Positions 1 through 64,000 of a stretch of 64,000 nucleotides of DNA are shown piece by piece; the first letter of the stretch is position 1; every line of letters begins with the position of its first letter. The notes beneath the pieces were generated by a model that ran no database searches, had not been told where the DNA came from, and saw nothing but the letters and a program-made list of their open reading frames with translations. The translations under genes and the position numbers were made by a program. Origin of the DNA: Pristiophorus japonicus (taxonomy: Eukaryota). The DNA lies in contig NC_091979.1 in assembly GCF_044704955.1 (NCBI RefSeq), positions 48,236,001 to 48,300,000 of the forward strand. Reading direction: 5' to 3'.

Positions 1-580
1 AAAAATGAATACTTACCTTTCTGGTGGCAGCCTCCAGCCATCTCTTCAAGGACGACTGGATTGGCTGCTAAGCTTCTAAAAAAAGACCACAGCATGCACA
101 TTTTTTTTTAATCGATTGTCCAAAGTCAAGTTCGAAACAGACTTGGGCCTAAAATTGGTCCATGCAGCGACTATTTTCCAGATGCCGCATGGATTACTCA
201 GTAGCTCAGGCAGGAAGGGTGTGCACATTTCTGGTCAAAAGTGCACCATCCGCCAAGGACAAAAAATATGCGCCCCCTATGCGTGCCTGAACCAGGTGTT
301 AAGCCCCTTATTTGCATATGCAAAGGGCCTAAGGCCTATTTGGGGCCCCTGCTCCAAGATTGCGAGCGACCCACTTACCCGAGGGCTCCTGTGACAATAG
401 TAGCGGCCCCCATCTTGCATTCCTCTTCGCAGGCGTGCTCTCATCGCCTCACCGGCTGCACTGAAATGAGGCCCGAGGCCCAATATCGGGGGAGCTACGG
501 GCCTCACGATTCAGACACAGGGAATGTAACATGTGCCCCCCTGCCTGCACAAAAGTGGGCGAGCCCAAAATCCTGGGCCC
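1..580 (-). mobile_element. Harbinger-type non-autonomous element (MITE), one end only
   Basis: Ends in AAAATCCTGGGCCC at 580, a GGGCCC-type TIR like the other Harbinger ends here. GC-rich body. Minus-strand splice donor AAG|GTAAGT near 11-19. The other end lies outside the window. Confidence 0.55.
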
Positions 581-1487
581 AACTTGATGTCTTCTCGATT
601 GCTTTGACTCTGAAATGTGAGTTTAGATCATGAGAAACTTCCAAGGATTCAGCTTTGACCTTCAACCAGAGTCCTGACAGTACAGTCCGAACCTACTTTT
701 GTTCACAGGAAATTAAGATGCAGTGAGTAATGCTTTCCAATAAAGCTCATCACTTTTATACACTTAAAATGAATAAGCCACTGATATGGAATTTACAGTC
801 CAGGAGAAGGTTATTCAGCCCATTGCTGGTTAATAACAAAACTAAAACCGATTATAGAGGGAAACATTTGGGACAGAATAATTACAGTAAAGCAAACAAA
901 GGTTAATGTATTTTAATGCTGTTATATATTTCAGTGCATAATTATGGAAGACTCTGGAAAGGAGATTGTTTGGCTTTTATTAAATTTATGCACTATTTTA
1001 AATACGTTTTTATTGAATCCAAGCCAAATCCAAAACTTAAAAACGACGACCCCTTCCTCAGAATTTAGCTCAATGGCAAAGAACCTGGCTCAGCTCCAGG
1101 TTTCCATTTTGCCATTAAAAAATACAGGCTAGAAATTCCACATTTAAGAATAGCACGGTTTTGTGGCACTATTTGCGAATAACTATTTGCCGATGTTTTA
1201 ATGTCGAAATAGCGCCAAAAAAATAAGGCCTATGTTTCGCCAAAAGTTTTTAAATTTTTGGTGTAGCGTGAAAATACCACCGTTTTTAAGGATGGAGCTA
1301 AAATTTTTTGTGCTAAAAATAAAGCCCGTTCTGCGCACACGCAAAAAAGAAATCACCCGTTTTTCACATGACGGTGTGCCCGCACATGCGCAGTACATTT
1401 CCTGGTCTGGATCAGCCATTTTTAAAGACCACTGTAACTTACAGGAGGTTTGTGAGTACTTCCACACAGGAGTTGCAAAATGAAAAA

Positions 1488-4400
1488 TGGAGTCTGATTC
1501 GGAAAGGAAGGAGGCCCGGAAACTGAACCCAGACCCCAATGACGCCCTGGTAGGCGCTGTGGAGAGAGGATAGCGCCAGATAAACTTAAACTAGCAGCAA
1601 TAGCTCAAGTTTAGCAAAGCGTTGCAGAACAGGTTTCCTCAGTGGGGTCCATCAGGAGCTAGGAGCTAAATTAAAAAGTAGGACCTCAAAAGTAGTAATC
1701 TTGGGATTGCTACCAGTGCCACGTGCTAGTCAGAGTAGGAATCGCAGGATAGCGCAGATGAATACGTGGCTTGAGCAGTGGTGCAGCAGGGAGGGATTCA
1801 AATTCCTGGGGCATTGGAACCGGTTCTGGGGGAGGTGGGACCAGTACAAACCGGACGGTCTGCACCTGGGCAGGACCGGAACCAATGTCCTCGGGGGAGT
1901 GTTTGCTAGTGCTGTTGGGGAGGAGTTAAACTAATATGGCAGGGGGATGGGAACCAATGCAGGGAGACAGAGGGAAACAAAAAGGAGGCAAAAGTAAAAG
2001 ACAGAAAGGAGATGAGGAAAAGTGGAGGGCAGAGAAACACAAGGCAAAGAACAAAAAGAGCTACTGTACAGCAAAATTCTAAAAGGACAAAGGGTGTTAA
2101 AAAAACAAGCCTGAAGGCTTTGTGTCTTAGTGCAAGGAGTATCCGCAATAAGGTGGATGAATTAACTGTGCAAATAGATGTTAACAAATATGATGTGATT
2201 GGGATTACAGAGACGTGGCTCCAGGATGATCAGGGCTGGGAACTCAACATCCAGGGGTATTCAACATTCAGGAAAGATAGAATAAAAGGAAAAGCAGGTG
2301 GGGTAGCATTGCTGGTTAAAGAGGAGATTAATGCAATAGTTTGGAAAGACATTAGCTTGGATGATGTGGAATCTATATGGGTAGAGCTGCAGAACACCAA
2401 AGGGCAAAAAACGTTAGTGGGAGTTGTGTACAGACCTCCAAACAGTAGTAATGATGTTGGGGAGGGCATCAAACATGAAATTAGGGGTGCATGCAATAAA
2501 GGTGCAGCAGTTATAATGGGTGACTTTAATATGCACATAGATTGGGCTAACCAAACTGGAAGCAATACAGTGGAGGAGGATTTCCTGGAGTGCATAAGGG
2601 ATGGTTTTCTAGATCAATAAGTCGAGGAACCAACGAGGGGGGAGGCCATCTTAGACTGGGTGTTGTGTAATGAGAGAGGATTAATTAGCAATCTCATTGT
2701 GCGAGGCCCCTTGGGGAAGAGTGACCATAATATGGTGGAATTCTGCATTAGGATGGAGAATGAAACAGTTAATTCAGAGACCATGGTCCAGAGCTCAAGG
2801 AAGGGTAACTTTGAAGGTATGAGGCGTGAATTGGCTAGGATAGATTGGCAAATGATACTTAAGGGGTTGTCAGTGAATGGGCAATGGCAGACATTTAGAG
2901 ACCGCATGGATGAACTACAACAATTGTACATTCCTGTCTGGCGTAAAAATAAAAAAGGGAATGTGGCTCAACCATGGCTATCAAGGGAAATCAGGGATAG
3001 TATTAAAGCCAAGGAAGTGGCATACAAATTGGCCAGAAATAGCAGACAAATTGGCCAGAAATAGCAGCGAACCTGGGGACTGGGAGAAATTTAGAACTCA
3101 ACAGAGGAGGACAAAGGGTTTGATTAGGGCAGGGAAAATGGAGTACGAGAAGAAGCTTGCAGGGAACATTAAGACGGATTGCAAAAGTTTCTATAGATAT
3201 GTAAAGAGAAAAAGGTTAGTAAAGACAAACGTAGTCCCCTGCAGTCAGAATCAGGGGAAGTCATAACGGGGAACAAAGAAGTGGCAGACCAATTGAACAA
3301 GTACTTTGGTTCGGTATTCACTAAGGAGGACACAAACAACCGTCCGGATATAAAAGGGGTTAGAGGGTCTAGTAAGGAGGAGGAACTGAGGGAAATCTTT
3401 ATTCGTCGGGAAATTGTGTTGGGGAAATTGATGGGATTGAAGGCCGATAAATCCCCAGGGCCTGATGGACTGCATCCCAGAGGACTTAAGGAGGTGGCCT
3501 TGGAAATAGCGGATGCATTGACAGTCATTTTCCAACATTCCATAGACTCTGGATCAGTTCCTATTGAGTGGAGGGTAGCCAATGTAACCCCACTTTTTAA
3601 AAAAGGAGGGAGAAAGAAAACAGGGAATTATAGACCGGTCATCCTGACATCGGTAGTGGGTAAAATGATGGAATCAATTATTAAGGATGTCATAGCAGCG
3701 CATTTGCAAAGAGGTGACATGATAGGTCCAAGTCAGCATGGATTTGTGAAAGAGAAATCATGCTTGACAAATCTTCTGGAATTTTTTGAGGATGTTTCCA
3801 GTAGAGTGGACAAGGGAGAATCAGTTGATGTGGTGTATTTGGACTTTCAGAAGGCTTTCGACAAGGTCCCACACAAGAGATTAATGTGCAAAGTTAAAGC
3901 ACATGGGATTGGGGGTAGTATGCTGACGTGGATTAAGAACTGGTTGTCAGACAGGAAGCAAAGAGTAGGAGTAAATGGGTACTTTTCAGAATGGCAGGCA
4001 GTGACTAGTGGGGTACCGCAAGGTTCTGTGCTGGGGCCCCAGCTGTTTACATTGTACATTAATGATTTAGACGAGGGGATTAAATGTAGTATCTCCAAAT
4101 TTGCAGATGACACTAAGTTGGGTGGCAGTGTGAGCTGCGAGGAGGATGCTATGAGGCTGCAGAGTGACTTGGATAGGTTAGGTGAGTGGGCAAATGCATG
4201 GCAGATGAAGTATAATGTGGATAAATGTGAGGTTATCCACTTTGGTAGTAAAAACAGAGAGACAGACTATTATCTGAATGGTGACAGATTAGGGAAAGGG
4301 GAGATGCAACGAGACCTGGGTGTCATGGTACATCAGTCATTGATGGTTGGCATGCAGGTACAGCAGGCGGTTAAGAAAGCAAATGCATGTTGGCCTTCAT

Positions 4401-6413
4401 AGCGAGGGGATTTGGGTACAGGGGCAGGGAGGTGTTGCTACAGTTGTACAGGGCCTTGGTGAGGCCACACCTGGAGTATTGTGTACAGTTTTGGTCTCCT
4501 AACTTGAGGAAGGACATTCTTGCTATTGAGGGAGTGCAGCGAAGATTCACCAGACTGATTCCCGGGATGGTGGGACAGACCTATCAAGAAAGACTGGATC
4601 AACTGGGCTTGTATTCACTGGAGTTCAGAAGAATGAGAGGGGACCTCATCGAAACGTTTAAAATTCTGACGGGTTTAGACAAGTTAGATGCAGGAAGAAT
4701 GTTCCCAATGTTGGGGAAGTCCAGAACCAGGGGTCACAGTCTAAGGATAAGGGGTAAGCCATTTAGGACCGAGATGAGGAGAAACTTCTTCACCCAGAGA
4801 GTAGTGAACCTGTGGAATTCTCTACCACAGAAAGTAGTTGAGGCCAATTCACTAAATATATTCAAAAGGGAAGTTAGATGAAGTCCTTACTACAAGGGGG
4901 ATCAAGGGGTATGGCGAGAAAGCAGGAAGTGGGTACTGAAGTTGCATGTTCAGCCATGAACTCATTGAATGGCGGTGCAGGCTAGAAGGGCTGAATGGCC
5001 TACTCCTGCACCTATTTTCTATGTTTCTATATCTATGTTTCTAGGAGGATTGGCCAGCAGTGCCGGAAGAAGTTCAGGACCTTAGCCAAGCAGTTAGAGT
5101 AAGTAATGTTTTTATTCATGCACTACAATTACTTGAATTGTAAATGTGACTATCTGTATGTGCCACAACAGCAGAAGGCCCTTCTGTTAAAAAATTCTAT
5201 TGCCATCTTTGCAGAAGGTGTCCGACAACAACCGAGAGCGGACGAAAATTGGTGGAGGTCCAACAACACTGCACCCACTAACAGCCTTGGAAAGTGGGTA
5301 TTATTGATGAGTCCCGCAGATCGACCACCCATTCAAATGCTGGGCCCAGTTTGCAGAGAGGGTAAGTCCTGCAAAATCCAGTATGAGTTGGCACAACTGG
5401 GCTACGCTTCGGTTTATGCGATGTATTCTCCGTCGGCTACGCTTCGGTTTATGCGATGTAATATCATTCGTCGTGGTCCTTCAAATGAGCCTGCGCTATG
5501 TGAGCCTACTCATGTCACCCTGTCCCCTCCCCTGCTGCTAACCATTCGTGTGTTGTGTTATATTTTGCAGATGTTTCACAGACATCCAATAATGAAGGGG
5601 AGGACCCGGCCACCTTGCCACAAGCAGAATTGGATGAGCCCGACGACCGCGGCGATACTGAACAAATTCTACAGGGCGATCAGGAGGAGGAGGAGGAGCA
5701 GGAGGCCGACAATATTTTTCATGAGGGTGGGTGGTGGGTCAGAGGAGGATGATTAGACGGTGGTATTGCAATTCGAGGAGGTGTAGGCCATGGATGTACC
5801 AAGCGTTTTCAACAACTCTACGTGCAAAGGGACATTTCTGGGTTGTCCACCCTACGAGGTCACGGGTCCCAGTGGGTTGCAGGAAAGCACACCCAGGGCA
5901 GCAGCAGGCCCGTCTGTACGGAGGAGGAGGAGGAGAGCTGAACAGTACTCTCCTGAAATGCAGGCTCCACGGGAGGTGGTGGAGCTCATGGGAATAAGTG
6001 GGGAGAGCGTTCAGCTTACAAAATCGCTCCGTGAGGCCATGGGTGGGATCAAGGGAGAAATAGGAGCACTACCTGGTGACATTAGGGAGGGCATGTCAAG
6101 AGGAATAGCAGCACTATCTGCATGTTGGAGATAGTCGCTACAACGCAGGCACACACCCAGGCTTTCATTGCCCAGCGGCAATTGACGGTATCAAGTGATG
6201 CCACTCCCACTCCAATCCCGCAGGTTGATCCACAGGCCGAAGAGGCTGAACCCGGGCCTTCCGGATTGCCGTCTCCTGGATCTGTCCCCCAAACAGAGCG
6301 TCGTACCCGAGACACTAATAAGAAGCTTGGGCTCACCAGGAGAGAGTAGGGCTCAGCGTGCGGTAACGGGCACAGCTAATGACAAGATGGGCAGGCGGTG
6401 CAGCGGTGTTTGA
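1488..6413 (+). pseudogene. Harbinger Myb/SANT-like DNA-binding protein gene, 3 exons, disrupted
   Basis: ATG 1488 (MESDSERKEARKL...). Removing the CR1 restores QSVAEQVSSVGSIRRIGQQCRKKF. Donor 5099, acceptor ~5214, exon 2 KVSDNNRERTKIGGG, donor 5362, acceptor 5570. Acidic last exon carries an SPEMQ motif shared with element #2. Stops and frameshifts present. Confidence 0.8.
1659..5042 (+). mobile_element. CR1 LINE, 5'-truncated within ORF1; ORF2 (APE endonuclease + RT) disrupted
   Basis: ORF1 esterase C-terminus (DGLHL). ORF2 motifs [31 protein letters not shown] at 2618 and a 22-bp tandem duplication at 3024-3067. (TTCTATGT)n tail. TSD AGGAG at 1654-1658 and 5043-5047. Confidence 0.95.
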
Positions 6414-6706
6414 ATAAGAGGGTGGGGGAAGTGGCTGCAGCTAAAGTTTGTTTGCTGCTGTTGTTGTTGTTGTTGTTGTGCTGTTCTTTTGTTCTTTTAT
6501 TGTTATTTAAGTGATGTTAATTTAAAAGTTTAAAGTTTAATATAAATGTTTTTCTTAAAATTAAGTACAAGTGTACAAATGTTTAATAAACTGCAAATTA
6601 TTTTTTCGACTAAACCAAACTTATGTAATGCCTCATTTGCAAAATAACAGGTGGAAATAGTCAACATGGTGGAATACAGTGGGCAGTCCATGATGAAACG
6701 TGCCGT

Positions 6707-7910
6707 TCAGCCTTCGTGCAATGCGGTGTGAAGTATCAGCTGCTGATGCAAGGCTCTTGCAATGGTGTAAGATGCATGAGGCCTCCTCTCCCATTGGTCT
6801 GCGGGTTGAAGTGGTGGCATGGGTTCCTCGTCCTCTTCCTCATTCTCATTGACAGCCTTCTCCACTGCCCCCACCCTCACCTGAGGTGGTTCTGCAGTCC
6901 TCCAGTGGGAAATCTTGTTCCCTCATGGTGGTTGAGTTGTGTAGCATGCAGCGCACCACAGTGAACTCACCGACCTGCTCAGGGGAGTATTGCAGGGAGC
7001 CTCCAGAGTGGTCCAGGAATTGGAAACGCTGCTTTAGCACTACAATTGTCTTCTCAACGATGTTGCTGTGACTATATGGCAGATATTGTAGTGACGCTCG
7101 CCTTCTGTCCGCGGTTTGCGGAGGGGGGTCTCATGAGCCAGGTGGCGAGCCCGTAACCTTTGTCCTCCAGCATCCAGCTCTGGCCTTCTAGCTGCTGCTC
7201 AAACATCTGTGTCACACTGTTCTCATGCAAGGTGAAAGCATCATGGATGCTCCCTGGAAATTTTGCATCTACTGCCATGATACGCTGCATATGGTCGAAG
7301 ACGATCTGTACGTTCAGCGAGTGGAATCCCTTTCGGTTTCGGTAAACCTCCGGATTGTCTAAAGGTATTCGCAGAGCGATGTGCGTACAATCAATGGCAG
7401 CCTGTACCTTAGGGAAGCCAGCAACTCGTGCAAAGCATAAAGCCCTCTCATTTTGTGCCTCCCTGGTCATTGGGAAGTTGATGAAGTCGTCCCTGCGTGC
7501 GTACAGTGCCCTTGTCACCTGGCGAATGCAGTTATGTGTAGCGTGCTGCGAGATGCAGCATACGTCCCCAGTTGGTGCCTGAAAGGAGCCGGAGGCATAG
7601 AAGGAAAGTGCCACAGTTACCTTGAACTCGACGGGCAATACAGTCCTCCTCGCGCTTGTAGGCTGTATGTCTGCCTTTATGAGCTGGCATATCTCTGTGA
7701 CTACCTCTTTTCAAAAGCGCAGCCTTCTCGCACACTGTGCCTCAGTCAGGTGCAGGTATGAAATCCTGTCCCCTCAGGGTAAGGCCTCCTCCCCAGAAGT
7801 CTGCAACCTCTTTGATTATGCAGACAATGCTGCCAAATAATCCTTCTTTGATGAAAAACCATAAGAGCATAAGTACGCACCACATATGACAAAGTTAGAC
7901 TAGCCCCGAT
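6707..7910 (-). pseudogene. Harbinger DDE transposase (HARBI1-like), decayed
   Basis: ALSFYASG, AIDCTH, RNRKGFHSLNVQ, PGSIHDAF, DKGY, LKQRF..LDHSGG.LQYSP across frameshifts. Start codon apparently mutated to ATC at ~7910. Confidence 0.9.
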
Positions 7911-8688
7911 TCTTTAAATGTCCTTAAATGTCCTTAACAACTCATTCTAAACTCACTAAAAGCTCAATCTGTGAATGCAGCCTTCCCTCCAAAAGCTTTA
8001 ACTCAGCTCCGTTTTCCAAGATCGCACTGTTGACGCTGATTTCAATTGGACTCGACCAGTTATGGCAAGCTTGTTAAAAATGGTATTTAGCACTGTCTTA
8101 AAAATATCCTTATTTGGGGAAACTCGCAAAAACGGCATTATCATTGAGTCTGACCCCGAGTGACGTCACAAAAACGGTTCTCAAAAAAATAGGCCCTTAT
8201 TTTTTAAGGACGGCGCTACACCACAGCGAAACTAGCAAAATGGCCTTAAATTTATTTATCACCAAAAGAAAACTTTTAGCTCCAAAAAATGGAGCTAAAT
8301 CGATCGTTACGGTGGCAAATTTCTGGCCCACGGAGTCCAATCCTCATAAAACTCCATTTTTTTTATCAAATTGTTCAAATTAAATTAACATGGATTTGGC
8401 CTAGATTTGGATTCAAAAATCTGTATTTTAAGAAGCACGTAATATCACATCTGTTTGAGTGTTGAAAGTGGGATTAGACTTGTGGCACTTAACTTAATTT
8501 TCTCAAGTATGGCTTCTGCAGCACTTAGGCTCAAAGGAGGTTCAAGTGCTCTAGCCAACAATATAATGTAGGAACAAGGAAAGACAATTTAGCTTATCCA
8601 GCTTTCTATTTCACATGTGTCTTTTTTCAAGACCAGAACTGATTAATTTTTATCTATTTCTTATCCTAAATTAAGCATGGATTGTTAC

Positions 8689-9017
8689 CTGACACTCCAG
8701 CGCAGGGCTGAGAGAGCACTGCACTCTCAAAGGTGCTGTCCTTTGGAGGAGACATTAAATTCAGTTCCTGTCTACCCTCTCAGGTGGGTGTTAAAAATTT
8801 GTGTCACTATTCAAAGAAGAGCAGGCGAGTTTGCCCATATCCTGGTCAACAGTTATCCTTCAACCAACATAACTAAAACAGATTACTGGGTCGGTTACCT
8901 CATTGATGTTTGTGATGTCTTGCTGTGTGTATCTACATTACAACAGTGGCCACACTGTAAAAGTACTGCATCCTAAAGTGCTTTAGGACATCCTGAGATC
9001 ATGAAAGGCACTAGAAA
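8689..9017 (+). mobile_element. Deu-domain SINE, 5'-truncated and diverged
   Basis: Aligns by eye to the full copies at 22334 and 27985. Confidence 0.75.
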
Positions 9018-9019
9018 CC

Positions 9020-9515
9020 TTTGGTCTTCCATTCACCACCAAGTCTTCTGCAGCCGTTGATCTGCTTAACCACCCCATCGCCTACATCTTTGATGCCCTT
9101 ACCATTAATCCCCTCCTCCAAAACACCACCCTCTATCTCTCTGTCTTTGCAAGCTATCGCCTGATCTAAAACCTTCCTTTCCTCTCCAACGTGCCTGAAC
9201 GTGTTGTCACCTCTCAAATCCTGCTTATGCAACGTTCTTATCCCTACTGACCTGCATAAGCTCCCTGTCCCCAAAACGTCTCCAATTTAAAAGTCAAGGG
9301 TTATGGGAAACAGACAGGAAAGCGGAGCTGAGGCCAAGATCAGATCAGCCATGGCGGAGCAGGCTCAAGGGGCCGTATGGACTACTCCAGCTCCTATTTC
9401 TTATGTTCTGCTCATGGTTAAATCCCCTTCATGGCATTGCCCCTCCTCCAGCCCTACAACCTCACCAAAACTCTCCTTCCCTCCGAATCCCCCCTCCCTT
9501 TGCCTCACCATTGGT
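9020..9515 (+). mobile_element. L2-like fragments with an embedded CR1 3' tail (~9291-9408)
   Basis: Resembles the L2 3' region at 51312-51720. The CR1 tail motif GATCAGCCATG...CTCCTATTTCTTATG is present. Confidence 0.5.
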
Positions 9516-10929
9516 GCCTGTGAAGGACAAGCCACATTAAACAGCTCCACCTTAGCAACAGACAGTTTTGCTTGAGGCAATACCTTTATGCCCATTAGGA
9601 AAGGGTCATCGGCTTCATAATTAAATAATACATGATATAATTCTCCCTTTGTTCTAAAACAGCAATGCCACAGGAAATCTGCATGCTTGGATGCCATATT
9701 AAAAAACAACTTTGAGTGTCAACTGGAAATGTACAATAAAGCAATAATGAACAATACAATATTTAACGCTACAAAAAAAACACAAACTCTGCATTTTCCC
9801 ATCAAATCTGTCAAGGCAACAATCAGACACTTGGCATGGTGATTGTTTGGGTACAAGAGTTGGTTTTATTTTGCTGGCATTAATAGACTCTGAAGGATTA
9901 ATGTAACATCAGTATCATAGCTTGCCTTTGATAGGCAAGACAGGCCCATATAATGTAACAGTAGCGCAGAGTGACAATTATGAACTATGACTGATGGGAT
10001 CCAGGAATGCATTCTGATACACTAGTGGGAAAAGTCACTATTTGATCTTTAGTGAGTTCCATAATTCTATTCTGAATACAAGTCAACAGAAGTAGAAGGC
10101 CCTTTGTGACTTGGTTTGTTTTTTTGTCTCTCAAAAACAGATTTTGTCTGTTATGAAAAATAGTTTTGGCACCGCAATCTATTCATCATATTGCTCCCTG
10201 GTGCAGTTCTTTGAATCTATTTCTTGAAGTTTTGAAAACTTCATCTATTAGCCATCAATCTCACCGTGTGTCAAATATTTGGCCTCATACGTAAGCAGAA
10301 GGCACACTGAAACCAATAGTGCTCTTTTGTTAAGCCGATGGGTCATTCATCACACGCCGATTTGCATAAATTCCCTTTGGTGCTCTGGAGTATCCAGTGG
10401 CACCTTCTAATCTTCACTGACCAGAAACAGAAAAACATTAGAAACTAAATGAATTTTACCCTATTGGACCCTGGTACTCCCAAAAGGCTTAAATGTCTGT
10501 TGTGCAAAAATTAAAGATAGGGAAAAACCAAGCAATATTCTTTTAAATATTGATATGGAATTGGGGAATAAGCAACTTTCAACCCTAAAACCGGCATTGC
10601 AGGTTGGGCGTCTGTTATAAAAACCATCCATTTTTCCTTTCCATGAAAATTAATGCAACGGAAAATCCATCTGTTTCAGGCGCCCAATCCTTAACGCCAG
10701 TTTTATGCTCCAGCAGCAAGTTGAAAATTAGCCTGCAGTATCATCAAATTTATCGATCCCATAAAGCTCTCTGGCCAGATTACTAGTACAAAGGAGATTG
10801 ATTACCTTTAGAGGTACTTCAACCAATTTTACAGATGGGCTGAGATATGACAGGAGAGTAATAGAAAATGGAGGGTAATGGACACAAGAACAGATAGCAA
10901 AAAAGAGGCATGCTACATGAAAGGGATCT

Positions 10930-11730
10930 ATTTTACATAGGATAATGCAGCACAGAAACAGATCATTCGGCCCAACCAGTCCATCCCGGCATTTATGCTT
11001 CACACAAGCCTCCTCCCGTCTTTCCTCATTTAGCTCTTCGCCCACAAACGTTTATCTAACTGCCCCTTAAATGCATCTATACCATTAGCGAGTTCCACAT
11101 GTTCACCACTCTCTGGGTGAAGAAGTTTCTTCTGAAATCCCTATTTGATTTCTTGTTGACTATCTTATATTGATGGCCTCTGGATTTGCTCTTCCCCACA
11201 AATGGAAACACTCTCTCTGTAACCACTCTATCAAAACTTTTCATAATTTTAAAGACCTCTATTAGGTCACCCCTCAGCCTTCTTTTTTCAAGAGAAAAGA
11301 GACCCAGCCTGTTCATCCTTTCCTGATAGGTATATCCTCACATTTCTGGTATCATTCTTGTAAATCTCTGCACCCTCTCCAGTGCCTCCATATCCTTTTT
11401 ATAATATGGCTACCAGAATTGTACACAGTGCTCTCGGTGTGGTCTAACCAAGGTTTGATACAAGTTTAGCATAACTTCACTACTTTTCGATTCTATACCT
11501 TCAGAAATAAACTCATGTTTGGTTTGCTTTTTTATGGCCTTGTTAACCTGTGTGGCTACTTTTAGTGATTTGTGTATTTGTACTCTGAGATCCCTTTGCT
11601 TCTCGACCCCACCCAGACTCCCACCCTCCAAATAATATGTGACCCAGCTATTCTTCCTACCAACATGTAATACCTCACATTTATCTGTTTTGAAATTAAT
11701 TTGCCAATTATATGCCCATTCTGCAAGTTT
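10930..11730 (-). mobile_element. CR1 3' fragment, older subfamily
   Basis: QRDLRVQIH..., LVRPH..CVQFW, LGLFSLEKRRLRGDLIEVFK, RNFFTQRVVN, plus 3' UTR. Confidence 0.85.
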
Positions 11731-11959
11731 ATTAAAGTCTATTAAAAGTAGGTCAGTGGAACTGTTGAATTGGGCTTAACTTGAAAGGTCTTGAAGGGTT
11801 TATGGCCCACCCAGACTGTTTCTTTTAAAGATTAAACAAACTAGCTTTTGTCCTTGTGGACTAGAGACCTTTGGGAGGTTGGGGAGGACGGGGTGGGGGG
11901 CGGGGGAGGATCACATATTCTAAGCCAGCAAATAAGAAATATAAGAAATATAGGACTGC

Positions 11960-12670
11960 ACTGCTTAGGCTTCAAGATCTGGATTGACAGGCCTTGGAGT
12001 GTGCCTATGGGTCTCATGCTATAGGTTGTACCCCGGTATAAGGCAGTGGTTAGGTTATACATGGAGTGTTATGTGCAGTTCTGGTCAGCCAAACATAGAA
12101 GGGCATTTTTCCCTTCTGATGGAACAGAGGTGAGCAGCAAATACAATTCTGGGTATCAGAAATTTATGTTTGAGTAAGGTTGAGGAAGTTGCATTTGTTT
12201 TCTTTGGAAAAGAGATTTCAAGGTCGATGGCCCCGTTAAAATTTTCAAGATTATAAAGGGATGGGTAAAATTGGTCCAAGCAAATTATTCAATGAGGAAG
12301 TTTGGACAAAGAAGGGAAGTCAGGTGGAATGCGGTCACCAAAGAGCTATTACATAGAATGACATGGAATGGACAGACAACCAGGCCATTCAGCCCAACTG
12401 GTCCATACTGCTGTTTATGTTCCACACCAGCCTCCTCCCATCCCTCTTCCTCTAATCCTACCAGCATAACCTTCTTTTCTTTTCTCGTTCAGGTGTTTAT
12501 CTGGCTTCCCCTTAAAAGCATCTATGCTAATCGCCTCAACTACTCCATGTGATAGCAAGTTCCACATTCTAAACACTTTCTGGGTAAAGAAGTTCTCCTA
12601 AACTCCCTATTGGATTGGTTAGTGACTAGCTTATATTTATGACCCCTAATTTTGGTCTCCCCCACAAGTA
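11960..12670. mobile_element. Two degenerate CR1 fragments (+ ~11960-12350; - tail ~12350-12670)
   Basis: Recognisable CR1 ORF2 3' and 3'UTR similarity to the neighbouring copies. Confidence 0.6.
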
Positions 12671-13494
12671 GAAACATAAAGTTGTGGACAGAGTGATCAA
12701 CATTGGGAACTTGTTACGAGTCAGATTTAAGCCAAGAGAAATATCCAACAGAGTGGTGCTGGTCACTTCTATAAGCAGTCTTGCCATCTTCTGAATGGCA
12801 AATCAAAATGGCAGTGGACAAGTTTTGATTAAACACTTTCTGAGTGTCCAAGTTCTGAACCTTCCAATCAGGGTACCAAAAAAAACTTAACTTCCGGATT
12901 GACTGTACTCTGTGCGCTGTTGCCTAACAGTCAGTCTTTCAAAGAACTGAACTTTTCACTTGAGATTTGCAGTCTTTTTATTACTCATTAACCCGTGATG
13001 GAAAATGTACCCACTTTTTGGTGAAGGGTACAGTGAGCAAACACAAAAAGACCTACAAATCATAAAGGGCAGGATTTCCCTTTTAATTTTATGCAAGGGA
13101 AGCAGGAAATGAGCAGAGTTGTGCTTTATTGCCTGCTTCCTGTCGTACAGTTCATGCTTGAAACGGCTCAGTGCCCGCATTGATTGCTTTGTCGGCAGGT
13201 CAACCACAAAACCTCAAACTATGAAAAGTCAAAATACACACTTTACAATAAGTCAACTCACTTAAAGCTGCAGTACTCCTTCTTTTGTATGCATTCTTCC
13301 AGTACAATCTTACCAGCACATAGGATGCCTAGAATCAGAATTGGCAAAACGTGTGAATATTAGAGACTAAGGGCATAAATGGAGTGGAAAGAAGTTAGGA
13401 GGAAAATTAGAAACTGGCTGATGTCCTAATTTAATCAATTCACTGCAGTTTTTGGACGTGGTAACTTTTAAGTTCAGGAATATGTGTACATGCA

Positions 13495-13862
13495 AATGTT
13501 TGTGACGGAGGAGCAGCGAGAGATTGTAGCGGAGGTGCGGCAAATGAGGGTACGGGGCCCAGAAGAGCCCAGGGCCCAGGGGCAGCACGGGCAGCCCACA
13601 CTGTGATATGTGTGTGCACTAGGTCTGTGCAGCAGAGCAGGTCTCCAATCGTCCTGGTTAACCCTTGCCACTGGATAAAGGTCTAGCTCTGCCAAGCCCG
13701 TGTGGTGGCTGATGTGCAACGACCATCACACGTTAAAAAAAATCCACACACAGGCATCTTCCACCCCTTCAATTGGAATTCAGGACAGGAATATCGGGTC
13801 CTTCATTGAAACATCTGTGAACCCATCCCTTTTGGTTCGAGGGACTGCCTTTGATGATGATG
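13495..13862 (+). mobile_element. SINE-like element with an RTE-type 3' tail
   Basis: A second, highly similar copy lies at 47412-47856 (-). Ends GAGGGACTGCCTTTGATGATGATG, like the RTE tail at 43446. Confidence 0.75.
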
Positions 13863-14296
13863 TCATGTGAAGAAACTCAAAGCACAAAATTTCTGCAAGG
13901 TACTGGACACAACCATGAATTGAGCAAATAGGCAAAGTCTGTGGCAGCGCTATAAATGAGGCTGACTTGGAGGATAGCTGCTGTAATCCCAATATTGAGA
14001 CTGGAAGTGACACAAATCATGGAATTGTAAATCATTTGGCGTAACACTGTTACTGCAGAAAACATGCAAGAGCTATTGGTCTTCATCGAGAGCAAGAGCC
14101 CATAGCAATGGTAATGTTTCATTAAGTCTATCGGGCATAACTAAATTAGTCAGAGGCTGTTCAGCAGATAATAACTTAATTGGATTTTCAGAAAGCATCT
14201 GATAACGTTTCACACCTGTAACTTTTAAAGACACAGGCACTTGACAGCAGTGACAAATTACTCAGGAAGACCAAATTTTGTGCTCACGCCCTCCAG

Positions 14297-14673
14297 GGGT
14301 TTGAACACAATAATCTAGGCTGACACTCCAGTGCAGTGCTGATGGAGTGCTTCACTGTCTGAGGTGCCGTCTTTTGGATGAGATGTTAAACCAAGGCCCT
14401 GACTGCTCTCTCAGGTGAATGTTAAAGATCCCATGACACTCTTTCGAAGCAGAGGGGAGTTATCCCCCAGTGTTCTCGCCAATATTTATCCCTCAATCAA
14501 AATCACTAAAAAAGATTATTTGGTCATTATCACATTGCTGTTTGTGGGAGCTAGCTGTGGCGTTTCCTACATTACAGCAGTGACTACATTTCAAAAAGTA
14601 CTTAATTGGCTGTAAAGTGCTTTGGGACGTCTAGTGGTCGTGAAAGGTGCTACAGAAATGCAAGTCTTTCTTT
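14297..14673 (+). mobile_element. Deu-domain SINE
   Basis: GGATGAGATGTTAAACC...GATCCCATGACACT... core and an L2-like tail. Confidence 0.85.
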
Positions 14674-14849
14674 CATTCAAATACTGACCTGACTACAGAA
14701 AGCTGAAGGTGATAACTGCAGTTCTACATGGGTCTCCTTTGAGCCATCTGCTGCTTACGATATTCATAATGGATAGAGAGCTGGGTGTTTCAACCCCTAT
14801 TACAACATTTGCCGACAACACTAAGCCATGTAGATACAGCACGTAATTA

Positions 14850-15505
14850 GGAAGGCAAATGGAATGTTGGCCTTTATTGCAAGGGGGATGGAGTATAAAA
14901 GTAGGGAAGTCCTGCTCCAACTGTAGAGGTTGTTGGCAAGACCACACCTGGAGTACTGCGTACAGTTTTGGTCTCCTTATTTAAGGAGGGATATACTTGC
15001 ATTGGAGGCAGTTCAGAGAAGGTTCACGAGGTTGATTCCTGAGATGAAGGGTTTGTCATATGAAGAAAGGTTGAGCAAATTGGGCCTATAATCCTTGGAG
15101 GTTAGAAGAATGAGAGGTGATCTTATTGAGACATGTAAGGGACTTGACAGGGTAGATGCAGAGAGGATTTCCCCCCTCATGGGGGAATCTAGAACTAGGG
15201 GGCATAGTTTCAGAATAAGGGATCGCCCATTTAAAACAGAAATGAGGAGAAATTTCTTCTCTCAGCGGATCATGAATCTTTGGAATTCTCTACCCCAGAG
15301 AGCTGTGGAGGCTGGGTCATTGAATGTATTTAAGGTGCAGATAGACAGATTTTTGAATGTTAAGGGAGTCAAAGGGAGTCGAAGGTTATGCGGAGCAGGC
15401 GGGGAAATGAAGTTGAGGCCAGGATCAGATCAGCCATGATCTTATTGAATGGTGGAGCAGGCTCGAGGGGCCAAATGGCCTACTCCTGCTCCTATTTCTT
15501 ATGTG
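14850..15505 (+). mobile_element. CR1 3' fragment
   Basis: RRMRGDLIET, RRNFFSQR and the 3'UTR tail. Confidence 0.9.
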
Positions 15506-16019
15506 GCCAGAAAAATGGACCTAGAATCGAATATACCTACCTCCTCTTACAATTCAGAGAGTTGGCATCTGTGGTGCTCTTTAGCACACCTCTAACCCTT
15601 CGGACACCAACAAGTCAAGGACACAGAAGTACCTTTATTCTCTTCCCGCCTCCTCCACCCCAGATCAGAGAGTTAACTTTCTCTCCCCTCACCCTACCAA
15701 TTCATACCATCTCTCCTTCCCCATCTTCATTTCATGCTGATAAACATCTCCTCTTCACCACTAATGTTACTGCTGCTTTGCTGTCTATCTTGCTCAACAA
15801 GGTTCTGATCCTTAGAGAAAAAGCAATAGCATCATTGTGAAGGAAATAGATTTAGCCATGTGGATGAATCGGAGAGCAGAGCAGAGCCACCTCATGGTAT
15901 TAAGTATACTCGAAGTATTTCTCTCCAAATCATGTAGTCATTGCTCAAGGAGACCATGCGAAGAGGAGAAAATTAAGCAGGAAAAATGGGGTTGTATCCT
16001 CACCAAAACAAAATTATGC

Positions 16020-17320
16020 TAAAGAACACGGACAATATAAACTTTCATTTGGAAATGCATGGGTTAATTAAGGAGAGCCAGTATGTATTTGTTAAAGGCA
16101 AATCGTATCTGACTAACTTGATTGAATGAGGTAAAAGAGAAGGTTGATCAAGGTAGTGCAGTAGATGTTGTATATGTATACTTTCGGAAGGCATTCAACA
16201 AAGTGCCACAAAGGAAGCTTATTAAGAAGATGGAAGCCCATGGAAGTAAGTGGAAAGTGGTGATATGGATACAAAATTGGCTCAGTGACAGGAAGTAAAC
16301 AGTGGTGATGGATGGATGTTTTTCAGACTGGGAGGCGGTTTGCAGTGGTGTTCCCCAAGGGTCAGTTTTGGATCCATTATTCTTTGCAATTTTTATAAAC
16401 GACCTAGACTCGGTTGTAGGGAGCATCATTATAGCGTTTGCAGATGGTACACAACTTGGAAAAGTAGTAGGTCATAACTTCAGGATGATATAGACTGGAT
16501 GGTGAAATGGGCAGAAGCATGGCAGATGGAGTTCAATGCGGACAAGTGTGAAGTGATGCACTTTGGGAGGACTATTATGGAATGATAGTATGCTACAAAT
16601 GGCACAATTTTGAAAAGTATAGATGAGCAGAGAGATCTTGGTGTCCATACACACAAATCCTTAAAGGTAGCAGGGCAAATTGATAAGGTGGTTAAAGAAA
16701 CATATGGGTTACTTGGATTTATAAATAGAGGAATACAATATAAAAAAAGAAGTCATGCTAGAACTTTATAAATCACTGGTTAGGCCTCAGCTTGAGTTTT
16801 GTGGACAATTCTGGGCACCACACTTAAGGAAAGATGTACAGACATTCGAAAGGGTGCAATGAAGGTTTATCAGGATATTATCAGGAATGAGGGGCTTCAG
16901 TTAAGAGGAGAGGTTGTAAAAGTTAGCACTGTTCTCCTTGGAACAGAGAAGGTTAAGGGTGAAATAATAGAGATTTTCAAGATGATGAGAGGTTTTGATA
17001 GAGTAAATAGGGAAAAAATATTCCCTCTGGTGAGTGGGTCAATAACTAGAGGTCACAGATTCAAAATCATTGGAAAAAGATCTAGAAGAGGATGAGGAGA
17101 ATTTGTCAGGATCTGGAATGCTATACCTGAAAAGGTGGTGGAAGCTGGTTCCATCAGTAATTGTAAAAGCGAGTTGGACAGGTACTGGAGGAGAAGGAAC
17201 TTACAGGGTTACGGACAAAAAGCAGAGTTGTGGAACTAAGCACGACGGCTGTTTCAAAGAGTCAGCACAGGCACAACGGGCCGAATGGCCTCCTTCTGTG
17301 CTGCAAGTTTCTATGGTTGT
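16020..17320 (+). mobile_element. Old CR1 RT/3' fragment
   Basis: [12 protein letters not shown], many stops. 3'UTR hairpin GGCCGAATGGCCTC at 17279-17292. Confidence 0.85.
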
Positions 17321-18581
17321 ATGAGAACCAACTGAAGCTGCATACCACATGCCTCCTAATATGGAACAACACTCCACATGTCGACTGCATCGTTTCACTA
17401 ATGCAAAAGGCATGTTGCAATTCCGATCACAATCCTCAGCCACCAAGGCAGCGAGGGACAGGTGACAACCTGACTTTTGGTATCAAAAATATATTTTTAA
17501 CAGCAGTTACTCTGAATTTCTTCATTCCTATTCAGAATAATCAATTGACAGAATATTTTATAGCCCAACACTTACAGCTGCTGTTTAAAAAAATTCTAAT
17601 ATTCCTCGTGCAATGCTGAACTCAAGCTGCATGCGCATAATAACTGCAAATTAGAGCCATGCAAAACTGCTTTACACTGATGCTGCAGTTATTGTGTGAA
17701 TGCACCCTTGACTAGCACAGTTGTAGCATCTGGTGTTTAAAGGGTTAATAACTGCTGCCAATACCAGTGGTTAATGAGTGAAAGGTGCAAATCAATGAAG
17801 CTCTCTATGCTTTCATTGCTTAGCTTTCTTTTGTCCATGAACCTTTGAGAAAGGCGACAGTACAGCGTTAGCAAGGCAATCTATCTGAGCATTAAAGCAT
17901 TTCACAACACTTGCCTATCTTTTACTACAAACAAGATAAGTTATTTTGTTCCTGCTACAGCTAGCAGGGAGCATATCAAAATAAATGTATGCTAAGCCAT
18001 CTGAGCACCAATTGATTTTTGTTTGCACACACTATGTGGGTACCAGCACTGAATACTGCAGGTACAAATGGCATGGGATCAGAACTCACCCTGTCTGTAT
18101 CACTAATTACAGTATCACAACTTAGATAAATAAAAGATCACAGGTCAGGCTTGTGCGTATATATACTTAATCCAGATGATATCTGCAACATACCATTGTC
18201 TCCAGGTACTGCAACCCTCTCTGATTTGGAATCAAGTCATAATAATGGGGCCTCGATAAGTGTGTGTGTATATAAGGAGCTCCACCCTCTCCAAATATTG
18301 TTTATTTACCCACAAAGTTTAATATTTACATCAGGTGATTGTGCTGTTCCCAAGACATACTGGTGAAAAAGAACAGATATATCACGTTGCTGTGGTAAGC
18401 TGTTTATGATGAAAACCGACGTGTGTAAAACATACTTGAATGCACATCTGGGGATTTAGAAATTGTTATATTACACCGTAATTTACCTGGAATATTTAAA
18501 ATTTGTACGCTAAGTTTATACTAGAATAAATTGATGCAAACGGTGTTTCGGGTGTTCCTAGCTTCATTCTGTTTAAAAATT

Positions 18582-18918
18582 GGGGCCCGATTTTCAGGCC
18601 CTTGTGCGATGGGAACAGGGCCGTTGCCCCTTGGAAATCACAAGGCTGAAGTTAGTGTCCTGCTTCCGATTTGCCCACCGCCAATTTTGTGGGAGCCTCC
18701 ACTATGGCATACATAGGACCCCGATGCAATTCGCAGGCCTGACCTGACAGCTGGCCGAGCATTGCAGCCGACCACTTTCCCGTTCTCCCATACTAACGAG
18801 CTGCCGCAAAGCACCCATTTGGCACCCACCAGGTGCATGTAAATGGATCGGGCCCCATGGCTGTAAGAATGGATAGGTGGCGGGCACCTGCTCTGAACCT
18901 GAAGTTAAAATTGCCCCT
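18582..18918. mobile_element. Degenerate Harbinger-type MITE
   Basis: GC-rich island bounded by GGGGCCCGATTTT and AAAATTGCCCCT. Confidence 0.45.
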
Positions 18919-19124
18919 CTTGTGTCTAAAGCGTAGGGCAGCATCAGAAATAGCCCCATCTAGAGTATGCGCTGTAGGAAACCTGTCCTTTGCAGGCTTG
19001 GAGACAGCCAGTACAGAGAGTAACGTTTGCTCAGAAGCAGCAGGTATGAGTAGAACTAGGGATGGAAATGGGAGGGCCGGGATCTGGTACTTAACAGATT
19101 AATAATGCCCTCCAGTGCGTTGAA

Positions 19125-19805
19125 CCAGGATAAATAGTTTTTTGAAACAAAGCAGAAATCAGGCAGATACTCCAGAGGTCAGGCCACATCTGTCATGGGA
19201 ACATGAGTCAATTGACATTTCAGCTCTAAACCCTTCCTGAGAAAAATATTACAGATGAACAGTATTTAAAACAGAACAAGGGAAAGAGAGAAGGGGGATA
19301 AAACACATCGACACACATAAAATGCTATGGTGAGGATCGAGAAATTGTTAAAGAGTAAAAGTGATATACACAGGAGACACAAGGAGGCATAATGAGATCA
19401 AAGGAATAAAAGACATGTTCAAGGCACTGAGAATGTGAGAGAGGTAAAGGGGAATAGTAAGTAGATTGAGAAACTGGCAAAATGGGGCTGGCTCCAGCTT
19501 CCCTGGGGTCTGGTGGAAGAAAAAAGTAGGTTGATACCAAGAGTGCAGACCACCAATCGGCACGGTGTTCCCCCAGTTCTAACATCAATCCACTCGCCTC
19601 CCCCCATCACCAGAAACACAGGCACACTCATGCCACATTGTCGGTGCCTACTGCCAGAGAGGAAATGGGAACTGCAGCTAAGGTCTGAAGTTGTTAAAGT
19701 CAATAAGGTCAGAGAACTGTGAAGGACCTGGTAGGAAGATGTGCTGCTATTCCTCAAACTTGGGTTGAGCTTCATCGCAACAGTGTAGAAGGCCAAAGGC
19801 AAAGC
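19125..19805 (-). mobile_element. Penelope-like element relic
   Basis: Minus strand reads GLLHCCDEAQPKFEE*QHIF, resembling the C-terminal GIY-YIG region of Penelope ORFs. Terminal sequence recurs at ~54690-54820 and ~56735-56830. Confidence 0.55.
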
Positions 19806-19883
19806 CAACCAGTTTTTATTTGTACTGTTAGTCGAAATGCAACTGGAGAGTCAGCTTCTGTGTCCGCACCTGTGAAACTTTAA

Positions 19884-20282
19884 AAAAAATTCATTCTTGG
19901 GATGTGGACATCACTGGCAAGACTGGCATTTATCGCCGAGCCCTAGTTGCCCTTGAGAAGGTGATGGTGGGCCTTCTGCTTGAACTACTGCAGTCCATGT
20001 AGTGGTTTGCTACAGCTGAGTGGCTTGCTAGGCCACTTCACAGCGCAGTTAAGTGTCACCCACGCTAGTGTGGAACTTAAGTCACATAATAGCAAGGACA
20101 AAAGGTTTTCCCCTAAGTCATTAATGAACCAGATGGATTTTTACAACAGTCAGACAGCTTTTTATTTCCAGAGTATTTCCTTTAAACTGAATTAAAAAAT
20201 TATCAAACTTACATTGTGGTATCTGAACTCATGTTTACTGGATAATTAGTCTAGGCCTCGAGATTGCTAGTCCAGTAACATA
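19884..20282 (-). mobile_element. SINE family B (tRNA-like head, LINE-shared tail)
   Basis: Reverse complement of the copy at 33070-33510. Tail shared with the LINE ends at ~39965 and ~55320-55492. Confidence 0.75.
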
Positions 20283-21950
20283 AGGGGGGATGATTAAGAA
20301 GTTGGCAGACAACACTAAAATTGGCTGTGTGGTTGATAATGAAGAGGAAAGTCATGGGCTGCAGGAGGATATTAATCTACTGGTCAGGTGGGCAGAGCAG
20401 TGGCAAATGGAATTTAGTTCGGAGAAGTGTGAAGTAATGCACTGTGTGAAGTAAAGAAAGGGTATACACATTAAACGGTAGGCCACTTAGATGTGTAGAT
20501 GAACAAAGGGGAGCGCTTATTCACAGATACCTGAAGGTAGCAAGCCAGATGGATAAGGTGGTTAAGAAGACATATGGAATGCTTGCCTTTATTGACCGAG
20601 GCATAGAATACAAGAGCAGGGAGGTTATGAATAAATTGTATAATACACTGGCCGCCGTATTATAGGAAAGACATGATTGCACTAGAGAGGATGCAGAGGA
20701 GATTTACGAGGAAGATGCCTGGAATGGAGAATCATAGCTATTAGTAGAGATTAGATAGGCTGGGTTTGGTCTCCTTGGAGCAGAGGAGGCTGAGAGGAGA
20801 CCTCATTGAGGTGTATAACATTTTAAGGGGCCTGGACACTAAAATTGGCTGTATGGCACTGGAATTTAGAAGAATGGGAGGGGATCTCGTAGAAGCATAT
20901 AAAATTCTGACAGCATTGGACAGGTTAGATGCAGGAAGAATGTTACCAATGTTGGGGAAATCCAGAACCAGGCGTCACAGTCGAAGGATATGGGGTAAGC
21001 CATCTAGGACCGAGATGAGGAGAAACTTTTTCACCCAGAGAATTGTGAACCTATGGAATTATCTATCACAAAAAGTTGTTGAGTCCAGTTCATTGGATAT
21101 ATTCAAAAGGGAGTTAGATGTGGCCCTTATGGCTAAAGCGATCAGGGGGTATGGAGAGAAAGCAGGAGTGGTGTACTGAGGTTGCATGATCAGCCATGAT
21201 CATATTGAATGATGGTACAGCCTCAAAGGGCCGAATGGCCTGCTCCTACATCTATTTTCTATGTTTCTATGATATGGTGGATAGCAAGGGCCTATTTCTC
21301 TTGATGGAGGGGTCAATTACGAGGGGGCATAGGTTTAAGGTGGTTGATGGAAGGTTTAAAGGGGATTTGATGGGAAGCTTCTTCACGCGCAGAGAGTTGT
21401 GGGGGTCTGGAACTCAATGCCTGGAAAGGTGGTAGAGACAGAAACCCTCACCACATTTAAAAGGTGCTTGGATGGGCACTTGAAGTGCCGTGACCTGCAA
21501 GGTTACGGATCTAGAGCTGGTAAATGGGATTAGACTGGATAACCTCTTGTTGGCTGGCATAGATACAATGGTAAGTACTTCAGGGAATCTAATATGGCCA
21601 GAGTGATCTCCTGAACAAGTTTTGATCACCTGGATGGGTTGGAGAGGAATTTTCCCAGATTTTTTTCCCCCAATTGACCTGGGTTTTTATCTGTTTTTTT
21701 GCTACTCCCAGGAGATTTCATGGCTCGGGGTGGGGTGGAGTGTGGGGTGTTGCGATACATGGGGTATAACAGTTGTGTGGGGCGGACTGGTTGGGCCGGA
21801 TGCTCTTTACCTGTCCACCATTGTTCATTGTTCATAGGTTTATATGTAACCTTCAGGGCTGCTGACCGAGGGCCGTGTTGATCTTTGTTGGTCAGCACGG
21901 ACACGATGGGCCAAAATGGCCTCCTTCTACGCTGTAAATTTCTATGTTTC
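20283..21950 (+). mobile_element. CR1 with a long 3'UTR, interrupted by a younger CR1 3' fragment (~20853-21270)
   Basis: Host reads LRGLD before the insert and resumes MVDSKGLF after it. Both copies have TTCTATGT tails. Confidence 0.85.
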
Positions 21951-22333
21951 TATAACCACTACACTACAAGTAGGGACTGAAAGGGGGTGAAAGACACTCA
22001 CAGGGCAGTGAGCCAGAAGATTTTTGGGGACTAGGAGGAGCATTCCTACTCCTTCTGGATCCACAAAACGTTCAGGAAAAAAAACAGAATCCGTACATTT
22101 TTCAGCAACCTGCAGCAGTCCCTTTAAGGACCACTGGTTGGGCCACTCAACACCTGGTACCAGTAGGCAGAGCATGTGCAGTGCATGCTCTACCTATTCA
22201 TATCTCATAATTGCACTGGGGTCCTATGTATATCCGAGGACCCTGACTAGCATATTACAAATAGGCTCCTGCCTGAAACAGGTAGACATCTGGGCCGCCC
22301 ATGTGAAAGCCCCAATAGTGTCAATGTAATTGT

Positions 22334-22762
22334 GTCAACCGCGGCTCAGTGGGTAGCACACTCACCTCAGAGGGTTGTGGGTTCAAGTCTCACTCTAGAA
22401 ACTTGAGCACAAAAATCTAGGCTGACACTCCAGTGCAGCGCTGAGGGAGTGTTTGGAGGTGCTGTCTTTCGGATGAGACATTAAACCAAGGACCTGTGTG
22501 CTCTCTCAGGTGGATGTAAAAGATCCCGTGGAACTATTTTGAAGAAAAGCTGGGGAGATATCCACAGTGCCCAGCCCAATATTTATCCCTCAATCAACAT
22601 CACAAAAACAGATTATCTGGTCATTATCACACTGCTGTTTGTGGGAGCTTGCTGTGCACAAATTGGCTGCTGTGTTTCCCACATTACAACAGTGACTGCA
22701 CTTCAAAAATATGTCATTGGCTGTAAAGTATTTTGGGACGTACTGAGGTTGTAAAAGGCTCT
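22334..22762 (+). mobile_element. Deu-domain SINE, near full length
   Basis: tRNA-like A box (GGCTCAGTGGG), B box (GGTTCAAGTC), Deu core, L2-like tail. Confidence 0.9.
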
Positions 22763-23828
22763 ATAGAAATGTTTGTCTTTTTAACAGAAATGGGTGCAGC
22801 CAGATTGGGAGCAGTATGTTTAACCAGCGATTATTGGACCATTAACTCTCCATTCACCGCCTGGCAGAGAGCCAGAAAATCTTCTTTTGTCATTTTTGCT
22901 TGCTAACTGCTCATCTAGTCTTTTGTTAATAAATAGGTCGATATGTTTTGAAAAGATGAATTATATGTGAGAAATGATACAATCAGCACCATTGTGTTAA
23001 TATGCTTCATGTTTGCAGAAAAGCATGATTCAGATCAATATATCCACAAGAATGCTCACTCTGCCATTGTGAGTTTAAAAAAAGAGTCAAACTTTAAATT
23101 CACATTACCATGGAAGTTAAACATTACAAAAGGTCAAGATACTGTGCTATATATTTCACTTGATGCCCTCAATTTTACACAGAGGTCACAATCAAAGCTC
23201 TTTAAACATCACTGGGCAAACATGAAGCATATTAACACAGCTGTGCTAGGCAACAAAGAGACACTAAAGTCACTTGGTTGTAAAACTACAGGTTTACTGG
23301 TAAGCTAAGCTTCGAATAAATTTACCCACTGCTATCTTCTGCACATATCCAGCTGGAAGTAGAGGTCAGCCTGGACACAGAAATATCAGAACTCCCAACC
23401 CTAAAATAATGTCAGTTCAGAAACTAGGCCCCAAGTTTCGTGCCGCGGCGAAAACGGCACACCTCCGAGCTGGGCGCCTGTTTTTCGCGCCGAAAACTGC
23501 GCCTAAAAAAAAATCCGATATTCTCAAGCTCCTTGGAGCTCGATGTCTGCTTGGTGCGGCGCGCTCTTCGCAGCAGGGGGCGGAGCCTAACACTGGCGCC
23601 GATTTTCTAAGCAGCAGGGGGCGGGTACAATTTAAATTAGCCTTCGTGGTGCCGGCAACCCTGCGCGTGCGCGTTGGAGCGTGCGCGCACGCGCAGTCTC
23701 ACACAAACATTGGCACTCGGCCATTTTTAAAAATACTGCAGAAAAAGTGAAGATTTGTTTCTTGGACCCCTGCAAAGGCTTGTAATTTAATTTTTTTTGA
23801 TATTTCTGTGTGTGAGGGAGTGCTTTTA

Positions 23829-23935
23829 ACTCTTTTAGAGTCTACCTGCAAAAACATAAAACATTAAATCGTGCCACCCAACCTGGGTGACACACCAGAC
23901 ATTTACAAGGCCCTTTTTTTTCCTTTTTTTTTTGG
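23829..23935 (-). mobile_element. 107-bp retroposed insert (L1/Tx1-type signature) with a 15-bp TSD
   Basis: GAGGGAGTGCTTTTA duplicated at 23814-23828 and 23936-23950. Target ends in TTTT/A. Confidence 0.7.
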
Positions 23936-24091
23936 GAGGGAGTGCTTTTAGCAGCACTGCTGAATAAATCACCTGCTGAAATCAGTGAGTTCAGCTTTTC
24001 ACTGCTAAACTTGCAGAACCGGTGCTGCATCGGTGCATGCAAATTAAGGACTGTGTGTTTGGAGAAATAAGAGTGCCAATTCAACTTTGCA

Positions 24092-24720
24092 ATGGATCAA
24101 CGTCCACCAAGAACAAAGAATTTCTCGCATGAGGAAGTGGAGATATTAGTCAACGTAATTGAGCAGAGATGGCAGGAGCTAGATACCAGCAACAGAGGTC
24201 ACATAAAAGTGCCACCAAAAGAAATGAAGAAACGCTGGAACCAGGCAGCAGGTTGATTTAAGGGGCCATGATGCATTTTCAGGACTTACCCTCTTCCTCG
24301 CATGCTGCACCACAGTCCCAGCCTGCGCCTCCCTGTGTAATGGTGCCGCTTGCAACACCAAGCATCCCACCGTCCGTGCCCGTGCCTCCCAGTGTAGCGG
24401 TGCCACAAGGCAGACCCAGGCAGAGGAGCAGGAGATTGGAGGCACACTCTCCTGAGATGCAGCGTGCAACAGATGCGGCTCAGGTTGTGGCATTGGGTAT
24501 GGAGACCAATGAGCTTACCCGATCACTCATCGGTGGCGTCAGTGCAGTAGGTGAAGAGTTGACGGTCCTGACAGGAGAAATAGCAGTAATGACACGGGAA
24601 CTTAGGAAGGGAATGTCCGAGGGAGTGCAATCGACGGCACAGGCCGACAGGGAGGGCCTGGTTGAGGTAGGTGCTGTAATAAGGGCACACAGCCCAGCCA
24701 ATCAAATGACACCCCCATGA
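24092..24720 (+). pseudogene. Harbinger Myb/SANT-like gene with internal deletion
   Basis: MDQRPPRTKNFSHEEVEILVNVIEQRWQEL...KKRWNQ (24092-24244) is joined directly to last-exon sequence (SPEMQ...LTRSL) homologous to 5790-6413. Confidence 0.8.
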
Positions 24721-24826
24721 GGAAGTGAACATTCACTGAGATATGGATGAGACATAGTTGCAGCCTTTCTTTGCTGCTTTTGTTCTTGTTCTTGATGTAG
24801 CTGTAGTAGAGTTTTTCAAATTGAAA

Positions 24827-25400
24827 TTGTTTTGTAAGTTTTGTAACTTTACAACTTATAAGGGATCTTATGGTTTTTAAGTGATCTTATAGTGTAAATG
24901 CTCTCACATTTTTTTGTATCTTATTTAATTTTGCACCTAAAAAGTGATCCTGAAGTTTAAGTGTTCTTCAGAGTGTAAGATTTTTCACAATGAAACTGTT
25001 TTGTAAGTTTTGTAACTTTACAACTTATAAGGGATCTTATGATTTTTAAGTGATCTTATAGTGTAAATGCTCTCACATTTTTTTGTATCTTATTTAATTT
25101 TGCACCTAAAAAGTGATCCTGAAGTTTAAGTGTTCTTCAGAGTGTAAGATTTTTCACAATGAAACTGTTTTGTAAGTTTTGTAACTTTACAACATATAAG
25201 TGATCTCAGGGTTTTCAAGTGATCTTATAGTGTAAATGCTATCACCTTCTGTAAATTATTTAATTTTGCAACTAAAAAGTGATCTTGAAGTGTAAGTGAT
25301 CTTAGAGTGTAAAATTTTTCACATAGAAAGTGTTTTGTAACTTTTGTAACTTTACAAGTTTATAAGTGATCTTAAAGTTTTGAAGTGATCTTCAAGAGTC
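24827..25400. repeat. Tandem repeat, ~169-bp unit x ~3.4, AT-rich
   Basis: GTTTTGTAA unit starts at 24829, 24998, 25167 and 25332. Internal AAGTGATCTT subrepeats. Confidence 0.9.
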
Positions 25401-25567
25401 ATATTAAAAAGTATAGTTTGATACAACAAATATTTTATTACAGTGACGTTAACTTTTCAATAAAATATTTTTTCATTAAAACTGTTTCATGTTCCAGTAA
25501 CACAACACAACGTAGGAACAACTGCAAAGAATAAACATGTCCATATGCAAAAGTGGTCGCAGAGCCC

Positions 25568-26790
25568 TCAGGCATCAGTAGTTGAAGCGTTCACGGATGA
25601 GCTGCTGGCGCAAGTCTCGAGCAACGTTAAAGGGGCATGATGGACGGCCCTCCTCCGACCTCGTGCTCCGGCATCAGGCACTTGCATGCTTTCCTGATTG
25701 TCGTTATCATCCACATCCTGGTCTTCCGTAATACTATCATCATGCACTGGACCCTCACATCGGTCTTCTGGTTCCACGACCAGCTCCTGCTGCCTTATGA
25801 TGGCTAAGTTATGAAGCATGCAGCACACAACAGTGAAGTGACTGACAATCTGAGGAGAGTATTGCAACTGTCCTCCGGAATGGTCCAGGCATCGGAATCG
25901 CTGTTTCAATATGCCAATGGTCCTCTCAATGATGCTGCGCGTCGCAATGTGCGCCATGTTGTATTGACGGTCAGCTTCTGTCCGTGTCACGCGTATGGGC
26001 GTCATGAGCCAGGTGGTCAAGCCGTACCCTTTGTCTCCCAGTAGCCAGCTATGCCCTTCTGGCTGCTGCTCAAACATGTCAGATAGAACGCTGTCGCGTA
26101 GGATGAATGCATCGTGGGTGCTGCCAGGGTATCTCGCGTCGACTGACATGATGCGCTGCTTGTCGTCACACACGAGCTGCACATTGATAGAGTGGAAACC
26201 TTTCCTATTTCGGTACTGCTCAGATTCCTTCACGGGCGCTCGCAAGGCTATGTGGGTACAATCAATGCAGCCCTGTACCTTTGGGAAGCCGGCAATCCTG
26301 AAGAAGCCCACAACCCTCTCATGGATCGCTTGTGCGGTCATTGAGAAATTGATGAAGTCATTCCTTCGCGCATAAAGTGCAGCCGTGACCTGGTAAATGC
26401 AGGCATGTATTGCACGTTGAGAGATGGCACACACATCTCCAGTTGTAGCCTGAAACGATCCCGAGGCATAGAAAGAAAGTGCAGCTGTTACCTTCCCTTC
26501 AACAGCCAAGGCAGTGTCCTTCTGCTTCTGGGCTGCAAATCTGCTCTCACCATATCACAGATCTCAGTGACAACTTCTCTGCGAAAACGCAGCCTTTTCA
26601 CACAATCAGCCTTGCTCATGTCCAGGTACGAGCGCCTGGTTCAATATTGTCGGCGTGGGCAAGGTCTCCTGCCCATCAACCTACGGGCTACGACGTTCCT
26701 GGTGTGGTGAGCTCTAATCAATTCTCTCCTATGCAGTGAATTGATGGCAAACCATTGCATAATACGTGGTGTTGACAATACAGCACCCAT
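25568..26790 (-). pseudogene. Harbinger DDE transposase, nearly intact
   Basis: ATG 26790 (MGAVLSTPR) follows acceptor TTTGCAG. TGA at 26641-26643 and a frameshift at ~26515. Then a 313-aa ORF with CIDCTH, YPGSTHDAF, GDKGY, IERTIGILKQRF. Confidence 0.93.
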
Positions 26791-26836
26791 TCTGCAAATT
26801 TAAATATAAAACTGTCGATGTGGCTGCCTCTCCCTG

Positions 26837-27138
26837 TCCAAATGGCCTCAGTCCCCCTCACAGCTCGAAGGCTGCTGCTGTATCTTTGGCTGCCGGCCAG
26901 CCACTGACGCCGCCCCTAAAGCATGGCCGAATGGCCTCAAGCACCATAAAGAGCTGCGTGTGTCCTGCGTTGATTCTTCGGCTGCCGGCCAGCCACTGAC
27001 ACCGCTGCTATCTCATGGCCGAATGGCCTCACGTCGGTCCGCTGATTCTTCGGCTGCCGGCCAGCCACTGACGCCGCTGATATCTCATGGCCGAATGGCC
27101 TCGGGTCCGTCCGGTGCTGCTTCTTCGCGGCCAGCCAC
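26837..27138 (+). repeat. 62-bp direct repeats separated by variable spacers
   Basis: Repeats at 26877-26938, 26969-27030 and 27041-27102, plus partial copies. Each ends ATGGCCGAATGGCCTC. Spacers are 27, 30, 10 and 13 bp. Confidence 0.85.
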
Positions 27139-27984
27139 GAAGAGAATGAAGGCCTGCCTCAAGCACTGCAGCTCAGCTCAAAGCTTGCTGCCGCTGCCGT
27201 CGAGACACTGACGCCACACCCCCGCCTGTCTCCAACATGAAAGGCCTGCCTGAAGCACTTTCACTCAGGTAGGAACATGGTTTATTTAATCTTTTCTTTG
27301 CTTATAAATTTTTATTCAGGTTGGATTTATTTGTATAATATTTGTATAAGTATAACTAAGGATTGATTGTAGAATTTAATGACTTCCCTTCCCCCCCTCA
27401 CCTCGTTCCCTACACCTAATTTGTAACCTACACCTGATTTTCTAAAGTGTAGACAAGGTTTTTTCGAGCGTACAAAAATCTTCACTTACTCCATTCTAAG
27501 TTAGTTTGGAGTAAGTTTTCACTCACGAAACTTTGAAATCAGGCGTAAGTGGCCGGACACGCCCCCTTTTGAAAAAAAAATTCTGTTCCAAAGTGAAACT
27601 GTTCTACCTGACTAGAACTGGAGCAAACTAAATGTGGAGAATTCCGATTTCTAAGATACTCCGTTCTACACCAGTTGCTCCTAAAAATCAGGAGCAAATC
27701 ATGTGGAAACTTGGGGCCCTAGATGTGAAACATAATTTACAACTTGGAAAGGTACCGGGCACAAGGTAGTATTATTGTTTCATTTGGTGAACAGTGTGCT
27801 CTTAATGGTGGGAGACATCAGTTCTAATGGGGAACAGGCATTTTTCCCCACACTCACTGTATCAGCGTTCCTCGGTTAGGTGGAGCATGAGTTAGGTGCA
27901 GTAAAACGTCTCCCAAAAAGTGTCTCAAAAACGTACCCTTAGCCCTAATGGCAGAAAAGCATCAGTGTAAATATTTTCATTGCT

Positions 27985-28470
27985 CAGCTGTAGCTCAGTG
28001 GGTAGCACTCTTGCCTGCTGAATCAGAAAGTTGTGGGTTCAAGTCCCACTTCAGGGACTACAGCACAAAAATTTAGGCTGACACTCCAGGGGAGTATTGC
28101 GCTGTCGGAGGTGCCGTCTTTTGGATAAGACGTTAAACCGAGGTCCCGTCTTTTGGATGAGACGTTAAACCGAGGTCCCATCTGCTCCGTCAAGTGGACA
28201 TAAAATATCCCATGACACTATTTTGAAGAGCAGGGAAGTTATCCCCGGTGTCCTGGCCAATATTTATCCCTCAATCAACACAAAAAAAAAGATTATCTGG
28301 TCATTATCACATTGCTGTTTGGAGGCAGCTTGCTTGTGCGCAAATTGGCTGCCACGCTTCCCACATTACAACAGTGACTACACTTGAAAAGTTCTTCATT
28401 GGCTGTAAAGCGCTTTGAGACAGCCGGTGGTCGTGAAAGGCGCTATATAAATCCAAGTATTTCTTTTTTT
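27985..28470 (+). mobile_element. Deu-domain SINE, full length, with a 32-bp internal tandem duplication
   Basis: A box TAGCTCAGTGG, B box GGTTCAAGTCC, duplication at 28116-28179, tail GCGCTATATAAAT. Confidence 0.9.
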
Positions 28471-29435
28471 CTCCCGCCAGCTGCCTTTGTGACTTCCCCC
28501 AAATGAGACTGTCAATTTAGGAGCAAACTATAGTTTCCTGCTGTAGACCCATGGCCACCAGAACCTAGCTAAAGATTATCTGAATTCATTCCCTGTGCAG
28601 CCAGTAAAGAGAGACAACTTTCACCCACTATCAATCTGGGCTGGATTCAACCTTGGTTCCCAGAGGTCAAAGGATAATGCTGTGTGCTATTAGGTCACTC
28701 AGTGTCCCTGACACCTAGCATTATTCTTAACTCATATGTGTAAATATATATACAATTAAATAGCGGAAATTTGGCAAAACACATTCAGAGTCCCACTCCC
28801 AGTGGCTTGGCTGCTACAGTAGAAATAGTAAATTCAACTCCAAAGGTTAATCAATTGAATCTGCTCTGTGAGAGTTTGAGGAGGTTCTGCAGAGTTCAAA
28901 TAGAACAATCTGCGTAGGTTTGTTTGTGTTGGGGGGAGTGGGTGTGGAGAAGTGAGAGAGAAATAGATTAAAGTGTCAATTAACCTATCCTCATTTAATA
29001 CTTCTACATTCTTAATATAGACAGTTGCCTTTAGGAAGCCAGGATATTTGTCCAGTGATCGCCTACTTCAAATCAGTCACATAGTAAATTAATTTTATTT
29101 TTAAGTTTAGCTGTTTTTTAATCTTCCTTTGTAAAGGTAGAATAAGAACATTTATTTTATTTCTGGATTCATCCATATCATAACTAAATCCATATGGTCA
29201 CTACTGATGAAACAATAATTGATGATATTTTGGATCATATCCAGCCCCGTATCTTGCATGATTAAAATGAACAATTTCCAAATATCAGTGCATCAAAAGG
29301 TAAACAATTACAGACAGATCAATTACACCCTGACTGTACTAAAGTAGTGTTCGTAAAGAAGTGAAGAGAGGAGCACATAGTGCAGGTAGATGCTTTAACT
29401 TAAAGCTTCCACAGATAATTAAATATCAGAGTCTA

Positions 29436-29899
29436 CAACTAGGGGAGCATATTCTCAGGATATGGGGTCAGCCATTTAGGACTGAGATGAGGAGAAATTT
29501 CTTTACTCAGAGGGTTGTGAATATTTGCAATTCTCTACCCCAGAGGGCTGTGAACGCTCAGTCGTTGAGTATATTCAAGGCTGAGCTGGATAGATTTTTG
29601 ATCCTTTGGGAATCAAGGGAGATAGAGAGCATAAGAACATAAGAAATAGGAGCAGGAGTCGGCCATTTGGCCCCTCAAGTCTGCTCCGCCATTCAATAAG
29701 ATCATGGCTGATCTGATCTTGGCCTCAACTCCACTTCCCTGCCCGCTCCCCATAACCCTCGACTCCCTTATCATTCAAAAAGAGGATCGAGCAGGATAGT
29801 GGAGTTGAGGTAGAAGATCAGCCTTGATCTTACTGAATGGTGGAGCAGACTCAAGGGACTGTATGGCCTACTTCTGCTCTTATTTCTTCTGTTCTTATA
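29436..29899. mobile_element. CR1 3' end (+) with an antisense CR1 tail inserted at 29631-29780
   Basis: The plus-strand tail resumes at 29781 after an inverted tail copy. Confidence 0.8.
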
Positions 29900-29919
29900 C
29901 TCTTATCAGTGACATATAG

Positions 29920-31975
29920 TGTATCTGGAGTAAAAATAAAATGGGGAAGGTGGCTCAACCGTGGCTAACAAGGGAAATTAAAGATAGTGTTAAAACCAAG
30001 GAAGAGGCATATAAATTGGCTAGAAAAAGCAACAAACCTGAGAACTGGGAGAAATTTAGAATTCAACAGAGGAGGACTAAGGGTTAAATTAAGAGGGGGA
30101 AAATAGAGTACGAGAGGAAGCTTGCAGGGAACATAAAAACTGACTGCAAAAGCTTCTATAAATATGTGAAGAGAAAAAGATTAGTGAAGACAAACATAGG
30201 TCCATTGCAGTCGGATTCAGGTGAATTTATAATGGGAACAAAGAAATGGCAGACCAGCTGAACAAATACTTCGGTTCTGCCTTCACGAAGGAAGACACAA
30301 ATAACCTTCCGAATGTACTAGGGGACAGTGGGTCTGGTGAGAAGGAGGAACTGAAGGATATCCTCATTAGGCGGGAAATTGTGTTAGGGATATTGATGGG
30401 ATTGAAGGCCGATAAATCCCCGGGGCCTGATAGTCTGCATCCCAGAGTACTTAAGTAAGTGGCCCTAGAAATAGTGGATGCATTGGTGATCATTTTCCAA
30501 CAGTCTATCGACTCTGGATCATTTCCCATGGACTGGAGGGTAGCTAATGTAACACCACTTTTTTAAAAAGGAGGGAGAGAGAAAACGGGTAATTATAGAC
30601 TGGTTAGCCTGACATCAGTAGTGAGGAAAATGTTGGAATCAATCATTAAGGATGAAATAGCAGCGCATTTGGAAAGCAGTGACAGGATCAGTCCAAGTCA
30701 GCATGGATTTATGAAAGGGAAATCATGCTTGAAGAATCTTCTGGAATATTTTGAGGATGTAACTAGCAGAGTGGGCAAGGGAGAACCAGTGGATGTGGTG
30801 CATTTGGACTTTCAAAAGGCTTTTGACAAGGTCCCGCGCAAGAGATTGGTGTGTAAAATCAAAGCACATGGTATTGGGGGTAATGTACTGACGTGGATAG
30901 AGAACTGGTTGGCAGACAGGAAGTAGAGAGTCGGGATAAACAGGTCCTTTTCTGAATGGCAGGCAGTGACTAGTGGAGTGCCGCAGGGCTCAGTGCTGGG
31001 ACCCCAGCTCTTTACAATATACATTAACAATTTAGATGAAGGAATTGAGTGTAATATCTCCAAGTTTGCAGATGACACTAAACTGGGTGACGGTGTGAGC
31101 TGTGAGGAGGATGCTAAGAGGCTGCAAGGTGACTTGGACAGGTTATGAGTTGGCAAATGCATGGCAGATGCAGTATGTGGATAAATGTGAGGTTATCCAT
31201 TTTGGGGCAAAAACACGAAGGCAGAATATTATCTGAATGGTGATAGATTAGGAAAAGGGGAGGTGCAACGAGACCTGGGTGTCATGGTACATCAGTCATT
31301 GAAAGTTGACATGCAGGTACAGTGGGCGGTGAAGAAGGCAAATGGTATGTTGGCCTTCATAGCTAGGGGATTTGAGTATAGGAGCACGGAGGTCTTACTG
31401 CAGTTGTACAGGGCCTTGGTGAGGCCTCACCTGGAATATTGTGTACAGTTTTGGTCTCCTAATCTGAGGAAGGACATTCTTGCTATTGAGGGAGTGCAAT
31501 GAAGGTTCACCAGGGATGGCTGGACTGTCATATGAGGAGAGACTGGATCAACTGGGCCTTTATTCATTTGAGTTTAGAAGGATGAGAGGGGATCGCACAG
31601 AAACGTACAAGATTCTGACGGGACTGGACAGGTTAGATGCAGGAAGAATGTTCCCGATGTTGGGGAAGTCCAGAACCAGGGGACATAGTCTTAGGATAAG
31701 GGGTAGGCCATTTAGGACTGAGATGAGGAGAAACTTCTTCACTCAGAGAGTTGTTAACCTGTGGAATTCCCTGCCACAGAGAGTTGTTTAAGCCAGTTCA
31801 TTGGATATATTCAAGAGGGAGTTAGATATGGCCCTTACGGCTAAGGGGATCGGGATATTGAGAGAAAGCACGAAAGGGGTATTGAGGGAATGATCAGCCA
31901 TGATCTTATTGAATGGTGGTGCAGGCTCGAAAGGCCGAATGGCCTACTCCTGCACCTATTTTCTATGTTTCTGTA
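29920..31975 (+). mobile_element. CR1, 5'-truncated, ORF2 fragmented
   Basis: RT motifs with several stops and frameshifts. Tail ends at ~31975. Confidence 0.93.
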
Positions 31976-33069
31976 TCCAGCTCCTTACAGGAGATCCTAT
32001 AGTGTTCCATAGTGCTGGTCTCTACTTGATCTTCCCCAAACATCGAGGAAGGTCCCAGACAGACCAGCAAAAGACTTTGCATTAACTCCACATGTGTAGT
32101 TACTTTGAAGTCATGTTCACAACTTCAGGTGCACAAATCTCCTGCTAGCACACTTATCCATTCTTACTGATCATCCGAGCATTATTAATCAGCAGGTATG
32201 GATATTCTTAGGGCATCTGTTTCTCTGCGACCTACTGTTGCTCTCTCCCACCAATGGCAAAGGATAGATTTTGTTCCCTTTTCGAATCTTGGGTTAAGGT
32301 CAATGTTTCAGGTTAAGAAAATTACACAGGGTGAGTTCAAAGATAATTTTCATTAAGCAGTGCATAATGTAAAGCATTTTTCTTTTCACTGTGACAACAT
32401 GGTAATTAACAGACAGAGCCTAAAGCTATATTTTCAACAAAGCTGCAATTTTTTCCCACGCTAAAAAATTTAGGTGAAAGATTCTGTCTATTTTCCAATA
32501 TTCCAAAGCAGTTTCCTGTTGACTGCCATTAAACCTCTTTTTTTACTTCACATTCCCATATTCGAGAAAGTACTTTTTGCCTAAAGGTTTATTCCCATAA
32601 CAATAATTGCCAACCAAGAACCTCATTGTGCCTTTGGCTTGCCTTTCTATTGTTACTCAATTCTCTGATTGACTAACATTGATTGCTGGCTCAGGTGCAA
32701 TGATAATCCACTTGGTTTAAGCCCAGATTTTTTCAGTGGAGTGTCCGAAAATTTCTAAAATGAAAACCGGACATCAAAAGGTTTTAAACGAAAGAAATCC
32801 ATTTTTACAACTTACTCTTGATTGATATACGAACATACGAAAAATTACAGACAGGTAAAGACCATCTGGTCCATCAAATGGGTCCCACACGATTGCAATA
32901 CAGGTACCTTGTGTTTCACAACGTTTACACTCCACACCACCCAAAACCATGTGATCTCCTATATTTATATGGCATTAAGATGTTCAACAAATCATCATGA
33001 TCAGAAATCAAACCATGGTCCCACTCCTTGAGTTGCCCTATTCTGCCCCTGTTGACAAAGGTTAACAAA

Positions 33070-33510
33070 GGAGCATAGTGGTTATGTTACTGGAGTAGTA
33101 ATCCAGAGGCCTGGTCTAATGAATCTAGAGCAGTGAGTTCAAATCTCCCACCACAACAGCTGGGGAATTTAAATTCAATTAATTAAATAAATCTGGAATT
33201 GCAAAACTAATATCAGCACTGGTAACCATGAAACCATGTCGTTAAAACCCAACTGGTTCACTAATGTTCTTTGGGGAAGGAAACCTGCCGTCCTTACCCG
33301 CTCTGTCCTATACATGACTACAGACCCACAGCAATGTGATTAACTGCCCTCAGAAATGGCCTAGCTGAAATGGTCACTCAGTTGTACCAAACCACTATGA
33401 CAAAGTCAGCACTGTGGGAGCACCTTCACCACAATCTGCAGTGGTTCAAGAAGGCGGCTCACCACCACCTTCTCAAGGGCAATCAGGGATGGGCGATAAA
33501 TGCCGGCCTA
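33070..33510 (+). mobile_element. SINE family B
   Basis: tRNA-like head (TAGTGGTTATG...GAGTTCAAATC). Tail CACCACCACCTTCTCAAGGGCAAT shared with LINE ends. Confidence 0.8.
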
Positions 33511-33621
33511 AAACAAAAACCTTAATTTCACATTAAGCATGCCTTCTTTCAGTCAAACTGGCTTAGAATCCGCAGTGGCAAACCCAAGCATTAGATTCTC
33601 ATTTGTAAACAAGCCCACGTG

Positions 33622-34560
33622 TCAGCCAAGCTCAATTGGTGGCAATCTCACCATTCCCGGATTTAAGCATGTAACTGAGGCCAGCAGTTGAGTGTAGTAC
33701 TGAGAGAACACTGCATTGTCAGAGATGCTGTTTGTGAGAGAAGATATTAAAGCGAGAGCCTATCTGCCTGTTCAGGTGGATGTAAATAATGATCTTGTGG
33801 CATTATTTTTAAATCAAGGCACAGAGATTTCCTGGTGTTCTGTCCAACAGTACCGAAAACATATTGGGCTAGAAATTGGCCAGCCTTGCACCCATTTTTT
33901 CGACGATATTTTGCCGTTTTGACGGAAAAAGGTGATCGGGTAAATTGGCCAAAGTCTTGCGCCGTTAGTTTTGAAATACCAATAAAAAGCGGACCACCGG
34001 CGTGCAAGACAAGAAAAAGCGCTATCGCTTTAAATTGGCCATTCAACGCACTCATATTCTGGGTGGAAAAAAACGCCCGAGAAAAGATGTATTGCAGCCT
34101 CAAAAACGACAGTACATATGAAGACCTGCAAAAAAGGCAAGTTAAAGTTTTTATTTTTACATTTTTTTGCAGCGATTACTTAGTTAAGGGTCTTGTAAAT
34201 GTTTTGTGATATTTTTATTTTTTGTTTTTTGCTTTTTTTTGCGTGTTTTCCTCCCTCCCAGAGCCTGTCTTTTAGAGGTAATCAGCCTCGGACTAAAATT
34301 GGCGAGGACCACTGGGCGCATTTGTTTGCCAATTTTAGGCTTTTAAAAAATGGCAGTGTAATTAGTGGTATTTTTGTCAATTTCTAACCCTCGAAGTGGT
34401 TTATTCAGTTTATTTGCTCTTTATGGGATCTTGCTATGCTCAGCTTGTCTGTTGTCAATATAATATTGACCATACTTCAAAAGAAATGCAGTGGATTTTG
34501 AGCATTTTAGGATAGCCTGAGGATGTGATGAACTGCTAAAGAAATGTTAGTTCTTTCCTT
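33622..34560 (+). mobile_element. Old Deu-SINE split by a MITE
   Basis: SINE 5' part at 33622-33865 and 3' part at 34391-34560. Confidence 0.65.
33866..34390 (+). mobile_element. Harbinger MITE
   Basis: TIR GGGCTAGAAATTG / CAATTTCTAACCC, same type as element #1. Donor-like AAAG|GCAAGT followed by a T-rich tract. Confidence 0.8.
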
Positions 34561-35114
34561 CTTCTAATCTCTCATCAAGCCATCAATACATTAGAACCAG
34601 TGCCAATTCACAGCAATTCTTTCATTTTACTCTTGATGAAAAATAAAACATACCATTGTGCTTGCAAACAAGATTTATTCGTCAAATGACAAAAACCCTG
34701 AATGTAGCTATTGCAGTCTGAATTCTGACAGAATAGAAAGAATACCTCAGCGTAAATGGCCTGGATACTTAGAGGTTGAGCGATCAAGTATAGTGCTTGG
34801 TAACAGTTGTGATTCCTTTTAATCAGGAACTACTTGTCAAATGTCGAATCATTAACCAGCAGCTAAACTTCATTGCCTGAACAAACACATGCTGTAATAG
34901 GATTGACAAGAAACATTTAATGGCAAAACCTGGAGACCTGACCATTGTTTAACGAGGGATAACTATAACAGAATCCTGCTGAATAGGTTTGGTTTTACAA
35001 CACGGTGCAGTTATATAGTGCTTTAAAAAAATAATAATTCCAAAGTGCTTCGCAAATAGAAATAGACAAGAAATTGGAGATGGTGTCATAGAGGGAGAGA
35101 TTAGGAGGAGCTGA

Positions 35115-38100
35115 GTGACCACCTCTGGTTCAATACGAAGTGTAGAAGATGCGGCATGTCAGGAGCAGCACCAGGCATACCTTAGAATGAAATACCAACC
35201 TGGTGAAACTATTATACATGGCTACCCACATGCTAAACACCAAAAGCAGCAGGCTAAAGACAGAACTATGTGGTGCCACACCAGCAGGTTATGCCCATCA
35301 CTAGCCCATCCACCTTCAGTCATGAACAGTAAATGGGCAGTCCTGCAAGTAACAGTTGGAGACTGCTCCATGAACATCACCATTAACAAATATGATGTGA
35401 TTGGGATTACGGAGACGTGGCTCCAGGATGATCAGGGCTGGGAACTCAACATTCAGGGGTATTCAACATTCAGGAAGGATAGAATAAAAGGAAAAGGAGG
35501 TGGGGTAGCATTGCTGGTTAAAGAGGAGATTAATGCAATAGTTAGGAAAGACATTAGCTTGGATGATGTGGAATCTATATGGGTAGAGCTGCAGAACACC
35601 AAAGGGCAAAAAACGTTAGTAGGAGTTGTGTACAGACCTCCAAACAGTAATAGGGATGTTGGGGAGGGCATCAAACAGGAAATTAGGGGTGCATGCAATA
35701 AAGGTGTAGCAGTTATAATGGGTGACTTTAATATGCACATAGATTGGGCTAGCCAAACTGGAAGCAATACGGTGGAGGAGGATTTCCTGGAGTGCATAAG
35801 GGATGGTTTTCTAGACCAATATGTTGAGGAACCAACTAGGGGGGAGGCCATCTTAGACTGGGTGTTGTGTAATGAGAGAGGATTAATTAGCAATCTCATT
35901 GTGCGAGGCCCCTTGGGGAAGAGTGACCATAATATGGTGGAATTCTGCATTAGGATGGAGAATGAAACAGTAATTTCAGAGACCATGGTCCAGAACTTAA
36001 AGAAGGGTAACTTTGAAGGTATGAGGCGTGAATTGGCTAGGATAGATTGGCGAATGATACTTAGGGGGTTGACTGTGGATGGGCAATGGCAGACATTTAG
36101 AGACCGCATGGATGAAGTACAACAATTGTACATTCCTGTCTGGCGTAAAAATAAAAAGGGGAAGGTGGCTCAACCGTGGCTATCTAGGGAAATCAGGGAT
36201 AGTATTAAAGCCAAGGAAGTGGCATACAAATTGGCCAGAAATAGCAGCGAACCTGGGGACTGGGAGAAATTTAGAACTCAGCAGAGGAGGACAAAGGGTT
36301 TGATTAGGACAGGGAAAATGGAGTACGAGAAGAAGCTTGCAGGGAACATTAAGGCGGATTGCAAAAGTTTCTATAGGTATGTAAAGAGAAAAAGGTTGGT
36401 GAAGACAAACGTAGGTCCCCTGCAGTCAGAATCAGGGGAAGTCATAACGGGGAACAAAGAAATGGCGGATCAATTGAACAAGTACTTTGGTTCGGTATTC
36501 ACTAAGGAGGATACAAACAACCTTCCGGATATAAAAGGGGTCAGAGGGTCTAGTAAGGAAGAGGAACTGAGGGAAATCTTTATTAGTCGGGAAATTGTGT
36601 TGGGGAAATTGATGGGATTGAAGGCAGATAAATCCCCAGGGCCTGATGGCCTGCATCCTAGAGTACTTAAGGAGGTGGCCTTGGAAATAGCGGATGCATT
36701 GACAGTCATTTTCCAACATTCCATTGACTCTGGATCAGTTCCTATGGAGTGGAGGGTAGCCAATGTAACCCCACTTTTTAAAAAAGGAGGGAGAGAGAAA
36801 ACAGGGAATTATAGACCGGTCAGCCTGACCTCAGTAGTGGGTAAAATGATGGAATCAATTATTAAGGATGTCATAGCAGTGCATCTGGAAAATGGTGACA
36901 TGATAGGTCCAAGTCAGCATGGATTTGTGAAAGGGAAATCATGCTTGACAAATCTTCTGGAATTTTTTGAGGATGTTTCCAGTAAAGTGGACAAAGGAGA
37001 ACCAGTTGATGTGGTATATTTGGACTTTCAGAAGGCTTTCGACAAGGTCCCACACAAGAGATTAATGTGCAAAGTTAAAGCACATGGGATTGGGGGTAGT
37101 GTGCTGACGTGGATTGAGAACTGGTTGTCAGACAGGAAGCAAAGAGTAGGAGTAAACGGGTACTTTTCAGAATGGCAGGCAGTGACTAGTGGAGTGCCGC
37201 AAGGTTCTGTGCTGGGGCCCCAGCTGTTTACATTGTACATTAATGATTTAGACGAGGGGATTAAATGCAGTATCTCCAAATTTGCGGATGACACTAAGTT
37301 GGGTGGCAGTGTGAGCTGCGAGGAGGATGCTATTAGGCTGCAGAGTGACTTGGATAGGTTAGGTGAGTGGGCAAATGCATGGCAGATGAAGTATAATGTG
37401 GATAAATGTGAGGTTATCCACTTTGGTGGTAAAAACAGAGAGACAGACTATTATCTGAATGGTGACAGATTAGGAAAAGGGAAGGTGCAACGAGACCTGG
37501 GTGTCATGGTACATCAGTCATTGAAGGTTGGCATGCAGGTGCAGCAGGCGGTTAAGAAAGCAAATGGCATGTTGGCCTTCATAGCGAGGGGATTTGAATA
37601 CAGGGGCAGGGAGGTGTTGCTACAGTTGTACAGGGCCTTGGTGAGGCCACACCTGGAGTATTGTGTACAGTTTTGGTCTCCTAACTTGAGGAAGGACATT
37701 CTTGCTATTGAGGGAGTGCAGCGAAGGTTCACCAGACTGATTCCCGGGATGGCGGGACTGACCTATCAAGAAAGATTGGATCAATTGGGCTTGTATTCAC
37801 TGGAGTTCAGAAGAATGAGAGGGGACCTCATAGAAACGTTTAAAATTCTGACGGGTTTAGACAGGTTAGATGCAGAAAGAATGTTCCCAATGTTGGGGAA
37901 GTCCAGAACCAGGGGTCACAGTCTGAGGATAAGGGGTAAGCCATTTAGGACCGAGATGAGGAGAAACTTCTTCACCCAGAGAGTGGTGAACCTGTGGAAT
38001 TCTCTACCACAGAAAGTAGTTGAGGCCAATTCACTAAATATATTCAAAAGGGAGTTAGATGAAGTCCTTACTACTCGGGGGATCAAGGGTTATGGCGAGA

Positions 38101-38430
38101 AAGCAGGAAGGGGGTACTGAAGTTTCATGTTCAGCCATGAACTCATTGAATGGCGGTGCAGGCTAGAAGGGCTGAACGGCCTGCTCCTGCACCTATTTTC
38201 TATGTTTCTATGTTTCTATTCTGAATCGTAGTGGAGCCCACCATCAGTCCAAGAAACAAAGCTGAAGTGTTTGCCAAAAGGGCCAAGTGGATGATCCTGC
38301 CAGACATCTCCAACATTATAGATGGCAATGCCCAGCCATTTTGGCATTAAGGAATATGACACTAAGAAAAGGTTGAGTGCACTGAACACAACAAAGGCTA
38401 TGAGCCCCGACAGCATCTCGGCATTAGTTA
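35115..38430 (+). mobile_element. Old LINE of a second family (35115-35384 and 38221-38430), split by CR1
   Basis: ACQEQHQAYLRM...MNITI before the CR1 continues as LN..GA after it. TSD ATT at 35382-35384 and 38218-38220. Confidence 0.7.
35385..38217 (+). mobile_element. Young CR1, 5'-truncated just inside ORF2; remaining ORF2 uninterrupted
   Basis: Open from NKYDVIGITETW to the stop at 38120 (~910 codons) with all EN/RT motifs downstream of the junction. (TTCTATGT)n tail. Confidence 0.96.
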
Positions 38431-38934
38431 CATCGAGCTCAAAATTGGCCAGGAGTTGCTCCGTTTTTTTTGGAGCAACTTGATTTTTCTGGAGTATCTT
38501 AATAACCCCCATTTTGCACCAGTTAGTTAGTGAGTTAGTTGGGATTTTTTTAGTTTAGTTTTTTTTTCAAAAGGGGGCGTTACCAGCCACCCACGCCTGT
38601 TTTGGCCATTTAGGCCACTTTGGCCAGTTAACAGTTACTCCAAACTAACTTGTGGCCGCTTGTGAAAACCGGTGGGGAGAGATAAGAAATCAGAGCAGGT
38701 AGGTACATCGGAGGCCAGCAAAACTTAATGACTCGATTAAAGAATGTGAATAGGATCAAACAGCTATACAGAACATCATATGATAAACTTCGCAAAGTTA
38801 ATTTACTATACAACAGAAGCATTCATGGAAGCTTAAACGACAAAAATAAAAGAAATAAAGAGACAAAACATACTTACATAATTTTTTTCAAAATATCCAA
38901 GTAAGTCCTACCCTACCTTCATCTTCAGCCCAGG

Positions 38935-39530
38935 AACATTACAGATTACTATAAACACTGACAGCAGCCAGTAACAATCAATCAAACCAAATGAAGATCC
39001 AGAATGGGGATTGCTTCTGAATGTATCCTTCCAGCGACGCAGCAAGTCCAGATTCCAGTCCCGGCGACCTTCACTTCGGGACCAGCCTCAGGCCTGCACT
39101 GATGAGTTCGAGGATGATTCTCCTTTTTCAGCAGGGTTTGCTGGGCTGTAACCAGATTTCTTCTCTCCTCCTCTCTTCTTCCACATAACGCCACCGATGA
39201 CCAGAGCAATCAGGGTGACGGCAGCAATCACAATTCCAACAATCAAACTGAGATTTGTTCCCTTTGGGGATCCTGGAGTCACTCAGAATGTCCCGTCCAA
39301 GTCTCAGTTCTTCACTCCTGTGTTGCCACTCTGCTCATACTGACAGGAATAGGTGGCTCCATGCTCGGACTCAATCTCAGCCCATCTTGTCAGCTGGTAG
39401 GTTCCGTCCTGGTTGGGCAGAATGCCACTGGATTCCGTGTCCGTGATCGGCTCGCGATTTCTCAGGAGGGTGATTTCGATATCACGAGGGTAAAAACCCG
39501 TGACTAGAGACAAGAGAGTTGGGTCAATTT
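38935..39530 (-). pseudogene. Intronless MHC class I heavy-chain fragment: alpha3 (Ig C1), TM, cytoplasmic tail, 3'UTR
   Basis: KLTQLSCL[+2 nt]VTGFYPRDIEITLLRN...GILPNQDGTYQL...YSCQY, then in the same frame after two TGA stops LIVGIVIAAVTLIALVIGGVMWKKR...GYSPANPAEKGESSSNSSVQA*. No introns between domains. Confidence 0.9.
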
Positions 39531-39584
39531 GGCCACTTGGCCTGGGATAGGGGCGGGACGCACACAGAGATGCTGAGGGCGAGG

Positions 39585-39675
39585 AGCTACTGCGCATGCG
39601 CGCACACTCCAACGTGCATGTGCAGACATCCTGGCACTGTTTTCAGCTCCGGACGCTGGCTCCGCCCCCGACTCG
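39585..39675 (-). promoter_or_regulatory. MITE internal promoter-like motifs (GC box, NRF1-like)
   Basis: GGGGCGGAGCC and GCGCATGCGCA on the minus strand. The GC box and degenerate NRF1-like motif recur at 62241-62330 and upstream of the Myb gene in element #2. Confidence 0.55.
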
Positions 39676-39794
39676 ACTGGCCACGCTGCGCGAAGACCCG
39701 GGACTAATTTTTTCGGCGCACTTAGAAACGAAGAAAAGCTGCGCAACTCGGGTGAGTGCGCCAAAAATCGGCATGGCCCAATTTTGAGCCCATT

Positions 39795-41275
39795 GAGTCT
39801 ACAGCACAGAAATAGGCTATTCATCCCAACTAGCTCAAGCTCCACATGAGCCTCCTCCCACCCCTCATCATCTAACCCTCTCAGCATGCTCTTCTATTCT
39901 GTTCTCCCTCATGTGCTTATCTAGCTTTCCCTTAAATGCATCTATGCTATTTGCCTCAACGTTTTAAAATTAATTCATTGGATGTGGGCGTCACTGGCAA
40001 AGCCAGCATTTATTGCCCGCCCCTAAATGCCCTTCAGAAGATGGTGGTGAGCTGCCTTCTTGAACCACTGCAGCCCGTGTGGTGAAGGTACTCCCATAGT
40101 GCTGTTAGGGAGGGAGTTCCAGAATTTTAACTCAGTGACGATGAAGGAATGGCAATATATTTCCAAGTCAGGAAGGTGTGTGACTTGTGACTTGAGGAGG
40201 TGTTCCATGCGCCTGCTGCTCTTGTCCTTCTAGATGGTAGAGGTCGCAGGTTTGGGAGGTGCTGCCGAAAAGGCCTTAGTAAGTTGCTACAGTGTATTTT
40301 GCAGATGGTACTCCTTGTGGTAGCGCAAACCATTCTTTGGATAAAGAAGTTTCTTCTGAATTCCTTTTAGATTTATTAATGCCTGTCTTATAATCATGAC
40401 CCTTAGTTTGGGCATGGAAATAGCTTCTCTATGTTTTTCCTGTCATGCCTGTTCATCATTTTAAAGATCTCTTTCAGATCACCTCTCAGCCTTTTTGTTT
40501 CTAAAGAAAAGAGCCCCAACCTGTTCAGTCTTTCATGATAGTTATAACCTCCCAGTTCTGGTATCATCCTTGTGAATCTTATTTGCACCTTCTCCAATGC
40601 CTATATCTCATTTTTATAATTATGGAGACAGGAACTGTGCACAGTACTCTGTGTGATCTAACCAAGGTTCTATACAAGTTTAACATGGCTTCCCTGCTTT
40701 TTAATTCTATCCCTCTATAAATAACCCCTAGTGCTTAGTTTTTATTTTATGGTCTTATTACCTGCATCGCTACTTTTAGTGATTTGAATATCTGCCCCCC
40801 CAGATCCCTTTGCTCTTCTACCCCATTAGACTCTTGTTATCCAAGCAGTATATGGCCTCCTTATACTTCCTTCCAAAATGCGCCACTGCACACTTATCTG
40901 TATTGAAATTCATTTGCCAATTAAACGGCAATTTTGCAAGTTTATTAACGTCTTCTTGTATTTTGTCACATTCTTCCTTTGCATTAACTATGCTTCCAAT
41001 TTGGCATTGTCGACAAATTTTGAATTTGTACTTCCGATTTCCGAGTCCAAATCGTTAATGTAAATTGTGAACAACATTGGTCCCGGCAGCAATCCCTGTG
41101 GAACACCACTTCCCAAGTTTTGCCAATCTGAGCTTCTGCCCCTTCTACTTTTACTCTCTGTTTTCTGTTTTGTAGCCAGCTAGCTATCCATTCTGCTACT
41201 TGTCCCTTGACACCACATGCTGTGACCTTCATCATGAGTCTACTATGCAGTACCTTCTCAATGGCCTTTTGACTT
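39795..41275 (-). mobile_element. Old CR1 (-) with an inserted 3' end of the second LINE family (~39965-40325)
   Basis: CR1 RT and 3' motifs (LNRLGLFSLETKRLRGDL). The insert carries the RQHLPNLRPLPSRR tail region. Confidence 0.75.
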
Positions 41276-41989
41276 TTCTCGAGTAGATCTGAAGTAAGCT
41301 CATCTTGCTTACAAGTGGTACAACAATTCAAACATAGATTTCAAGTGAATTCTGCCACCAGATTCAACACTGAAAATTAGCCAATCTGCCTGCTAGGAAT
41401 TCACAGGGTGGGTGCTTCCAGTTTGTAATGCTCAGCCGTTGAACCAAAGGCCAGCCCTCATTCTTCTCCCAAAGATCATCAACCGAAAACATATCCTCCA
41501 GCCTCTCTTTCCACGGCCGCATCTTCAGCAACCGTATCTACCAAGATGCAAACACAAGTCGGTCCTCAGAACAAAGCAGTGACTACTGCCCCAGCAAAAC
41601 CAATATGAGCAAGGAGGGCCCCACATGCTTATTACTACTTAAGATAGCTTACCTACCTACCTATTCTTCCAATGATATGCATCCTTTATGCTGTGTAGAA
41701 GTAAAGCTTGACTTTATCTGTTCAGAGAACCACTTGCATGGTCATTTGCACAGCAGCTTCAATGAATGAGAAGTTTCATGAGTTGGGGTCAGACATTCAA
41801 CAAGAATGGTGCAGCGGAACAAGTTACGGGAGGTGACTGAAGGAGCGGACAAAGACAGTTTTTGAGAAGGTTGGTGAAGAAGGAGAGATGCAGTTAGGTA
41901 GAGGGATTTAGAAACAGACTTCCAGAATGCAGAGGTCTGATAGCTGAAGGCTCTGCCTATGGTGGCAGTGTACCTCAGGGTAGGCTGAG

Positions 41990-43445
41990 AGGAGGAACAA
42001 ATGTGCATTGGCCAGCACCGTAACAACACAAATTGTGGCTGGAGACATCGAGCTGGATGACATTGCAATGACCATATATTGTTGAAGATCTGTGCACCAA
42101 AGCGAGCCACTTGCCGAGCCAAGCTGTTCCACTGCAGCTATGACACTGGTATTTAGCAAACAATGTGGAAGATTGCTCAGGTGTGTCCTATCCACTAAAA
42201 ACAGGATAAATCTAACTCGGACAATTACCACCCTATAAGCCTTCTCCCACTCATTAGCAAAGTGATATAAGGAGCTAAGTTCCTGTTAAGCTGCACAGCC
42301 GCGCTGCTCTCTAAAGATCCTGTGCAGCTGGCTCACCGGCTTTTAAACAGAAAAACTGCACATCCGTGGAAATTTCAATGGGCCACGCAGCCCGTTAACA
42401 GGGCCGTGCACCCAAATAAAATTAAAGGTAACATTGGTAAGAAGTCATCAATAGTGTCATCAAGTAACAAATAATTATCAATAACCTGCTCACCAACACT
42501 CCGGTCGGGTTCCGTCAGAATCACTCAGCTCCTGGCTCATCACAAAATTGATCCAGACATGGAAGCAAGAGCTGAATTCTAGAGAAGGGAGTGTAGTACC
42601 CTTGACATCAGGGCAGCATTTACGTGAGTATGACTGCAAGGAGCCCAAGCAAAATTAAGATAAATGGGGTTAAATGGAAAACCGTATTGTGGCTGGAATC
42701 ACACCTGACACAAGGGTATATGGCTGAGAGTGTCAGTGGCCAATCATTGCAGCCCTAGAACCTTGCTCCTGGAGCTCCTCAGGGAACCATCTTCAGCTGC
42801 TTCATCATTGATCTTTCCGCCAAGATCAGGAGTGGGTGGTTTGCTGGCAATTCCACGGTGTTTCAACTCCTCCATTAATGCAGCAGCCCATGCCAGCCTA
42901 TAGTAGGATCTGGACAACATAGGCAGTGGCACATAATATTCATGCCACACAAGTGCCAGGTAACGATCACCTTGAACAAGAGAAATCCCAGCCATCTCTC
43001 CCAACCTTCAATGGCACCAAATAACATTGCCAAGTCACCCGGCATCAAAATGCTAGGGTCACCATCAAACAGATGAGTAACTGCACAAGCCAGGTCAAAA
43101 CTGTGGCTACAACAGCAGGGTAGGGACTACATAGTTATGTCCTGACCCCTCAAAGCCTGCCCACCATCTAAAAGGCTCATGACATGAGTATGATGAATAC
43201 TCACTCAGATCAGGTATTGCCAGAACCACTCAGCCCCAGTCCTCATCACGGCACTGATCTAGGTAGCCAAAACATACCAGAAACGTGGCAATATCCAGAG
43301 CAGTTCACTTGACTGGCACCCCTGCCACTAGATTCAATATCCACAGCCTCCATTAATAACACGCTGAGGCTGCAGGATGTCCAATTTACAGGATGCATCG
43401 CACCAAGGGTAGTTTGACTGCACCTCCCTCCCCTGGATCTCTACC
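41990..43445 (+). mobile_element. Decayed LINE RT fragment of the second family, with a ~160-bp insert at ~42272-42437
   Basis: NYHPISLLPLISKVI-like RT motif. 3' part matches the family tail at 40230-40320. Confidence 0.6.
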
Positions 43446-43781
43446 ATCATCATCATCACAAGCAATCCATCGAAATCGAGGAAAACTTGCTTCCACTCTA
43501 AAAGTGAGTTCTCAGGTGACTGAATAGTCCAATATGAGAATTACAGTCTCTGTCACAGTCTCTGGGACAGACAGTCGTTGGAGGAAAGGGTGAGTGGGGA
43601 GTCTGGTTTGCTGCACACTCCTTCCGCTTGGTTTCTGCATGCTCTCGGCGACGAGACTCGAGGTGCTCAGTGCCCTCCCGGATGCTCTTCTTCCACTTAG
43701 GGCGGTCTTTGGCCAGGGGCTCCCAGGTGTCGATGGGGATGTTGCACTTTATCAACGAGGCTTTGAGGGTGTCCTTGACAT
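43446..43781 (-). mobile_element. RTE-clade LINE 3' end
   Basis: KDTLKASL..WEPLAKDRPKW..C.DC...HIGLFSHLRTH and a (GAT)n tail. Confidence 0.85.
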
Positions 43782-43883
43782 TAAGAAGGATATTAAGAAG
43801 GACAAGAGCAGAAATGTTGTAGGAACACCATCGCCTCCAACTTTCCCTCCAAGCGACACAATGTCTTGACTTGTACATATAAT

Positions 43884-46165
43884 GGGGTCAAGTTTCTGCC
43901 TGAGTTGCTTCTATTTTTTTGGAGCAACTAATTTAGAATGGAGTATCTTAGAAATTGCAATTCTCGGCCTTTAGTTTGCTCCAGTTCTAGTGAATTAGAA
44001 CAGTTTCATTTTAGAACAGATTTTTTTTTCAAAAGGGGGCATGTCCGGCCACTAACGCCTGTTTTGTAAGTTTAGGCTGCGAAAACTTACTCCAAACTAA
44101 CTTAGAATGGAGTAAGTGCGGATTTCTGTACGCTCAGAAAAACCTTGCCGACACTTAGAAATCAGGCATATGGAACGAAAGATGGTGGGGGGGGGGGGGG
44201 GAGGAGGTTTACAAACATTAAACACTTCACTTTTACAAATAAAGAGCCATCATCAATATTAAATGATAAATAAACCAATAAATAAACCAAATCAATCCAA
44301 ATAAATTAAAAAATTAAAAGTTATAAAAAAATTAAAAATCATTCAATAAATAAAAAATTATTTCTACTCACCTTCTGCAGCACCAGGGAGAAGGGGGGAA
44401 GAGAAGAAGATAGGGGGGAGAAGGGAGGAAGATGGGGGGAGAAGGGAGGAAGATGGGGGGGAAAGAGAGGAAGATGGGGGGGAGAAGGGAGGAAGATGGG
44501 GAGAAAGAGAGGAAGATGGTTGGGCGAAGGGAGGAAGATGGGGGGGAAAGAGAGGAAGATGGGGGAGAAGAGAGGAAGATAGGGGGGGGAAGAGAGGAAA
44601 ATGGGGGGAGAAGAGAGGAAGATGGTTGGGAGAAGGGAGGAAGATGGGGGGGAAAGAGAGGAAGATGGGGGAGAAGAGAGGAAGATAGGGGGGGAAGAGA
44701 GGAAGATGGTTGGGAGAAGGGAGGAAGATGGGGGGGAAAGAGAGGAAGATGGGGAGAAGAGAGGAAGATAGGGGGGGGAAGAGAGGAAGATGGGGGGAGA
44801 AGAGAGGAAGATGGGGGGAAGAGAGGAAGATGGGGGGAGAAGAGAGGAAGATGGGGGGAAAGAGAGGAAGATGGTTGGGAGAAGGGAGGAAGATGGGGGG
44901 AAGAGAGGAAGATGGGGGGGAAGAGAGGAAGATGGGGGGGAAGAGAGGAAGATAGGGGGGGAAGAGAGGAAGATGGTTGGGAGAAGGGAGGAAGATGGGG
45001 AGAAAGAGAGGAAGATGGGGGGGAAGAGAGGAAGATGGGGGGGAAGAGAGGAAGATGGGGGGGAAGAGAGGAAGATAGGGGGGGAAGAGAGGAAGATGGT
45101 TGGGAGAAGGGAGGAAGATGGGGAGAAAGAGAGGAAGATGGGGGGGAAGAGAGGAAGATGGGGGGGAAGAGAGGAAGATGGTTGGGAGAAGGGAGGAAGA
45201 TGGGGAGAAAGAGAGGAAGATGGGGGGGAAGAGAGGAAGATGGGGGGAAGAGAGGAAGATGGGGAGAAAGAGAGGAAGATAGGGGGGAGAAGAGAGGAAG
45301 ATGGGGGGAAGAGAGGAAGATGGGGGGGAAGAGAGGAAGATGGGGGGGAAGAGGGGAAGATGGGGGGGAAGAGAGGAAGATGGGGGGGGAAGAGAGGAAG
45401 ATGGGGGGGAAGAGAGGAAGATGGTTGGGAGAAGGGAGGAAGATGGGGAGAAAGAGAGGAAGATGGGGGGGAAGAGAGGAAGATGGGGGGAAAGAGAGGA
45501 AGATAGGGGGGAGAAGAGAGGAAGATGGGGGGAAGAGAGGAAGATGGGGGGGAAGAGAGGAAGATGGGGGGGGAAGAGAGGAAGATGGGGGGGAAGAGAG
45601 GAAGATGGGGAGAAAGAGAGGAAGATAGGGGGGAGAAGAGAGGAAGATGGGGGGAAGAGAGGAAGATGGGGGGAAGAGAGGAAGATGGGGGGGAAGAGAG
45701 GAAGATGGGGGGGAAGAGAGGAAGATGGGGGGGAAGAGAGGAAGATGGGGGGGGAAGAGAGGAAGATGGGGGGGGAAGAGAGGAAGATGGTTGGGAGAAG
45801 GGAGGAAGATGGGGAGAAAGAGAGGAAGATGGGGGGGAAGAGAGGAAGATGGGGGGAAAGAGAGGAAGATAGGGGGGAGAAGAGAGGAAGATAGGGGGGA
45901 GAAGAGAGGAAGATAGGGGGGAGAAGAGAGGAAGATTGGGGGGAAGAGAGGAAGATGGGGGGGAAGAGAGGAAGATGGGGGGAAGAGAGGAAGATGGGGG
46001 GGAAGAGAGGAAGATGGGGGGGAAGAGAGGAAGATGGGGGGAAGAGAGGAAGATGGGGGGGAAGAGAGGAAGATAGGGGGGAGAAGAGAGGAAGATGGGG
46101 GTGGGGGGGAAGAGAGAAGACGACGAAGGAGAAGCCCCGCACGCAGCCGATGCCGGGCTGCCGAC
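43884..46165 (-). mobile_element. Harbinger MITE lacking its promoter end, with minisatellite cargo
   Basis: TIR GGGGTCAAGTTTC at 43884. Arm homologous to 27270-27718 (reverse complement). Donor AAG|GTGAGT at 44371. Confidence 0.82.
44388..46115. repeat. Polypurine minisatellite, ~19-21-bp unit (GGGGGGAAGAGAGGAAGAT variants)
   Basis: Direct inspection: ~1.7 kb with higher-order blocks of variant units. Confidence 0.97.
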
Positions 46166-46485
46166 ATCTCATACGTCAGTCCTGCCATCCCGGAAATCAG
46201 TCTGGTGAACCTTCGCTGCACTCCCTCAATAGCAAGAACGTCCTTCCTCGGATTAGGACACCAAAACTGAACACAATATTCCAGGTGAGGCCTCACCAAG
46301 GCCCTGTACAACTGCAGTAAGACCTCCTTGCTCTTATACTCAAATCCCCTAGCTATGAAGGCTAACATACTATTTATCTTCTTCACCGCCTGCTGTACCT
46401 GCATGCCAACTTTCAATGACTGATGTACCATGACACCCAGGTCTCGCTGCACCTCCCCTTTTCCTAATCTGCCGCCATTCAGATT
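46166..46485 (-). mobile_element. Internal CR1 fragment without a tail
   Basis: LNGGRLGKGEVQRDLG...LTYE, abutting the MITE. Confidence 0.9.
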
Positions 46486-47411
46486 AGGATAACACACCAC
46501 AAACATTATTTCTTCTACAAAGTACAGCCAGTTGAGACGCAAGTTGTCAGAATTCTCAGGCTGTTTTGGTTCCCATTTACAAGCAAATCACTGGCTTCTG
46601 ATGGGACTCACATCTGTTGCACTGCAGGAAACAAAACACAGTACAAACAATTTGCAGAATTCTCAGGGCCAAAATTAATAGTTCCAGAATATGCCCTTTG
46701 GGCAAGTGTTCATTAAGTGCTACATACCTGAATGTTTGTCTTATTGTCTGGCTTATTCCCTGAATCAATAGTGAATAAGCACTGTTGTCAATTTTTACCT
46801 TTTCTCATTTATGGAATCCTACCATTCAGATTCATGTTACACACCATTTAGATGGTGCATGTGCATGTACAGATAATGATACTTGGATTTAATTATTGGA
46901 GGAAAAATAAGAATATATTTACTCTATTTTCCCATCAAAATTTTTTTTTAAACATATTTTAATGAATGCGGTTGTCAGGGGAAGGTCGGCACAGTGCAAT
47001 GGGCAATCTTCCACTTTTGGTACCAATGTCAACATCCAACAATCCCAAGTCAGTCAAAGCAGAGCTGGATACAAAACATAGATCTACACCAACATTATGC
47101 CTAAACCTCATCTTGAGTAAACCACGTCTGATTACATCAGTGTGACTTTTTCTCAATTTTCTACACCAACTAATCCTTACTGTCTTTCTGTGAGATTGTT
47201 CATTTGTACTGTAGGACTGCATGCAGTAGGAATTGAGTTACGACTGTCCAAACTCATTCTGTAAATGGAAGAAGCAGCTCTCATTCATCTGTACTGGATT
47301 CAAACCCAGGTCCCAAATGTCCCTCAGAGTCCCTTTCAAATTCACTTGAGCCAAATACTAAAACTGTTTTCATGCTGTATTTTTAAACAGCTGGTATAAT
47401 ATAGTAGTAAG

Positions 47412-47856
47412 GCATCATAGGCGGTCCCTAGAACGAGGATGACTTGCTTCCACACCAAAAGGGATGAGTTCACAGATATTTCAATGAAGGGCTTAATATT
47501 CCAGTCCTGAACTCCAATTGAAGGGGTGGAAGATGTCTGTGCGTGGATTTTTTTAATGTGTGGTGACCGTTGCACATCAGCCAAAACACAAGCTTGTCAG
47601 AGATAGGTCTTTATCCAGTGGCAAAGGTTAACCAGGACGACTGGAGACCTGCTCTGCTGAACAGACCTAGTGCGCACACATATTGCAGCGTGGGCTGACC
47701 CATGCTGCCCCTGGGCCCTCGGCTCTTCTGACCCCCTTACACACATTTGCCGCACATCCGCCACGATCTCTCACTGCTCCTCCGCCACAAACATTCGCCA
47801 CATCTCCGCCATGATCTCTCGCCGCTCCTCCGCCACAAAACATTTGCTGCACCTCG
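47412..47856 (-). mobile_element. SINE-like element with an RTE tail (second copy)
   Basis: Matches 13495-13862. 5' region has ~45-bp tandem repeats. Tail GGAAGCAAGTCATCCTCG...GCCTATGATG. Confidence 0.78.
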
Positions 47857-47947
47857 GCCACGTGAATGTTTTGTGTAGTTACCAATAAATCCAATAGGGA
47901 ATTCAGGAGGGATACACTCATCAATTGCATATGTGGCCCTTACTGAT

Positions 47948-50297
47948 CAGCCTCGACTCACTGGTAGCACTCTTATCTCTCAGTCAGAAGAAACTGACTG
48001 CAAAAGCTTCTATAGATATGTGAAGAGAAAAAAATTTGTGAAAACAAACATAGGTCCCTTGCAGTCAGATTCAGGTGATTTTATAATGGGGAACAAAGAA
48101 ATGGCGGACCAGTTAAACAAATATTTTCACGAAGGAAGACACAAATAACCTTCCAGAAATACTAGGGGACCGAGGGTCTAGTGAGAAGGAGGAACTGAAG
48201 GAAATCCTTATTATGCGGGAAATTGTGTTGGGAAATTGATGGGATTGAAGGCCGATAAATCCCCTGGGCCTGATAGTCTGCATCCCAGAGTACTTAAGGA
48301 AGTACCCCGAGAAATAGTGGATGCATTGGTGATCATTTTCCAACAATCTATCGATTCTGGATCAGTTCCTATGGACTGCAGGGTAGCTAATGTAACACCA
48401 CTTTTTAAGAAAGGAGGGAGAGAGAAAACGGGTAATCATAGACCTGACATCAGTCGTGAGGAAAATGTTGGAATCAATTATTAAAGATGTAATAGCAGTG
48501 CATTTGGAAAGCAGTGACGGGATCGGCCCAAGTCAGCAAGGATTTAAGAAAGGGAAATCCTGCTTGACAAATCTTCTGGAATTTTTTGAGGATGTAACTG
48601 GTAGAGTAAACAAGGGAGAACCAATGGATGTGGTGTATTTGGACTTTCAAAATGCTTTTGAAAAGGTCCCACACAAGAGATTAGTGTGCAAAATTAAAGC
48701 ACATGGAATTGGGGGTAATGTACTGACGTGGATAGAGAACTGGTTGGCAGACAAGAAGCAGAGAGTCGGGATAAACGGGTTCTTTTCAGAATGGCAGGCA
48801 GTAACTAGTGGGGTGCCGCAGGGCTCAGTGCTGGGACCCCAGCTATTTACAATATACATTAATGATTTGGATGAGGGAATTGAGTGTAATATCTCCAAGT
48901 TTGCAGATGACACTAAGTTGGGTGGCGGTGTGAGCTGTGAGGAGGACGCTAAAAGGCTGCAGGGTGACTTGGACAGGTTAAGTGAGTGGGCAAACACGTG
49001 GCAGATGCAGTATAATGTGGATAAATGTGAGATTATCCACTTTGGTGGCAAAAACACGAAGGCAGAGTATTATCTGAATGGCGGCAGATTAGGAAAAGGG
49101 GAAGTGCAACGAGACCTGGGTGTCATGGTACATCAGTCATTGAAAGTTGGCATGCAGGTACAGCAGGCGGTAAAGGCGGCAAATGGTATGTTGGCCTTCA
49201 TAGCTAGGGGATTTGAGTATAGGAGCAGGAAGGTCTTACTGCAGTTGTATAGGGCCTTAGTGAGGCCTCACCTGGAATATTGTGTTCAGTTTTGGTGTCC
49301 TAATCTGAGGAAGGACGTTCTTGCTATTGAGGGAGTGCAGCAAAGGTTCACCAGACTGATTCCCGGGATGGCAGGACTGACATATGAGGAGAGACTGGAT
49401 CGACTGGGCCTGTATCCACTGGAGTTTAGAAGGATGAGAGCGGATCTCATAGAAACATATAAAATTCTGACGGGATTGGACAGGTTAGATGCAGGAAGAA
49501 TGTTCCCGATGTTGGGGAAGTCCAGAACCAGGGGACATAGTCTAAGGATAAGGGGTAAGACATTTAGGACTGAGATGAGGAGAAACTTCTTCACTCAGAG
49601 AGTTGTTAACCTGTGGAATTCCCTACCGCAGAGAGTTGTTGATGCCAGTTCATTGGATATATTGAAGAGGGAGTTAGATATGGCCCTTACGGCTAAAGAG
49701 ATCAAGGGGTATTGAGATAAAGCAGGAACGGGGTACTGAGGTGAATGATCAGCCATGATCTTACTGAATGGTGGTGCAGGCACGAAGGGCCGAATGGCCT
49801 ACTCCTGCACCTATTTTCTATGTTTCTATGTCATAGATTCAAGCCCCACTCCAGGACTTGAGCACATAATCTATCTTTTTGTTTCAGACATTAAAGAAAA
49901 ACTTGGATTTATATAGCACCTTTCACGACCACCGGATGTCTCAAAGCGCTTTACAGCCATTTAAGTACTTTTGGCGTGTAGTCATTGTTATAATAGGAAA
50001 TATAGGAATTAAATCAAGGCCCCATCTCCCCTCTCAGGTGAGCATAGAAGCACTATTTGAAAAACAGCAAAGGGTTTCTCCCAATATCCTGGCCAACATT
50101 TATCCTTCAACCAACACCAGTAAAACAGTCTACCCAATCACTTAGCTCATTACAGCTTGTGGGTGCTTGCTGTGCAAAAATTGGCTGCCACATTTGCCGA
50201 CATTACAACAGTGACTGCACTTCAAAAGTACTCTACTTCATTTTATGACATCCTGCAGATATGAAAGATGTTATATCAATGCAAGTTCTTTCTTTCT
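47948..50297 (+). mobile_element. Deu-SINE split between its A and B boxes by a CR1
   Basis: Head at 47948-47990. Resumes GATTCAAGCCCCACTCCAG at ~49836. Body runs to ~50297. Confidence 0.6.
47991..49830 (+). mobile_element. CR1, 5'-truncated; 419-aa RT/C-terminal ORF
   Basis: ORF 48456-49715 and the TTCTATGT tail. Confidence 0.94.
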
Positions 50298-51311
50298 CTT
50301 ATTTGTGCACTGCAGATGTGAACTTGAGTGTTCACTACACCCTAAAGATGGAGCAATAAAATACCATAAAATTCATCATTCTCTTGCTGGACCATGGTGC
50401 AATCTGCTTTGTCACAGACTCAACCCAACCCATTGATCCACCCGAAGATTTAAGATTCTTTATAATTTCTTTTTATCACCCTAAATCAAAACTCTTCCAT
50501 CTATCCACCTTCCATTGATATTAATCCTTCCATCAGTTCCTATCGTTCTCTTCATATTCCCATGGTTGCAGCAGTTTAGCAAACACCAATTTCCACATTT
50601 GGTTAACTTTGGTTGCACTTACAACTTTTCCTACATTACTACAATGACTCTACTTGAAAAGTACTTCATTGGCCGTAAAGCACTTTGGGACATCCGGTGA
50701 CCATGAAAGGCGCTATATAAATGCAAGTCTTTTTTTAATCCTTTGTGCCCTCAACCTTTTTATTAATCAGACATTTATCCAACTCTTTTTAAAATGTATC
50801 CATTGTGCCCTCAAACCTGATACCATTCAGTCATTCATCCAGCTCTGTTATCATTACTTTTCCTAGCTGGAATCTACACCACCACCAAGCATTTACAGAG
50901 CGCCTCAAACACAAGGCATCCAAAGACTTTTCACGAAGAAATAATAAGAGGAACCACTGCCAAAACCAAAGAAACCTTCAAGAAGATAACTGAAGGCGAG
51001 ATCAAAAAGATGGGTTGTGATGAAGCTTTTTTTTAAAAAAGGAGACAGAGAGTTGGAGGCCTTTGGCTATTGACTTCTCTGGCACACCATGTGCTCATTA
51101 CTGGGTAGGGAAAAATCCTTCCACTCTCAAGCTTAAGGTTGGGTAATTTTATGTTTATTCCAGTTCTGAGTTTCAAAGTGGACCAGCACAAGGACTGTTG
51201 GGGAAAGTCAGAGCCAAATACTTGACCTTTTTGCAAACAGCAGCCCGGACCGATCACCAAAAGGTGTCAGTGTGATCTGATGCATTAACCGAGGTTTGCA
51301 CTTTGCGGATG

Positions 51312-51720
51312 ATAATAATAACTTTTATTTATATAGCACCTTTAATGTAGTAAGACATCCAAGGTGCTTCACAACAGTGTTAGAGACAAACAGATAAATT
51401 TGACACCGAGCCACAGAAGAAATTAAGGCTGTTGATCAAAAGCTTGTTTAAAGATGTGGGTTTTAACGAGCGTCTTAAAGGAGGAAAGAGAGGTAGAGTG
51501 GCGGAGAGGTTTAGGGAGGGAGTTCCAGAGCTTGAGGCCCAGGCAGCTGAAGTTACACCGATGATTGAACAGTTATAATGAGGGATGTTCAAGAGACCAG
51601 AATTTGAGGAGCGCAGGCATCTTGTGGGGTTGTCGGGCTGAAAAAGATTACAGAGATAAGGAGGGGCAAGACCATGGAGTGATTTGTAAACAAGGATGAG
51701 AATGTTGAAATCGAGGTTGT
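51312..51720 (-). mobile_element. L2 LINE 3' end
   Basis: ILVYKSLHGLAPPYL..LRSS. Tail GGTGCTATATAAATAAAAG is shared with the Deu-SINE tail. Confidence 0.85.
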
Positions 51721-52099
51721 GCTTTTGCAGCATTTTATGTTTTTAATCCTCTCCCGCCGCCTAAAATCGGTTTGAATTGGCAGTGGGACACAGGTTCAAG
51801 ACCGACAGGTACTGCAGGGATTGAGCCGCCTGCTTTGTGACGCTCCCTCCCCTTGCCGAAACAACCACAGACTCCAACTAGTTTTAAATCGTCACAAATA
51901 TGGCAGGCAGTCTATCTAGCGCTTTGTATGATTTCAAAAGAACACAAGTAGCCAAAAAAACGATATCCTTTGCATATTGTTTGCTTTTGACTGCAAAACA
52001 AAAATAACACGAGACAATATCTTTGTATGCAGGTTAATGCGATCAAGTCTAAAAAATATATATATCTTAAAAATCCAATCACCCTGTAAATACACATTC

Positions 52100-52960
52100 A
52101 GTGCAAGGAATCAATGCGATCCTCACCTTACGCTGCAGATCGGCACTGAACGGTGATTGATCGATTCGTGCACTTAATGCAACGAAGCCCAAACGAACGT
52201 CTCTCCCGCAGAAAATCCCACTTTCCTCCAGACTCTTCAGCGTGTAGAGGAACCCAAACGGGCAATGCGCTTCGCGCGTCCCTTTGCTCCAGTTGCACAG
52301 GAGACAGAAACTCCTCTCGACTCAAAAGACCAAGACTGACAGGTGAGATATCTGCCCAAACCCGTCGGTCGCTGTATTTGCATATTCAAAGATTCGGGTC
52401 CATAAAAAGCCTGTGCGCCAGGCGGTGCTGCCTGTTGCTCGCCACTTCAGCCGTGGTTAGTTTCAGGTCAGTTTCTCGCACGTTATCTTTGTGTTCTCAC
52501 TGATACAGTGCAGTATCGATGGGACCTGGTTGTAAACTTGTTTTTTGTGTGTGTGTGTGTCCTTTTATTTTGATCAACATTTTAAGCCTGCTCCACTCTC
52601 CCAAAAGAAAGCAGAATTGCTATTTCGTAACCGGTCGGGAAAAGTCAACTCTCCTGGATATATAACATTATCAATCTGCGACACATAAAGGCACGACTGT
52701 TCGCGATCAGTTGCTCTATAAATCGACGGAGCTCGGGGAAAGTTGAGCAACCTTACGACGGATTGATTCGGAAATTCGAATCCGCACATTTTACAAACAT
52801 GCAAGTAGTTCATTGTGAATCAAACCCAGGCTCCCCGGGCAGTGGATAGGAAATGATCTATGTGAGGTTTGACTCTGGTTCAGCGCGTTCGCGACTGTAG
52901 ATTTACTGCGGATCATTTAAGCCAACAGATTCATAAAAAACACGCATTGATTTCAAATAG
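52100..52960. promoter_or_regulatory. Non-repetitive CpG-rich promoter/first-exon-like region
   Basis: Visibly high CpG density in unique sequence. Minus-strand donor AAG|GTGAGG at 52126, plus-strand donor CAG|GTGAGA at 52343, octamer at 52376, TATA-like motifs at 52401 and 52716. Confidence 0.45.
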
Positions 52961-53369
52961 AACAGAATGGGAGATCCTGATCCGTGCAGACCATGGCGAG
53001 TGTCACAAGACTGAGCTAAAGCTTCCCCCCCCCCCCCCCCGCAAAAAAGGAGGGAACAACTAATAAAATGGCAGCGTCCAAATCAAATGTCTGGTAAATT
53101 TCAAATAATTGTTAAACTTGGTTGAATAGTGCTCAAGCGAGAGAGCCATCAGACACTGGGTGGTCACATCTCATGGCCATCAGGCCCGCACTGCAGATCT
53201 AAAACATGGACAATCTGTTCCAGTGAGCAGCATCTCTTCACACACACATATCTCTTGGGTGGAGTACAGTGAGACATTTATTTGCACTGTTATCCACCAC
53301 TTTTGACATTAGAGTAGCACAAGGGGCCCTATCCCACAAGGACTGCCATCTCTGGTTGGATGTGGCATA

Positions 53370-54670
53370 CATAGGATTACATGGGATTACCTAGGATCTA
53401 CAGCACAGAAACAGGCCATTCGGCCCAACCAGTCCATGCCGGCACTTATGTTCCACTTGAGCCTCCTCCCGTTTTTCCTCATTTACCCCTGTTAGCATAA
53501 CCCTCTATTTCCTCCTCTTATGCTTATCTAGCCTCCCCTTAAATGCATCTATACTATTTGCTTCAACCACTCCCTGTGGTAGCGAGTTCCACATTCTCAC
53601 CACTCTCTGGATAAAGACGTTTCTTCTGAATTCCCTATTTGATTTCTTGGGTGACTATCTTATATTGATGGCCTCTGGAAACATAGACATAGAAACATAG
53701 AAAATAGGTGCAGGAGTAGGCCATTCGGCCCTTCGAGCCTGCACCACCATCCAATATGATCATGGCTGATCATGCAACTTCAGTACCCCATTCCTGTTTT
53801 CTCTCCATACCCCTTGATCCCTTTAGCTGTAAAGGCCATATCTAACTCCCTCTTGAATATATCTAATGAACTGGCCTCAACAATTTTCTGTGGTAGAGAA
53901 TTCCACAGGTTCACAATTCTCTGAGTGAAGAAGTTTCTCCTCGTCTCGGTCCTAACTATGACCCCTGGTTCTGGACTTCCCCAACATCGGGAACATTCTT
54001 CCTGCATCTAACCTGTCCAATCCTGTCAGAATTTTATATGTTTCTATGAGGTCCCCTCTCGTTCTTTTAAATTCCAATGAATATAAGCCTAGTCGATTTA
54101 GTCTTTCTTCATATGTCAGTCCTGCCATCCCGGGAATCAGTCTGGTGAACCTTTGCTGCACTCCCTCAATAGCAAGAATGTCCTTCCTCAGATTAGGAGA
54201 CCAAAACTGTACACAATATTCAAGGTGTGGCCTCACCAAGGCCCTGTACAACTGCAGTAAGACCTCCCTGCTCCTATACTCAAACCCTCTTGCTATGAAG
54301 GCCAACATGCCATTTACTTTCTTAACTGCCTGCTGTACCTGCATGCCAACTTTCAATGACTGATGTACCATGACACCCACATCTCGTTGCACCTCCCCTT
54401 TTCCTAATCTGTCACCATTCAGATAATATTCTGCTTTCCTGTTTTTGCCACCAACGTGGATAACCTCAAATTTATCTACATTATACTGCATCTGCCATGC
54501 ATTTGCCCACTCACCTAACCTGTTCAAGTCACCCTGCAGCCTCTTAGCATCCTCCTCACAGCTCACACTGCCACCCAGCTTAGTGTCACCTGCAAACTTG
54601 GAGATATTACATTCAATTCCTTCGTCTAAATCATTAATGTATATTGTAAATAGCTGGGGTCCCAGCACTG
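53370..54670 (-). mobile_element. Young CR1 3' part (53680-54670) adjacent to an older CR1 tail (53370-53680)
   Basis: 258-aa RT C-terminal ORF and two 3' tails. Confidence 0.9.
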
Positions 54671-54689
54671 AAGTGGAGCGGAGGGCAAT

Positions 54690-55492
54690 TTCGGCACTTA
54701 ACCTTTTCCAGTTCTGACTAAAGTTCATCGATCTAAAATGCTAATTCTGTTTCTCTGTCCAGAGATGCTGCCTGACATGCTAAGCATTTCAGATTTCCAG
54801 CATCCGCAGTTTTTTGCTTTGTTGCATAGACTAGGTTTGTATTCTCTTGAATATAGAAGATTACGCGTGATAAAATTGAGGCATTTAAGATGATTAAAGG
54901 ATTTGATAGAATGGATAGAGAGAAACTATTTCCTCTGCTGGAGGAGTCCAGAACAAGGGGGCATAACTATAAAATTAGAGCTAGGCTCCTCAGGAAACAC
55001 AAAGGGTAGTGGAAATTTGGAGGCTTGCGATCAATTGAAAATTTCAAAACTGAGATTGACAGATTTTTTGATAAACTAGCGTATTAAGGATTACAGAACC
55101 AAGACAGGTAGGTGGAGTTAAGATACAGATCAGCCATGATCTAATTGCATGGAGGAACATGCTTGAGGGGCCGAATGGCCTATGTTTCGAGGTTGTCATT
55201 TGGACTGGCCACACCAGCTGCAGGACTTCATGTGAACTGGTCAAACTGCAGTCTAGTTAGTCCAGTGGTAATTGCAGAAGTGGTATACTGTATGAAGCCT
55301 GTGCGGCAGGAGGAGTAAGTATGGTAAGGGCACTCCCATAGTGCTGCTAGGGAGGGAATCTGTGGGAGTACCCTTACCATGGACTGCAGTGGTTCAAGAA
55401 GGCAGCTCACCACCACCTTCTCAAGGGCAATTAGGGATGGGCAATAAATGCTGGCCTTGCCAGTGACGCCCATATCCCACGAATGAAAAAAA
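54690..55492. mobile_element. Cluster: Penelope-like end, CR1 3' fragment (+), second-family LINE tail (+)
   Basis: Similarity to other copies in this window. Confidence 0.6.
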
Positions 55493-56889
55493 CAGTTGAT
55501 GCATCTTTCAGACCTTGATGGTTCCTTAATGCGTACCTTTTTCAATTACTCATAAAATATTTGAAGGGAATGGTAGTCTGCTGCACAGCTTGGGAATCAA
55601 TGCTTAGTAGTCTTGTTAAGTCTTGCTAGTCTCGCCCACAGTCGAGCTCCATAAATAAGGACCAATCACTGATGGGATTTACATGTATATTTAACTTTCC
55701 TTTTAAATAATAACTCTTCTTGTATCACGGTGACAGAATAAATTCATAATATTAATTAATATCAATTTTCATTGGCATATTTGTGGCTTATTTAAAAAGT
55801 TGATGATACTGATTTGAGTTTGTAAATTTTTTGATGAATAGTAATGAAATATTTGAGGGCGAATTAAGTCTCCTTAATGCTGCAGTACTTTCACAATCAA
55901 AGTGATACAATACCACATCAAAGAAAAGCAATTATTGAAAGCCGCACCTTTACTGTATTTAATGTTTTTGATTGTTATTGTGGAATGCGCAAAATATTTT
56001 CAAATTACACCAACACTTATCTCGTGTCTAATTCTAGGAAAGCATCATGTGGAACAGCTTTCATTTAATCACTTCTACAAACGATTGTAATTGTCTCCTA
56101 CATTACAACAGTGACTACATATTAAAAGTACTGCACCGAGTGTAAAAACGCTTTGGGGAGATTTGATATCGTGAGAGGGACTATCTCAATGCAAGTTCTT
56201 TCTTTCTAGAAAGCATTTTTAAAATATCTTAGTTCGACTAAAGTTAAAGTTATAATTAAGGAATAGTTGTCATATTTATTGCAGAGAGTGGACTGAAAAT
56301 TATGATGATGTTTGAACAGACATTTTTTTAAAGGGGTTATCTGAAGCTAGAAATATGTTAATTAGCATTCTTTTCATTTCTGAGCAATTTCAACTTTGAT
56401 GAGGCTGAATGAAACTTGCATTTGTGGTGTGATTAATCAGCTAGTACATTTCAGCTGGTAAATTTCCTCCATTACAACAGTGACTACATTCCAAAAGTAC
56501 TTAATTGGCTGTAAAATGCTTTGAGACGTCGGGTGGTTGTGAAAGGCGCAATATAAATCCACATCTTTCTTTCTTTCTAGTAACTGTCCTGGTTAAGTAA
56601 ATCTGAAAGCTAGCCTTCGAAATAATCATACAAAAATGATATACTGTTTCACATTTCAACTGTTAGTTCCAAGATCCAAACAAACATCTTCTCAGATATG
56701 CTTCATCTGCTCCAACACAATGAAAGGAGTAGCTTCAAGCAGATGTTGGAAATCTGAAATATAAACAGAAGATGCAGGTGAGGCAGCATCTGTGGAGAGA
56801 GGAAGGTAGGGTTAACATTTCAGCTTTGTGAACTCATCCCTTTTTGGTGCGGAAGGAAGTAATCCTCGATACGAGGAACCACCTAAGAA

Positions 56890-57300
56890 GATTAAGAATT
56901 AGGAGCAGGAGTAGGCCATTCGGCCACATGAGCCTGCCTCGCCATTCAATAAGATCATGGCTGATCTACCTCAACTCCACTTTCCTGCACCGTCCCTGTA
57001 TCCCTTGATTCTCTTAATATTCAAAAAACTATCGATCTCTGTCTTGAATATACTCAAAGACTGAGTGTCCACAGCCCTCTGGGGTAGAGAATTCCAAAGA
57101 TTCACCACCCTCTGAGTGAAGAAGTTTCTCCTCATCTCAGTCCTAAATGGCCAACCCCTTATTCTGAGACTGCGACCCCTGGTTCTCGACTCCCCAGCCA
57201 GGGGAAACATCCTCCCTGTATCTACCCTGTCAAGCCCTGTAAGAATTTTGTACTTTTCAATGAGATCACCTCTCATTCTTCTTAACTCTAGAGAATAGCT
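56890..57300 (-). mobile_element. CR1 3' fragment
   Basis: MRGDLIEKYK...RRNFFTQRVVNLWN and tail. Confidence 0.9.
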
Positions 57301-57554
57301 TGATCTGTGGTTAAAAAAAAAATTCCGTGTAAAGATGTTATTACAGGTTTACTTTAAAATCACTTTACCATGGAAATCAGAATAGATTCAGGTAAGTGGG
57401 TGCCATCAAATTCAGATCAAAGGCTTCACTTACATTTTACATGAGGCCAAAATTATATATCCTCATATTTGTGGGTGGAGTACATAGCAGTGAGGCAGAA
57501 CACCGATGATTCATTTCCACAGAATGGAACAGGTGGAGCTTCACTCGGGTCTCG

Positions 57555-58100
57555 CACAGTTTGGGTCTCCTTATTTAAGGAGGGATATACTTGCATTGGA
57601 GGCAGTTTAGAGAAGGTTCACTAGATTGATTCCTGAGCTAAAGGGGTTGACTTATGAAGAAAGGTTGAACAGGTTGGGCCTTTACTCATTGGAGTATAGA
57701 AGAATGAGAGGTGATCTTATTGAAACATATAAGATACCGAGGGGGCTCGACAAGGTAGATGCAGACAGGATGTTTCCCCTCGTGGGGGAATCTAGAACTA
57801 GGGGGGCATAGTGTAAGAATAAGGGATCGCCCATTTAGAACTGAGAAGAGGAGGAATTTCTTCTCTCAGAGCGTTGTAAATCTGTGGAATTCTCTGCCCC
57901 AGAGAGCTGTGGAGGCTGGGCTATTGAATATATTTAAGATGGAGATAGACAGATTTTTGAATGATAAGGGAGTGAAGGGTTATGGGGAGCAGGCAGGGAA
58001 GTGGAGCTGAGTCCATGATCAGATCAGTCATGATCTTATTGAATGGTGGAGCAGGCTCAAGGGGCCAAATGGTCTATTCCTGCTCCTATTTCTTATGTTA
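57555..58100 (+). mobile_element. CR1 3' fragment
   Basis: LTYEERLNRLGLYSLE... and tail. Confidence 0.9.
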
Positions 58101-58549
58101 TGTCTCAATCTGAATCGTCGGAGGGTGCAATGTCTCTTTGCAGAGTAAAATCGGGGAGAATCCAAACTGCGGAGGGTGGGGTTTGCAAAGTCATGCCAGA
58201 TGGTACTCGGCACCTCTGGCTGGTGGCTACAGGGGCTCAAAGAGAAGCCTGCGTGCACCAAACTTTGCTTGCCATCATCCAAATGTTGGTAAAAAAATGT
58301 TACTGAGAAAGTGAGTGTCGTGCCAGCTGTTCACTAATATTCTAATATCCGAAACCTCGAAGATAATCCAGTGGGTCACCCGAGCAATGCTTAAATTTTA
58401 AAATTAAGGTTGGTTTTTGCACCAGTTGCAATTATGCTGCAGCCTGCCTGAAGCTGGAGCAGTGTGAGACTACCTCCTGTAGGCAGTCTCACACCCAAGG
58501 CCACATCCAGAACTAATGCTGATTTAGTTGTGGTCGCACTGTACATATT

Positions 58550-59090
58550 GGGCCTGAATTTGCCTCTGAACGACAATAAAATGACAAACCTACCTGATGG
58601 ACCTAAATCCATGTAGACCTGTGCTCCTGGGCCTCTACGCGTAGACCTGTGTAGAGCTCCATGTATCCCAGGGACGCATGCAGTTTGCAAGTATCCCTGG
58701 GATGACGTGGGCCAGCCCAACCAATCAGAAAGGGGATACAATTACGGTTATGGGGATTCCATTTATGTACGGAACCCCCGTAAGCTTAATACGAATCACC
58801 CAAAAAATACATTTTCACAACACTGAAATTTAAAAAAAAAATCATTACATGTTTGAAATTAATTAAAATACAATTTAAAACAAATTTAATTTTTTGAAAA
58901 ATAAATGTAAACATTTTTCAAAGGGGCCACAAATAACACAAACTTATTTAGCAGGTTTTCGAATGCTAAAATTATTTTTTAAATTTTATTTTAATATGTA
59001 TTTAGACACGCTGGTAAAAGAAGGCCCTAATCCTGCTTTTATCAGGTGTAAGAGTTTCACGGGCATTCACTGAGCATTGGTTGGACAAAT
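58550..59090. mobile_element. Harbinger-type MITE, left part, interrupted by CR1
   Basis: Starts GGGCCTGAATTTG. Internal hairpins at ~58750-58780 and ~59005-59049. Other TIR not in the window. Confidence 0.5.
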
Positions 59091-59513
59091 TGTAGTGAGT
59101 CATCTGACCTAGATACAGTTTAAAAAGAGGCAGCTCGTACAGAGCACGGAGTGCAGCAGCATAGAGTGACATTCGTGAGTTTGGTAAGTGGGTGAGTTTG
59201 GGCAAGTGGGGGTGACTGGTGTGGTTTTGTCTTGTTTTTCCTATCAGTTCTGACACTAGAGCAGCTGATAAGGAGTGCAAGAGTAGGAGACAGAAGCCCA
59301 GAAACCAGCCCAAGCAGCTGCAGACAAAGATAGAGGGGTGCGAAATCGAGAGGTGACGTCACAGCCAATCTGGTAAGTGGTTGGCTGTTCAACTGATAAG
59401 TATAACTCTCTTTTAGACTGACTTTTAGATTGGTTTAATTGGCAACGAACTACTAAATAGCTGTTTGGTGTTTAAGTCAATTTTACTAAGTAAATTAATT
59501 TAAGAGTTAAGTC

Positions 59514-60446
59514 ATGGCAGGAGAGCTCAGACTCATGTCATGCTCCTCCTGTGCTATGTGGAAAATCAAGTGTCCCTGACTACTATGTGTGCGGGAAGTG
59601 TGTCCAGCTGCAGCTCCTGACAGACCGCATGACGGCACTGGAGCTGCGCATGGACTCACTCTGGAGCATGTGCGATGCTGAGAATGTTGTGGATAGCACA
59701 TTTAGTGAGTTGGTCACACCACAGGTAAGGGTTAGGACAGATAGTGAATGGGTGACCAAGAGACAAGGCAAGAGCAGGAAGGTAGTGCAGGAATCCCCTG
59801 TGATCATCTCCCTCCAAAATAGATATACCGTTTTGGATATTGTTGGGGGAGATGACTTACCAGGGGAAGGCACCAGCAGCCAGGTTCATGGCACCATGGG
59901 TGGCTCTGCTGCACAGAAAGGCAGGAAAAAGAGTGGGAGAGCTATAGTGATAGGGGACTCTATTGTAAGGGGAATAGATAGGAGTTTCTGCGGCTGCAAC
60001 CGAGACTCCAGGATGGTATGTTGCCTCCCTGATGCAAGGATCAAGGATGTCTCGGAGCGGCTGCAGAGCATTCTGGAGAAGGAGGGTGAACAGCCAGTTG
60101 TCGTGGTACATGTAGGTACCAACGATATAGGTAAGAAGTGGGAAGAGGTCCTACAAGCTGAATTTAGGGAGCTAGGAGTTAAATTGAAAAGTAGGACCTC
60201 AAAGGTAGTAATCTCTGTATTGCTACCAGTGCCACATGCTAACCAGAGTAGAGGGAGCAGGATAGTTAGAATAAATACATGGCTTGAGCAGTGGTGCAAG
60301 AGGGAGGAATTCAAACTCCTGGGATATTGGAACTAGTTCTGGGGGAAGTGGGACCTACACAAAAGGGACGGTTTGCACTTGGGCAGGACTGGAACTGATG
60401 TCCTGGGGGTAACATTTGCTAATGCAGTTCAGGAGTGTTTAAACGA
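59514..60446 (+). pseudogene. CR1 ORF1: zinc finger/leucine zipper plus SGNH/GDSL esterase, disrupted
   Basis: CSSC...CGKC, IGDSIVR, VHVGTND, DGLHL. Frameshift near 59565 and TAG at 60334. Confidence 0.88.
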
Positions 60447-62091
60447 ATATGGCAGGGGGATGGGAACCTATGCAGCGAGACAGGGCGAAGTAATATGGAG
60501 TCAGAAACAGATGGTAGAAAGGTAAAAAGCAATAGTGGAAGGCCGAGTAAACAAAGGCAAGAAACAAAAAGGGCCACACTACATCATAATTCTAAAAGGA
60601 CAAAGGGTGTTAAAAAAACAAGCCTGAAGGCTTTGTGTCTTAATGCAAGGAGTATCGGTAATAAGGTGGATGAATTAACTGTGCAAATAGATGTTAACAG
60701 ATATGATGTAATTGGGATTACAGAGACGTGGCTCCAGGTTGATCAGGGCTGGGAACTCAACATCCAAGGGTATTCAACATTCAAGAAGGATAGAATAAAA
60801 GGAAAAGGATGTGGGGTAGCATTGCTGGTTAACGAGGAGATTAATGCAATAGTTAGGAAGGACATTAGCTTGGATGATGTGGAATCTATATGGGTAGAGC
60901 TGCAGAACACCAAAGGGCAAAAAAACGTTAGTGGGAGTTGTGTACAGACCTCCAAACAGTAGTAGTGATGTTGGGGAGGGCATCAAACAGGAAATTAGGG
61001 GTGCATGCAATAAAGGTGCAGCAGTTATCATGGGTGACTTTAATATGCATATAGATTGGGCTAACCAAACTGGAAGCAATACGGTGGAGGAGGATTTCCT
61101 AGAGTGCATAAGGGATGGTTTTCTAGACCAATATGTCGAGGAACCAACTAGGGGGAAGGCCATCTTAGACTGGGTGTTGTGTAATAAGAGAGAATTAATT
61201 AGCAATCTCGTTGTGCGAGGCCCCTTGGGAAAGAGTGACCATAATATGGTGGAATTCTACATTAGGATGGAGAATTAAACAGTTAATTCAGAGACCATGG
61301 TCCAGAACTTAAAGAAGGGCAACTTTGAAGGTATGAGGCGTGAATTGGCTAGGATAGATTGGCGAATGATACTTTAGGGGTTGACAGTGGATGGGCAATA
61401 GCAGACATTTAGAGACCGCATGGATGAATTACAACAATTCTACATCCCTGTCTGGTGTAAAAATAAAAAAGGGAAGTTGGCTCAACCGTGGCTATCAAGA
61501 GAAATCAGGGATAGTATTAAAGCCAAGGAAGTGGCATACAAATTGGCCAGAAATAGCAGCGAACCCAGGGACTGGGAGAAATTTAGAACTCAGCAGAGAA
61601 GGACAAAGGGGTTGATTAGGGCAGGGAAAATAGAGTACGAGAGGAAGCCTGCAGCGAACATTAAGACAGACTGCAAAAGCTTCTATAGATATGTAAAGAG
61701 AAAAAGGTTAGTAAAGACAAACGTAGGTCCCCTGCAGTCAGAATCAGGGGAAATCATAACGGGTAACAAAGAAATGGCGGACCAATTGAACAAGTACTTT
61801 GGTTCGGTATTCACTGAGGAGGACACAAACAACCTTCCGGATATAAAAGGGGTCAGAGGGTCTCGTAAGAAGGAGGAACTGAGGGAAATCCTTATTAGTC
61901 GGGAAATTGTGTTGGGGAAATTGATGGGATTGAAGGCCGATAAATCCTCAGGGCCTGATGGACTGCATCCCAGAGTATTAAAGGAGGTGACTTTGGAAAT
62001 AGCGGATGCATTGACAGTCATTTTCCAACATTCCATGGACTCTGGATCAGTTCCTATGGAGTGGAGGGTAGCCAATGTAACTCCACTTATA

Positions 62092-63495
62092 GGGCCCAAG
62101 TTTCCACAAGAAAAAAACGGGCGCCCCTCCGAGCTGGGCGCCCGTTTTTCGCGCCTAAAACGGCGCCTAAAAAAATCCTCGGTATTCTCCACCTACTTAC
62201 AGGTCTTCTGGCAGTCGGCGCAGCCAGCACGAGCTGTGTGGGGGGCGGAGCCAGGTCCCGGCGCTGAAAACAGTGCCGGGACCTCTGCACATGCGCGCTA
62301 CAGTCGGCACGCAAGTGCAGTAGCTCCAGGCGCCGAACTGTGTGGGAGGGGCCCGAAGCACGCAGCCCCTAACCCTGGCTGAATGGCCTCACTGGGGCTG
62401 CGTCAATGAGGCTCCTCCCACAGCCAGCTCCTGCTCCCCGCCCGACCAGACCCGACACTCGCTCCCCCCCCCCCACCCCCGCCGACCAGACCCGACACCC
62501 GCTCCCCCCCCGCCGACCCGACCCGAGACCCGCTCCCCCCCCGACCCGACCCGAGACCCGCTCCCCCCCCCCCACCGACTGACCCGACACTCGCTCCCCC
62601 CCCCCCCCCGCCGACCAGACCCGACACTCGCTCCCCCCCCCCCACCCCCGCCGACCAGACCCGACACCCGCTCCCCCCCCGCCGACCCGACCCGAGACCC
62701 GCTCCCCCCCCGCCGACCCGACCCGAGACCCGCTCCCCCCCCGCCGACCCAACCCGAGACCCGCTCCCCCCCCCCACCGACTGACCCGACCCGCGCTCCT
62801 GTGACCCGACACCCCCCCCTCTCTCCTCACCCCCCCTCCGCTCTCTCCTCACCCCCCTCCGCTCTCTCCTCACCCCCACCCCCGCTCTCTCCTCACCCAC
62901 CCCCTCTCTCTCCCTCCCCCCCCTCCGCTCTCTCTCCCTCCCCCCCTCCGCTCTCTCTCCCTCCCTCTCTCTCTCTCTCTCTCCCCCTCCCGCTCAGCGG
63001 CACGAACGGCTGCAGAATTCTCCCTGGCTGAAGCACTTTCACACAGGTAGGAAGATGGTTTATTTAATCTTTTCTTGGCTTATAAATGTTTATTTAGTTG
63101 GATTTATTTGCATAATATTTGTATAAGTATAAATAAGGATTTATTGTAGAATTTAATGAGTTCCCTCCCCCCCCCCACCTCGTTCTGGACGCCTAATTTG
63201 TAACCTGCGCCTGATTTTTTAATGTGTAGAACAGGTTTTTTCAGTTCTACAAAAATCTTCACTGGCTCCGTTCTACTTTAGTTTGGAGTACATTTTCACT
63301 GTGGAAACTTTCAAATCAGGCGTCAGTGGCCGGACACGCCCCCTTTTGAAGAAAAAATTCTGTTCTAAACTAGAACTGTTCTACCTGACTAGAACTGCAG
63401 AAAAAAAAATGTGGAGAATTGCGATTTCTAAAATAGTCCGTTCTCCACCAGTTGCTCCTAAAAATCAGGCGCGAATCATGTAGAAACTTGGGCCC
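62092..63495 (+). mobile_element. Harbinger MITE inserted in CR1 ORF2
   Basis: TIR GGGCCCAAGTTTC / GAAACTTGGGCCC. 3-bp flanks ATA/ATT; removing the element and one copy restores CR1 spacing. Right arm highly similar to 27247-27718. Confidence 0.93.
62435..63000. repeat. C-rich minisatellite (CCGACCCGACCCGAGACCCGCTCCCCCCC variants) followed by CT-rich repeats
   Basis: Direct inspection. Confidence 0.95.
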
Positions 63496-64000
63496 ATTAA
63501 AAAAGGAGGGAGAGAGAAAACAGGGAATTATAGACCGGTCAGCCTGACATCGGTAGTGGGTAAAATGATGGAATCAATTATTAAGGATGTCATAGCAGCG
63601 CATTTGGAAAGAGGTGACATGATAGGTCCAAGTCAGCATGGAATTGTGAAAGGGAAATCATGCTTGACAAATCTTCTGGAATTTTTTTGAGGATGTTTCC
63701 AGTAGCGTGGACAAGGGAGGACCAGTTGATGTGGTGTATTTGGACTTTCAGAAGGCTTTCGACAAGGTCCCACACAAGAGATTAATGTGCAAAGTTAAAG
63801 CACATGGGATTGGGGGTAGTGTGCTGACGTGGATTGAGAACTGGTTGGCAGACAGGAAGCAAAGAGTAGGAGTAAATGGGTACTTTTCAGAATGGCAGGC
63901 AGTGACTAGTGGGGTACTGCAAGGTTCTGTGCTGGGGCCCCAGCTGTTTACATTGTACATTAATGATTTAGACGAGGGGATTAAATGTAGCATCTCCAAA

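What the first reader, a model, noticed from the sequence alone, without database searches (positions are those of the whole stretch)
26925..26938. Harbinger slot hairpin matches the CR1 LINE 3'-UTR hairpin
GGCCGAATGGCCT(C) in the Harbinger repeats (26925, 27017, 27089; variant at 62377) is the same 13-14-mer found just before the tail of CR1 copies (17279, 21229, 31933, 49788), in the same sense. Known: RTs of the CR1/L2 group recognise a 3' stem-loop in their RNA, and SINEs borrow it. Inference: Harbinger transcripts may recruit CR1 RT, allowing template switching that places cDNA next to the motif. This would explain spliced cargo in a DNA transposon.
Basis: inference. Interest (0 to 1): 0.7.

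Follow-up and report, generated by a model that had tools for sequence, protein, structure and literature searches.

The report
Hairpin edge of cargo-grabbing transposon
In a shark genome a short hairpin shared by a cut-and-paste transposon and the commonest retrotransposon marks the edge where the transposon picked up at least 13 kinds of foreign DNA, likely by patching breaks rather than by borrowing the retrotransposon's reverse transcriptase.

Summary
The match is real. The 13-mer lies at 26925, 27017 and 27089 in a Harbinger element (23427-27718) and before the tails of CR1 copies, in the same sense. In related Harbinger MITEs foreign cargo does start just behind the homologous site (five classes within 0-6 nt), including the window's own spliced MHC class I piece (39530-38937).

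The CR1-RT reading is not supported. Subfamilies with the exact match showed no cargo (0 of 30 A copies; 0 of 77 closed interiors). The cargo-rich subfamily (81 of 90 copies) has a broken stem and is not predicted to fold the CR1 hairpin (0 of 34). No CR1 tail follows the motif, and two genome-wide chimera patterns each gave one hit, neither a chimera. Cargo includes antisense mitochondrial ND5 and four unspliced single-locus pieces. One piece ends inside a CR1 hairpin, yet its join skips the shared 13-mer.

Best reading: a native repeated Harbinger unit at a break-repair hot spot, filled from DNA or cDNA. The likeness to CR1 is convergence or an old captured LINE tip. The scan noted the spliced cargo family before on other DNA; the junction clustering and mixed templates were not in the notes I saw.

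The parts
23427..27718 (+). Element A: near full-length PIF/Harbinger transposon with 13-bp TIRs and a 3-bp target duplication
   Evidence: TIRs at 23427 and 27706-27718, matching 3-bp flanks; 322 exact anchor hits in genome
24092..24244 (+). Myb/SANT-like exon of element A (weak match)
   Evidence: PF13873 E=0.0013, 19.1 bits, below the 21.7 cut-off
25568..26554 (-). Harbinger transposase remnant; the motif units lie 5' of it on the opposite strand
   Evidence: DDE_Tnp_4 E=9.5e-40
26836..26848 (+). Diverged unit 0 of the motif in element A
   Evidence: 2 mismatches; same form in 29 of 30 A copies
26925..26937 (+). Motif unit 1 (the finding)
   Evidence: exact match
27017..27029 (+). Motif unit 2, inside a 72-bp tandem repeat
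27089..27101 (+). Motif unit 3, inside a 72-bp tandem repeat
62092..63495 (+). Element B: non-autonomous Harbinger inserted in a CR1; the interior after the motif holds only C-rich repeats
62345..62415 (+). Long imperfect palindrome of element B with the motif variant (62377-62389) at its tip
   Evidence: z=-2.36 here, z=-6.34 in copy L112
38435..39791 (-). Element E: Harbinger MITE of subfamily Q carrying host cargo
   Evidence: arms match MITE copies; sequence; related copies elsewhere
39531..39542 (-). Motif variant of element E (stem kept, second loop base changed; this copy also CpG-decayed); cargo starts at the next base
38937..39530 (-). Intron-free MHC class I-like cargo (alpha3, transmembrane, tail, part of 3'UTR), sense, no poly(A)
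   Evidence: C1-set E=2.3e-12; best PDB matches MHC class I-related; intron-bearing gene L472 matches only to the exon end
17279..17291 (+). CR1-type 3' hairpin tip
21229..21241 (+). CR1 3' hairpin tip
31933..31945 (+). CR1 3' hairpin tip
49788..49800 (+). CR1 3' hairpin tip on a two-tier stem, followed by the microsatellite tail

Best explanation
The 13-mer is the core of a native, repeated Harbinger unit that sits at the 3' edge of the conserved left arm in the MITEs, and foreign cargo is joined just behind it, likely because breaks or gaps inside the element are patched by microhomology-guided repair that switches template at this fold-back site. Shown: the unit recurs in five subfamilies (1 to 6 or more copies per element); junctions cluster at its 3' edge; templates are mixed (intron-free mRNA copies, mitochondrial sequence, single genomic loci). 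Inferred: the unit is kept because it is a cis-site (for example for the Myb-like protein or the promoter); each subfamily's hairpin makes the nascent strand pause and switch; spliced cargo enters as cDNA or retrocopy DNA made elsewhere by a poly(A)-primed RT; transposase then amplifies each filled master. The identity with the CR1 hairpin is likely a convergent short palindrome or the relic of an old captured LINE tip, and is not needed for capture.
For: Unit with flanks wider than the CR1 match in A, B, D (6 or more tandem copies), P and Q. Upstream flank columns are as conserved as the motif, though they were the anchor. Subfamily-level changes hit the loop (21 of 83 copies; Q) and the stem (74 of 81 P copies). 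Cargo in 81 of 90 P copies (counted by eye) against 0 of 30 A copies and no shared foreign cargo in 77 closed interiors of 90 unbiased left-arm copies. Predicted loop-closing pair: CR1 median 1.00 (n=23), B 1.00 (30), A 0.54 (56), P 0.00 (34). ND5 antisense, open for 170 aa in the mitochondrial code. X, W, T and V are each contiguous with one genomic locus (L349, L372, L413, L424). MHC and RPS13 cargos end inside the 3'UTR without poly(A). A full poly(A) RPS13 retrocopy exists outside any Harbinger (L061). X was inserted 5' of the motif, and its join ignores the 13 shared bases. Gap-filling with short microhomology is the published Pack-TIR route (PMC8277862 section 8); capture of mtDNA, cDNA and genomic DNA at breaks is stated in PMC11724301 (passages).
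Against: Five classes join within 0-6 nt of the stem end, and two of them (HYPK, W) replaced earlier cargo right back to that edge; survival of a required site alone does not explain this. A second group at +25 to +38 matches the hairpin-to-tail distance of CR1. All four coding mRNA-type cargos are in sense. The MHC cargo joins at the base of an intact stem. CR1's own loop varies between families, so loop changes do not exclude recognition. Cargo X ends inside a same-sense CR1 hairpin of its source locus. No founding cargo is CR1 sequence although CR1 fills roughly a third of the window, so templates are not random DNA. The unbiased sample held no cargo-bearing P copy either, so rare cargo in B could be missed. 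The cis-site role is untested.
Confidence: 0.62

Rival explanations
1. One reading: plus-strand MITE transcripts bind CR1 RT through the hairpin. An RT that is copying another RNA would jump onto the Harbinger RNA just 3' of the hairpin, and the hybrid cDNA would repair the element.
For: Junction clusters at 0-6 and 25-38 nt 3' of the stem (by eye). Coding cargos are in sense. B folds into a two-tier hairpin like CR1's. X ends in a CR1 hairpin. CR1 RT template switching has been proposed for bird SINEs (PMC5729268 passages).
Against: Cargo goes with the stem-broken subfamily, not the exact match. No microsatellite tail, which the literature pairs with the hairpin (PMC8665684, PMC5729268 passages). 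Chimera patterns gave 1 hit each, neither a chimera. No CR1 RNA as founding cargo. Antisense ND5 and unspliced genomic pieces. Opposite strand to the transposase frame in A.
Confidence: 0.12
2. Origin only: an ancestral Harbinger captured the tip of a LINE 3' end, as these elements capture other DNA, and the piece was later duplicated as a repeat unit. The match would be homologous but have no RT function now. This is compatible with the best explanation.
For: The CR1 hairpin is among the commonest words in the genome. An old LINE family has a tail that matches the P unit over about 22 nt with one stem difference (47 exact pattern hits, 20 inspected). Cargo X shows that such tips get captured.
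Against: The search pattern was built from the Harbinger sequence, so the extended match is partly selected. The 5' flank and the LINE's terminal repeats are not shared, and the 3' flanks differ among A, B, D and Q.
Confidence: 0.35
3. Pure survivorship: captures fall anywhere, and only elements that keep the left arm through the unit are amplified, so the motif merely marks the limit of what may be lost.
For: 84 of 90 unbiased copies keep the motif. The empty slot between motif and right arm is only about 40 nt. 5 of 13 junctions in the first 7 of 41 positions has p about 0.06 (hand arithmetic).
Against: HYPK and W each replaced several hundred bases of earlier cargo back to +3 and +5 (about 2e-4 if uniform, hand arithmetic). 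X lies upstream of the unit.
Confidence: 0.2

Closest known systems
CR1 3' hairpin plus 8-mer microsatellite, and CR1-tailed SINEs (PMC8665684, PMC5729268, PMC3747384: passages read; Suh 2015 seen only as a reference title)
   Same: Same 13 letters and sense as the shark CR1 hairpin tip; subfamily B folds a similar two-tier stem.
   Different: Internal position; no microsatellite tail; no retroposed SINE-like copies found; stem broken in the cargo-rich subfamily. SINEs share a long 3' tail with their LINE, not 13 bases.
Animal Pack-TIRs, multicopy class (Tan et al. 2021, PMC8277862: abstract and section 8 read; supplements not opened)
   Same: TIR element with captured host sequence, short microhomology joins, internal breakpoints, later spread by transposition.
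   Different: At least 13 multicopy cargo classes in one Harbinger lineage; one narrow slot with junctions piled at a hairpin edge; intron-free mRNA copies and mitochondrial sequence beside genomic pieces; nested replacement of cargo.
Templated insertions at double-strand breaks (PMC11724301, passages read)
   Same: Mixed capture of mitochondrial DNA, cDNA and nuclear DNA with microhomology.
   Different: Here the events are germ-line, focused on one transposon site and amplified by a transposase; no repair pathway was tested.
Harbinger3_DR subterminal Myb-binding motif (as cited in PMC9710019, passages read; the primary paper was not held)
   Same: A short motif repeated in the inner arms of a Harbinger.
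   Different: The shark unit is longer, 290-880 bp from a TIR, and binding is untested.
Fungal transposon-amplified housekeeping gene (PMC6710886) and primate retro-DNAs (PMC11195612); search listing only
   Same: DNA transposons combined with reverse-transcribed sequence.
   Different: Not read; by title retro-DNAs are DNA transposons moved by retrotransposition, which was not seen here.

Membership tests
CR1 3' RT-recognition signal | Hairpin with the CR1 stem and loop forms in the RNA | tested here: inconclusive
   Predicted loop-closing pair above 0.5 in 30 of 30 B, about half of 56 A, 0 of 34 P and 4 of 15 Q-MHC copies
CR1 3' RT-recognition signal | 8-mer microsatellite tail right after the hairpin | tested here: not met
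   Not seen after the motif in the sampled A, B, P and Q copies; the Harbinger-arm plus CR1-tail pattern gave 1 genome hit, another Harbinger subfamily
CR1 3' RT-recognition signal | Lies at the 3' end of a transcript | not testable with these tools
   Internal in the DNA element; in A on the strand opposite the transposase frame; no transcript data
CR1 3' RT-recognition signal | Bound by CR1 ORF2p | not testable with these tools
   needs a binding assay
CR1-tailed SINE | Dispersed retroposed copies ending in the LINE tail | tested here: not met
   the three right-truncated or unclosed copies inspected keep the left TIR and have no tail
PIF/Harbinger transposon (element A) | TIRs with 3-bp target duplication | tested here: met
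PIF/Harbinger transposon (element A) | DDE_Tnp_4 transposase | tested here: met
   E=9.5e-40
PIF/Harbinger transposon (element A) | Separate Myb/SANT gene | tested here: inconclusive
   PF13873 E=0.0013, under the cut-off, one exon only
Multicopy Pack-TIR (subfamilies P, Q) | Host sequence between intact TIRs at many loci | tested here: met
Multicopy Pack-TIR (subfamilies P, Q) | Parent locus outside the element | tested here: met
   RPS13 gene L368/L369, X L349, W L372, T L413, V L424, MHC-like gene L472; not found for HYPK, eL21-like; not sought for Z, S, R, PDCD4-like
Multicopy Pack-TIR (subfamilies P, Q) | Microhomology at breakpoints | tested here: inconclusive
   1-5 shared bases read by eye at several joins; not tabulated or tested against chance

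The most novel reading that the evidence does not exclude
A DNA transposon lineage carries a LINE-derived or LINE-mimicking RNA hairpin that docks CR1 reverse transcriptase on its own transcripts, so that cDNA of cellular RNAs is written into a fixed slot and then spread by transposase: a two-class gene-capture machine.
Probability: 0.12. Interest if true: 0.85.

Novelty: new variant of a known kind. Interest (0 to 1): 0.42.

Why it matters
If the best reading holds, this is a natural record of many independent break-repair events at one hairpin edge, frozen and multiplied by a transposase. It shows which templates a vertebrate germ line uses (mRNA copies, mitochondrial and nuclear sequence) and gives a defined site for testing how Pack-TIRs fill. 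It also warns that a short match to a LINE hairpin is not evidence of RT recruitment.

Tried and rejected
Expression: no RNA holder listed; no reads were laid.

Earlier-finding look-ups near the window, by words and by sequence were empty.

HYPK parent gene: the region fetched was another cargo copy, so HYPK splicing is not verified here. PDCD4-like splicing was not checked.

The eL21-like and RTE-like labels for two cargos are recalled, from reading translations by eye. Pfam gave no family for their frames, and PDB searches gave nothing under E=1.

First search for the source of X found only itself; the second found it. Stretches L458 and L459 around two sources were fetched but not analysed. 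The source of the eL21-like cargo was not among 30 of 95 hits inspected.

The idea that the unit repeated after the cargo is always a target-site duplication was rejected as general: some cargo-free copies have two units (L218) and others one.

Harbinger ends next to CR1 tails were considered as a link between the two families and rejected: flanking bases show a general A/T-rich target preference.

The primary Harbinger3_DR paper is not held.

Junction offsets and microhomology lengths are by-eye readings, not a scripted table, and the clustering p-values are hand arithmetic.

Full report
OBSERVATION. The window lies in a 5.9-Gb genome. Its repeats look like a shark's (my recall; earlier scan notes say the same). 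The 13-mer named in the finding is exact at 26925, 27017 and 27089, one base off at 62377 and two off at 26836. It is exact at the four CR1 ends listed and at four further exact sites. The first group sits in element A (23427-27718), a Harbinger with TIRs, a 3-bp duplication, a DDE_Tnp_4 remnant on the minus strand and a weak Myb-like exon on the plus strand. The units lie 5' of the transposase frame, on the opposite strand. The 62377 copy is in element B, a MITE inserted in a CR1.

CHANCE. Per site the 13-mer has probability 1e-8 to 7e-8. Element A nevertheless shares two other unrelated 13-mers with about 6.7 kb of the window's CR1 and SINE sequence. Some shared 13-mer is therefore expected; one that lands on the CR1 hairpin and on a repeated Harbinger unit is not, so I looked for a cause. 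The CR1 form occurs exactly 223,760 times.

CONSERVATION ACROSS SUBFAMILIES. I sampled copies by anchors outside the motif. Left-arm anchor: 13,331 exact hits, 90 inspected. 34 have the exact 13-mer, 19 a changed first loop base, 12 a CpG transition, 9 a changed stem base as in subfamily P, 10 other variants and 6 no motif. By column, 21 of 83 alignable copies change the first loop base and 10 of 83 the stem base. Subfamily P: 218 anchor hits, 90 inspected; the stem base is changed in 74 of 81. Subfamily Q: 393 hits, 30 inspected; most change the second loop base. Subfamily D repeats the unit six or more times. A has 1-4 units in most copies. But the kept unit includes about ten upstream bases that CR1 lacks, and successful lineages altered loop or stem. 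CR1 families also vary their loop (83 ends anchored on the tail), so loop changes alone prove little.

FOLDING. CR1 ends fold as lower stem, internal loop, upper stem and four-base loop (2 of 3 window ends). B folds as a 70-nt imperfect palindrome with the motif at the tip (z=-6.3 in L112). The predicted loop-closing pair has median probability 1.00 in 23 CR1 ends, 1.00 in 30 B copies, 0.54 in 56 A units and 0.00 in 34 P copies. P is predicted to form a different five-pair hairpin that ends one base after the 12-mer (DNA folds).

WHERE THE CARGO IS. Earlier scan notes (e1-8625079, e1-8625044) named HYPK, RPS13 and PDCD4-like cargo; I refetched all three. Of 90 P copies 81 carry foreign sequence (by eye): HYPK 11, RPS13 15, eL21-like 12, W 11, Z 8, ND5 8, T 4, R 4, V 3, S 2, singles 3. 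X, PDCD4-like and MHC bring the multicopy classes to 13. The window's own cargo element, E (38435-39791, minus), holds an intron-free MHC class I-like piece. It starts at the base after an intact stem whose loop differs from CR1's. It is closer to the exon of the intron-bearing gene L472 (87.5-89.6% in 11 of 14 copies) than to intron-free paralogues. By contrast 0 of 30 A copies (one has a 90-nt native-looking variant) and 0 of 77 closed interiors in the unbiased sample (two hold single foreign stretches that look like later insertions, 13 interiors not closed) show cargo. That sample held no cargo-bearing P copy either, so rare cargo in B is not excluded.

JUNCTIONS (read by eye). Counting from the end of the 12-mer: MHC 0, HYPK +3, the short piece before RPS13 +4, W +5, V +6; one single at +15; Z and one Q cargo +25, T +31, RPS13 +33, ND5 and L125 +35, PDCD4-like +38; X about 30 nt upstream. 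The empty slot is about 40 nt, so 5 of 13 in the first 7 positions is only p about 0.06. But HYPK and W replaced hundreds of bases of older cargo back to that edge (about 2e-4). Both figures are hand arithmetic. The edge is probably a real hot spot, and this is the part of the finding that survives.

TEMPLATES. RPS13 cargo crosses two exon joins of the gene in L368/L369 and ends in the 3'UTR before the poly(A) site. HYPK ends in a poly(A)-like run joined into RPS13. The MHC piece ends mid-UTR. ND5 is antisense and mitochondrial. X, W, T and V (about 390, 218, 340 and 243 bp) each match one genomic locus without a gap or poly(A). X is the most telling case. Its source ends in a short CR1 3' end with the whole hairpin, and the cargo stops four bases into the stem and joins the element about 45 nt upstream of the Harbinger motif, not through the 13 shared bases. 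This cuts both ways. A CR1 hairpin at one of 8 traced genomic ends has a chance of roughly 2% at the window's density (hand arithmetic), but a hairpin can also stall a DNA polymerase. CR1 pieces inside interiors are at scattered positions and look like later insertions; none founds a cargo class.

TESTS OF RT RECRUITMENT. Passages in PMC8665684 and PMC5729268 describe the CR1 signal as a hairpin plus an 8-mer microsatellite at the very end; PMC3747384 describes SINEs sharing a long tail. No sampled Harbinger copy has the tail. Exact genome-wide patterns for CR1-upstream joined to Harbinger-downstream and Harbinger-upstream joined to the two main CR1 tails gave one hit each: an old LINE end and subfamily D. 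These patterns allow no mismatch, so decayed chimeras would be missed. Poly(A) retrocopies arise in this genome without any Harbinger (L061), so spliced cargo needs no special docking site.

ORIGIN OF THE MATCH. An old LINE family has a tail matching the P unit over about 22 nt (47 hits, 20 inspected). The pattern came from the Harbinger, so this is a lead. I put capture of a LINE tip at about 0.35, convergence of a short GC palindrome at about 0.5 and functional mimicry at about 0.12.

MECHANISM. Shown: native repeated unit, subfamily variants, junction cluster, mixed templates, amplification inside intact TIRs. Inferred: the unit is a cis-site that must be kept; a break or excision gap is repaired by synthesis that pauses at the local hairpin and switches by microhomology to whatever template is at hand; transposase spreads the filled copy. 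This follows the Pack-TIR gap-filling model (PMC8277862 section 8) and templated insertion at breaks (PMC11724301 passages). An unchecked note on a Tigger-like element in this genome also places captures beside an internal hairpin (e1-8585425); it agrees but is not support.

NOVELTY. Pack-TIRs and the CR1 signal are known. Searches for shark Harbinger cargo and for LINE RT recruitment by a DNA transposon returned no paper with 4 of 5 terms; the library lacks most subscription journals, and no supplements were opened. The spliced cargo family was noted earlier by this scan. The focused slot, the ND5, MHC and genomic cargos and the subfamily contrast were not in the notes shown to me. Verdict: observation confirmed, CR1-RT mechanism unlikely, underlying element a new variant of a known kind; interest 0.42.

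Noticed in passing
window 38435-39791 (-): Harbinger MITE carrying an intron-free MHC class I-like 3' piece; at least 15 similar copies among 30 loci inspected.
   Followed up: yes
L478-L485, L488 (G000:C3:316.6-319.3 Mb), also L487, L489: Cluster of MHC class I-like sequences with no intron between alpha2 and alpha3 or between alpha3 and the 3' part, outside any Harbinger.
   Followed up: no
L181:520-1030 (-), L152 and six more of 90 P copies: Mitochondrial ND5 piece amplified inside a nuclear MITE, still open for 170 aa in the mitochondrial code in L181.
   Followed up: partly
L061:1470-2050: Full-length poly(A) RPS13 retrocopy, about 99% identical to the exons in L368/L369.
   Followed up: partly
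L324-L343: Old LINE family whose 3' tail matches the P-subfamily unit over about 22 nt.
   Followed up: partly
L263:1450-1850: Distant Harbinger subfamily with six or more tandem degenerate copies of the unit.
   Followed up: partly
window 43880-46168 (-): Right arm of another Harbinger followed by 83 copies of a 20-bp purine/pyrimidine repeat; left arm missing.
   Followed up: no
window about 5040-8330: Second Harbinger family; transposase region 71% identical to element A.
   Followed up: no
window 27265-27275, 63045-63055, 38920-38910 (-): A splice-donor-like site closes the slot on the motif strand in A, B and E, so captured sense exons could be spliced outward; read by eye.
   Followed up: no
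347 TIR ends in fetched loci: 29 ends are preceded by a CR1-tail-like word under a loose pattern, about 11 by a real CR1 tail read by eye; fits an A/T-rich target preference.
   Followed up: partly
window 24812-25392: 3.5 copies of a 169-bp repeat between the Myb-like and transposase genes of element A.
   Followed up: no
window 13492-13836 and 47454-47798: Two copies (87%) of an unclassified 345-bp repeat.
   Followed up: no

Follow-up and report, generated by a model that had tools for sequence, protein, structure and literature searches.

An MHC class I fragment without intron-sized interruption in the variable interior of a PIF/Harbinger-related element of the shark Pristiophorus japonicus

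The element, its relatives and its cargo

The window analysed here is a stretch of 64,000 nucleotides from Pristiophorus japonicus that contains no ambiguous letters (N). At positions 38435–39791 it holds a non-autonomous element bounded by terminal inverted repeats (TIRs), which we refer to as E38 and which is related to a DDE_Tnp_4 (PIF/Harbinger) copy located in the same window. The left TIR (GAGCTCAAAATTGG, 38435–38448) and the right TIR (CCAATTTTGAGCCC, 39778–39791), both given on the plus strand, are inverted copies of each other that match at 13 of 14 bases, and in contigs from public sequencing runs the matches of other genomic copies to the left end start at 38437 or 38440. The left arm (38435–38936, plus strand) ends in the family-conserved motif ...CTTCAGCCCAGGAA. 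The right arm (39531–39791, plus strand) carries the palindrome GGCCACTTGGCC at its inner edge (39531–39542) and has a CpG-rich core (39560–39700) that includes GCGCATGCGC and GGCTCCGCCCCC; its observed/expected CpG ratio is 0.95, as compared to 0.49 for the left arm. E38 is flanked by the trinucleotides ATC on the left and ATT on the right, which match at two of three positions and might be the remains of a decayed 3-bp target site duplication (TSD). A perfectly matching contig (record 1, depth 12.7) spans the unique left flank and continues into the TIR of E38. We also observed that the right arm resembles a CpG island, with GCGCATGCGC and a GC box, and that the cargo of the element is directed away from this arm. 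An earlier, sequence-only reading of the locus had described the cargo as lying in sense to a promoter-like end of the element, and its orientation away from the CpG-rich right arm would be in agreement with that description.

Three relatives of E38 are found in the window. The first is an autonomous-like copy of 4.3 kb (23427–27718, minus strand) with perfect 14-bp TIRs (GGCCCCAAGTTTCC) and a clean 3-bp TSD (TAG/TAG), unlike classical PIF/Harbinger elements, for which the 3-bp TSD is TWA (PMC4482050). Given that its open reading frame (ORF) at 25568–26509 matches the Pfam domain DDE_Tnp_4 (E 8e-40), we assigned the family to the PIF/Harbinger (PHIS) type. None of the other ORFs of this copy matched a Pfam domain, and hence no Myb/SANT second ORF was found; the copy looks degenerate and contains a 169-bp tandem repeat at 24812–25392. 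The other two relatives are E62 (62092–63495, minus strand), a complete non-autonomous member, and E43 (43880–46101, plus strand), in which a long 20-nt minisatellite comes after the left arm. Over the left 474 bp of the autonomous-like copy, E62 shows 88% identity to it. The similarity of E38 to this copy is confined to two stretches, one of 93 bp at 74% identity and one of 37 bp at 86%; the remainder can be aligned in layout only, and E38 therefore belongs to a distant subfamily, which to judge by contig depth has several hundred members. The 37-bp block is part of the right arm, which is also 81% identical to E62 over 90 bp. The sequence-only reading had recognised a Harbinger MITE (miniature inverted-repeat transposable element) with a class I cargo at this very location; both the placement, with near-perfect TIRs and arms that recur in the window, and the classification, which is now anchored by the DDE_Tnp_4 relative, held up.

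The cargo between the two arms comprises 594 bp (38937–39530), reads on the minus strand and has 0–2 nt in common with each arm. It had previously been delimited at about 596 bp (38935–39530); its content, namely MHC class I alpha3, transmembrane (TM) and cytoplasmic tail segments plus 3'UTR, was recognised correctly, and only its extent had to be refined. On the minus strand, a partial alpha3 domain (C1-set, 39298–39530) begins at approximately residue K210 of protein P0153, about 15 codons into alpha3. It is followed at 39091–39297 by the connecting peptide, the transmembrane helix, a basic anchor and a serine-rich cytoplasmic tail, in this order, as delineated by a collinear tblastn alignment in which an early stop lies at 39283–39285. 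The alignments of P0153, P0152 and P0151 end at the last residue of these proteins, directly followed by the original class I stop codon (39088–39090, minus strand), and the remaining 151 nt (38937–39087, minus strand) represent a class I 3'UTR fragment that is broken off inside the UTR.

Several searches support the identity of the cargo. The stop-free alpha3 piece matched the Pfam C1-set family (E 1.3e-12), its closest solved structures in the PDB were the alpha3 domains of MR1, CD1 and class I molecules, and a library search with this piece returned shark class I proteins at 71–72% identity. A follow-up search added class I sequences from Pristiophorus, Heptranchias, Squalus, Heterodontus and Scyliorhinus. 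When the shark class I proteins were aligned to the window using tblastn, a single collinear high-scoring pair (HSP) was obtained (39552–39091), the first ~10 residues of which are arm sequence and not homology. For the Pristiophorus protein P0153, this HSP reached 76% identity over 155 aa (E 2e-74), and the cargo was 74% identical to Heptranchias P0151 and 72% identical to Squalus Q8HWH7. The best matches (P0153, P0151 and P0152) are classical-type shark class I proteins. According to our own reading of the alignments, these relatives appear to retain the classical peptide-end-binding residues, which would point to a classical-type gene of a squalomorph-like shark as the source of the cargo. 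The stretch in which the protein alignment reaches into the right arm ('AVAP...') was rejected as a chance match, since E62 has the same arm sequence but carries no class I insert. An ORF of 102 aa leads from the right arm into alpha3, and a word search with it returned no annotated protein starting in such an arm; given the length filter, this blank is weak.

The reading frame of the cargo is broken at several points. Premature stops are located at 39304–39306 and 39283–39285, where the relatives carry Arg, and both conform to the CpG pattern (CGA>TGA); indeed, at position 39306 the base that restores CGA is present in most other contigs. In addition, a 2-nt insertion near 39505–39508 causes a +2 frameshift. 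The two stop-free pieces of the cargo were searched separately and not as a joined read-through model. The cargo is disabled and inert and is not a working gene.

The borders of the cargo and its copy number

The left arms of E38, E62, E43 and the autonomous-like copy can be aligned with one another up to the CTTCAGCCCAGGAA motif. In this four-way alignment, the sequences are similar up to ...CTTCAG(C)CAGG and then diverge completely, continuing as class I 3'UTR in E38, as G-rich minisatellites in E62 and E43, and as an array of 72-bp repeats in the autonomous-like copy (slot position 26971–27138). The left border of the cargo is the point at which the four family members in the window cease to be alike, and its right border is the palindrome that opens the right arm; at the corresponding position, which we refer to as the slot, the relatives in the window carry contents other than class I. 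The palindromic pattern GGCC-N4-GGCC occurs 16 times in the window (0.72 expected), mostly within an unrelated high-copy repeat. At the homologous site it is present in the 72-bp repeats of the autonomous-like copy (26925, 27017 and 27089) and, in imperfect form, in E62.

Contigs of other family members, taken from public runs of the same organism, join position 38936 directly to 39531 or 39532, and in one such joint only 25 other letters lie between the arms. As these contig joints and the borders from the family alignment agree, the cargo fills exactly the family's variable slot. The earlier proposal that the cargo occupies the variable interior of the element was therefore accurate to the position, since it sits exactly where the variable interior of the relatives lies. 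Across the listed contig joints, no letters are shared, so that no TSD surrounds the cargo. The cargo shares at most 2 nt with the left arm and 1 nt with the right arm, and the short spacer is replaced rather than split; the 25-nt spacer of the other members was not found in the window. Furthermore, the cargo contains neither an A-run longer than 5 nor an AATAAA or ATTAAA signal, and no direct repeat of at least 5 nt surrounds it. The absence of an intron-sized interruption, of poly(A) and of a TSD, as noted in the first reading, was thus borne out on the cargo sequence. That even diverged subfamilies have the same borders to their slot suggests a capture mechanism that is more specific than a random break.

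We also considered whether the slot might be an internal exon of the element. This idea was rejected, as the CAG splice-acceptor-like site upstream of the cargo (minus strand) is not kept in E62. Independently of this, the conserved motif at the left border can be read as a plus-strand acceptor or, 17 nt further inside, as a minus-strand donor, and both read equally well.

To estimate copy number we relied on contig depths, which are rough guides only, and on listed contigs, which represent a sample of pieces. We looked at readable cargo sites where nearly all contigs deviate from the window; at most of these, the window's own letters retained a contig depth of about 8–30, with zero depth at three listed sites. 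Together with the depth of the flank contig (12.7), this points to about a single copy for the window's version of the composite. A joint from 38936 to 39032 was present in one contig of run X1 and in three contigs of run X3, and a 204-nt contig of run X5 (record 17) matches 38919–39105 at 88%, thereby crossing the left junction by 17 nt. Both observations hint at a second, diverged copy of the composite. Such a copy would be unexpected from a one-off repair event, barring a subsequent duplication or movement of the composite. Among the listed contigs we saw neither a composite with different flanks or TSDs nor a near-identical second copy, and in the class-I-like DNA contigs of records 2, 3 and 10 the match ends exactly at 38935 and is followed by unlike sequence and not by the arm. 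The suggestion that the element had made an immune-gene fragment mobile by cut-and-paste is consequently not supported so far, given the depth of about a single copy and the weak hints of one diverged copy.

Splicing of the cargo and its possible donors

As a general rule, each Ig domain is encoded by one exon, and MHC genes generally have an intron after the exon of the Ig-like domain. Isoforms of other sharks allowed us to place the corresponding borders. In Heterodontus, the isoforms X6 and X8 (P0155 and P0007) diverge right after '...ILDW', which is the end of alpha3. In Heptranchias, P0156 ends with 'KKRG-RK-stop' at the point where P0151 continues, so that the break follows the TM anchor '...KKRG', and this alternative end could reflect read-through into a phase-1 intron beginning with GTAGGAAG. 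The cargo crosses both the alpha3–TM and the TM–tail borders, as placed from these isoforms, without interruption; introns of the expressed genes would be predicted at about 39297, 39169 and 39132. One genomic contig (record 3) loses its match at 39292, only 5 nt away from where the alpha3–TM border is predicted, and continues as unlike sequence. From the Ig-exon rule, the isoform breaks in other sharks and the one contig that stops at 39292, we infer that the cargo is spliced. Literature searches returned no direct statement on the exon structure of shark class I genes, nor on gene capture by Harbinger elements or MITEs in sharks.

Further information came from comparing the public runs. In runs X5 and X6, the ratio of cargo to arm depth was about 100- to 10,000-fold above that of the whole-genome shotgun (WGS) runs X1 and X3, and these two runs therefore probably represent RNA. 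The main contig of these runs (663 nt; record 18 of X5) is collinear with 38935–39465, where the two sequences are ~89% identical. As this contig extends a further 134 nt beyond 38935 and hence beyond the 3' end of the cargo, the cargo corresponds to an internal stretch of a transcript-like sequence.

Class I sequences without the expected interruptions are also present in DNA. The WGS contigs of records 2 and 7, both at single-copy depth, cross the alpha3–TM border unbroken, and a DNA unitig of higher depth (39048–39232; records 6 and 13) spans the region from TM to tail. In view of the high depth of this unitig, the real genes may lack TM/tail introns, which leaves a single intron as a test of splicing. 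The DNA contigs cease to match at different 5' points (39186, 39215, 39292, 39417 and at least 39504), they all continue 3' of 38935, and at single sites at least 20 distinct contigs were counted. To judge by these match patterns, the WGS contigs apparently represent several processed class I copies that are truncated at the 5' end. Given the existence of intron-free class I copies in DNA, the immediate donor of the cargo may have been DNA and not RNA. Records 2 and 3 are too short on the 5' side to be the donor, and record 7 may qualify. The original proposal that the cargo was captured via an RNA intermediate is weakened by these copies, as a retro-pseudogene donor fits equally well.

Origin of the composite and its place among known systems

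We consider it somewhat more probable than not that an intron-free class I fragment was captured into the spacer of the element during the repair of a break and subsequently decayed. The break would have occurred in the short internal spacer of a resident non-autonomous PIF/Harbinger-type element, this spacer being the family's hypervariable slot, delimited on one side by the conserved ...CTTCAGCCAGG border and on the other by the GGCC-N4-GGCC palindrome. An intron-free piece of MHC class I sequence could then have closed the break, whether a free fragment of cDNA or DNA was end-joined there or the repair machinery switched templates while filling the gap. The inserted piece, truncated at both ends and reaching from mid-alpha3 to mid-3'UTR, would have replaced the ~25-nt spacer, and the donor might have been an incomplete cDNA from a classical-type class I mRNA of high expression, or else a processed class I DNA copy. 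Afterwards, the cargo would have decayed free from selection; it now has two nonsense changes of the CpG type and one frameshift, and it differs by ~10% from the expressed relative. Break repair fits the blunt or near-blunt junctions, the replacement of the spacer, the adjoining palindrome and the fact that the same region expands as minisatellites in the relatives. The parental introns at the borders within the cargo, the mechanism of repair and the nature of the donor are elements of this scenario that we infer.

A distinctly less probable explanation, albeit one that deserves consideration, is that the Harbinger family possesses a dedicated capture slot, which incorporated a spliced class I mRNA, and that the composite then spread by cut-and-paste. 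The conservation of the slot borders across subfamilies and the nearly intact TIRs would be expected under such a scenario, and the left junction is bridged, at ~88% identity, both by the joint from 38936 to 39032 and by record 17. However, the window's version is found at about single-copy depth with no near-identical second copy, two of the in-window relatives, out of three, have slots made up of tandem repeats that apparently grew in place, the class-I-like contigs of records 2, 3 and 10 leave at 38935 into unlike sequence, and other flanks or TSDs were not observed. We are more doubtful still about a general 'retro-Pack-TIR' process, in which a fixed capture site (from the left border to GGCC-N4-GGCC) repeatedly takes up spliced transcripts and the transposase spreads the class I alpha3–TM–tail module.

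There is a slim chance that a LINE-mediated processed pseudogene landed inside a resident MITE. The genome holds several intron-free class I DNA copies that look 5'-truncated, and intron-free sequences in TIR elements are regarded as retroduplicates by default in the survey of Tan et al. (PMC8277862). Such an origin is nevertheless difficult to reconcile with a cargo that lacks at least the last 134 nt of the 3'UTR, poly(A) and a TSD, whose two ends coincide with the slot borders of the family, and which replaced the spacer instead of splitting it (25-nt joint). As these hallmarks are absent and the cargo has both of its ends inside the transcript, it is unlikely that a retrocopy was inserted by target priming.

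Alternatively, the cargo could have been captured at the DNA level, as in Pack-TIR elements, if the parental class I gene of this species has no intron between alpha3 and the 3'UTR. We regard this as very improbable, even though the DNA contigs of records 2, 6, 7 and 13 pass through the predicted exon borders. An intron after the Ig domain is established knowledge for MHC genes in general, the Heterodontus isoforms break exactly at the end of alpha3, and the DNA contig of record 3 stops at 39292, within 5 nt of the border. Moreover, the contigs that do cross the border are at single-copy depth and have differing 5' ends, as retrocopies would. Lastly, an assembly chimera, which would have joined arms and class I sequence that lie apart in the animal, is exceedingly improbable: no contig listed at 99–100% identity spans either arm–cargo junction (the listing being a sample of pieces), but a perfect contig (record 1) connects the unique left flank to the TIR, the window's letters are present at single-copy depth (about 8–30) at most readable cargo sites and absent at three, the diverged contig of record 17 crosses the left junction, and the junctions coincide exactly with the borders of the family, a precision that a random misjoin would lack.

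E38 stands close to several known systems. A survey of Pack-TIR elements in animals reported 370 cases (Tan et al. 2021, PMC8277862), of which single-copy ones were attributed mainly to transposition-independent gap filling; intron-free cargo was deliberately left out because it might represent retroduplicates, and the ARF6 retrogene in MER20 was cited as an ambiguous case (PMC8277862). The E38 case lies in this grey zone of the survey (PMC8277862), but its anatomy is unusually clear. Like Pack-TIR and Pack-MULE elements, E38 carries a small host fragment (hundreds of bp) between the arms of a non-autonomous TIR element, and as for Pack-TIRs, cargo-free members exist (joints from 38936 to 39531 or 39532) and the composite looks single-copy. 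Unlike in Pack-TIRs, the cargo of E38 has no intron-sized interruption and crosses predicted exon borders; unlike in the surveyed cases, the host element is of the PIF/Harbinger type and resides in a shark. With a nested processed pseudogene such as ARF6 in MER20, E38 has in common that a non-functional, apparently intron-free copy of an expressed gene lies in a DNA transposon. It differs from a processed pseudogene in that the cargo lacks poly(A) and a TSD, is truncated at both its 3' and 5' ends, terminates on internal borders of the element and replaces the spacer.

Templated insertions, the capture of cDNA at double-strand breaks and endonuclease-independent LINE insertion have reportedly been described by Teng in 1996, Moore & Haber in 1996, Morrish in 2002 and Onozawa in 2014. 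E38 resembles such break-capture cases in the lack of a tail and TSD, in the 0–2 nt of microhomology and in the small target deletion, and its donor may likewise be transcript-derived; those cases concern scattered breaks, whereas the site in E38 is a fixed, family-wide slot adjoining a palindrome. In abortive gap repair of P and Ac/Ds elements, the filler DNA tends to be short and to derive either from the vicinity or from the element. As in these elements, the interior of E38 is replaced by foreign sequence and both ends are kept, but the insert consists of 594 bp of an unlinked, processed gene.

E38 is best regarded as a Pack-TIR-like composite with a processed class I fragment in its slot, a decayed relic that most likely arose through break repair. 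Its clean borders and the absence of both a tail and a TSD imply that transcript- or retrocopy-derived sequence can become the interior of a TIR element by a route other than retroposition. Should this slot contain further processed gene pieces at other sites of the genome, the family would provide a natural system for studying the acquisition of Pack-type cargo; the case gains in interest only if recurrent processed cargo and mobilisation hold genome-wide. The cargo also adds to the signs that many processed class I fragments exist in this genome outside the gene proper, and such fragments matter when MHC copy number is typed by alpha3 or by the 3' end.

Minisatellites and the left-arm end

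Long G-rich minisatellites occupy the slot, i.e., the variable interior between the left and right arms, of two members of the Harbinger family, one built of a 20-nt unit repeated 83 times (44393-46101) and the other of units of 31-43 nt (62436-62995). Both appear to have grown out of the left arm where it ends in purine-rich sequence, and therefore most of the slot variability may reflect in-place expansion and not capture. This left-arm end is conserved in three family members (38900-38936, 63023-63060 and 44370-44395), and by sequence it resembles splice sites on both strands: the plus strand of the element carries a pyrimidine tract followed by CAG, which is acceptor-like, and the opposite strand a donor-like AG|GTRAGK approximately 17 nt inside the end.

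An autonomous-like relative

The autonomous-like PIF/Harbinger copy on the minus strand (23427-27718) is bounded by perfect 14-bp TIRs (GGCCCCAAGTTTCC) and by a 3-bp TSD, TAG/TAG, which differs from the classical TWA. It holds a DDE_Tnp_4 ORF that has no ATG start, and no Myb-like ORF was detected within this copy. Two tandem arrays also lie inside it, namely a 169-bp unit present 3.5 times (24812-25392) and a 72-bp unit present 2.4 times (26971-27138).

Class I copies elsewhere

When WGS contigs from public runs of the same organism were aligned on 38935-39504, at least 20 distinct class-I-like sequences were observed per site. Several of these contigs cross predicted exon borders uninterrupted and differ in their 5' end points, which suggests that processed copies of class I are fairly numerous in P. 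japonicus. Such copies could raise MHC copy counts that rely on alpha3 or the 3' end. In another shark, Heterodontus francisci, the gene model P0005, annotated as CD1d2-like, has an N-terminal stretch (…GNPKAFFRHL…) resembling a LINE ORF2 fragment, fused to the alpha3-TM-tail portion of class I, from which one tail segment is missing; the model probably stems from a pseudogene or retrocopy adjoining a LINE.

High-copy repeats and a GGCC palindrome

The locus of E38, the non-autonomous element carrying the class I fragment, is flanked on both sides by very high-copy repeats, with WGS contig depths of 10^6-10^7 serving as a rough guide only. The left repeat (38000-38219) ends at 38219 in a (CTATGTTT)n-like tail, and the right one (39980-40200) starts at 39980, preceded by a T-rich run. 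Across the whole window, the palindrome GGCC-N4-GGCC occurred 16 times versus 0.72 expected (for example at 17279, 21229, 31933, 49788, 53719 and 56914), predominantly as GGCCATTCGGCC. Most copies reside in a high-copy repeat that has no relation to the Harbinger arms and starts ...CATAGAAACATAGAAAATAGGTGCAGGAGTA-GGCCATTCGGCC-CTTCGAGCCTGCACC...; the right arm of the Harbinger elements likewise has this palindrome at its inner edge.

What the first reader, a model, noticed from the sequence alone, without database searches (positions are those of the whole stretch)
62092..63495. Fixed cargo-slot architecture shared by the Harbinger MITE family
Related copies have conserved arms but unrelated interiors. 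The left boundary motif is GCCCCTA-n-GGC(C/T)RARTGGCC (62365-62390; 39531-39553 minus; 26912-26938). The right boundary is CTGAAG...AG|GT (63028-63048; 38915-38928 minus; 27250-27270). Slot content is a C-rich minisatellite (62391-63020), MHC cDNA (38935-39530), a 1.7-kb minisatellite (44388-46165, left boundary lost) or a repeat-spacer array (autonomous copy). Inference: a dedicated hypervariable or acquisition site rather than random internal deletion. This is the best candidate for an undescribed system in the window.
Basis: partly seen in the sequence, partly recalled or inferred. Interest (0 to 1): 0.82.

Follow-up and report, generated by a model that had tools for sequence, protein, structure and literature searches.

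The report
Variable middle of shark Harbinger transposons
A very abundant small cut-and-paste transposon of the Japanese sawshark keeps its two ends constant and varies in the middle, mostly because its own unstable repeat region expands and only occasionally because foreign DNA is pasted in, so it is an ordinary transposon feature and not a new cargo-loading system.

Summary
The motifs and coordinates are real. Four copies of one PIF/Harbinger family share their arms: a dead autonomous copy A (23427-27718) and the non-autonomous copies B, C and D. They differ between a hairpin-bearing motif (GCCCCTA..GGCCGAATGGCC) and CTGAAG..AG|GT.

The middles are not four unrelated cargoes.
- The "slot" is the element's own region just upstream of the transposase start codon. 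In A it is a degenerate 72-bp tandem array.
- C and D still carry native anchors from that region. They are C/T-rich minisatellite expansions of it.
- Only B holds foreign DNA: an intron-free piece of an MHC class I mRNA, cut at both ends and without poly(A).

Contigs of four public runs show a very abundant family. Its arms are 10-100 times deeper than D's middle. The left edge fades over about 70 bases past the motif and does not stop right after it.

Best reading: this is an unstable, dispensable core between ends that transposition needs. It expands by slippage and is occasionally patched with reverse-transcribed filler during break repair. That is Pack-type behaviour, not a dedicated acquisition system.

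The scan had already noted this family, with similar verdicts, on other DNA of this genome. A genome-wide census of junctions could not be run here.

The parts
62092..63495 (+). Copy D: complete non-autonomous Harbinger element inserted in a LINE reverse-transcriptase gene. TIRs are GGGCCCAAGTTTC at 62092-62104 and its complement at 63483-63495. The flanking triplets are ATA and ATT.
   Evidence: Other copies of the LINE in the reads lack the insertion and read CCACTT|TTTAAAAAAGG (joints and loose ends at 62088 and 63497).
62092..62360 (+). D left arm: TIR, then a GC box (GGGGCGGAGCC) and a GCGC-rich palindrome block ending in GCAGTAGCTCC. It looks like a promoter by sequence only.
   Evidence: Alignment A1. 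Homologous to A 23427-23712 and to B 39791-39555 (minus strand).
62361..62402 (+). D two-tier hairpin. The outer stem pairs CGCAGCCCC with GGGGCTGCG. The inner stem-loop is GGCT-GAAT-GGCC.
   Evidence: Fold: -29.8 kcal/mol, z -2.6, 3 of 200 shuffles fold as well. Most of the family reads GGCCGAATGGCC here (62380 T>C in 73% of depth).
62403..63027 (+). D variable core. It runs: native sequence past the hairpin, minisatellite 1 (31-40-bp units, 62436-62799), a native anchor (62799-62828), minisatellite 2 (22-bp units, 62812-62995), then a native lead-in ending in TTCTCCCTGG.
   Evidence: TRF. Anchor to A 27206-27235. The core is 63% C and holds 10 of the window's 14 G-quadruplex-type motifs. Depth profile.
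63028..63495 (+). D right arm. It starts with CTGAAGCACTTTCACACAG|GTAGG and contains the most conserved block of the family (GTGGCCGGACACGCCCCCTTTTGA, 63326-63349).
23427..27718 (+). Copy A: dead autonomous Harbinger element. TIRs are GGCCCCAAGTTTC and its complement, with a perfect 3-bp target duplication CTA/CTA.
25578..26799 (-). A transposase gene (DDE_Tnp_4). It is about 89% identical to residues 116-523 of a Pristiophorus japonicus 'HARBI1' protein, with one in-frame stop and a frameshift. The likely start codon is at about 26790.
   Evidence: Pfam E 8e-40. Homologue search. tblastn.
26837..27249 (+). A native 'slot': about four degenerate 72-90-bp units. Three carry GGCCGAATGGCC (26925, 27017, 27089) and one a decayed copy (about 26838). 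A 110-bp tail follows. The region lies just upstream of the transposase start codon, on the strand opposite to that gene.
   Evidence: TRF period 72, 87% matches. Motif contexts. Alignment A5. Frames carry no coding signal.
24092..24253 (+). A remnant of the Myb/SANT-like second gene.
   Evidence: Pfam Myb_DNA-bind_5, E 9e-4, 19.6 bits, which is below the curated cut-off; first half of the domain only.
38435..39791 (-). Copy B: divergent non-autonomous element with both ends (GGGCTCAAAATTG and its complement). The flanking triplets are AAT and GAT.
38935..39527 (-). B foreign cargo: an intron-free internal piece of an MHC class I mRNA, covering part of alpha-3, the connecting peptide, the transmembrane segment, the tail and part of the 3' UTR. 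It has internal stops and no poly(A). It replaces the whole native core, from 0-3 bases after the inner stem-loop to about 8 bases before CTGAAG.
43884..46167 (-). Copy C: right arm (43884-44336), boundary CTGCAGAAG|GTGAGT (44380-44366), a 20-bp minisatellite repeated 83 times (44393-46101) and a native left edge (46122-46167). The left arm is missing. The break lies about 5 bases before the decayed inner stem-loop and abuts a 317-bp internal LINE fragment (46168-46484).

Best explanation
The "slot" is a native, dispensable and structurally unstable part of this Harbinger family. It is not a loading device.

Where it comes from:
- In the autonomous element it is the stretch between the right arm and the transposase start codon. 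It consists of a few degenerate 72-bp tandem units, each with a small GGCC-GAAT-GGCC stem-loop, followed by a C/T-rich tail.
- An old internal deletion joined the promoter-like left arm directly to this stretch and made the short element. That junction is shown by its presence in both B and D.

How it varies:
- In the descendants the stretch changes mainly by expansion and contraction of tandem repeats. C and D are shown to keep native anchors.
- Rarely, the whole core is replaced by filler DNA when a break is repaired. B shows this replacement: a spliced internal mRNA piece without poly(A). This is the signature of repair by capture of a reverse-transcription product.

Why the borders look fixed (inferred):
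- Copies damaged in the arms can no longer be mobilised, so only changes in the core are amplified.
- Hairpins, G-rich runs and pyrimidine mirror repeats at the core's edges are where replication or repair synthesis copying inward from each end would stall.
For: - The slot lies just upstream of the transposase start in A.
- B and D share the junction between the left arm and the hairpin; A continues into the Myb-like gene instead.
- D's core matches A's slot as the top hit of 2,520 windows, and 0 of 300 shuffles reach the score.
- C's left edge matches the spacer of A's third unit as the top hit of 4,904 windows, 24/31 identical.
- D's second minisatellite aligns with C's minisatellite (72.7% over 128 bases, E 2e-9). 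Both cores are pyrimidine-rich on the same element strand: 75% in D and 94% in C.
- The A array is an ordinary degenerate tandem repeat.
- The family is very abundant, with about 55,000 contig pieces per DNA run. Its arms are 10-100 times deeper than D's core, and D-like C-rich core sequence is still present at 1-10% of arm depth.
- The left edge fades gradually: 787k, 396k, 155k and 76k between 62380 and 62459.
- B's cargo is spliced, cut at both ends and lacks poly(A). This matches break repair by captured RT products as described in PMC4516963.
- Two independent rearrangement junctions, in B and C, lie within about 5 bases of the inner stem-loop.
Against: - Only four copies could be read base by base, and only one holds foreign DNA. 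Statements about the fixedness or spread of capture junctions therefore rest on a single event plus a coarse depth profile.
- The depth profile sums short contigs and is not a copy count. Its gradual left edge could partly reflect where contigs break.
- The right edge is sharp at bin resolution (about 10-fold between 62972-63025 and 63026-63079). A passive model predicts this less clearly.
- The origin of D's first minisatellite from the native unit was not supported.
- Stalling of repair synthesis at the hairpin or G-rich tracts is inferred, not shown.
- Unchecked notes of this scan report further spliced cargoes (MHC class II alpha and other host genes) at the same place in other copies. If these are independent events they favour a true hot spot.
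Confidence: 0.6

Rival explanations
1. Structure-directed capture hot spot. The hairpin at the left edge shares its core with the 3' hairpin of the genome's CR1-like LINEs. It would recurrently attract breaks or the LINE reverse transcriptase, so that reverse-transcribed host mRNAs are inserted again and again at this one place. Loaded elements would stay mobile.
For: - GGCYRARTGGCC occurs 17 times in the window against 0.04 expected. Twelve of these are in CR1-like LINE 3' hairpins and five in Harbinger copies.
- D folds into the same two-tier shape as the LINE hairpin.
- B's cargo junction and C's truncation both sit at the inner stem-loop.
- B's cargo is spliced, so a reverse transcriptase was involved.
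- Unchecked scan notes list MHC class I, MHC class II alpha and other host fragments in middles of this family.
Against: - A covariance model built from 12 LINE hairpins finds 18 LINE ends at 26-68 bits. It matches the Harbinger sites only locally on the 14-base inner stem-loop (14.0 bits, E 0.21; D 11.9 bits, E 0.82).
- Flank similarity is not significant, and no octamer tail follows the hairpin.
- There is one foreign cargo in this window.
- Family depth does not drop right after the motif.
- The hairpin lies 5' of the cargo in the mRNA sense. That is the wrong side for target-primed reverse transcription that starts at a recognised 3' hairpin.
- An earlier follow-up on another piece (s1-874693) also judged the capture point 'not exact'.
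Confidence: 0.15
2. The region is a functional transcription unit and the boundaries are RNA signals. There are two versions. In the first, the short element is a portable promoter plus first exon that ends at a splice donor (AG|GTRRG on the element's plus strand), and the body of that non-coding exon is free to vary. In the second, read on the other strand, the right boundary is the pyrimidine tract plus CAG acceptor of an intron in the transposase 5' UTR.
For: - All four copies keep AG|GT(A/G)(A/G)G at the right boundary although the surrounding sequence has diverged. C has the consensus AAG|GTGAGT.
- The complement reads as a pyrimidine tract plus CAG in B and C, and faces the transposase gene in A.
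- The left arm has a GC box and a GCGCATGCGCA-type palindrome just before the core.
- B's cargo is in sense orientation relative to the left arm.
Against: - No RNA evidence is available. All four runs are kept as contigs, which cannot show starts, ends or strand, and no joint at 63046 was among those listed.
- The two strand readings cannot be told apart from sequence.
- A functional exon would explain tolerance of variation but not its source.
Confidence: 0.15
3. Chance resemblance or assembly artefact: the shared motifs are coincidental, or the variable middles are mis-assembled repeats.
For: The minisatellites are hard to assemble. Reads were skipped at 62867-62998.
Against: - The motif patterns have 0-0.02 chance expectation.
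- The arms align over hundreds of bases.
- Two DNA runs hold 73-78% of the stretch's sampled words, though the best holder may be the sample the window was assembled from. Four runs, from at most three samples and two studies, carry arm sequence in tens of thousands of contig pieces.
Confidence: 0.02

Closest known systems
Tourist-like MITEs and other internally deleted PIF/Harbinger elements (for example mPing with Ping/Pong)
   Same: Short non-autonomous derivatives that keep the terminal and subterminal sequence of an autonomous partner. The partner encodes a DDE transposase and a Myb-like protein. The elements have a 3-bp target duplication and very high copy number.
   Different: These copies are longer (1.4-2.3 kb) than classic MITEs. 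They keep a promoter-like left arm and carry a tandem-repeat core that expands to 0.6-1.7 kb.
Pack-TYPE transposons (Pack-MULE, Pack-CACTA and the Pack forms of hAT, Harbinger-PIF and Mariner surveyed in plants; PMC8903248, PMC6379663)
   Same: A non-autonomous TIR element with a host gene fragment between intact ends (copy B). Capture is ascribed to repair or replication errors, not to a dedicated enzyme.
   Different: The host is a shark, whereas transduplication is described mainly in plants and is called unknown in animals in PMC2572040. The cargo is a spliced mRNA piece, not genomic DNA. Only one of the four copies here is loaded.
[quoted passage not shown] 2015, PMC4516963)
   Same: Captured pieces are internal parts of mRNAs, lack introns and lack poly(A) tails. 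B's MHC piece shows all three features.
   Different: There the breaks were made by Cas9 in mouse zygotes. Here the break is inferred, lies inside a transposon, and the patched element may since have transposed (scan notes, unchecked).
CR1-clade LINE 3' hairpin plus octamer microsatellite, thought to be the recognition site of the LINE's reverse transcriptase (PMC8665684)
   Same: The inner stem-loop GGCC-GAAT-GGCC is identical, and in D it is enclosed by an 8-10-bp outer stem of similar geometry.
   Different: There is no octamer tail and the flanks are unrelated. The covariance model of the LINE hairpins does not extend beyond the inner 14 bases.
Dedicated acquisition sites (integron attI with its integrase, CRISPR leader with Cas1-Cas2)
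   Same: Superficially, a fixed position where different sequences are found, and a repeat-plus-variable-part array in copy A.
   Different: There is no dedicated recombinase. A's variable parts are related to one another. Most of the 'cargoes' are the element's own sequence, and the junctions are not nucleotide-exact across the family.

Membership tests
PIF/Harbinger superfamily (autonomous partner and derivatives) | DDE_Tnp_4 (HARBI1/PIF-type) transposase in the autonomous copy | tested here: met
   Pfam PF13359, E 8e-40. About 89% identity to residues 116-523 of a P. japonicus 'HARBI1' protein.
PIF/Harbinger superfamily (autonomous partner and derivatives) | Second gene encoding a Myb/SANT-like DNA-binding protein | tested here: inconclusive
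   24092-24253 matches Myb_DNA-bind_5 at E 9e-4 and 19.6 bits, below the 21.7-bit cut-off. Only half of the domain is present.
PIF/Harbinger superfamily (autonomous partner and derivatives) | Short terminal inverted repeats flanked by a 3-bp target duplication | tested here: met
   A has 13-bp TIRs and CTA/CTA. D has ATA/ATT and B has AAT/GAT, each 2 of 3 matching.
Pack-TYPE transposon | Host gene fragment lying between both ends of a non-autonomous TIR element that has no transposase | tested here: met
   Copy B only: C1-set domain at E 4e-13 plus a transmembrane segment and tail between both arms. Not met for C and D, whose middles are native repeats.
Pack-TYPE transposon | Loaded element mobilised after capture (several copies with the same cargo at different sites) | not testable with these tools
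   There is only one loaded copy in the window. Scan notes s1-877184, s1-879000, s1-874499 and s1-878456 report more copies but were not checked here.
Dedicated site-specific acquisition system | Independent foreign inserts joined at the same nucleotides | tested here: not met
   One foreign insert in the window. Family depth declines gradually over about 70 bases past the motif. The genome-wide junction census was not possible.
Dedicated site-specific acquisition system | An encoded enzyme that performs the acquisition | tested here: not met
   A encodes only the transposase and a Myb-like remnant. Its other ORF (24268-24717) has no Pfam match.
CR1-like LINE 3' hairpin | Full two-tier hairpin that scores with a model of the genome's own LINE hairpins | tested here: not met
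   Model R1 gives 26-68 bits for LINE ends. Harbinger sites match only model positions 18-31, at 11.9-14.0 bits and E 0.2-0.8.
CR1-like LINE 3' hairpin | Octamer-type microsatellite tail directly after the hairpin | tested here: not met
   LINE ends carry TATTTTCTATGTTTCTATG. The Harbinger sites do not, and 3' flank similarity is not significant for A (contexts).

The most novel reading that the evidence does not exclude
The hairpin-bounded core of this sawshark Harbinger family is a recurrent hot spot where reverse-transcribed host mRNAs (MHC class I, MHC class II alpha and others) are captured independently. Capture might occur because a mimic of the CR1 hairpin recruits the LINE reverse transcriptase or stalls synthesis there. 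The loaded elements would then amplify, giving a vertebrate 'Pack-Harbinger' that spreads spliced pieces of immune genes.
Probability: 0.15. Interest if true: 0.7.

Novelty: new member of a known kind. Interest (0 to 1): 0.3.

Why it matters
If the reading is right, the "slot" needs no new mechanism. It shows how a structured repeat region inside a very abundant shark transposon produces minisatellites and, now and then, carries a host gene fragment. This is useful for repeat annotation of shark genomes and for avoiding false MHC pseudogene calls.

It would matter more if a genome-wide census showed many independent captures of spliced cDNA at the hairpin. Transduplication by DNA transposons is rarely documented in animals. 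A hot spot linked to a LINE-like hairpin would connect DNA-transposon and retrotransposon machinery.

Tried and rejected
- **More copies from other sharks.** P. japonicus proteins in the collection carry no contigs.
- **Metagenome scan.** A scan for the most conserved right-arm block gave 0 hits.
- **Rfam.** Nothing in the window reached gathering score.
- **Homology of the Harbinger hairpin to the CR1 hairpin.** The covariance model matched only the inner 14 bases, and flank alignments were not significant. It is not filed as a CR1 hairpin.
- **Origin of D's first minisatellite from A's 72-bp unit.** It looked similar by eye, but the unit's best matches in the window are other C-rich tracts. 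Dropped.
- **Short right-edge pieces of B and C on their own.** Not significant against the window background. Homology of the right arms rests on the long alignments.
- **Coding reading of A's slot.** No open frame on either strand.
- **N-terminal Myb part of the P0001 protein.** Not found in this window.
- **Search for C's missing left arm beyond the LINE fragment.** Nothing above background.
- **Splice-donor versus acceptor reading of the right boundary.** Cannot be decided from sequence. The single read-laying run returned contigs only.

Full report
**What is there**

The window is repeat-dense vertebrate DNA. The transposase of its Harbinger copy is 90% identical to a protein of Pristiophorus japonicus, the Japanese sawshark. 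Most large ORFs are LINE reverse transcriptases or endonucleases.

One PIF/Harbinger family is present in four copies that have arms:
- **A**, 23427-27718, plus strand. It has 13-bp TIRs and a perfect CTA/CTA duplication.
- **B**, 38435-39791, minus strand.
- **C**, 43884-46167, minus strand, with its left arm missing.
- **D**, 62092-63495, plus strand. This is the finding's own copy. It sits inside a LINE reverse-transcriptase gene, and other copies of that LINE in public reads lack the insertion.

An older transposase relic lies at about 5924-7910.

Copy A is a dead autonomous element:
- DDE_Tnp_4 transposase on the minus strand, 26799 to 25578, with one stop and a frameshift.
- A weak, half-length Myb/SANT-like remnant at 24092-24253 on the plus strand.
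- A 169-bp tandem repeat between them.

**Check of the observation**

- The left pattern occurs three times, only in A, B and D.
- The right pattern occurs three times, only in A, B and D.
- C has CTGCAGAAG|GTGAGT at the homologous place.
- The arms align over hundreds of bases.
- The listed contents are also right: minisatellites in D and C, a 72-bp array in A, and in B an MHC class I piece. The B piece has a C1-set domain (E 4e-13) running without introns into a connecting peptide, a transmembrane segment, a tail and 3' UTR. It has internal stops and no poly(A).

**What the "slot" is**

In A the region between the two boundaries (26837-27249) lies directly upstream of the transposase start codon (about 26790), on the opposite strand. 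It consists of about four degenerate units of 72-90 bp. Three carry GGCCGAATGGCC, and a 110-bp tail follows. The variable parts of the units resemble one another, so this is a decaying tandem repeat and not a repeat-spacer array.

B and D share the same junction between the promoter-like left arm and the first unit (GCCCCTA..GGCC-N4-GGCC). A continues at that point into its Myb-like gene. The short element therefore arose by one old internal deletion upstream of the left motif.

**The interiors are mostly not foreign**

- The best match for D 62790-62835 in the whole window, on both strands and excluding D, is A's slot. Its score is 17 against a background of 6.4 ± 1.8. A 27206-27235 matches D 62799-62828 at about 21/25, and 0 of 300 shuffles reach the score. 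The second-best match is C's minisatellite edge.
- The best match for C's left edge (46167-46122, minus strand) in the whole window is the spacer of A's third unit (27096-27127, 24/31). Its score is 17 against 6.2 ± 1.3.
- C and D also share the sequence just after the hairpin (GGCTGCGT..GGCT.CTCC) and TTCTCCCTGG just before the right boundary.
- D's second minisatellite aligns with C's.
- Both cores are pyrimidine-rich on the same element strand: D is 63% C and C is 94% pyrimidine.

So A, C and D hold one native region in different states of tandem expansion. Only B holds foreign DNA. It replaces the entire native core, from 0-3 bases after the inner stem-loop to about 8 bases before CTGAAG.

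**Family-wide evidence**

I laid the contigs of four public runs of the same organism on 62000-63600 at 80% likeness or more.
- About 55,000 to 59,000 pieces were laid per DNA run, so the family is very abundant.
- Summed depth is 0.6-1.2 million on the arms.
- It is still 0.56 million in 62378-62431, then 0.09 million in 62432-62485. It falls to about zero by 62864-62971, where repeats were also skipped.
- It is 0.12 million in 62972-63025 and 1.15 million from 63026 on.
- Point depths in run X1 are 787k at 62380, 396k at 62404, 155k at 62422 and 76k at 62459.

Three conclusions follow.
- The middle is indeed variable across the family.
- About half of the summed depth runs through the whole hairpin and beyond, and the left edge fades over about 70 bases. 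It does not stop after GGCCGAATGGCC.
- D-like C-rich core sequence persists at 1-10% of arm depth, so D's core is a feature of the family and not a unique cargo.

The right edge is sharp at bin resolution. These figures are sums over short contigs and are not copy numbers. The tool listed only the best-supported loose ends, so a base-level histogram of junctions could not be made.

**The hairpin**

GGCYRARTGGCC occurs 17 times in the window against 0.04 expected. Twelve occurrences are the inner stem-loop of the 3' hairpin of CR1-like LINEs, which is followed by a TATTTTCTATG-type tail. The outer stem of that hairpin covaries, as is known for CR1 elements (PMC8665684).

D folds into a similar two-tier hairpin at 62361-62402 (-29.8 kcal/mol, z -2.6). 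The family majority restores the perfect inner stem.

However, a covariance model built from the 12 LINE hairpins finds 18 LINE ends at 26-68 bits. It matches the Harbinger sites only on the inner 14 bases (11.9-14.0 bits, E 0.2-0.8). The flanks are not significantly similar. I therefore record a shared 12-14-mer and a similar shape. I do not claim membership or homology.

B's cargo junction and C's truncation both lie within about 5 bases of this stem-loop. That is suggestive of breakage there, but it is only two events.

**Mechanism**

Shown:
- The native origin of the region.
- The shared old deletion.
- Native anchors in C and D.
- One replacement by a spliced mRNA piece without poly(A).
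- Family-wide variability with a graded left edge.

Inferred:
- The core changes by replication slippage and unequal exchange.
- Its hairpins, G-quadruplex-prone strand and pyrimidine mirror repeats stall replication or the repair synthesis that copies inward from each end after excision.
- Stalled or broken intermediates are joined directly or with filler. In B the filler was a reverse-transcription product, as in RT-product-mediated break repair (PMC4516963).
- Copies damaged in the arms are not mobilised, which makes the borders look fixed.

This is how internally deleted and Pack-type TIR elements are generally thought to arise (PMC8903248, PMC6379663).

**The right boundary**

AG|GTRRG is kept in all four copies, which fits a plus-strand splice donor. 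The complement reads as a pyrimidine tract plus CAG facing the transposase gene, which fits an acceptor in the transposase 5' UTR. Sequence alone cannot decide between these, and no RNA evidence was obtainable.

**Relation to earlier notes of this scan**

All these notes are unchecked leads.
- The same family was noted on other DNA of this genome. s1-874693 reports 'Pack-Harbinger' copies with GGCCGAGTGGCC, and its follow-up judged the capture point not exact.
- s1-877304 reports GC-rich minisatellites at an internal site.
- s1-877184 and three first-reader notes report MHC-class-I-loaded copies.
- s1-877413 reports a spliced MHC class II alpha piece.

My results agree with the first two. The others, if they are independent events, would raise the odds of a real hot spot. 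I could not test them.

**Limits**

- The one read-laying run and the one run search are spent.
- The public DNA collections on hand do not hold this genome.

**Verdict**

The finding is a new family of a known kind, namely Harbinger non-autonomous elements with an unstable tandem-repeat core and occasional Pack-type capture. Interest is 0.3. The most novel reading still open is a recurrent hot spot for cDNA capture at a LINE-like hairpin, with probability about 0.15.

Noticed in passing
window 4971-5015, 15451-15495, 31915-31959, 38152-38196, 49770-49814, 53704-53748 (-), 58045-58089 and 11 more: Eighteen 3' ends of CR1-like LINEs carry a two-tier hairpin whose inner stem-loop is GGCCGAATGGCC and whose outer stem covaries between subfamilies. 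A TATTTTCTATG-type tail follows. Rfam has no family for it.
   Followed up: yes
window 39800-39844 (-): A decayed LINE 3' hairpin (15.2 bits, E 0.1) lies 9 bases beyond B's left end (39791). B therefore sits in the tail of a CR1-like LINE. The LINE sequence CTGTGCTGTAGA runs up to the element.
   Followed up: partly
window 46168-46484 (-): A 317-bp internal piece of a LINE reverse-transcriptase gene is joined to copy C about 5 bases before its decayed stem-loop. The piece is in sense orientation, ends at ..GLTYE, and lacks the LINE 3' end. It is unclear whether this is a deletion junction or captured filler.
   Followed up: partly
window 5924-7910 (-): A second, older Harbinger transposase relic. 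It is 66% identical in protein to the P. japonicus HARBI1-like protein, has several stops, and has no recognisable arms.
   Followed up: partly
window 26785-26800 (-): The sawshark protein model P0001 fuses a Myb_DNA-bind_5 N-terminus (residues 1-115, not encoded in this window) to the transposase. The fusion point coincides with an acceptor-like tttgcag|A just before the ATG in copy A. This is either a real spliced fusion in another copy or a gene-model artefact.
   Followed up: partly
window 24812-25392: A 169-bp tandem repeat (3.5 copies, 91% matches), AT-rich, lies between the two genes of the autonomous copy. It is a second tandem-repeat region inside the same element.
   Followed up: no
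window 59551-60333 (+): An ORF with weak matches to the GDSL-lipase and OSK domains (E 9e-7 and 1e-5, both below the curated cut-offs) lies upstream of the LINE reverse transcriptase that D interrupts. From my own knowledge, not tested here, it could be an esterase-type LINE ORF1.
   Followed up: no
window 27487-27514 and homologous places in C (about 44087-44115): An inverted pair ACTTACTCC..GGAGTAAGT in the right arm of A and C gives a GTAAGT donor-like site on both strands. It is not kept in B or D.
   Followed up: no
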